Below are positions 1-20,000 of a stretch of DNA of 20,000 bases, one piece after another. Source of the stretch: an uncultured virus (IMG/VR IMGVR_UViG_3300045996_000435). Its lineage: Duplodnaviria > Heunggongvirae > Uroviricota > Caudoviricetes. Numbering within the stretch: position 1 is the stretch's first letter; every line of letters starts with the position of its first letter. The position numbers and the translations under genes are program-made. Location: IMG/VR virus record IMGVR_UViG_3300045996_000435; one strand, written 5' to 3'. The notes beneath the pieces are model-generated. The model was not told where the DNA came from. It did no database searches and worked only from the letters and a program-made list of their open reading frames with translations.

Positions 1-26
1 TTGCCAATGAAGATGATGAATATAAA

Positions 27-3000
27 ATGGCAGGTGAGTTGTTTGATCCTAAAACATTAGAGTCAGTACAAAAAGTTGTACAAGCTGCTTTAAAAGATGG
101 AAAGAATAATTTTGTGGATATAATGAAGTTTGCTGCAAAGCATATCTCTAAAGATAAGCTTCAGAATGTTTATAATAAAATGAGAGCTGGTTATGCATTT
201 GTTTATGCACAGCTTTCTGAGAAAGGACAATTAATAGAAGATCCTGCTTTTTTAGTTAACTTAATGAATAACAAGTATACTCTTGACGATATACTTGCTA
301 TGGCTGCTGCTCCTGTAACTCAACAAGAGAAAGTAGTTCCTTATGCAGATTTACGAGAAGAGAATATAGCTAATAGAGATTTTAGAGCTGGTGTTCTTTA
401 TAAAACTGCTGCTCAAGATTTTGAAGTATTGGATATAGATGGTAATAAGATTTATAGTAAAGATATTAAGAAAGAACCAGTAGCTGCAAGACGTAGGAAC
501 TTTTTGTCTTATCTTTATAAAGAAGTTGAGCGTAGTGGTAAAACACCTACAGACTTAGGGTTCTTTGGTCTTATGACTAAAGATAGTCTTGCTTACCCAC
601 ATGATGCAGAAGATGTAGCTTTTTTAACTACTAAGCCTGAAGCAGCTGGTGAAATTATTGTTTTAGTTGATAAAGATTTACAGCCTATTAAAATTAACGA
701 TAAGGGAGAACCTGATGCGAATGGTGAAGTATTGACTATGTACTTCGAGAGTCCTGAAAAATTAAGAAAGAGGGCTGATAAAGAAGGGGATCTTAAGTCA
801 GTATGTAAACTTAATAATTTAATTACTTATTCTCCACAAGGAGATGAGGTATTTGATTTTAATACTGCTAGAGAAATGCTTACTAATGCTGCAGAGAATA
901 TTGAGCATTTAAGAGCAGAAGTAAAAGATAATAAACAAGTACTTGTAACTTTTAATCAAGTTACGCCAGGCATTCGTCAAACCAGTAAAGAAGGTGTAAC
1001 AACTACTTTCTTAATAGGTAAGAATGTTAAAGCCCACTTAATGGATACTCCAATTAAGAAGGGTGGTAATATTGGATACTCAAGTACTGCTAAGAATAAG
1101 AAAGGTCGTTTGGGTTATGCTTATGTAGATTATAAAGGAGACTTTATAGAATTGCAGAGGGATATTTTACCTGATAATATTATAGAACTGATTAGTTATG
1201 TTATTAATAATCGTGATACTATTGATGCTACTACAAAAGAAGAGCTTAAAACATTCTTTAGGAATATCAAGAAAAACTCACAACTAGATATAAATGTTTA
1301 TACTGGTAGGGTTACTTTAGAGGGCACTGTATTAACTCCAGATCAATTTGCTGTTGAATTAAAACGTGCAGTGTTGTCTTTTTCTTCAGATGTTATTAAT
1401 CAGAACTTTAAAGAATTCTATTTAGAAAATGGAGAATTAAAATCAAGGGTAACTCCTTATAATGATTTTATGTTCCGTTATTATAAGATGTTTGTGAAAC
1501 TAGATGAGAATGGTGAACCTTTGTTTGCCAATGCTTATTTAGCATATCAACCTTCTAATGTAATGGAGATTATAAAGGGTGAACAGAATGTAGAAGAAAT
1601 TAAAAAGCAAGAACAAGAAGAAGTTAAAGCAGAAGAAGTTATTACTCCATTAGAAGTAAGAGTAGAAGGTGTTAATAAAACTAAAGAAGAAATCTTAAAA
1701 GAGATTGCTGAGCGTAAAGCTAAACTTCAGAAGAAAGCTGATAATGTAGATGTACGTCTTAGAAAAGATGAAGGTAATATTACTGGATTACCTCGCTCTA
1801 TTTATCTAGAAAATGATACTGATTTAACAGTTAGTCCAGAAGAGCAAGATTGGTTTAAAACTACTCTTGCTGGTGTATATTCTGGTAAGTTTGCTTCTCG
1901 TCATATGAAGCTTGTTAAAGAGCTAATTAATTCAGACTCTTGGGGACTTTTTGCAGAGAGTGGTACGATACTTGTAGAGAACGCTCCTGAAGGTACTTTG
2001 TACCATGAAGCTTGGCATGAGTTTACTCAATTATATCTTACTCTTAAAGAGAAGAAGGCTTTATATAACGAAGCTAGAAAGCAAGGCGAAAGTGATTATC
2101 AAGTAGAAGAAAGATTAGCAGAAGAGTTTAGAGCATACGCACTTAAACCCAGAAAACCTAAATATAGTATATTTGAGAGAATATTAAACTTTATTAAGCA
2201 AACATTCTTTGGTAAAGTATCTGTTGATGTTTTGTTTGATAAGTTATATAAAGGAGAGATTAATAAATATAATCCTTCTATAAATAATATACAGTTTAAG
2301 AGACTTAACGCTGGTATCGCAGATTCAGCAGGAAATGAATTATTCTCTAATAAGAGAACACAAACTCTTATTAAGACAATTGATAAGTTAATTTATGATT
2401 ATATTCATAATGTTCAAGGTTGGTCTTTGTACCGTGTATTCAATGAAGAGCACGTTTTATTTGCTGCTTATACTTATGCTTACAAGCAGTTTATTGATAA
2501 AGACCTTGAGAAGCAGAATCAATTCGAGGAAGCGATTGTAAGAGAAGAAGATCCAGTAAAACTAGAAAAGATTTATGCTGAAATGGAGTCTCATAGAGAT
2601 TTGTATGATAGAGTTATTAATAACTTTACTACAATTCTTGAGCACCATAAGAAGAACTCTAGAACTTTTGTTATTACAGAAGATGAGATTTCTGGTGTAT
2701 ATGATGAAGCTGGAAATATAATCTTTGAAGAAGAGGGTGATGATACTAATACTGAGAAAGCTAGTAAGGTATTTGATCAAAAAGCAGGTAATGAAATTTC
2801 CTCTATTGATGGAGCTAATAAAGAAACTCGAGCTTTAGTTCGGGGACTTGCTCGTAGAGTAGATGAAAATAATATTTATATTAATGAATTTGGTTTTCCA
2901 GAGCTTGTAGATTTTGCTCAAACTTGGAATAACTTAGCACTTAACCTTGCCAATACGTATGAGTTTGATAAGATATTAGTTAAGTTGGATAACTTAAAGA

Positions 3001-6000
3001 ATCGTTATCCGGAATATATTGAGTTACTTAAGATCCTTAATGATTATCGAGTTCATGAAAAAACTGGTCTAGATAAGATATTAATGCTTACAAAGTTTAG
3101 ACAAGACTTCTCTAGAAGCTTTGTTCCAGTATATGAACTTATCTATGATGCTAATACTCTTGAGTATAAAGTAGACGAAACAACTAAGAATAACTTTAAA
3201 GCTATTAAGAAATTATTTGATGATAATTTTATTAGTCGTGATGAAAATAAATATATAAAGAAAGATAAGGATGGTAATAACTATTTAAGTCCTCTTATTT
3301 TAGAAGATTTTAATCCTAATGGGTTTTCTAATAAAGGTACAAGAATTAAATTCTTGGATGCTTTAGGAATTACGTTTTCAGCTCCTGCCATTAAAGATAG
3401 TAGATTTGATGATATCGTAAATAGTTCTAGGCTTACTTTTATTTACAATGGTATTAAGCAATTGCTTGATGCTAATGTAAAGATCATGAACCCAACTGAA
3501 GATCTTAGTAATAATAGTCGTTATGCTAAATTTGGTTTCTTTGGAGAAACTGGAAATCTTAATGCTCTTATTGCAATAGAGTCTAAATATAACTCACTTA
3601 ACCCTACAGCTTCTATGCAGAATGCTGAAGGTAATACTGTGTATGCACTTCAATTAAGAAATGCTATTAGTACTATATCTGATTATTTATCAGATTATGT
3701 AAACTATCCAACTTATCAAGATTTAATTAGTGAACCTCATTTGGCGTTTTTAGATTTTACTAAAAATCCTTATGTTAAGAATTCTATCTGGTTAAACAAT
3801 ATGTTTGTACTAGATGAAGAAAGTATACATTTTGGTAAAAGAAAATCTGTAGATGGTATTTGGAACCCTGAGAAATTAGATCCTGTTGTTATACAGATAG
3901 TCAATTTTAATGGTTTGAATGTTGACGCCGAAGGTCTTGATTTAGGTAAGACAACTACACGTTTGTACGTTGGTGATAAGATGGTTCAGGACTTTACTAC
4001 ATTACTTAAGGCAAGTGGTGGATTTAAAGAAATGATGAGAGCTGGAGATAAATCTAGTGCATTTGCTGTTAAATTCTCTTCTTATAGTCAAGCTTTAAAT
4101 AACCAAAGTAATTTACCAATAGATACTTCTGCATTTAAGAATAATTTGTTTGGAGGTAAGGATTTCTTAAATATAATGAGTGGATACTTATTTGATGAAC
4201 TTAAACGTATTCAAGATTATAAGTATAAGAAAGTAGGTACTGATCTTAAAGCATTTGCTTTAGGTGAAATTAATCTATTTAGAGATTTACTTACTTCTGA
4301 AACTAAAACCTCTATTGTAGAGGCTTTAACAGGAGATGCAGATATTAATACAATTATTAACAATCATGCTGCTAAGTTAAGAACTGAACTAGCTGTTTAC
4401 TTTATTAAACAATTTAATAGTAGAGTTGACAGCTTTAATGATAAGGGTCTTAGAGTTCATATAACAGGTACTGATAAGTTTGGAATGTATCAATTAGGAG
4501 AAATGCCTAAATGGGTTTCTAAAGATTTGATTACTCCTTATAAAGTAGCTGGAGAAGTTATTACTCCTACTTTTAGTCAGTTACTTAGATCTTATATTGT
4601 TAATGCATTTATACTTAATGTAGAGCAAACAAAGATATTTAATGGAGATGGGGCTTTCTATAAAGATTTTCACAAAAGGAATTCTAAAGATAGTGCCACT
4701 AAAACAACGATGACAACTGATTCATTCTTTTTGGATTGGTTAAACTATAGTCCTAATACTAACTTACAGAGTAAACTCCTTGGAGTTTATAATTCTGTTT
4801 CTAATGTAATTAATAGTGTTATCTTTAAAGATAATGAAGTACCTTCAGCTTATATAGATTCTTATAAAAATACAGTAAGGGCTTTGCTTGAAGAAGAATA
4901 CCTTGATCCTGAAAAAATTGAGGAGACTATTAATCGTATAGAAAGTAAGTATGGTAAGAATAATGAAGGGGATGCTCAAGGGTGGATTACTCTTGACTTT
5001 TACAGAACGTTTAAATTGTCTCAAGGTAAATGGTCTACAAAGCATGAAAATGCTTATCGTAAGATTATTATGTCTGAGTTTTATACTAAACAACTAGATA
5101 CAGCGAGTTCTGAACAAGCTCGTAAAGATATACAATCAAAGATAGGAGAGAATAAACTTACTGGAGAAGAGATGGCCTATTTTGTGCCAGTTAAAGCTCA
5201 ATATGCAGGTCCTCTTGTATATAAGGGTCTTTATGCTCCTGCCTTTCATAAGTTCTCCCTTGTGCCTCTAATTCCCTCTCTGATAAGGGGTACAGCACTC
5301 GAGCATCTAAACGAAAAGATGATTCGTAGTAATGTTGGTTATGGTTTGTTCGAGTCAGGGTCTAAGGTAGCTAGTATCCAGAAAGAAGTTAATGGTAAAA
5401 ATGTTCATGAAGATTTCTATTTAGATTATACTTCTAGAACACCTGTAGATCGTAATAGTACTTTTGATACAGTAAATCCAGTTTATAGTCACTTCTTAGG
5501 GGAGCAAGTTAACATTGAACCAAAAACACACTCTGATGTAATCTTTGGAACTCAATTTAGAAAGCTGTTATTTCAGAACCTATATAATCAGGGAGAACCT
5601 TTAGATGCTGAAGTTGGAAAACTTTATCATGAATTTTCTGATGTACTTGCTAAAATGATACAAGTAGAAAAGAAAAGATTGTTTAAAGATTTAGGAATTA
5701 AAGAAATTAAACGTGGTAATGAAACTTACTATGAAGCGGCTAACTATGAAAAACTAGTTGACACTTTAATTCGTGAGGTTAATCGTCGCGATTTAAATGA
5801 TAACGTAAAGAGATACTTAGAATATGATAAGAGTACTGGCAAGTTCAAATATCCTTTAGATGGATCTATGAACAGAAAAGAAATCGAAACTCTTTTAATG
5901 TCTCTTATTAATAATAGATTAGTACGTCAAAAAATGAAGGGAGACTTGATGATTCAAGTTGCATCTTCAGGATTTGAGTCTACTATTAAGCCTGTTTTAG

Positions 6001-9000
6001 CTACTGAAGAAGAAAGGCTAGAATATGGTACAAATGGGTTGCGTACTTATTATTTAAAAGGTGGTGAAGTAAGAGTATCTGAAGTCAAAGTTCCTTTAAC
6101 AGAAGACTTTAAGAACTTACTTTATTTTAAACATACGGATGGTAATCATATTGGAACGTTAGAGCGTCTCAATGAAATGATGAGAAATGAGACTTGGAGA
6201 AAAGAGCACCGAAAATCCTTAAGGATGGTTGGTTATCGTATTCCTACCCAAGGTCTTAATTCTATAGAATCTATGGAAGTTAAAGAATTTTTGCCAGAAG
6301 AAGCTGGTAATATAATTATACTTCCTACGGAAATTGTAACTAAAGCTGGTTCCGACTTTGATATTGATAAACTTTCTATATTTAAACCTTCTATTGCAGT
6401 TAAGAAAAAATTAACTCTTAATGAGAAAGGTAAATGGATTGAGGAAGTAGATACTGCTTACTATGTACGTTACAGAAAAGAGTTTAGAGATTACTATGAA
6501 ATGAAGGATAAAGTAGAAGCTAAGTATGAACCTTTAATACAATCATACAGAAATAAGTATGATCAGTATATGAAGGATTTAGAGTCTATTTATAGGGAAT
6601 TTAAAAGAACTGCTGGCGTAGGTAATATAGAGAATTATGTATTAGAAGTACAAACTCAAATTGAACTTATTAAAGATCAGCGTGATCTTCTTAAAATAGA
6701 GTTAGAATTAACTACTAGTTATGCTGAATGGAAGAAATTAAAATCTTCAGATAAGAAGTATGCAAATTCTTTAGTAAATCTTAACAGTGAATTATTACTT
6801 CTTACAAGTATGATTCATAATCAGAAAGCTTTACTTACTGAAGAGCAGATTGCTAATCTTGAGAGTCTAAACTTAAATATGTCCAAATCTTTACAGGCAG
6901 ATCTTAAATCTTTGCTTAGTAAAGACGGTAAATTATTTAAAGAAAGGCAAGCAGTTCAGAAGAAGTTTAGAGAATTAATTCTTCAGAAGAAAGAAGCTTT
7001 AAGGGAGGCTCTTGATTACAAGAATGGTTTGCAGAATAGGGTAATTGAGATTGCTGATAAGATCATGACAGATGATAGAAACTTTATTCAGGTTATTACT
7101 CCTAATGATACATTCTTAATTAAACCTCTTATTACAGATAAAGGTGGTATTAAAGATAGATTAGGGTTTAATAAAGTTAACTATACTGGTACTAATATCT
7201 ATACTGAAGCGACTCAAGAAGAGAAGTTTCAGGCAGGTCTTGTAGGTAAGAAAGCTTTAGGTATTGCAGCTATAACTAATACTTATATGCAGCTTTTCCA
7301 AAAAGTTAAACTTCATATTAATAGAAATTATACTAATATATTTAAAGATGAGCCTAGTAATCATACTGTCCATCATTATTTATTACCACAAGAATATGCT
7401 GGTATAATGAGAGATGCTAGTGGTAGGGTTGTTGGGTATGATCTTAGTCAGAAGTATGATGCTGAGGGTGAACTTAAATCAGAGTTTGCATCTCAAATGA
7501 TTAATGCTTACGTTGACGTATTAAATGATGATTTCATTTTCTATGGTAATGCTGGTTTGGATGTAGCTCCTGTATTGTTTTACTTAAAGAATGTTGGAGT
7601 TCCTACTAAGACCATTCTACATTTTATTAACCACCCTGTTATAAGAGCTTATATTGCTCAAACACAAGCGTCGAAGTCTATTGTTCTTGAGACAATTAAT
7701 CACTTCGAAACTATGCATGATATTGGAGAAACTGAGCAAGGTGTAGTAAGTAAATTACTTGGTACTAAAGAAAGTGTATGGGCGATTGTAGGTACAGATG
7801 ATTTATCAGAATACTTTAATGGGGAACTATTAAATCAACGAATAGATAACAAGTTAAGCGAAATACCTTTAAGAGAGAAAGCAGCTATACTAGCTCATTA
7901 TCTTGAACTAAAGCAACAAGCAGAAATGCTTAGAAAGTTACAAGCTTCTACTAACTTTGATACTAATACTTTTCAGACTCCAATAGACGCTGATATTCAA
8001 GTGGATATGAAAGGAATGGTTAAGGCTACAAAAATGTTTAATAATGAAGCTCTTGACAGGATAACTGGTGAGACTGTTATTAAAGGGTTTAATGTATCGA
8101 AAGTAGTTAATGATATCTTCGAACAGCTTCTTCCTGTTACAGGGTCTAAGTTCTTTAGGAGTCAAGCTCTTCGCGCATTTAAAGCTATAAGTAAGATTAA
8201 CTTTGAGATTGATCAGAATAAAGTAGTTAAAACATTTACAAATGATTTTCTGCTTTACTTACTTACTAAATATTCTACTGTACAGTTAGGAAACCAAGAA
8301 CAAACTCTTTACAGTTATGTTATGCCTATGTTTGCCTACAATGGACATGGTGTAGATAATAGATTAGCTTCTAAATTAATTAAGTTTAAAGCTGATCCAG
8401 TAAATAGAGACTTAATTAATAAGTATCCTTTAATTCAAAATCTAAAGGCAGAGTATTTTGGTAACTTAGGAAACATTAAATTAACTCGTCAAGATAATTC
8501 CAGTGAAGCTCAAAATTCATTTATTGAGCAGTTTGAGGAATTAATCAGGCATCCTGACAGTAAAGTAAGAACTTTATTTAAGAATATAGCTTTGTTCTCT
8601 ATCTTCCAAAGTGGAGTTACTAAGAGTCCTATATCTTTTACAGATATAATTCCTAGTCACTTTTATACAACTTATATGTTAAAAGCTATAAGTAAGTATA
8701 ATAAACTTAATGAAGGAGAAAAACAAGCTTTATTCCAAGAGTTCTTTGGCAGGTTTTATGTTAACAACTTAGGGCTTTATGGTGAAGTCGCAAGTGTACC
8801 TTCTTATAGGTTTAAGAACTATGGTCCAGATGTTATGGTAGTTACTCCTAAAGGGAATAGTACACAATTCTTTAATGATCAAGATTTTCTTCCACCTGTA
8901 CAAGGACAATTATTTACAAATGATAATTCTAGTATAATTTATTCTAAGTTAGGAGATAAGACTGTATCAGGTAATGTTAAATTAGAATCTTGGTCGCAAT

Positions 9001-11582
9001 TAAAAGATGCTAAAAAAGCATTTACAGATATTTATGGTTCTATCGTACATATAATCTCTACCCGTATACACGGATCTAATGAGCATTTTGGTAATCCATT
9101 TTCTCATGATCCAGCAGGAAAGACTCAAGGACTAATTAAAACTAATACTATTAAAGAAGCTGTACAAAATTATATTGACTGGTTAACAACTAATAAATTT
9201 GAGAGCGTCCAGCCAGGTAGAAGGCAATGGATTATAAATCAACTTAAATCTGAAAACTTAAAAGATAAACCTATTCTTTACTTTAAAGAATTAGGGGAAC
9301 CTTCTCATGCTACGGCCTTAGATTATTTAATTAATAAGTATGATTGGAATAATAATTCTATTACTATTAATAAACAAGAGTTATACACTCAAGATAGATT
9401 AGATAAAGCACTAGGAACTCAAAATACTTTTATGTCTAACTTTCATCAATTAGAAAATCCTATTATTGATGAATTTGGAAATCAATATTGGAATTCTGAA
9501 GGTTACTATATGGCTTTAAGAACTCAAGATCAATCTATTAAAAAAGAAATAGCTCAATTTTCTAAACAAGGTGGTCAAGTAGCTAGAAATGCTAGATCTA
9601 AATATTCTCTCGATATGCATGAGAATAATAGATTAGAGTATATGAGGAAAGCTATTAAAGCTAAATTTGATAATAATCCTAGGTTAAGAGCTGAATTGTT
9701 AAGTACTGGTAATAAAGAGATAATTGAGAAAAATTATTGGAAAGATGATTTGTTTGGTGTCAGAATAGATACAAGGCAAGGCGCTAATATTTTAGGTAAG
9801 CTTTTAATGGAGTATAGATCTACTATTCCTGGAGCCCAAAAAGATTTGTTTAAAGGAGATTCTTTTAAAATAGGTGGACAACAAAATGAAGTTGAAGTTA
9901 ATTATAAACTTAAAATAGTTAGAGCTTTAAATCATCCAAAAACTAAAAGCTTATTTACAAAGTTTTTCAAAAATAACTCTGAAAAATTTTATAATGAACT
10001 TTATAATTTAGGTGTTGGTAAACCTCAAGTAGAGTATTTACAAAATTGGGCAAACCAAAATAATCCACAATCTGTAGAAGATCTTATAATAGGTATACAA
10101 TCTGAATTTGCTTATACAATCGAAATAGAAACTACAGGGGATAGAGAGAGTTTAATTTCTAGAGATAATTTTGTTATTGTTGACCAAGAAGATTTTCTAA
10201 GAGCCGTTCCTTATACAGGAGTGGAATCGTTAGGTACTTATGATTTTGGTTATGGTTCTATTCGACATAATGATAAATATTATTTTTTAGAACTAGGAGA
10301 AGGTCAATATGGAAAAATAGAAAAAATAAAAGCTAAACAATTAAAGAAGTTTACACCGTCAAATTATTATGATAATTTAACTGTTCCTGGAGGAATTAAT
10401 TATAGAGAACATGAAATTAAAACTCCTGAAATTAATTTCTCTATCAAAGGACATGCTAGATTTTCTACACATGAAGGTATAGGATGGTTTAGAACTGATG
10501 ATAAAGAAAAAGCAACTTCAGATAGAAATTATTATAAAAGATATTTGGAGAGTGGTTTATATAAAGGAGAGTACACAGCTTATGAGGATGTTACTGTTGA
10601 TAGGGATTTTAATAAATGGGTAGATAATAAGAAAAAAGAAGATGATTTGTTTGATTCTTCTCAACTTAATACAAGACGTATTTTAGAAATGCAATCTGAT
10701 TTATTTCAAAAAGGTCGAAATAAAGAATTTCTTATTGATACTCCAGTTTTTACAGTAAATAAAGGAGAAGGTGAAACATGGCAGTTATGGAAGAATGATG
10801 GTATATTAAAGCAACAAATAGGTACTTATGATACTGATGCTGCAGCTCAAACAGAACGAGTTCTTGCTCAAAGACAGTATGAAGACGCTAAGCAATCAGA
10901 GAATTTATTTATTCAACTACTTAATAAGGATAATAACTGGATAACTTTCTTTATTAAAGCTATTATACAAGATAGTACTAAAAAAGGATATGATTCTATT
11001 TTATTTCCTCAAGGAGATACTGCTTCTAAAGTTGAAGGTCATGAAACATTAGAAAGTTTTAAACTTGAAAAAGAGAAAGCAATTAAGAACTTAGAAGAGA
11101 TTATAAATAATGGGGGCATTCAGTATGAAGTAATTAGTATGGAAGATGGAGAACCCTATGATTTATATAATACTTTAGATGAAGCTCAGGATGTTCAACG
11201 AGATTTAAATTCTCGATCTACAGATTTTGGTTATAATATAGTAGATCGTACAGCAAACATTGAGGATTTAAAGCGAGAAATAGAACAATACAAAGCTGAA
11301 CTTACTAGACTTAATACTGAAGGATTTACTGCATTAAAACCAATACATAATTTCTATCAAACTATTGTTTATAATATACTTAAAAAGCATGGTTATAATC
11401 CTACAGAAATTAAAGATGAACACAACAATGGTTGGTATGAAGTAAAAATACAACCTTTCTTTAAAGATGATATCTATTTTATTGGAAAAAATACTGAAGA
11501 AAATTTGGAAAATTCAATAAAATTACCTACCTTGCAAGATTCTGAATATTTAGAAATGTTAAAAAAGTGTAAAGGAATATAA
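27..11582 (+). CDS. Giant single-chain virion DNA-dependent RNA polymerase polyprotein (crAss-like, phi14:2 gp66-type) with fused zincin protease and C-terminal accessory domains; may start upstream of the window
   Basis: 3851-aa ORF. Catalytic loop GSDFDIDK (DFDID at 6354-6368) preceded by GYRIPTQG (6231-6254). Upstream motifs GDAQGWIT (~4968), HKFSLVPL (~5247) and FESGSKV (~5349) fit the second barrel half. DFDID in place of DxDGD is characteristic of crAss-like virion RNAPs. The frame is open from base 3 (ANEDDEYK-M), so the start is uncertain. Confidence 0.92.
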   Translation: MAGELFDPKTLESVQKVVQAALKDGKNNFVDIMKFAAKHISKDKLQNVYNKMRAGYAFVYAQLSEKGQLIEDPAFLVNLMNNKYTLDDILAMAAAPVTQQEKVVPYADLREENIANRDFRAGVLYKTAAQDFEVLDIDGNKIYSKDIKKEPVAARRRNFLSYLYKEVERSGKTPTDLGFFGLMTKDSLAYPHDAEDVAFLTTKPEAAGEIIVLVDKDLQPIKINDKGEPDANGEVLTMYFESPEKLRKRADKEGDLKSVCKLNNLITYSPQGDEVFDFNTAREMLTNAAENIEHLRAEVKDNKQVLVTFNQVTPGIRQTSKEGVTTTFLIGKNVKAHLMDTPIKKGGNIGYSSTAKNKKGRLGYAYVDYKGDFIELQRDILPDNIIELISYVINNRDTIDATTKEELKTFFRNIKKNSQLDINVYTGRVTLEGTVLTPDQFAVELKRAVLSFSSDVINQNFKEFYLENGELKSRVTPYNDFMFRYYKMFVKLDENGEPLFANAYLAYQPSNVMEIIKGEQNVEEIKKQEQEEVKAEEVITPLEVRVEGVNKTKEEILKEIAERKAKLQKKADNVDVRLRKDEGNITGLPRSIYLENDTDLTVSPEEQDWFKTTLAGVYSGKFASRHMKLVKELINSDSWGLFAESGTILVENAPEGTLYHEAWHEFTQLYLTLKEKKALYNEARKQGESDYQVEERLAEEFRAYALKPRKPKYSIFERILNFIKQTFFGKVSVDVLFDKLYKGEINKYNPSINNIQFKRLNAGIADSAGNELFSNKRTQTLIKTIDKLIYDYIHNVQGWSLYRVFNEEHVLFAAYTYAYKQFIDKDLEKQNQFEEAIVREEDPVKLEKIYAEMESHRDLYDRVINNFTTILEHHKKNSRTFVITEDEISGVYDEAGNIIFEEEGDDTNTEKASKVFDQKAGNEISSIDGANKETRALVRGLARRVDENNIYINEFGFPELVDFAQTWNNLALNLANTYEFDKILVKLDNLKNRYPEYIELLKILNDYRVHEKTGLDKILMLTKFRQDFSRSFVPVYELIYDANTLEYKVDETTKNNFKAIKKLFDDNFISRDENKYIKKDKDGNNYLSPLILEDFNPNGFSNKGTRIKFLDALGITFSAPAIKDSRFDDIVNSSRLTFIYNGIKQLLDANVKIMNPTEDLSNNSRYAKFGFFGETGNLNALIAIESKYNSLNPTASMQNAEGNTVYALQLRNAISTISDYLSDYVNYPTYQDLISEPHLAFLDFTKNPYVKNSIWLNNMFVLDEESIHFGKRKSVDGIWNPEKLDPVVIQIVNFNGLNVDAEGLDLGKTTTRLYVGDKMVQDFTTLLKASGGFKEMMRAGDKSSAFAVKFSSYSQALNNQSNLPIDTSAFKNNLFGGKDFLNIMSGYLFDELKRIQDYKYKKVGTDLKAFALGEINLFRDLLTSETKTSIVEALTGDADINTIINNHAAKLRTELAVYFIKQFNSRVDSFNDKGLRVHITGTDKFGMYQLGEMPKWVSKDLITPYKVAGEVITPTFSQLLRSYIVNAFILNVEQTKIFNGDGAFYKDFHKRNSKDSATKTTMTTDSFFLDWLNYSPNTNLQSKLLGVYNSVSNVINSVIFKDNEVPSAYIDSYKNTVRALLEEEYLDPEKIEETINRIESKYGKNNEGDAQGWITLDFYRTFKLSQGKWSTKHENAYRKIIMSEFYTKQLDTASSEQARKDIQSKIGENKLTGEEMAYFVPVKAQYAGPLVYKGLYAPAFHKFSLVPLIPSLIRGTALEHLNEKMIRSNVGYGLFESGSKVASIQKEVNGKNVHEDFYLDYTSRTPVDRNSTFDTVNPVYSHFLGEQVNIEPKTHSDVIFGTQFRKLLFQNLYNQGEPLDAEVGKLYHEFSDVLAKMIQVEKKRLFKDLGIKEIKRGNETYYEAANYEKLVDTLIREVNRRDLNDNVKRYLEYDKSTGKFKYPLDGSMNRKEIETLLMSLINNRLVRQKMKGDLMIQVASSGFESTIKPVLATEEERLEYGTNGLRTYYLKGGEVRVSEVKVPLTEDFKNLLYFKHTDGNHIGTLERLNEMMRNETWRKEHRKSLRMVGYRIPTQGLNSIESMEVKEFLPEEAGNIIILPTEIVTKAGSDFDIDKLSIFKPSIAVKKKLTLNEKGKWIEEVDTAYYVRYRKEFRDYYEMKDKVEAKYEPLIQSYRNKYDQYMKDLESIYREFKRTAGVGNIENYVLEVQTQIELIKDQRDLLKIELELTTSYAEWKKLKSSDKKYANSLVNLNSELLLLTSMIHNQKALLTEEQIANLESLNLNMSKSLQADLKSLLSKDGKLFKERQAVQKKFRELILQKKEALREALDYKNGLQNRVIEIADKIMTDDRNFIQVITPNDTFLIKPLITDKGGIKDRLGFNKVNYTGTNIYTEATQEEKFQAGLVGKKALGIAAITNTYMQLFQKVKLHINRNYTNIFKDEPSNHTVHHYLLPQEYAGIMRDASGRVVGYDLSQKYDAEGELKSEFASQMINAYVDVLNDDFIFYGNAGLDVAPVLFYLKNVGVPTKTILHFINHPVIRAYIAQTQASKSIVLETINHFETMHDIGETEQGVVSKLLGTKESVWAIVGTDDLSEYFNGELLNQRIDNKLSEIPLREKAAILAHYLELKQQAEMLRKLQASTNFDTNTFQTPIDADIQVDMKGMVKATKMFNNEALDRITGETVIKGFNVSKVVNDIFEQLLPVTGSKFFRSQALRAFKAISKINFEIDQNKVVKTFTNDFLLYLLTKYSTVQLGNQEQTLYSYVMPMFAYNGHGVDNRLASKLIKFKADPVNRDLINKYPLIQNLKAEYFGNLGNIKLTRQDNSSEAQNSFIEQFEELIRHPDSKVRTLFKNIALFSIFQSGVTKSPISFTDIIPSHFYTTYMLKAISKYNKLNEGEKQALFQEFFGRFYVNNLGLYGEVASVPSYRFKNYGPDVMVVTPKGNSTQFFNDQDFLPPVQGQLFTNDNSSIIYSKLGDKTVSGNVKLESWSQLKDAKKAFTDIYGSIVHIISTRIHGSNEHFGNPFSHDPAGKTQGLIKTNTIKEAVQNYIDWLTTNKFESVQPGRRQWIINQLKSENLKDKPILYFKELGEPSHATALDYLINKYDWNNNSITINKQELYTQDRLDKALGTQNTFMSNFHQLENPIIDEFGNQYWNSEGYYMALRTQDQSIKKEIAQFSKQGGQVARNARSKYSLDMHENNRLEYMRKAIKAKFDNNPRLRAELLSTGNKEIIEKNYWKDDLFGVRIDTRQGANILGKLLMEYRSTIPGAQKDLFKGDSFKIGGQQNEVEVNYKLKIVRALNHPKTKSLFTKFFKNNSEKFYNELYNLGVGKPQVEYLQNWANQNNPQSVEDLIIGIQSEFAYTIEIETTGDRESLISRDNFVIVDQEDFLRAVPYTGVESLGTYDFGYGSIRHNDKYYFLELGEGQYGKIEKIKAKQLKKFTPSNYYDNLTVPGGINYREHEIKTPEINFSIKGHARFSTHEGIGWFRTDDKEKATSDRNYYKRYLESGLYKGEYTAYEDVTVDRDFNKWVDNKKKEDDLFDSSQLNTRRILEMQSDLFQKGRNKEFLIDTPVFTVNKGEGETWQLWKNDGILKQQIGTYDTDAAAQTERVLAQRQYEDAKQSENLFIQLLNKDNNWITFFIKAIIQDSTKKGYDSILFPQGDTASKVEGHETLESFKLEKEKAIKNLEEIINNGGIQYEVISMEDGEPYDLYNTLDEAQDVQRDLNSRSTDFGYNIVDRTANIEDLKREIEQYKAELTRLNTEGFTALKPIHNFYQTIVYNILKKHGYNPTEIKDEHNNGWYEVKIQPFFKDDIYFIGKNTEENLENSIKLPTLQDSEYLEMLKKCKGI
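1830..2290 (+). other. Zincin-like metallopeptidase domain within the RNAP polyprotein (boundaries approximate)
   Basis: GTLYHEAWHEF (HExxH at 2004-2018) followed ~30 aa later by EERLAEEFRAY (candidate third Zn ligand, 2106-2129) and an amphipathic helix IFERILNFIKQTFF. Confidence 0.85.
8934..9345 (+). other. DUF4326-like domain within the RNAP polyprotein (cysteine-free variant)
   Basis: STR...HFGNPF (GNPF 9090-9101)...EAVQNYIDWL...LKDKPILYFKELGEPSHATALDYLIN follows the DUF4326 layout (R...GNPF...Y..WL...L.GK.L.C.C....CH...L), with the Cys positions replaced. Confidence 0.6.
9420..9821 (+). other. NADAR (YbiA-like) domain within the RNAP polyprotein
   Basis: FMSNF...NSEGYYMA...MRKAIKAKFDNNPRLRAELLSTGNKEIIEKNYWKDDLFG...GANILGKLLMEYR matches the YbiA/NADAR pattern (SNF; E..Y/F.A; KF.....L...LL.T....L.E....D..WG....G.N.LG..LM..R). 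Confidence 0.88.
9880..11460 (+). other. Polyvalent-protein-associated domain of unknown function (PGG.NYRE / GWFR.DD / E.QSD / GYD.I.FP motifs)
   Basis: Motif series VPGGINYRE (10383-10409), KGHARF, GWFRTDD, RILEMQSDLFQKG (E at 10686) and WITFFIKAIIQDSTKKGYDSILFP (~10938-11009). I recognise this series from large phage virion/polyvalent proteins but cannot name the family reliably. Confidence 0.5.
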
Positions 11583-14500
11583 TGACCTGCCCTAATTTTA
11601 AAGACTCGAATTACGCAAAGCTAGAAGCTAAAGTTGGCTCATTGATGGCTTATAAATTGTGGTATCATTATGATGAACCTACAATACATAATGTTATTAC
11701 TGAAGCAGAAGCTCGCTGGTATAAAACTAAACAGAGACTTATAGATAAATTCCACCTAAAGAAGTGGCCCTCTATACCGGAGGATCTCTTTGTGGAGATA
11801 GATTCTTGGATGAGAAATCATACTAAGTATCAGGAATTTTATCCTGTATATGAACCATGGGCTAAAAAGTCTGGGTACTTAAATCTGAAATTTAAAGACA
11901 ATAAAGTTCAATCTGAATTTAAAGATGAAGAGGCAAACTTAAAAGATTTAGGAGTTCGATTTAAACAATGGAAAGATAGTCATCCTCCACAATTGGATAT
12001 TTTTACACAAGAAGTTTATAAAATTGGGGGTAGTTCTTCTTTAGTGGATGAATTAAACAATGCACGTACGAGCAGAACTAAGATGTCGTTTGATCAAATG
12101 ATCGAAGAAGCAAGAATCCAGCTCGAAAAACTGCTAGGTGTAAACAAAAAAGGTTTAAAGCTAGAAGAACAAACAAAAAAAGACCTATACGAACTACTAA
12201 AATTCTTTAGAGATCCCAGTAAATTAGGGCAACTAGAGACAATGACTACGTACTTTGTAGAGGTTAATACTATTCTAGAGCATTATAGAGATAGAGCTTT
12301 AAAGGCCAGTGAAATTGATACATTATCAGCTAAGATTATGGAGCTATTGTTCCTTAAACAAATGGCTAATTCATTTAAACCTTTTATTGATCAACTTAAT
12401 GCTGAATTTGCTGGTACACCTAGAGACAATAAAGTAAAAGAGTTGCTTGAGAATATGAACAATAGTATTACTACTATTGAATCTATTTATAGTAGAGATG
12501 TATTTCAGTCAGTAGTAGATTCTTTATATGAAACTACTGATCCTGTTGTACAGAATTTACAAAAGGAATTAGCAGACGAAATTGATTATCTAAGGAAACG
12601 CCAAGATATTCTTAAACAAAGAGGAGATCAAAAACGTGTTGATAAGTTAGAAAAGAAAATAGAAGATCTACAAAAAAGAAAAGGTAAAATTATACCTACA
12701 AAAGATTTGTTAGCTTTAACTCTTTCGGGACAAAATGGGGATGCTAATTTTATATCCATGTGGCTTGAGGCGACTATTGCTTCAGGTGATCCTATTGTGG
12801 CAGGGTTTGCTAAGAAGATTAAAGATTCCTTTAATACTATTAGAGTAAACATGCTACCTATGAAGAATGACGCTCAAACGATACTTGATAAGTATTCACG
12901 CATAACTGGAAGGGATAAAGCTAATAATGCTAAATTCTTCGAAGGATTATATGAAGTTATAGATGTACCTACACATGATGACGATGGTAAAATAACACAT
13001 AAGAAAGCCTATTCTTTAATAGGTGAGTTTAGTGCTCAATTTGATAAGGATGAAGCTGATTTTAAAGCTAAAATACAAACCCTTAAAGATGAACATAAAG
13101 ACGACGAAGCTGCTGCCGTAGAAAAAGAATATGAGGAATGGTTAGGTATTTGGGCTGAAAGACGTTATACAAATGAATGGTATGAAGCTTCTAAGCTATT
13201 AACACCTAAAGCAAAAGCAGCCCAAGATGAACTACTAGAACAAATTACTCGCATTACTAGAGGCCCTAATCGTAATAACTTATCAGAGATAGAACTAGAT
13301 GAACTAGAAGAGCTCTGGGGTCGTTATAAAGCTTTAGGTTCATTAGTTTACTTTGGAACAGGTGTACGTAAAACTGGAGATGATTTAGAGATGGCACTTT
13401 CTGTGCGAGCTTATCGTAAAGAAAGAGCTAAAATGCGTACCTTCGAGCTTACTGAAAACGGTAAAAGTAACTTTGAAATTGCACAAAAGAGACAAAAAGC
13501 TTTCTTAGATGCAGGTCGAATTACTCAAGAACAGTATGATAAGTGGTTAAGAAGATTTACGTCTCTTCGTATTGACCCTGAATTTTTTAAGAAGCGTCAA
13601 GCAATACTTGATCGTATTAATGCTGTAATGTCTAAGATACCTAAAGACCTTTTAGGTTCAAGGGAAAGTGTTACAGAGCTTTGGGAGAATCTTATTTCTG
13701 TAGGTAACAACAACAGGGATGAAGATGGTATTATAGATGGCGGAGAGTTAAGTGAAAATGAATTTTATAATGCTCGTTATTATGAGTTAAAAATAGACCA
13801 ATTAAAAGAAGACTTCTTACGTCTTAGTGGACTAACTACTAATCAACAAAAAGAACTTCAGACACTGGTTGATATTCCTTTAGAGGATAGGACTGAAGAA
13901 CAGAATGAAAGAATAACTGAATTATTTAATTCTAAAGCTTGGTTTAAAAGTGAATTAGCTAAACACGTAAGTTCAGCAGAAATAAAGGCTTTATTTGGTT
14001 ATTGGGAATCTCTTGGACAAATCCAAACTAAACAGCCTACTAAGTACTATGAAGAAAGATATAACTTCGAATTCGAAGCTTATTTTAATAAGATTCCTGA
14101 ATCAATAGATTGGAGTCTTAATGAAAAAATGGAAGCCTTTAAACAAAGTAATTGGTATAAAGAAAATCATATAACAAGGACTCGCAAAACTAAGAATGCA
14201 GATGAAAGTTTTGAGATGGAAGAATATGAAGAACCTTTATATATATGGAATCATGTGCTTCCTAGCGATGAAAGTTATATACAAGAAGGATACCCTTCTA
14301 TACATTTCCAAGAAATTGTAGTACACGATATTTATAAGAACCCTAACTTCCAAGAACTAGATACCAACGGTGGATACCATACTCCTAAAGCTATTGTAGA
14401 TAACAAACCTTCTAAATACCTTAATAGTAATTTCCAAGAACTTAAAGGAAAAGCTGCTACTGGAGATGCTGTTGCTAAAGTACAGTTAGAAATGTTAGAA

Positions 14501-16330
14501 TTTTTAACTCGAAACTATAAAGAAGGTCAACGAAAAGTTGGAGTTGGTGCAGCTCTTAATATGAAGCTAGTCATTCCTTCTATAGAAAAGGATTGGTTAT
14601 CTCGTTTACAAGACAGTAATGGAGTAGGTGGAGTAGGTAAGCAAATAGGACAATATGTTAAACGTCGTTTAACTGTTAACGAACAGGATAAAGATATTAT
14701 TCTTGGTGACTTAAGTGGTATTGAGTTTAGATACTTACCAGTAAAGTATACTGGAAATATTGAACTTGATGATGTGAGTCTTAATTTAATGGAATCTATT
14801 ATACAGTTCTCTTTAATGGCAGAACAGTATAAAACATTAAAAGAAGATATACTTCCTCTATCAGAGGCTCTTAAAGACATCTTAAGTGCAGATCAGAACA
14901 AAGCTAGTACAGGTAAATTTGATGCCCTTCTTCGTAAATTTGGAATACAAAGAGTAGTACGTAAAGAAGGAGAGTCTAACAGATTTAAACAAGTAGACGA
15001 GTTCATACGTTCTGTACTTTATAATGAAACAGAAAAACAAGAGAAATGGTTAGGTAAAAACACAACTAAAATTATTGATTCTCTCTTATCAGCTTCAGCA
15101 GTACAGATGCTCGCCTTGAACTTACCTTCCCACGCTGTGAACTTAATTTCTGGAGAGATACAATCTTTGATTGAAGCAAATGCTAATAAGTTTTTTACTA
15201 AAAAGACTTGGGCTAGGGCTAAAAAGATATATGCAGCTAATGTAGGAGAATTCTGGAAAGACTACCAAAAAGAAGGTAATCAATCTTTAATTACTCAATT
15301 ATCTTATTTGTTTGATGTTCCTCAAGGTGAAGCTTTTGATAAATTCGGAGCTAAGACTGACTGGAGTAAAATTAGAGAAGGTCGTGGTTGGTTGTTTATG
15401 ACCAAAAACATGGGTGAACATGAGATACAAGTAAGTACCATGATTGCCATGCTTATTAATAAAAAAGTTAAAATGGGAGACCAAGAGGTTTCTTTGTTTG
15501 AGGCTTATGAATTAAAAGATGGTAAAGTACAATTAAAAGAAGGTGTAGAGTTTTCTAATACAGAGTTTAATACTTTGACTGGTAGAATGCACTCTATTCT
15601 TAAGGATCTCAATGGTAACTATAATAAATTTGACAGGCCTTTAATTGAGAAATACTCAATGGGTAGAATGCTTTTCTTTATGAGAAAGTATTTTGTACCT
15701 TTGATGTCAAGAAGGTTCTCTCCACTCCATGTGGATATGGAGGCTGGCACATTTAAAGAAGGTTATTACAGGACATTTTGGAGAATATTCTTTAACGACC
15801 TTAAGCACTTACAATTAACTATAGGAGAAAACTGGCATGATCTAACTCTAGAAGAGAAACAAGCAATGCATAGAGTAATTATGGAAGCCGGTATTATCCT
15901 TACCCTTATGCTCTTGTTACTATTGTTAGGCTACTATGATGATGATAGAGATATAAGTCTTGACGAAGATCAAGGAGTTAGCAGTTTACACTTTTGGAAA
16001 TTACACTTAATGTATTTAACATTACGTGCCAAATCGGAAGCTGAAAACTTTATTCCTGCACCTGGATTAGGATTTAACGAACTTTATAATCAGGGTACAA
16101 CCTTTACTTTATCCTGGAGGTATCTTGGAAATCTAATGCAAATTACAGAGCAGCTTGGTTATCTTTTAACAGGTAACGATAAAGCTATCTATGATCGTAG
16201 ACAAGGTATATGGGAAAAAGGTGATTGGAAGCTATGGGCTAAAATGGGTAAAGTATTTGGCTTTACAGGAAATACACTACACCCAGATGTCATGCTTAAA
16301 AACCTTGAAAACGCACAACGGGTCAAATAA
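11582..16330 (+). CDS. Large alpha-helical virion (ejection/cargo) protein of the crAss-like RNAP module, with C-terminal hydrophobic helix
   Basis: 1582-aa ORF coupled to the RNAP gene by a TAATG overlap (11580-11584). Coiled-coil-rich, one Cys only, hydrophobic stretch AGIILTLMLLLLLLGYY (15887-15937). C-terminal GRMLFFMRKYF...EGYYRTF...W..LT..EK resembles the giant proteins adjoining crAss-like RNAP genes. Function is inferred from context. Confidence 0.7.
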   Translation: MTCPNFKDSNYAKLEAKVGSLMAYKLWYHYDEPTIHNVITEAEARWYKTKQRLIDKFHLKKWPSIPEDLFVEIDSWMRNHTKYQEFYPVYEPWAKKSGYLNLKFKDNKVQSEFKDEEANLKDLGVRFKQWKDSHPPQLDIFTQEVYKIGGSSSLVDELNNARTSRTKMSFDQMIEEARIQLEKLLGVNKKGLKLEEQTKKDLYELLKFFRDPSKLGQLETMTTYFVEVNTILEHYRDRALKASEIDTLSAKIMELLFLKQMANSFKPFIDQLNAEFAGTPRDNKVKELLENMNNSITTIESIYSRDVFQSVVDSLYETTDPVVQNLQKELADEIDYLRKRQDILKQRGDQKRVDKLEKKIEDLQKRKGKIIPTKDLLALTLSGQNGDANFISMWLEATIASGDPIVAGFAKKIKDSFNTIRVNMLPMKNDAQTILDKYSRITGRDKANNAKFFEGLYEVIDVPTHDDDGKITHKKAYSLIGEFSAQFDKDEADFKAKIQTLKDEHKDDEAAAVEKEYEEWLGIWAERRYTNEWYEASKLLTPKAKAAQDELLEQITRITRGPNRNNLSEIELDELEELWGRYKALGSLVYFGTGVRKTGDDLEMALSVRAYRKERAKMRTFELTENGKSNFEIAQKRQKAFLDAGRITQEQYDKWLRRFTSLRIDPEFFKKRQAILDRINAVMSKIPKDLLGSRESVTELWENLISVGNNNRDEDGIIDGGELSENEFYNARYYELKIDQLKEDFLRLSGLTTNQQKELQTLVDIPLEDRTEEQNERITELFNSKAWFKSELAKHVSSAEIKALFGYWESLGQIQTKQPTKYYEERYNFEFEAYFNKIPESIDWSLNEKMEAFKQSNWYKENHITRTRKTKNADESFEMEEYEEPLYIWNHVLPSDESYIQEGYPSIHFQEIVVHDIYKNPNFQELDTNGGYHTPKAIVDNKPSKYLNSNFQELKGKAATGDAVAKVQLEMLEFLTRNYKEGQRKVGVGAALNMKLVIPSIEKDWLSRLQDSNGVGGVGKQIGQYVKRRLTVNEQDKDIILGDLSGIEFRYLPVKYTGNIELDDVSLNLMESIIQFSLMAEQYKTLKEDILPLSEALKDILSADQNKASTGKFDALLRKFGIQRVVRKEGESNRFKQVDEFIRSVLYNETEKQEKWLGKNTTKIIDSLLSASAVQMLALNLPSHAVNLISGEIQSLIEANANKFFTKKTWARAKKIYAANVGEFWKDYQKEGNQSLITQLSYLFDVPQGEAFDKFGAKTDWSKIREGRGWLFMTKNMGEHEIQVSTMIAMLINKKVKMGDQEVSLFEAYELKDGKVQLKEGVEFSNTEFNTLTGRMHSILKDLNGNYNKFDRPLIEKYSMGRMLFFMRKYFVPLMSRRFSPLHVDMEAGTFKEGYYRTFWRIFFNDLKHLQLTIGENWHDLTLEEKQAMHRVIMEAGIILTLMLLLLLLGYYDDDRDISLDEDQGVSSLHFWKLHLMYLTLRAKSEAENFIPAPGLGFNELYNQGTTFTLSWRYLGNLMQITEQLGYLLTGNDKAIYDRRQGIWEKGDWKLWAKMGKVFGFTGNTLHPDVMLKNLENAQRVK

Positions 16331-16349
16331 AAAAATAATAAAGGTGGGC

Positions 16350-16385
16350 AAAAAAAGAGGAGAGTTTTTAGGCTCTCCTTTTTTA
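16350..16385. terminator. Bidirectional intrinsic (rho-independent) terminator between convergent modules
   Basis: A7 run (16350-16356), stem AGGAGAG (16358-16364) / CTCTCCT (16373-16379), 8-nt loop TTTTTAGG (extendable by G-U pairs on the + strand), T run to 16384. Lies between convergent stops at 16330 (+) and 16383-16385 (-). Confidence 0.85.
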
Positions 16386-17009
16386 TTCAGCAACTGCATT
16401 TCGTTCTGCAATCCATTGTTTACGAAAAGTCATAACAGCAGGATCATTAAATCTTGCAATCTCTTCTACTTTTCCGGGAGTCTTACTGTATAATGTTTTA
16501 CAGTTTATAACTTTCTCTTTCCATTCCTCAAATGCTTCATCTGTTATATCATTCCCTTTTATAGCAATAATATTATCAGATGACCCTTCTGCTAAAGAAT
16601 CTGCCAAATCAGTTATTGGTAAATACATAGCATTATGTAAAGTTCTAGTTCTAGGAACAAGAGTCATTAAAAAGATCTTACTCTTTTTTACCGAACCCTC
16701 ATATATTACACAAACATTAATTTTACGAGCTGCTCCAAGACTTGCAAAGTTAAAATCACAAAGTTCTCCAATAGAGGTTGCAATTGTATCTCGAAGATTT
16801 TCATCTAATACACTTAAAGTTACATAGTAACGTTTAAGAGTATCTACATTAATCATTTGTTTAATATAATGTATAAACTGTTGTCTTTGCTGTTCTTTGG
16901 CTGCTACAGGTTTTGCCGCATTATAGGGACTTTGCGAAATATAAGGGTCACTCATTTTTCGTCTTGGTATATTATCCATCATATGTATTGTATATTTATT
17001 TTTTAGCAT
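16383..17009 (-). CDS. Hypothetical protein (208 aa)
   Basis: Full-length ORF coupled to the thyX stop by a TAATG overlap at 17007-17011; ends at the terminator. No recognisable motif. Alternative Met starts lie at residues 10, 11 and 19. Confidence 0.8.
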   Translation of the reverse strand: MLKNKYTIHMMDNIPRRKMSDPYISQSPYNAAKPVAAKEQQRQQFIHYIKQMINVDTLKRYYVTLSVLDENLRDTIATSIGELCDFNFASLGAARKINVCVIYEGSVKKSKIFLMTLVPRTRTLHNAMYLPITDLADSLAEGSSDNIIAIKGNDITDEAFEEWKEKVINCKTLYSKTPGKVEEIARFNDPAVMTFRKQWIAERNAVAE

Positions 17010-17713
17010 TACATGAAATTTCCTTTAAGGTCATTAAAGTTATTTGTTGTTTCTGCTAAATTTGGAAATTCTTTAATCATAAAGTATCCTACACGATTAG
17101 CTACCTCTCTTATCTCTTTTTGAGCATGATCATCTAAACGTTGATTTAGAACACTCATCCAACTTCTAACTGTTCCATGCCCAATAAGATTAGTAGTAGA
17201 GGCTAAAGGCATAATGCGTCTAGCACATTCTTTTGCTACTCCAGCTTTAATTAAATCTTGATAAAATCCCTGCACTATAGCTAGTACCATGTCTTTCATC
17301 TGATTTGCTTTAACTGGATGCCCCTCAAATAATCCATAAGTATCTGGTACTTCAGAATCAAATTCCTCGTCTCCTACTTGCCGATTTGTTTTTCCTTGTT
17401 TTCTAAACTCTATAGGCTCAATACTCATAATTTCAGAATATCTTTGGCTATATTCTTGCCAATCAACATTCCAATGTCGAAGTAGTTGTGTACCTATATC
17501 TCTACTTGTTTCTATCTCAAAATTAAGTGAGACTAAATCAAGAGGAGACCAATGCTTATTCTTTATAAGATAACTTAAAAGCTTGGGCATGGTCTCCCTG
17601 TTTAATTTATTTTCAGGGTTACTTATTCTTGCTTGAGCTATAATAAACTCTTCAGGACTTAAATCCTTATATTCACCCAGTGGTTTGGTTATTCCTATTA
17701 ATTTGACGTTCAC
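17009..17713 (-). CDS. thyX: FAD-dependent thymidylate synthase ThyX
   Basis: ARIS...LLSYLIKNKHWSPLD, SRDIGTQLLRHWNVDWQEYSQRY (ThyX signature variant), GVAKECARRIMP and QRLDDHAQKEIR. GTG start. Confidence 0.93.
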   Translation of the reverse strand: MNVKLIGITKPLGEYKDLSPEEFIIAQARISNPENKLNRETMPKLLSYLIKNKHWSPLDLVSLNFEIETSRDIGTQLLRHWNVDWQEYSQRYSEIMSIEPIEFRKQGKTNRQVGDEEFDSEVPDTYGLFEGHPVKANQMKDMVLAIVQGFYQDLIKAGVAKECARRIMPLASTTNLIGHGTVRSWMSVLNQRLDDHAQKEIREVANRVGYFMIKEFPNLAETTNNFNDLKGNFM

Positions 17714-17716
17714 TAT

Positions 17717-17983
17717 TTATAATTCTACTACACTAAGTCCTACGTATGAATATGATAATGTTGTATGCTCTTCCATAGCTGTTCTGCTGTTCACATTCTC
17801 TTTGATACTTATGACAGCTTGTTTTTTAGCTTCCATAAGTTCTTTTTTCTCTGCTTCAGCTTGTTCTGTAGTTTTAAACTTAGTAGCAAAATCTTTGTTA
17901 CTTACTGTTCCGTAAGTTTTAACATCTCCTTCCTCTACAATGGTTATGTACTTTCCTTTGTTGTTTAATAAACCGTAATTCAT
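17717..17983 (-). CDS. Hypothetical protein (88 aa)
   Basis: ATGA overlap with the upstream ORF (17980-17983); stop lies 3 nt before the thyX start; codon style matches neighbours. Confidence 0.8.
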   Translation of the reverse strand: MNYGLLNNKGKYITIVEEGDVKTYGTVSNKDFATKFKTTEQAEAEKKELMEAKKQAVISIKENVNSRTAMEEHTTLSYSYVGLSVVEL

Positions 17984-18237
17984 CTTGCAAAATTATTTCC
18001 TTCTTCTAATGTATTAATTCTATCCCATGTAAATGCTATGTTTCTTGTACAATCATATGCTTTTATTTTTACATTAAAGCCATGCTCATAAATTCCCATA
18101 ACTTTACCTTTAACTGTAGGATAATCAGTAGGACAAACCCAAACAGTCTGTCCTACTTTTATCTTCTTTAGTCTGTCTGCTTTATTTAATCTTTGATTAA
18201 GTTTACATATCTTCTCGATTGCTTCTGGACTAAACAT
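17980..18237 (-). CDS. Hypothetical protein (85 aa), possible small SH3/KOW-like beta-barrel
   Basis: Fits the operon and has an AT-rich leader. KIKVGQTVWV...VKGKVMGI...FNVKI...IAFTWDRI resembles SH3-like barrel strand spacing (inference only). Confidence 0.75.
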   Translation of the reverse strand: MFSPEAIEKICKLNQRLNKADRLKKIKVGQTVWVCPTDYPTVKGKVMGIYEHGFNVKIKAYDCTRNIAFTWDRINTLEEGNNFAR

Positions 18238-18253
18238 CTTTCTAATTTAAATA

Positions 18254-18400
18254 TTATTCATCTTCCTCTTCCCATAGATAAGAATAATTATCTATTTCAG
18301 CTTCATCTAATTTACTAACTAGATGTCGTATAGAACTCCATCCACCTTGTGCTATAGATCGAGCTATGAGGTTTATTTTTTCGTCTTGTGTTATTTCCAT
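18254..18400 (-). CDS. Small hypothetical protein (48 aa), absent from the ORF track
   Basis: Translated by hand: MEITQDEKINLIARSIAQGGWSSIRHLVVKLDEAEIDNYSYLWEEEDE*. Its ATG overlaps the polymerase stop (TAATG, 18398-18402), and it fills the gap to within 16 nt of the next start. Confidence 0.75.
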   Translation of the reverse strand: MEITQDEKINLIARSIAQGGWSSIRHLVSKLDEAEIDNYSYLWEEEDE

Positions 18401-19998
18401 TATTTTGACCAAGCTTTTCTGATATTTAAATCACTATTTCCTTGTAGAGTAGTTAAAAAATAGGTAATAGACTCTGCCATTAAACGAGGTATTTCTTTAG
18501 AATATTGATCAATATATTTATCATTCATACAAACTAAATTCTGATCATAAATTGACATTGTAATCCAACCCAATTCATCTTCTTTTATACCAAGTTCATT
18601 AGCTTTATCTGTAAACCATTTATCAATTTTAATGAGTGCAATCTTAATAGAGTCTGCACCAGTACCTTGAATACTCATATTTGCAGCGTCCCCATAAGCT
18701 TTTTCTGGCTCATCAAAATATCTTCTTCTACCTAATTTATTGGCAACGATATAACCATACTGCTGACATTCCTTTACTTTACCTTTTAAAAATTTAATCA
18801 AAGTAGGTAAAGCTCTATCTAGTGCAGTAGATATTTCCATTGCTCTGTCAAATCTTTTATCTGCAGGTACGTGATTAACTAAATATTCATTTAATACATT
18901 TTGTACTCTCTTAGCTCCACCTAAATATATTTTAGCAAAAAGACAAGACTTATGAACATCTCGTAGTTTCTTTACGTTATACTTAATTCCATCTATTTCT
19001 AAATCTTCATCTTTATTCTTAATTTCTACTTTCCTACCAAATATAATAGAATAGGAAATAGAAGCTAGAAATGAGTGGTGGTCAAAGCCTTCTTGGAATG
19101 CTTTAATTAACACAGGCTCTTTAGAAAAATCCCCAGCTATGACAAGTTCTTGACCTACCATATCTGAGTCTATAAAGCTATATCCAGGGTCTGGAATAAA
19201 TATAGACCTCATATCCTTATTCTTAGGGATATTGGCTAGATTCGCTCCTAATGTCTTTTTAACCACCTCTGAAGAGGTTAGTCTACCTGTATCTGTAAAA
19301 CATTGTCCATAATTGGTTCTTAACCTACCTCTTTCGTCAAGAGCATCTAGGAATTTAACACCATAAGTCTCTAATAGTTTCGAAAGTTCTCTATACTTTA
19401 AAAGGAGAGTAAGAAAGTCTTTTAATGGTACATCTGGATTATTTGTTAAATACAGATTAAGAGGCTCTTCTCCATAACTTATTTTACCTTTATCATCAGT
19501 TGGTTTAGGTATATCAAGTTTAGTAAAGAGATCATCTATTTGACTAGAAGAACTATAATTTACATTAAACTTATTTTGGTTCTCATATATTACAGGTTCT
19601 CCTCCAAAGATATCTAACTGTGCAACTGCTTCTTTTTTACGTGGATTAGTGTACTTACCTCCAGATAGTCTAGTATAAGTATAAGATAATCTAGTTATCT
19701 CTGCATCCATTTTAAGTGTTGTTTCAGTAAGTTCTTTTTTCCACTTTTCTATATTTTGTTTATGCTTATTGGTATCCACTAAACAACCTTTAAACTCCAT
19801 CTTAACTAATACAGGAGTAAGTTTGTTTTCTAATTTAATTATTGGATCTAAGCCTCTTTCTTTTATATAAGCTAATTGAGCTTTATGTAAAGGAATAAGA
19901 TAGATAGTATCTCTACCAGCATATTCAAGTTGTTCTTTAGTAAGTTCTACCCCTAATTTAAGACCCCAAAATGATTTTTGTAAATCTTTTTTAGATTC
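18400..19998 (-). CDS. polA: Family A DNA polymerase with 3'-5' exonuclease domain (5'-truncated by the window edge)
   Basis: TDTGRLTSS...NLANIP, motif A DSDMVGQELV, motif B RDVHKSCLFAKIY, LGRRRYF, ANMSIQGTGADSIK, motif C IYDQNL. The frame stays open upstream of the track's Met at 19800 to the window edge and reads ...LTKEQLEYAGRDTIYL...LENKLTPVLVKMEFKG (ExoIII YAxxD motif). Confidence 0.92.
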   Translation of the reverse strand, partial: ESKKDLQKSFWGLKLGVELTKEQLEYAGRDTIYLIPLHKAQLAYIKERGLDPIIKLENKLTPVLVKMEFKGCLVDTNKHKQNIEKWKKELTETTLKMDAEITRLSYTYTRLSGGKYTNPRKKEAVAQLDIFGGEPVIYENQNKFNVNYSSSSQIDDLFTKLDIPKPTDDKGKISYGEEPLNLYLTNNPDVPLKDFLTLLLKYRELSKLLETYGVKFLDALDERGRLRTNYGQCFTDTGRLTSSEVVKKTLGANLANIPKNKDMRSIFIPDPGYSFIDSDMVGQELVIAGDFSKEPVLIKAFQEGFDHHSFLASISYSIIFGRKVEIKNKDEDLEIDGIKYNVKKLRDVHKSCLFAKIYLGGAKRVQNVLNEYLVNHVPADKRFDRAMEISTALDRALPTLIKFLKGKVKECQQYGYIVANKLGRRRYFDEPEKAYGDAANMSIQGTGADSIKIALIKIDKWFTDKANELGIKEDELGWITMSIYDQNLVCMNDKYIDQYSKEIPRLMAESITYFLTTLQGNSDLNIRKAWSK

Positions 19999-20000
19999 TA

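What the first reader, a model, noticed from the sequence alone, without database searches (positions are those of the whole stretch)
9420..9821. Virion-delivered NADAR domain: candidate pre-emptive anti-DarT defence
Seen: a complete NADAR domain with acidic residues kept at the conserved positions (SEGYY, IIE, KDDLFG), although the family's WG reads FG. Established: NADAR proteins are the antitoxins of DarT1 and remove ADP-ribose from guanine in DNA; DarTG systems are anti-phage; E. coli YbiA is an N-glycosidase. Inference: fusion to an injected RNAP would place a de-ADP-ribosylase on the incoming genome from the start of infection.
Basis: partly seen in the sequence, partly recalled or inferred. 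Interest (0 to 1): 0.75.

Follow-up and report, generated by a model that had tools for sequence, protein, structure and literature searches.

The report
NADAR domain inside injected phage polymerase
A crAss-like phage carries an intact ADP-ribose-removing (NADAR) domain in the tail end of the giant RNA polymerase it packs into its particle and injects, so it probably arrives with a ready-made antidote to host ADP-ribose-based immunity, though the host system it counters is not known.

Summary
Residues 3132-3267 (window 9420-9827) of a 3851-aa ORF are a full-length NADAR domain (Pfam E 2.7e-17). The model is confident (pLDDT 93.5) and matches the ADP-ribose-bound Phytophthora NADAR and E. coli YbiA. 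The ribose- and phosphate-binding residues are invariant across its clade.

The host protein is an orthologue of the virion-packaged, translocated RNA polymerase gp66 of Cellulophaga phage phi14:2. It keeps the SDFDIDK catalytic motif and the neighbour-gene synteny.

The DarT1-specific reading is only weakly supported:
- The domain belongs to the YbiA-like (catalytic Glu) branch, not the DarT1-antitoxin branch.
- In 401 sampled genomes of the presumed host phylum, all 30 DarT loci examined had Macro (29) or ARH (1) partners, never NADAR.
- The NADAR-containing defence pairs found there were PRTase-NADAR (DS-32-like).

The NADAR also forms a recurrent two-domain cassette with an adjacent DUF4326-like module. 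This cassette is shuffled among giant crAss-like polymerase proteins.

Phage NADARs that counter DarTG1, and virion packaging of NADARs, are already in print. A NADAR fused into the crAss-like virion polymerase did not turn up in my searches.

Verdict: a new variant of a known kind, of moderate interest.

The parts
27..11582 (+). Giant ORF (3851 aa, P0001): crAss-like virion RNA polymerase polyvalent protein
   Evidence: Open frame. tblastn hits 111 phage records, all crAss-like by name where named. Pairwise E 3e-30 to phi14:2 gp66.
2004..2018 (+). HEAWH (HExxH) zincin-type motif, aa 660-664, in a stretch conserved with crAss-like homologues
   Evidence: Motif position. The region aa ~620-750 aligns with crAss-like proteins. 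No Pfam peptidase family was found, so the peptidase role is inferred.
3927..6404 (+). RNA polymerase core homologous to phi14:2 gp66 (aa 1301-2126)
   Evidence: tblastn E 7e-23 to g066 'Catalytic RNA polymerase subunit'. GYRIPTQG and SDFDIDK align with the same motifs in gp66.
6354..6368 (+). DFDID catalytic metal-binding motif (aa 2110-2114)
   Evidence: In gp66 each Asp of this motif is needed for RNA synthesis.
8937..9350 (+). Module A (aa 2971-3108): DUF4326-like domain with motifs HFGNPFSHD and GEPSHATALDYLINKY
   Evidence: 540 library hits at E<=1e-3, mostly inside giant proteins. Pfam DUF4326 is below cut-off (12-13 bits in the window; 17.7 bits in P0197). The model has pLDDT 89.3. There is no PDB fold match. 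The BFVD top rows are enriched for DUF4326 proteins at weak scores.
9420..9827 (+). NADAR domain (aa 3132-3267), the finding itself
   Evidence: Pfam E 2.7e-17. Model pLDDT 93.5. Foldseek gives 8bau TM 0.72 and 2b3w TM 0.67. Clade invariants are E3158, R3165, R3202, E3234, D3240 and F3243.
9864..11486 (+). Module C (aa 3280-3820): unnamed domain block shared with other giant metagenomic proteins
   Evidence: About 36% identity to P0003, P0008, P0009, P0018 and others. No Pfam, NCBIfam or PADLOC family. No lead from the ESM Atlas.
11582..16330 (+). Next gene (1582 aa, P0002): homologue of phi14:2 g065 'RNA polymerase associated protein'
   Evidence: BLASTP E 6e-22 over about 600 aa, in the same gene order as phi14:2 g066-g065.
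17009..17713 (-). ThyX thymidylate synthase (context: replication module on the other strand)
   Evidence: Pfam Thy1 E 1.4e-35.
18400..19998 (-). Family A DNA polymerase, running off the window (context)
   Evidence: Pfam DNA_pol_A E 2.2e-39.

Best explanation
The stretch encodes a catalytically intact, YbiA-like NADAR (ADP-ribosyl N-glycohydrolase) domain. With the DUF4326-like module just upstream it forms a mobile two-domain cassette. The cassette sits in the variable C-terminal 'effector array' appended to the body of a crAss-like phage virion RNA polymerase.

Proposed mechanism: the whole protein is packed in the capsid as cargo, pushed through the tail partly unfolded, and refolds in the cytoplasm. 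The NADAR is then present before any phage gene is expressed. There it cleaves ADP-ribose-type N-glycosidic adducts made by host immunity. The most likely substrates are ADP-ribosylated guanine, and perhaps cytosine, in the incoming DNA or in RNA.

Shown here: the domain, its fold, its conserved pocket, its cassette partner, and orthology of the carrier to a packaged, translocated polymerase.

Inferred: that the C-terminal array travels with the polymerase, that the domain is active, and what its substrate and host target are.
For: Domain and fold:
- Pfam NADAR E 2.7e-17.
- Model pLDDT 93.5, matching the ADP-ribose complex 8bau (TM 0.72) and YbiA (TM 0.67).

Pocket. Of the eight ADPr contacts named for the Phytophthora enzyme, mapped through the alignment:
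- Kept: E43=E3158, R79=R3190, R93=R3202, E125=E3234, D130=D3240.
- Changed: K50->R3165, W89->H3198, W133->F3243.
- E3158, R3165, R3202, E3234, D3240 and F3243 are invariant in 26 of 26 clade members at 44-62% identity. This argues for purifying selection on an active site.

Published activity: all NADAR families tested hydrolyse G-ADPr. The YbiA and NADAR families also hydrolyse C-ADPr, on DNA and RNA. Three unrelated phage NADARs restore phage growth against DarTG1.

Carrier:
- SDFDIDK and GYRIPxQG align with gp66.
- The next gene matches g065.
- Both phi14:2 proteins are annotated from virion mass spectrometry.
- gp66 must be translocated with the DNA.
- crAss001 polymerase-associated proteins are capsid cargo, ejected partly unfolded.

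Modularity typical of arms-race effectors:
- The NADAR is 64% identical to that of P0012 and 59% to that of L001, while the polymerase cores share only 28% and 24%.
- Free-standing genes reach 66% identity.
- 7 of 68 giant proteins selected only through module A carry a NADAR.
Against: - No activity was measured.
- K50 is replaced by Arg. In E. coli C7 NADAR the K95R mutant worked in vitro but did not rescue cells.
- W89 and W133, which contact the pyrophosphate, are not kept.
- Nothing shows that the C-terminal 900 residues stay on the packaged protein. phi14:2 gp66 (2180 aa) has no such extension, and no virion proteomics exists for this phage.
- A domain forced through the tail must refold.
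- The DUF4326-like partner, and that module's other partners (AAA_33 kinase, SLOG), fit processing of soluble ADP-ribose derivatives at least as well as DNA repair. That is the published prediction for phage NADARs.
- The host and its ADP-ribosylating systems are unknown. No genome is held for the window.
Confidence: 0.55

Rival explanations
1. One reading: the injected NADAR is specifically an anti-DarT1 factor. It strips ADP-ribose from guanines that DarT1 puts on the incoming phage DNA.
For: - DarT1-linked NADARs and three unrelated phage NADARs (T4 AdfN, Bas32, Bas60) reverse DarT1 modification. The latter two neutralise DarT1 even without phage.
- The pocket is conserved.
- Delivery with the genome would be well timed, because DarT acts on phage DNA early.
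Against: - The domain has the YbiA-type Glu, not the DarG1-type Asp.
- Its profile does not find the DarT1-linked 8bat at E<=10, and the fold match is TM 0.45.
- E. coli YbiA and T4 NADAR failed to protect cells from DarT1.
- In 401 sampled genomes of the phylum of G001, DarT was found in 34 genomes (39 matches). Of the 30 loci examined, 29 have a Macro partner, 1 has ARH and 0 have NADAR. NADARs do not remove thymidine-ADPr.
- None of the 36 NADAR matches lies near a DarT match.
- Caveats: 9 weaker DarT matches were not examined, the host phylum is inferred, and I did not check that PF14487 detects DarT1.
Confidence: 0.15
2. The DUF4326-like + NADAR cassette works on soluble ADP-ribose or NAD-derived molecules rather than on nucleic acid. 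It would destroy immune signals or toxic ADPr derivatives, or recycle ADPr, as soon as the phage enters.
For: - Module A and NADAR are adjacent in at least 11 of 18 NADAR-bearing giants, in either order. The count is 13 of 18 when P0037 and P0046 are added. They are also adjacent in P0150, P0167 and P0189.
- Module A is also adjacent to AAA_33 kinases (P0175, P0178, P0184), is fused to a cpYpsA SLOG domain (P0177), and is fused to ART-PolyVal (P0108).
[quoted passage not shown] - In host genomes, NADAR genes sit beside NAD synthase, a PfkB kinase and a zeta/AAA_33 kinase.
Against: - Every NADAR activity demonstrated so far for phage proteins is on DNA or RNA bases.
- The DUF4326 assignment of module A is weak: Pfam is below cut-off, and BFVD gives E 0.02-5 with TM up to 0.5.
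- Module A is also fused to an AlkB-like dioxygenase and lies in proteins with RecD/PIF1 helicases. That fits nucleic-acid work.
Confidence: 0.25
3. The injected NADAR is an orphan copy of the NADAR partner of PRTase-NADAR defence pairs (DS-32-like), or of other non-DarT toxin-NADAR pairs such as YarT-YbiA. It neutralises what those toxins make.
For: - Of 10 second-tier NADAR loci in the sampled phylum, 5 are two-gene pairs with PRTase-CE.
- All 5 PRTases pass the NCBIfam DS32_1 cut-off. The NADARs score 235-274 bits on DS32_2, whose cut-off is 240.
- One pair lies beside an OLD-family ATPase-TOPRIM gene.
- DS-32 is a validated anti-phage system, proposed to be a case of toxin-antitoxin partner swapping.
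- A YbiA-family enzyme is the antitoxin of the ART toxin YarT.
Against: - The window's NADAR scores only 40.4 bits on DS32_2, so it is not a close copy.
- The roles of the two DS-32 proteins are not established.
- NADAR antitoxins are pair-specific in cells.
- DS-32-like pairs were seen in only 5 of 401 genomes.
Confidence: 0.1
4. The NADAR protects the phage from ADP-ribosyltransferases of phage origin, either its own or those injected by competitors. It would act as an immunity domain rather than as an anti-host-defence factor.
For: ART-PolyVal occurs in related giant proteins (P0015). In P0108 it is fused directly to module A. ARTs are the commonest modifying enzymes in polyvalent proteins.
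Against: No ART family was found in P0001 or P0002 at E<=0.1. The rest of the phage genome is not available.
Confidence: 0.05
5. The domain is a metabolic or RNA-repair enzyme with no role in conflict. It could be a YbiA-type N-glycosidase of riboflavin intermediates, or a helper of tRNA repair.
For: The best NCBIfam hit is TIGR02464, the riboflavin intermediate N-glycosidase (53.9 bits). An association of NADAR with RNA repair has been proposed.
Against: - The score is below the family cut-off of 73.7.
- No riboflavin, ligase or KptA gene is in the window.
- A metabolic enzyme has no obvious reason to be packed in a virion and shuffled among effector arrays.
Confidence: 0.05

Closest known systems
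Phage anti-DarT factor NADARs (T4 AdfN/gp30.3; NADAR of Bas32 and of Bas60)
   Same: Phage-encoded orphan NADAR domains. They have guanine-ADPr glycohydrolase activity and a counter-defence role.
   Different: Those are free-standing proteins made after infection. T4-type NADARs have His at the catalytic position and match Pfam Phage_30_3. The window's domain has Glu, gives no Phage_30_3 hit, and is embedded in a virion polymerase.
DarG1, the NADAR antitoxin of DarT1 (E. coli C7; Geobacter lovleyi, PDB 8bat)
   Same: Same superfamily and the same chemistry on ADPr-guanine.
   Different: DarG1 has Asp as the key catalytic residue, an N-terminal basic extension for ssDNA, and a DarT1 neighbour. 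Here the residue is Glu, there is no profile match to 8bat, the fold match is TM 0.45, and no DarT neighbour is present.
YbiA-family NADARs (E. coli YbiA, PDB 2b3w; Chondromyces YbiA, antitoxin of YarT) and Phytophthora NADAR (8bau)
   Same: These are the best sequence and fold matches. They share the catalytic Glu. These families remove G-ADPr and C-ADPr from DNA and RNA.
   Different: The window's domain is below the TIGR02464 cut-off. Arg replaces the phosphate-binding Lys, and Phe and His replace the two Trp residues. It is fused rather than free.
Polyvalent virion proteins of phages (Iyer et al. 2017, PMC5512222; 2022, PMC9503650)
   Same: Giant multidomain proteins, predicted to be injected with the DNA and to carry several effector domains. 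Virion-packaged NADARs have been predicted.
   Different: The 2017 text mentions neither NADAR nor crAss (0 occurrences each). The 2022 text calls viral NADARs 'typically standalone' and has no occurrence of 'crAss'. I did not read the supplements of either paper.
crAss-like virion RNA polymerase gp66 of Cellulophaga phage phi14:2
   Same: Homologous core, the DFDID motif, and a downstream g065-like gene.
   Different: gp66 is 2180 aa. The window's protein is 3851 aa. It has about 750 extra N-terminal residues, and a C-terminal array of about 900 residues (module A, NADAR, module C) that gp66 lacks.
DS-32 anti-phage system (PRTase + NADAR)
   Same: A NADAR in phage-host conflict. DS-32-like pairs are present in the presumed host phylum.
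   Different: It is host-encoded and paired with a PRTase. The window's NADAR scores 40 bits against a cut-off of 240.

Membership tests
NADAR superfamily (Pfam PF08719) | Sequence score above the curated cut-off over the whole domain | tested here: met
   63.9 bits against a cut-off of 35.1, profile positions 9-162 of 163.
NADAR superfamily (Pfam PF08719) | YbiA-like alpha+beta fold | tested here: met
   Model pLDDT 93.5. Foldseek: 8bau E 3.4e-7, TM 0.72; 2b3w E 9.1e-6, TM 0.67. The next unrelated row has E 1.9.
NADAR superfamily (Pfam PF08719) | Residues that hold the distal ribose and phosphates (E43, K50, E125 and D130 of the Phytophthora enzyme) | tested here: met
   E3158, E3234 and D3240 are kept. 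K50 is Arg3165. All are invariant in 26 of 26 clade members. W89 and W133 are replaced by H3198 and F3243.
NADAR superfamily (Pfam PF08719) | Hydrolysis of ADP-ribosyl-guanine | not testable with these tools
   This needs an enzyme assay.
DarG1 (DarT1-associated NADAR antitoxins) | Asp at the key catalytic position (D171 of E. coli C7 NADAR) in place of the YbiA-type Glu | tested here: not met
   The aligned position is E3234, with Ile two residues upstream (alignment read).
DarG1 (DarT1-associated NADAR antitoxins) | Sequence or fold likeness to a solved DarT1-linked NADAR, including its N-terminal extension | tested here: not met
   The clade profile finds no 8bat hit at E<=10. Foldseek to 8bat gives E 2.6, TM 0.45.
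DarG1 (DarT1-associated NADAR antitoxins) | Gene next to a DarT1 toxin gene | tested here: not met
   The domain lies inside a phage polymerase gene. No DarT family was found in P0001 or P0002. An orphan counter-defence copy would also lack this neighbour.
T4-type phage NADAR (AdfN, Pfam Phage_30_3 PF08010) | Match to PF08010 and His at the catalytic position | tested here: not met
   PF08010 is not among the hits at E<=0.1. The residue is Glu.
YbiA family (NCBIfam TIGR02464) | Score above the equivalog-domain cut-off | tested here: not met
   53.9 bits against a cut-off of 73.7. The Glu signature of the family is present.
DS-32B NADAR (NCBIfam NF053876) | Score above the cut-off and a PRTase neighbour | tested here: not met
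   40.4 bits against a cut-off of 240. There is no PRTase in the window.
crAss-like virion RNA polymerase (gp66 family) | Homology to gp66 with the DFDxD motif | tested here: met
   BLASTP E 3e-30. SDFDIDK aligns with SDFDIDK of gp66. tblastn E 7e-23.
crAss-like virion RNA polymerase (gp66 family) | Conserved neighbour (g065-like polymerase-associated protein) | tested here: met
   P0002 against g065 gives E 6e-22, in the same order and strand.
crAss-like virion RNA polymerase (gp66 family) | Presence in the virion and translocation into the host | not testable with these tools
   Shown for phi14:2 gp66 and for crAss001 cargo proteins. Here it is inferred by orthology.
Polyvalent phage proteins | Several unrelated effector-type domains in one giant polypeptide, with domain order shuffled among relatives | tested here: met
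   Modules A, NADAR and C recur at different places in 61 giant proteins, alongside helicase, AlkB-like, ART-PolyVal and kinase domains.
DUF4326 (Pfam PF14216), for module A | Score above the cut-off | tested here: not met
   12.1-12.9 bits in the window against a cut-off of 25. The best relative, P0197, scores 17.7 bits.
DUF4326 (Pfam PF14216), for module A | Fold likeness to DUF4326 proteins | tested here: inconclusive
   BFVD: many of the 45 rows are named DUF4326, but the best named row has E 0.055 and TM 0.41. PDB searches gave nothing above Z 2.7.

The most novel reading that the evidence does not exclude
The DUF4326-like + NADAR cassette is a pre-packaged, protein-level 'universal antitoxin'. 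crAss-like phages swap it among their injected polymerases. It would neutralise NADAR-guarded toxin systems of Bacteroidota before any phage transcription. Candidate targets are the PRTase-NADAR DS-32 pairs found here, or other base-ADP-ribosylating or ribosylating toxins. Tethering to the polymerase would keep it on the entering genome.
Probability: 0.15. Interest if true: 0.75.

Novelty: new variant of a known kind. Interest (0 to 1): 0.5.

Why it matters
crAss-like phages are among the most abundant viruses in gut and marine Bacteroidota, yet almost nothing is known about how they evade host immunity.

If the array at the end of the virion polymerase is injected and active, counter-defence enzymes reach the cell before the first phage transcript. 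This matters against defences that modify incoming DNA within minutes.

It would also turn the variable ends of these giant proteins into a readable catalogue of what their hosts use against them.

The recurrent pairing of NADAR with the DUF4326-like module gives a concrete two-domain unit in which to test what DUF4326 does. Its function has been predicted but never measured.

Tried and rejected
- Megablast of the whole window against 50,697 phage records: no match.
- Pattern search for close relatives of aa 2960-3275 in IMG/VR: 11 pattern matches, none confirmed. The metagenome scan gave only 3 distant loci at 36-52% identity. So I found no near relative of this phage and no fuller genome.
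- No whole genome is held for the window. Host assignment, and a search for phage-encoded ARTs or NAD salvage genes, were therefore not possible.
- Pfam on 20 overlapping pieces of the giant protein at E<=1 named nothing except NADAR and a faint DUF4326.
- PHROGs named only the NADAR.
- PADLOC gave only a candidate family, PDC-M42C, at 2.6e-6 for the NADAR.
- Module A: Foldseek on PDB gave no match with E<=0.001. VIA-align against 48,161 chains gave a best Z of 2.7. I therefore do not claim a fold.
- Module C: the ESM Atlas gave only unnamed clusters at 0.83-0.84.
- A joint alignment of module A relatives and NADAR relatives with the two-domain stretch was misaligned by MAFFT. I discarded it and folded the two domains separately.
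The substituted positions (Arg, Phe) are invariant across the clade.
- An alternative genetic code for this phage was considered, because the nearest cellular NADARs come from candidate-phyla MAGs. I rejected it because 3851 + 1582 codons are open under table 11.
- I did not build a tree with characterised NADARs. Published work shows that in-vitro G-ADPr activity is shared by all families, so placement would not settle the substrate.

Full report
**What is there.** The window holds one giant open frame, 27..11582 on the + strand, 3851 aa. It is followed by a 1582-aa frame whose ATG shares its A with the stop codon of the first. Three or more genes lie on the other strand, among them ThyX and a family A DNA polymerase. 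G+C is about 31% throughout.

Pfam places a NADAR domain at aa 3132-3267, which is window 9420-9827. The match has E 2.7e-17 and 63.9 bits against a cut-off of 35.1, and covers positions 9-162 of the 163-position profile. PHROG 1017 covers the same residues.

**Is the pocket intact?** Schuller et al. 2023 (PMC11543638; passages read) name the ADP-ribose contacts of the Phytophthora enzyme: E43, K50, R79, W89, R93, E125, D130 and W133. They show that the equivalents of E43, K50 and the 125-position residue are needed for guanine de-ADP-ribosylation.

I mapped these through the HMMER alignment to chain 8bau_A, whose chain index runs two ahead of the paper's numbering. The window has:
- E3158, R3190, R3202, E3234 and D3240 kept;
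- R3165 for K50;
- H3198 for W89;
- F3243 for W133.

I aligned 25 free-standing relatives at 44-62% identity. S3157, E3158, R3165, R3202, E3234, D3240 and F3243 are invariant in that alignment. So Arg and Phe are fixed traits of a clade under constraint, not signs of decay. The W89 position is mostly Asp or Glu in the clade.

AlphaFold2 with that alignment gives a confident model (pLDDT 93.5, pTM 0.88). Its only significant PDB matches are the ADP-ribose complex of Phytophthora NADAR (E 3.4e-7, TM 0.72) and E. coli YbiA (E 9.1e-6, TM 0.67). I could not superpose coordinates to measure the pocket.

**Which kind of NADAR?** The paper states that the YbiA family has Glu at the 125 position, DarT1-linked NADARs have Asp, and T4-type phage NADARs have His. 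The window has Glu. Other tests agree:
- A profile of its clade finds YbiA (8.5e-15) and 8bau (5.2e-12), but not the DarT1-linked Geobacter NADAR 8bat at E<=10.
- The fold match to 8bat is poor (E 2.6, TM 0.45).
- NCBIfam gives TIGR02464 at 53.9 bits (cut-off 73.7) and the DS-32 NADAR model at 40.4 bits (cut-off 240).
- Pfam Phage_30_3 is not hit.

So this is a separate YbiA-like clade. It is not a DarG1 copy and not a T4-type AdfN.

**The carrier.** tblastn of aa 1-3000 finds 111 phage records. Where named, all are crAss-like: Bacteroides crAss phages, 'uncultured phage cr...', and Cellulophaga phi14:2. Residues 1301-2126 match phi14:2 g066, 'Catalytic RNA polymerase subunit' (E 7e-23). In the pairwise alignment GYRIPTQG and TKAGSDFDIDK line up with GYRIPNQG and TKTGSDFDIDK of gp66 (E 3e-30).

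The next gene matches g065, 'RNA polymerase associated protein' (E 6e-22). Gene order and the switch to opposite-strand genes are the same as in phi14:2.

Published evidence on the carrier family:
- Both phi14:2 proteins are annotated from virion mass spectrometry.
- The preprint on gp66 (passages read) shows it is a DNA-dependent RNA polymerase. Each Asp of DFDID is needed. [quoted passage not shown]
- For crAss001 the three polymerase-associated proteins were detected in virions and placed in the capsid cargo zone. They are expected to pass the tail partly unfolded and to refold (PMC10172136, passages).

Relative to gp66 (2180 aa, DFDID at 1361), the window's protein has DFDID at 2110. It continues about 900 residues beyond where a gp66-sized body would end. 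The NADAR lies in that extension.

**The extension is a shuffled effector array.** A search with aa 2950-3851, among proteins of 2118-6740 aa, gave 61 giant metagenomic proteins. BLAST mapping splits the extension into three modules that occur independently and at different positions:
- module A, aa 2971-3108;
- the NADAR;
- module C, aa 3280-3820.

The same proteins carry RecD/PIF1 helicase, AlkB-like dioxygenase, ART-PolyVal, AAA_33 kinase and other domains.

The NADAR is far more similar between proteins than their polymerase cores are:
- It is 64% identical to the C-terminal NADAR of P0012, whose polymerase core is only 28% identical.
- It is 59% identical to the NADAR in an IMG/VR giant frame of at least 4740 aa (L001), whose core is 24% identical.
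- Free-standing NADAR genes of 155-188 aa reach 66% identity.

So the domain moves as a cassette between free genes and polymerase genes.

How common is the fusion?
- Among the 80 best viral NADAR loci in IMG/VR, 3 lie in giant frames and 77 lie in frames of 139-248 aa.
- With an ad hoc NADAR HMM, 10 of 61 giants carry a NADAR. That set is biased, because the query held a NADAR.
- 7 of 68 giants found through module A alone carry one.

**The neighbour module.** Module A has 540 library hits at E<=1e-3, most of them inside giant proteins that also hold a DFDxD motif. Its motifs are HFGNPFS and GEPSHATALDYL.

NADAR and module A are adjacent, in either order, in at least 11 of the 18 NADAR-bearing giants by motif position. 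The count is 13 of 18 when the coordinates of P0037 and P0046 are added. They are also adjacent in three mid-sized proteins: P0150, P0167 and P0189.

Module A is also adjacent to AAA_33 kinase domains (P0175, P0178, P0184). It is fused to a cpYpsA SLOG domain (P0177), to ART-PolyVal (P0108) and to an AlkB-like domain (P0170).

Its link to Pfam DUF4326 is weak by score: 12-13 bits in the window and 17.7 bits in P0197, against a cut-off of 25. It is also weak by fold: many BFVD rows are named DUF4326, but E is 0.02 or worse and TM is at most 0.5, and nothing turned up in PDB. The partner list does fit what Iyer et al. [quoted passage not shown] I therefore call it DUF4326-like, tentatively.

**The host side.** Crassvirales are described as infecting Bacteroidetes (PMC10136315; abstract start seen in the search listing only). 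One giant relative is labelled 'uncultured Flavobacterium sp.'.

No genome is held for the window. I therefore used as centre a MAG titled 'uncultured Sphingobacterium sp.' that carries a NADAR of this clade (handle G001). I sampled 401 genomes of its phylum. The tool does not name the phylum, and I take it to be Bacteroidota.

DarT (PF14487):
- It was found in 34 of 401 genomes, as 39 matches.
- I examined 30 loci. The adjacent gene is a Macro-domain protein in 29 and an ADP-ribosylglycohydrolase in 1. It is never a NADAR.
- I did not examine 9 weaker or fused matches.

NADAR (PF08719):
- It was found in 34 of 401 genomes, as 36 matches.
- In the four genomes that hold both families, the two lie on different contigs or at least 240 kb apart.
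- Of the 10 second-tier NADAR loci I examined, 5 are pairs with a PRTase-CE protein. These match the NCBIfam models of the DS-32 anti-phage system. DS-32 is a validated PRTase + NADAR pair of unknown mechanism (bioRxiv 10.1101/2025.01.08.631726, passages).
- I did not examine the 23 top-scoring NADAR loci.

So DarTG1 was not found in the genomes searched. DarTG2, whose thymidine adduct NADARs cannot remove, is the common form there. I did not verify that PF14487 recognises DarT1, and the host phylum is an inference.

**What is known about activity.**
- Cihlova et al. 2024 (sections 2.1 and 2.2 read): DarT1-linked, sigma70-linked, YbiA and T4 NADARs all hydrolyse G-ADPr in vitro, and none hydrolyses T-ADPr. 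YbiA and T4 NADAR did not protect cells from DarT1. A myxobacterial YbiA is the specific antitoxin of the ART toxin YarT.
- Mikolcevic et al. 2026 (section 2.4 read): the NADAR and YbiA families also remove C-ADPr from DNA and RNA. DarG1 and T4 NADAR do not.
- Johannesman et al. 2024 (abstract and one section read): T4 AdfN, and the unrelated NADARs of Bas32 and Bas60, counter DarTG1.

In-vitro activity on ADP-ribosylated bases is therefore likely for this domain, and possibly with the wider G+C, DNA+RNA range of its branch. The physiological target cannot be read from the sequence.

**Verdict.** The best reading (0.55) is an injected, pre-made ADP-ribosyl N-glycohydrolase cassette that serves counter-defence. 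Processing of soluble ADP-ribose derivatives is the main rival (0.25). A role against PRTase-NADAR or YarT-like systems is a bolder option (0.10).

**Novelty.** Already in print are phage NADARs against DarTG1, polyvalent virion proteins, and the prediction that NADARs are packaged and used early. I did not find a NADAR fused into the crAss-like virion polymerase, nor the recurrent module A-NADAR cassette in these proteins, in four places:
- the text of the 2017 polyvalent-protein paper (0 occurrences of NADAR or crAss);
- the 2022 survey (0 occurrences of 'crAss'; viral NADARs called 'typically standalone');
- full-text searches for 'polyvalent proteins'+NADAR (3 papers) and 'crAss-like'+NADAR (4 papers);
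- a search for NADAR+virion+'RNA polymerase'+phage (36 papers, of which I saw 12 titles).

Of the four papers I opened one, which lists a free NADAR gene only. I did not read any supplements.

Noticed in passing
window 8937-9350 (aa 2971-3108): Module A is a very widespread and highly conserved domain (up to 72% identity) with motifs HFGNPFS and GEPSHATALDYL. It has 540 library hits, mostly inside giant DFDxD-bearing proteins. It is also fused in small proteins to ART-PolyVal, AlkB-like, AAA_33 kinase and SLOG domains. It has a confident model but no PDB fold match. It is only weakly DUF4326-like.
   Followed up: partly
window 11520-11579 (last ~20 aa of the giant ORF): The protein ends ...LEMLKKCKGI. 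Free-standing module A proteins end in a similar tail (hydrophobic residues, then K/R-C-K/N, for example ...FKCK...FRCK...KKCN). It may be a conserved C-terminal signal for packaging or processing.
   Followed up: no
window 9864-11486 (aa 3280-3820): Module C is shared at about 36% identity with many other giant metagenomic proteins, at varied positions. It matches no Pfam, NCBIfam or PADLOC family, and the ESM Atlas gave no lead.
   Followed up: partly
window 2004-2018 (aa 660-664): An HEAWH zincin-type motif lies in a stretch conserved with crAss-like homologues. It could be an autoprocessing peptidase that releases the effector modules. No Pfam peptidase family was detected.
   Followed up: no
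P0087-P0104 and loci L083-L090: One subclade of the NADAR relatives has Trp where the others have invariant Gly (SEWYYM, LWKLLMEYR). The nearest genomic copies come from Peribacteria, Absconditabacteria and Gracilibacteria MAGs. This looks like TGA read as Trp in predicted proteins of organisms that read TGA as Gly.
   Followed up: no
loci L123, L124, L125, L127, L128 (genomes G170, G072, G036, G322, G353): PRTase-CE + NADAR gene pairs match the NCBIfam DS-32 models in the sampled phylum. In L128 the pair lies beside an OLD-family AAA_15-TOPRIM gene. In L124 a PIN-domain gene follows.
   Followed up: partly
locus L120 (G212:C1): A divergent DarT (55.6 bits) is followed by a 528-aa ADP-ribosylglycohydrolase (ARH) instead of Macro or NADAR. 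This may be a third kind of DarT-antitoxin pairing.
   Followed up: no
G292:C1:1393285, G392:C1:1623720-1624382, G076:C12:6111: DarT-like domains are embedded in long open frames of 743 to 1959 aa in the sampled genomes. These are not the usual two-gene form.
   Followed up: no
P0063 (4023 aa), aa 946-1077 and 1093-1223: A giant protein with two NADAR domains in tandem, and no module A.
   Followed up: no
window 11580-11584: The stop codon of the polymerase gene shares its last base with the ATG of the next gene (coordinates). This fits translational coupling of the two cargo proteins.
   Followed up: no

Follow-up and report, generated by a model that had tools for sequence, protein, structure and literature searches.

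The window, a 20,000-nt stretch of DNA from an uncultured virus of the Caudoviricetes, carries the genes for two giant proteins, P0001 and P0002, on the same strand (Table 1). P0001 contains a zincin-type HExxH sequence (HEAWH, aa 668), the RNA-polymerase sequence DFDID (aa 2118), a faint DUF4326-like stretch (Pfam E 0.25, 12.5 bits vs a cut-off of 25), a NADAR domain and a C-terminal 520-aa module. It is 44% identical to P0064 (4312 aa) over aa 548–2940 and 24% identical to phi14:2 gp66 over aa 1478–2134, and it matches phi14:2 gp66 and crAss001 gp50 around the DFDID centre. P0002 matches phi14:2 gp65 and crAss001 gp49 over aa 942–1457 and has a hydrophobic stretch at aa 1438; its MTCPNF start resembles many polyvalent proteins, with M-x-CPN N-termini in relatives. 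The corresponding cargo block of cultured Crassvirales consists of phi14:2 gp65-gp66-gp67 and crAss001 gp47, gp49 and gp50, proteins that are present in virions. Unlike the proteins described here, to which identity is just 23–26%, those of phi14:2 and crAss001 have neither the NADAR and module payload nor the 14-mer considered below. P0001 is probably a fused gp67/gp66-type RNA-polymerase polyprotein and P0002 its gp65-type partner, and both would be virion-packaged, host-injected cargo.

The layout also recalls polyvalent proteins, which are described by Iyer, Burroughs, Anand, de Souza and Aravind (2017, PMC5512222) as giant multi-module proteins delivered with DNA, with modules shuffled among relatives; zincin-type HExxH, polymerase, NADAR and unnamed large modules occur in both. 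No junction motif was found in the main text of that paper (no mention of linker, clamp or cysteine), whereas the junctions studied here bear short lineage-specific sequence elements.

Table 1. Positions in the window of the giant proteins and of the elements discussed in the text.
Feature	Coordinates	Strand	Description
P0001, predicted giant cargo protein	3..11582	+	at least 3859 aa; ORF open at 5' end
DDEYKMAG, weak copy	12..35	+	internal to P0001, just ahead of P0064 homology block
QGQLF	8901..8915	+	last conserved element of RNA-polymerase core; putative seam
NADAR domain	9420..9827	+	aa 3140–3275; PF08719 E 2.7e-17; phrog_1017
Copy 1, QKDLFKGDSFKIGG	9837..9878	+	aa 3279–3292; putative seam, NADAR to 520-aa module
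Widespread unnamed polyvalent-protein module	9897..11480	+	aa 3299–3826 of P0001; ~520 aa
FKDDIYFIGK	11460..11489	+	C-terminal border element of 520-aa module; putative seam
P0002, gp65-like predicted cargo protein	11582..16330	+	1582 aa; related to phi14:2 gp65 and crAss001 gp49
Variable N-terminal leader of P0002	11582..11989	+	aa 1–136; starts MTCPNF
Copy 2, QLDIFTQEVYKIGG	11990..12031	+	aa 137–150 of P0002; putative seam, leader to conserved body

Two similar sequences at module borders

The original prediction was that P0001 and P0002 share a 14-residue recognition code at domain borders. Its description of the sites was accurate. QKDLFKGDSFKIGG and QLDIFTQEVYKIGG occur exactly at the positions in Table 1, align without gaps with 7/14 residues identical and 3 conservative, and are flanked by sequences that are unrelated in a BLASTP comparison of P0001 with P0002. 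Each copy occupies a genuine module border and falls in no recognised domain, as judged from the Pfam end of NADAR, the start of the module and the start of the P0002/P0003 alignment.

The likeness of the pair is no more than chance allows. BLASTP assigned the copy segment E = 1.4, and the ungapped BLOSUM62 score of 38 compares with a mean best score of 38.2 (sd 2.7) in 200 shuffles; another, meaningless P0001/P0002 segment pair scores 39, a value reached by 77 of the 200. The two DNA sequences are identical at 27/42 positions, with different third bases in the Ile codon and both Gly codons, and form no repeat beyond this codon likeness. The proposed code is thus not enriched over shuffled controls, and because the likeness is at chance level, it does not demonstrate shared descent of the two copies. 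Copy 1 has pLDDT < 50 and no secondary structure in the AlphaFold2 model of P0001, and copy 2 is the lowest-pLDDT block (< 50) in that of P0002, which is poor overall; because confidence is low across both models (mean pLDDT 55.0 and 46.7), these values argue only weakly for a linker.

Conservation of the borders in relatives

P0003 is the only close relative of P0002. Their alignment (62% identity) begins at aa 132 of P0002, where P0003 reads PDQLDLFDKNIFGFGIG, and the leaders ahead of it have just 21 invariant columns over 134 residues; a search with P0002 aa 1–165 found no relatives. Adjoining these unalignable leaders, P-x-QLD[IL]F is exactly kept, and QLDLF, at the matching place, is the top match in P0003; 3.6% of shuffles score as high. 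When P0064 was searched with the 14-mer, the best score was 21.5, which 14.6% of shuffles reach, and that match is not at a seam. The expected conservation therefore held for the first half of the motif in P0003 and failed for the 14-mer in P0064.

P0064 does retain LF and GG in the seam ahead of the module: its polymerase end joins the module directly through QPLRLFYGGNPNE-VNY, and the end of copy 1, GG..NE-VNY, aligns to YGGNPNEVNY. At this join P0001 carries the inserted DUF4326-like and NADAR stretch, with Q..LF flanking both sides. The module of P0064 is itself flanked by two near-identical LFYGG seams, NDQPLRLFYGGNP and NSKDLILFYGGSP, which form the second-best 13-mer self-match of that protein (score 44 vs 39.0, sd 2.6, for shuffles). 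The seams of P0001 are not uniform. Inspection of the protein sequence revealed no such element at the DUF4326-like/NADAR junction, and no self-repeat above shuffles was found within aa 2900–3859.

Three weaker copies had also been proposed, and their coordinates proved correct. QGQLF ends the homology of the RNA-polymerase core, opposite QYSLF (PAQYSLF) in the giant protein of locus L001, and aligns to PLRLF (QPLRLF) in P0064; Q-x-x-L-F closes this core in P0001 and two relatives, and phi14:2 gp66 ends in ENILFSQNN and, further on, QECK. FKDDIYFIGK aligns to NSKDLILFYGGSP of P0064 (KDLILFYGG). It also aligns to a hydrophobic-aromatic stretch that many family members have in this position, frequently with Gln next; a hydrophobic-aromatic triplet lies 6–24 aa past the last strand of the module in 80 of 156 non-redundant relatives. 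DDEYKMAG stands opposite QQNFKFGT of P0064 (aa 803), and the homology block begins at P0001 aa 14, equivalent to P0064 aa 810.

Homology breakpoints coincide with seams in five comparisons. Homology between P0001 and the L001 giant protein stops at Q..LF; against P0064, the RNA-polymerase end of P0001 aligns at LF and module homology begins at GG; P0002 and P0003 become alignable at aa 132 of P0002; and the leader of P0003 is shared with P0186, P0249 and P0119, in which the module comes next instead (in P0186, for example, as APKTLFNATPRIYNTGE-IRYTLK). Shorter Q-x-x-L-F and LF...GG elements recur at the seams of relatives. The L001 giant protein has a seam of its own, [ST]TQSST[SN], which recurs four times between modules of ~160 aa, whereas the window holds two good copies with chance-level likeness and no DNA-level repeat.

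Sequence preferences upstream of the 520-aa module

The module starts at aa 3293–3299 in most local alignments, and HMMER matches that reach its start begin at query residues 163–170 (P0001 aa 3292–3299). One search for the module gave 318 matches at E ≤ 0.001; the HMMER search gave 356 cluster representatives at E ≤ 1e-30. A Pfam search of the module returned no family. Among 149 non-redundant other proteins that carry it, the best match to the 14-mer lay ≤35 aa upstream in 3, vs 1.81 expected, so the 14-mer is not tied to this border. The bipartite pattern [LI]F-x(3-6)-[FY]-x(1-3)-G was found upstream in 3/150 non-redundant proteins (0.88 expected; 18 of 300 resamples reach 3), and a hydrophobic-aromatic pair 4–20 aa upstream in only 55/150. 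Q..[LM]F was present ≤30 aa upstream in 9/150, P0001 itself included, vs 2.75 for random 30-mers, and a single one of 300 resamples reached 9. A set of 240 polyvalent proteins shows no enrichment of this pattern outside the module (118 observed vs 116.6 expected); 239 of the 357 matches in the set fall on a family-conserved site inside the module, which in P0001 is QSDLF at aa 3564.

Alternative explanations

Two unrelated domain edges or linkers might resemble each other by chance, with no common origin or function, which we regard as rather unlikely. The 5441 residues searched are AT-rich-encoded and rich in Lys, Asp, Phe and Gly, and the score of the pair, its codon-level DNA likeness, the P0064 search, the 149-protein test and the count of Q..[LM]F outside the module all agree with coincidence. 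It accounts less readily for the placement of both copies exactly on module borders, the first half kept at the corresponding place in P0003, the LF and GG kept in P0064 ahead of the same module, the related seams in relatives and the excess of Q..[LM]F just upstream of the module. That P0002 and P0003 share P-x-QLD[IL]F unchanged beside leaders that do not align might alternatively point to a specific reader, and this would favour the explanations that follow.

One such reader would be a protease, either the zincin-type peptidase of P0001 or another phage enzyme, that cuts the seams and frees the modules inside the capsid or once they have been injected. P0001 does carry HExxH, the seams fall in predicted non-globular stretches at all payload borders but one, processing by embedded zincin-like peptidases was proposed for polyvalent proteins (PMC5512222), and the phi14:2 preprint (10.1101/2020.03.07.982082) calls fused polyproteins 'likely cleaved' while leaving the need for proteolysis undetermined. 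We nevertheless consider cleavage improbable: according to Iyer et al. (PMC5512222), N4 packages its virion RNA polymerase, which has this kind of peptidase, without cutting it, the natural ends of split relatives bear Cys motifs and not LF..GG, residues near the putative scissile bond vary between junctions and between relatives, and no processed terminus is known. The text of the crAss001 paper, mass-spectrometry tables aside, does not mention cleavage or proteolysis. Very improbable, in our estimate, is a beta-clamp-binding motif, Q-x-[DE]-[LI]-F, by which the polymerase, once injected, and its partner would be held at the host's sliding clamp on DNA. QKDLF and the QLDLF of P0003 match the clamp-binding pentapeptide (QL[SD]LF class), and the motifs of P0001 and P0002, again like it, follow Pro or Gly in probably flexible, low-confidence model stretches; QYSLF lies at the polymerase end of L001. 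For E. coli Pol III alpha, QLDLF has served as the strengthened version (PMC3664792), and a precedent in phage transcription is given by Mor/MuC factors, reported to bear Qx[D/E][L/M]F, with the clamp required for late transcription (10.1101/2025.01.04.631326). A five-residue pattern easily arises by chance, however: P0001 and P0002 together contain 5 instances of Q..[LIM]F vs 2.1 expected (P 0.05), one of these being the in-module QSDLF and another a conserved core site, QTKIF. The fourth residue is Ile in P0002, related proteins show no enrichment outside the module, the polymerase end reads QPLRLF in P0064 and ENILF in phi14:2, and this phage has no known host or clamp. A signal for capsid loading or ejection, recognised by portal, scaffold or tail channel, appears least credible of all. 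Both proteins are related to virion proteins of phi14:2 and crAss001, and copy 2 ends an N-terminal leader, the place where T4 internal proteins have their targeting sequence; copy 1, however, lies at least 3279 residues into P0001, relatives with other leaders do not have the motif, and nothing connects it to any virion part.

Proposed module seams in cargo polyproteins

The copies are best read as flexible module-swap seams and not as a yet proven recognition code; that they are degenerate inter-module seams in crAss-like phage cargo polyproteins is a reading to which we assign about an even chance. In each seam, the upstream module would finish in a short hydrophobic element, [DQ]-x-[LI]-F, followed by a short polar stretch and, ahead of the next module, a Gly-Gly hinge. 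The likeness of the copies may reflect in part common ancestry, from a 'leader-seam-module' layout found in many polyvalent proteins, and in part constraints that linkers share, and nothing would then have to read the 14 residues specifically. Such seams may allow modules to fold, unfold and traverse the tail channel independently; as the homology breakpoints show, they are places at which modules have been exchanged during evolution.

Module plan of the two giant proteins

The giant cargo protein P0001 belongs with the fused polyproteins named in the phi14:2 preprint (10.1101/2020.03.07.982082), and a region of it is 24–25% identical to phi14:2 gp66 and crAss001 gp50. The best relative found for it, the giant protein P0064 (4312 aa), is 44% identical over P0001 aa 548–2940. 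P0001 aa 14–560 align to P0064 aa 810–1344 at 24% identity, and P0001 therefore extends upstream of the window. The gp65-like cargo protein P0002 has 68 matches in the phage collection, all of them Crassvirales records below 60% identity and all confined to aa 927–1510; phi14:2 g065 (annotated 'RNA polymerase associated protein') and crAss001 gp49 are among them. At window 11580–11584, P0001 stops (TAA) and P0002 starts (ATG) within the overlapping sequence TAATG, which puts P0002 in the -1 frame; the counterparts of the two proteins are separate genes in phi14:2 and crAss001. The G+C content of the window is 31.7%. Its minus strand carries, within 16383–19998, ThyX (PF02511, E 1.4e-35), a family A DNA polymerase (PF00476, E 2.2e-39) whose ORF is open at the window end, and three small adjoining ORFs without a family match.

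Features of the two giant proteins and the two 14-mers
Feature	Window position	Protein position	Strand	Remark
P0001 ORF	3..11582		+	3859 aa, 5' end open
Zincin-type HEAWH		P0001 aa 668	+	Sequence motif
RNA-polymerase DFDID		P0001 aa 2118	+	Sequence motif
NADAR		P0001 aa 3140–3275	+	Pfam match
14-mer, copy 1	9837–9878	P0001 aa 3279–3292	+	
C-terminal module, ~520 aa	9897–11480	P0001 aa 3299–3826	+	No Pfam family
P0002 ORF	11582..16330		+	1582 aa
14-mer, copy 2	11990–12031	P0002 aa 137–150	+	

The C-terminal module of P0001, an unnamed polyvalent-protein module, is widespread, with 356 matches at E <= 1e-30 in a representative search. Its invariant residues in a 27-sequence alignment (including G-H-A, I-G-W, Q-S-D-L-F-Q and an E-G-H stretch) suggest an enzyme. 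Protein Atlas returned only unnamed clusters for it, with scores of 0.83–0.84, under the level of a meaningful match.

Position and likeness of the two 14-mers

The original prediction held that P0001 and P0002 share a 14-residue recognition code at domain borders. Both strings occur exactly where it placed them, with 7 of 14 residues identical in an ungapped alignment, and their position at borders was also correctly described. Copy 1 begins four residues past the end of the NADAR match and stops just short of the module, and the local alignments of relatives mostly begin at aa 3293–3299. Copy 2 is the start of the alignment between P0002 and its close relative P0003 (62% identity), the body of P0002 beginning at aa 132–137; the leaders upstream of it, that is, the N-terminal segments before the border, have 21 invariant columns in 134 residues between the two proteins.

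The likeness of the copies is statistically indistinguishable from chance. When P0001 was compared with P0002 by BLASTP, the segment pairing the copies scored 21.9 bits (E = 1.4) and was equalled by a second, meaningless segment; by ungapped BLOSUM62 the copy pair scored 38 and another pair 39. Best scores in 200 shuffles averaged 38.2 (sd 2.7, maximum 47), with 77 of the 200 reaching 39. Enrichment over shuffled controls, a check named beforehand, was not found by either approach. The DNA of the two copies agrees in 27 of 42 bases, with different codons for Ile and Gly and no sign of recent duplication. P0001 aa 2900–3859 contain no self-repeat above shuffles. Regular-expression tests built from the copies themselves are circular and carry weight only through two additional matches to [FY]K[IVLM][GA]G, one of which, YKVAG (aa 1513), is not conserved in P0064.

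An AlphaFold2 model of P0001 aa 3262–3859 (27 aligned sequences) had a mean pLDDT of 55.0. Within this model of poor overall quality, copy 1 (model residues 18–31) has pLDDT below 50 and no secondary structure, and the first helix of the module begins at model residue 43. The model of P0002 aa 1–330 (2 sequences; mean pLDDT 46.7), likewise poor overall, is lowest in the block aa 141–150; copy 2 again falls below 50 and has a short predicted helix (aa 138–144). Both models fit a linker, yet carry no weight because their quality is too poor.

Occurrence of the motif in relatives

The site in P0003 that matches copy 2 reads PDQLDLFDKNIFGFGIG, with the first half of the motif kept and the second half drifted. 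When both copies were used jointly as the query, with significance taken from shuffles, this site was the top match in P0003 (score 25.0, reached by 3.6% of shuffles). The top match in P0064 scored 21.5 (reached by 14.6% of shuffles) and lay away from any seam, as we call the stretch at an inter-module border. Among 149 non-redundant other module proteins, 3 had their best whole-protein match no more than 35 aa upstream of the module, versus 1.81 expected, and the halves of the 14-mer alone gave 2 and 0 versus 2.31 expected each. The 14-mer is therefore no feature of the module family or of P0064, and the conservation expected of it extends to its first half in P0003 but not to the 14-mer in P0064 and the module family.

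No such motif was seen near the N-termini of distant P0002 relatives (P0004–P0014 and the second ORF of L001, a crAss-like locus with its own giant protein). With P0002 aa 1–165 as the query, only P0002 itself was recovered among 208 candidates. There was no match in a scan of metagenomes with the P0002/P0003 alignment, in scans of viral contigs (queries: the polymerase-end alignment and P0064), in a genome-contig scan with P0064, or in tblastn of P0001 aa 2600–2986 against phage records. The C-terminal part of P0001 had no close orthologue in the representative search, its best non-self matches being 45–50% identical over parts of the query.

Shorter patterns were counted in polyvalent proteins. 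Q..[LM]F occurs 357 times in 240 such proteins versus a shuffle mean of 116.6; 239 of these matches are a conserved E-x-QSDLF site inside the module, which P0001 has at aa 3564, and a general enrichment was rejected since the 118 left equal the expectation. In the 30 aa preceding the module, Q..[LM]F is found in 9 of 150 non-redundant proteins, P0001 being one of them, versus 2.75 in random 30-mers, a count reached in 1 of 300 resamples. The bipartite pattern occurs upstream of the module in 3 of 150 (0.88 expected; reached in 18 of 300 resamples), and no general aromatic anchor is conserved there (55 of 150 non-redundant proteins). 'DSFK.G' was rejected as a conserved N-terminal edge of the module, being restricted to the M-x-CPN-leader lineage ([DE][ST]F[KR]G-VNA). 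P0002 itself starts (window 11582–11690) with MTCPNFKDSNYAKLEAKVGSLMAY, opening with an M-x-CPN-x-N-S-x-x-W..LV..G..A mini-domain that is common to many polyvalent proteins and in many of them directly precedes the 520-aa module.

Seams and homology breakpoints

The polymerase core of P0001 terminates in ...FLPPVQGQLF, and its alignment with the L001 giant protein stops exactly at QGQLF, opposite ...NLPAQYSLF, after which the sequences differ. The polymerase end of P0064 (PSYRYKNY...NDQPLRLF) is followed directly by the module start, YGGNPNE-VNYSLK. P0001 thus resembles P0064 carrying a DUF4326-like/NADAR insert between LF and GG, and the inserted stretch itself finishes QKDLF...GG. At the opposite border of the module, P0064 carries a further seam, NSKDLILFYGGSP. 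Across the full length of P0064, its two module-flanking seams rank second among 13-mer self-matches, with a score of 44 that is marginal against shuffles (39.0, sd 2.6, maximum 45 in 40 shuffles). The best such self-match in P0064 pairs DAFGALNPIFNHY at aa 2632, in the polymerase region, with EGFGALRPIYNFY at aa 4208, in the module, and its score of 48 is above all 40 shuffles (maximum 45).

The P0001 stretch FKDDIYFIGKNTEE aligns to the second P0064 seam and also to a hydrophobic-aromatic stretch that many relatives have downstream of the final module strand. This stretch is a conserved end-of-module element, unstructured in the model, and a loose pattern for it matches 80 of 156 non-redundant tails. 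In many relatives the module tail (at window 11415–11500 in P0001) consists of the last strand (DEYGNTWNEV-type), 6–9 polar residues and then the hydrophobic-aromatic stretch, frequently with Gln next (ILFQ, IYFQ, ILLQ, IFLQ); beyond it sequences diverge. At the other border, the leader of P0003 is homologous to those of the module proteins P0249 (E 2e-13), P0186 (2e-11) and P0119 (1e-3). It is directly joined to the module in P0249 and P0186, where the P0186 junction reads APKTLFNATPRIYNTGE-IRYTLK; the module of P0119 begins only at aa 222. Five comparisons place homology breakpoints or module swaps at seams.

A short seam sequence recurs in the L001 giant protein (ORF 3..9470), where [ST]TQSST[SN] has four copies (aa 2098, 2261, 2417 and 2598) separating modules of ~160 aa, one of them P-loop-like and one a cpYpsA SLOG domain (Pfam). 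Some 18 bases are identical in all four copies (about nt 6290–7810), and the seam has the look of a DNA-level repeat through which recombination could exchange cassettes. The best single pair of copies scores 37, below the best shuffle (39). Within the window, no short sequence was found at several borders beyond chance.

Terminal cysteines

Cysteine is near absent from these giant proteins (P0001, P0002 and their relatives), at 0.06% overall. Of the 251 such proteins starting with Met, 217 carry an N-terminal Cys in the pattern M-x(0-4)-C; a Cys among the last six residues occurs in 45 of 253, with about 0.3% expected in either case. Window 11568–11590 contains Cys 3856 of P0001, the stop codon and Cys 3 of P0002. 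P0002, P0003 and P0064 have a single Cys each (C3, C4 and C4311, respectively), and phi14:2 gp66 has MAC at its start and QECK at its end. The terminal Cys may be a tether that joins cargo proteins in a disulfide chain, or a processing residue. Cysteine is not mentioned in the two main papers on such proteins, Iyer et al. 2017 (PMC5512222) among them.

Interpretation of the shared stretches

The two stretches lie at borders and homology breaks at seams; that both are inter-module seams of cargo polyproteins is the reading we prefer, and we would give it about an even chance. A seam of this kind would run from the hydrophobic end of the upstream module through a short polar stretch to a Gly-Gly sequence, which may serve as a hinge, and both seams might share descent from a leader-seam-module layout. 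A strong rival, possible if somewhat unlikely, is that the copies resemble each other purely by chance, which is consistent with the BLASTP and shuffle scores and leaves aside their position at borders. Cleavage by a protease at the seams is plausible but improbable: processing proposals are in print (Iyer et al., PMC5512222, and the phi14:2 preprint, 10.1101/2020.03.07.982082) and P0001 contains HExxH, but junctions are not uniform and the 14-mer was not found in P0064 or the wider family. The context of HEAWH resembles HEAFH of other polyvalent proteins, but no Pfam peptidase family was matched at E <= 0.01. We found no literature on cleavage sites in crAss-like polyproteins and no mention of cleavage or proteolysis in the crAss001 paper. 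With chance-level likeness and no match in P0064 or the module family, a 14-residue recognition 'code' is unsupported in the form proposed.

The first half of the motif had also been likened to the beta-clamp-binding motif Q-x-[SDE]-[LM]-F. QKDLF and the P0003 sequence QLDLF fit this consensus, but QLDIF of P0002 has Ile at position 4. What makes the comparison attractive is that QLDLF is the strengthened clamp motif (PMC3664792) and that clamp-dependent transcription by Mor/MuC factors relies on Qx[D/E][L/M]F (10.1101/2025.01.04.631326). It nevertheless seems very unlikely that the Q-x-[DE]-[LI]-F halves are working clamp-binding motifs, a reading that draws on five residues. The candidate sites, each a long shot, would be QKDLF past NADAR, QLDIF/QLDLF of the gp65-like protein and possibly the polymerase-end QGQLF/QYSLF. 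With one close relative per site, the pentapeptide is kept in P0003, and P0064 has no NADAR junction and carries QPLRLF at the polymerase end. Neither linker nor clamp is mentioned in the main text of Iyer et al. 2017 (PMC5512222), and no link between Crassvirales and the sliding clamp was found among the literature matches listed. If the clamp reading were true, early transcription would start from an injected virion RNA polymerase that a crAss-like phage tethers, together with its partner protein, to the sliding clamp of the host. Such a mechanism would parallel, with injected proteins, the clamp-dependent transcription of T4 and Mu.

Among the phages of the human gut, Crassvirales are the most abundant. 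The phi14:2 preprint (10.1101/2020.03.07.982082) leaves open whether their giant injected polymerase polyproteins are cut at all, and by what means they become active. Sequence elements at borders would offer concrete sites for testing; the case in this window is weak, the shared 14-mer being a real but statistically weak observation. Two side observations are stronger, namely the terminal Cys in proteins nearly free of Cys and the DNA-level seam repeat in a relative. The analysis is mainly of value for its map of the modules in a divergent lineage, together with a short list of testable seams.
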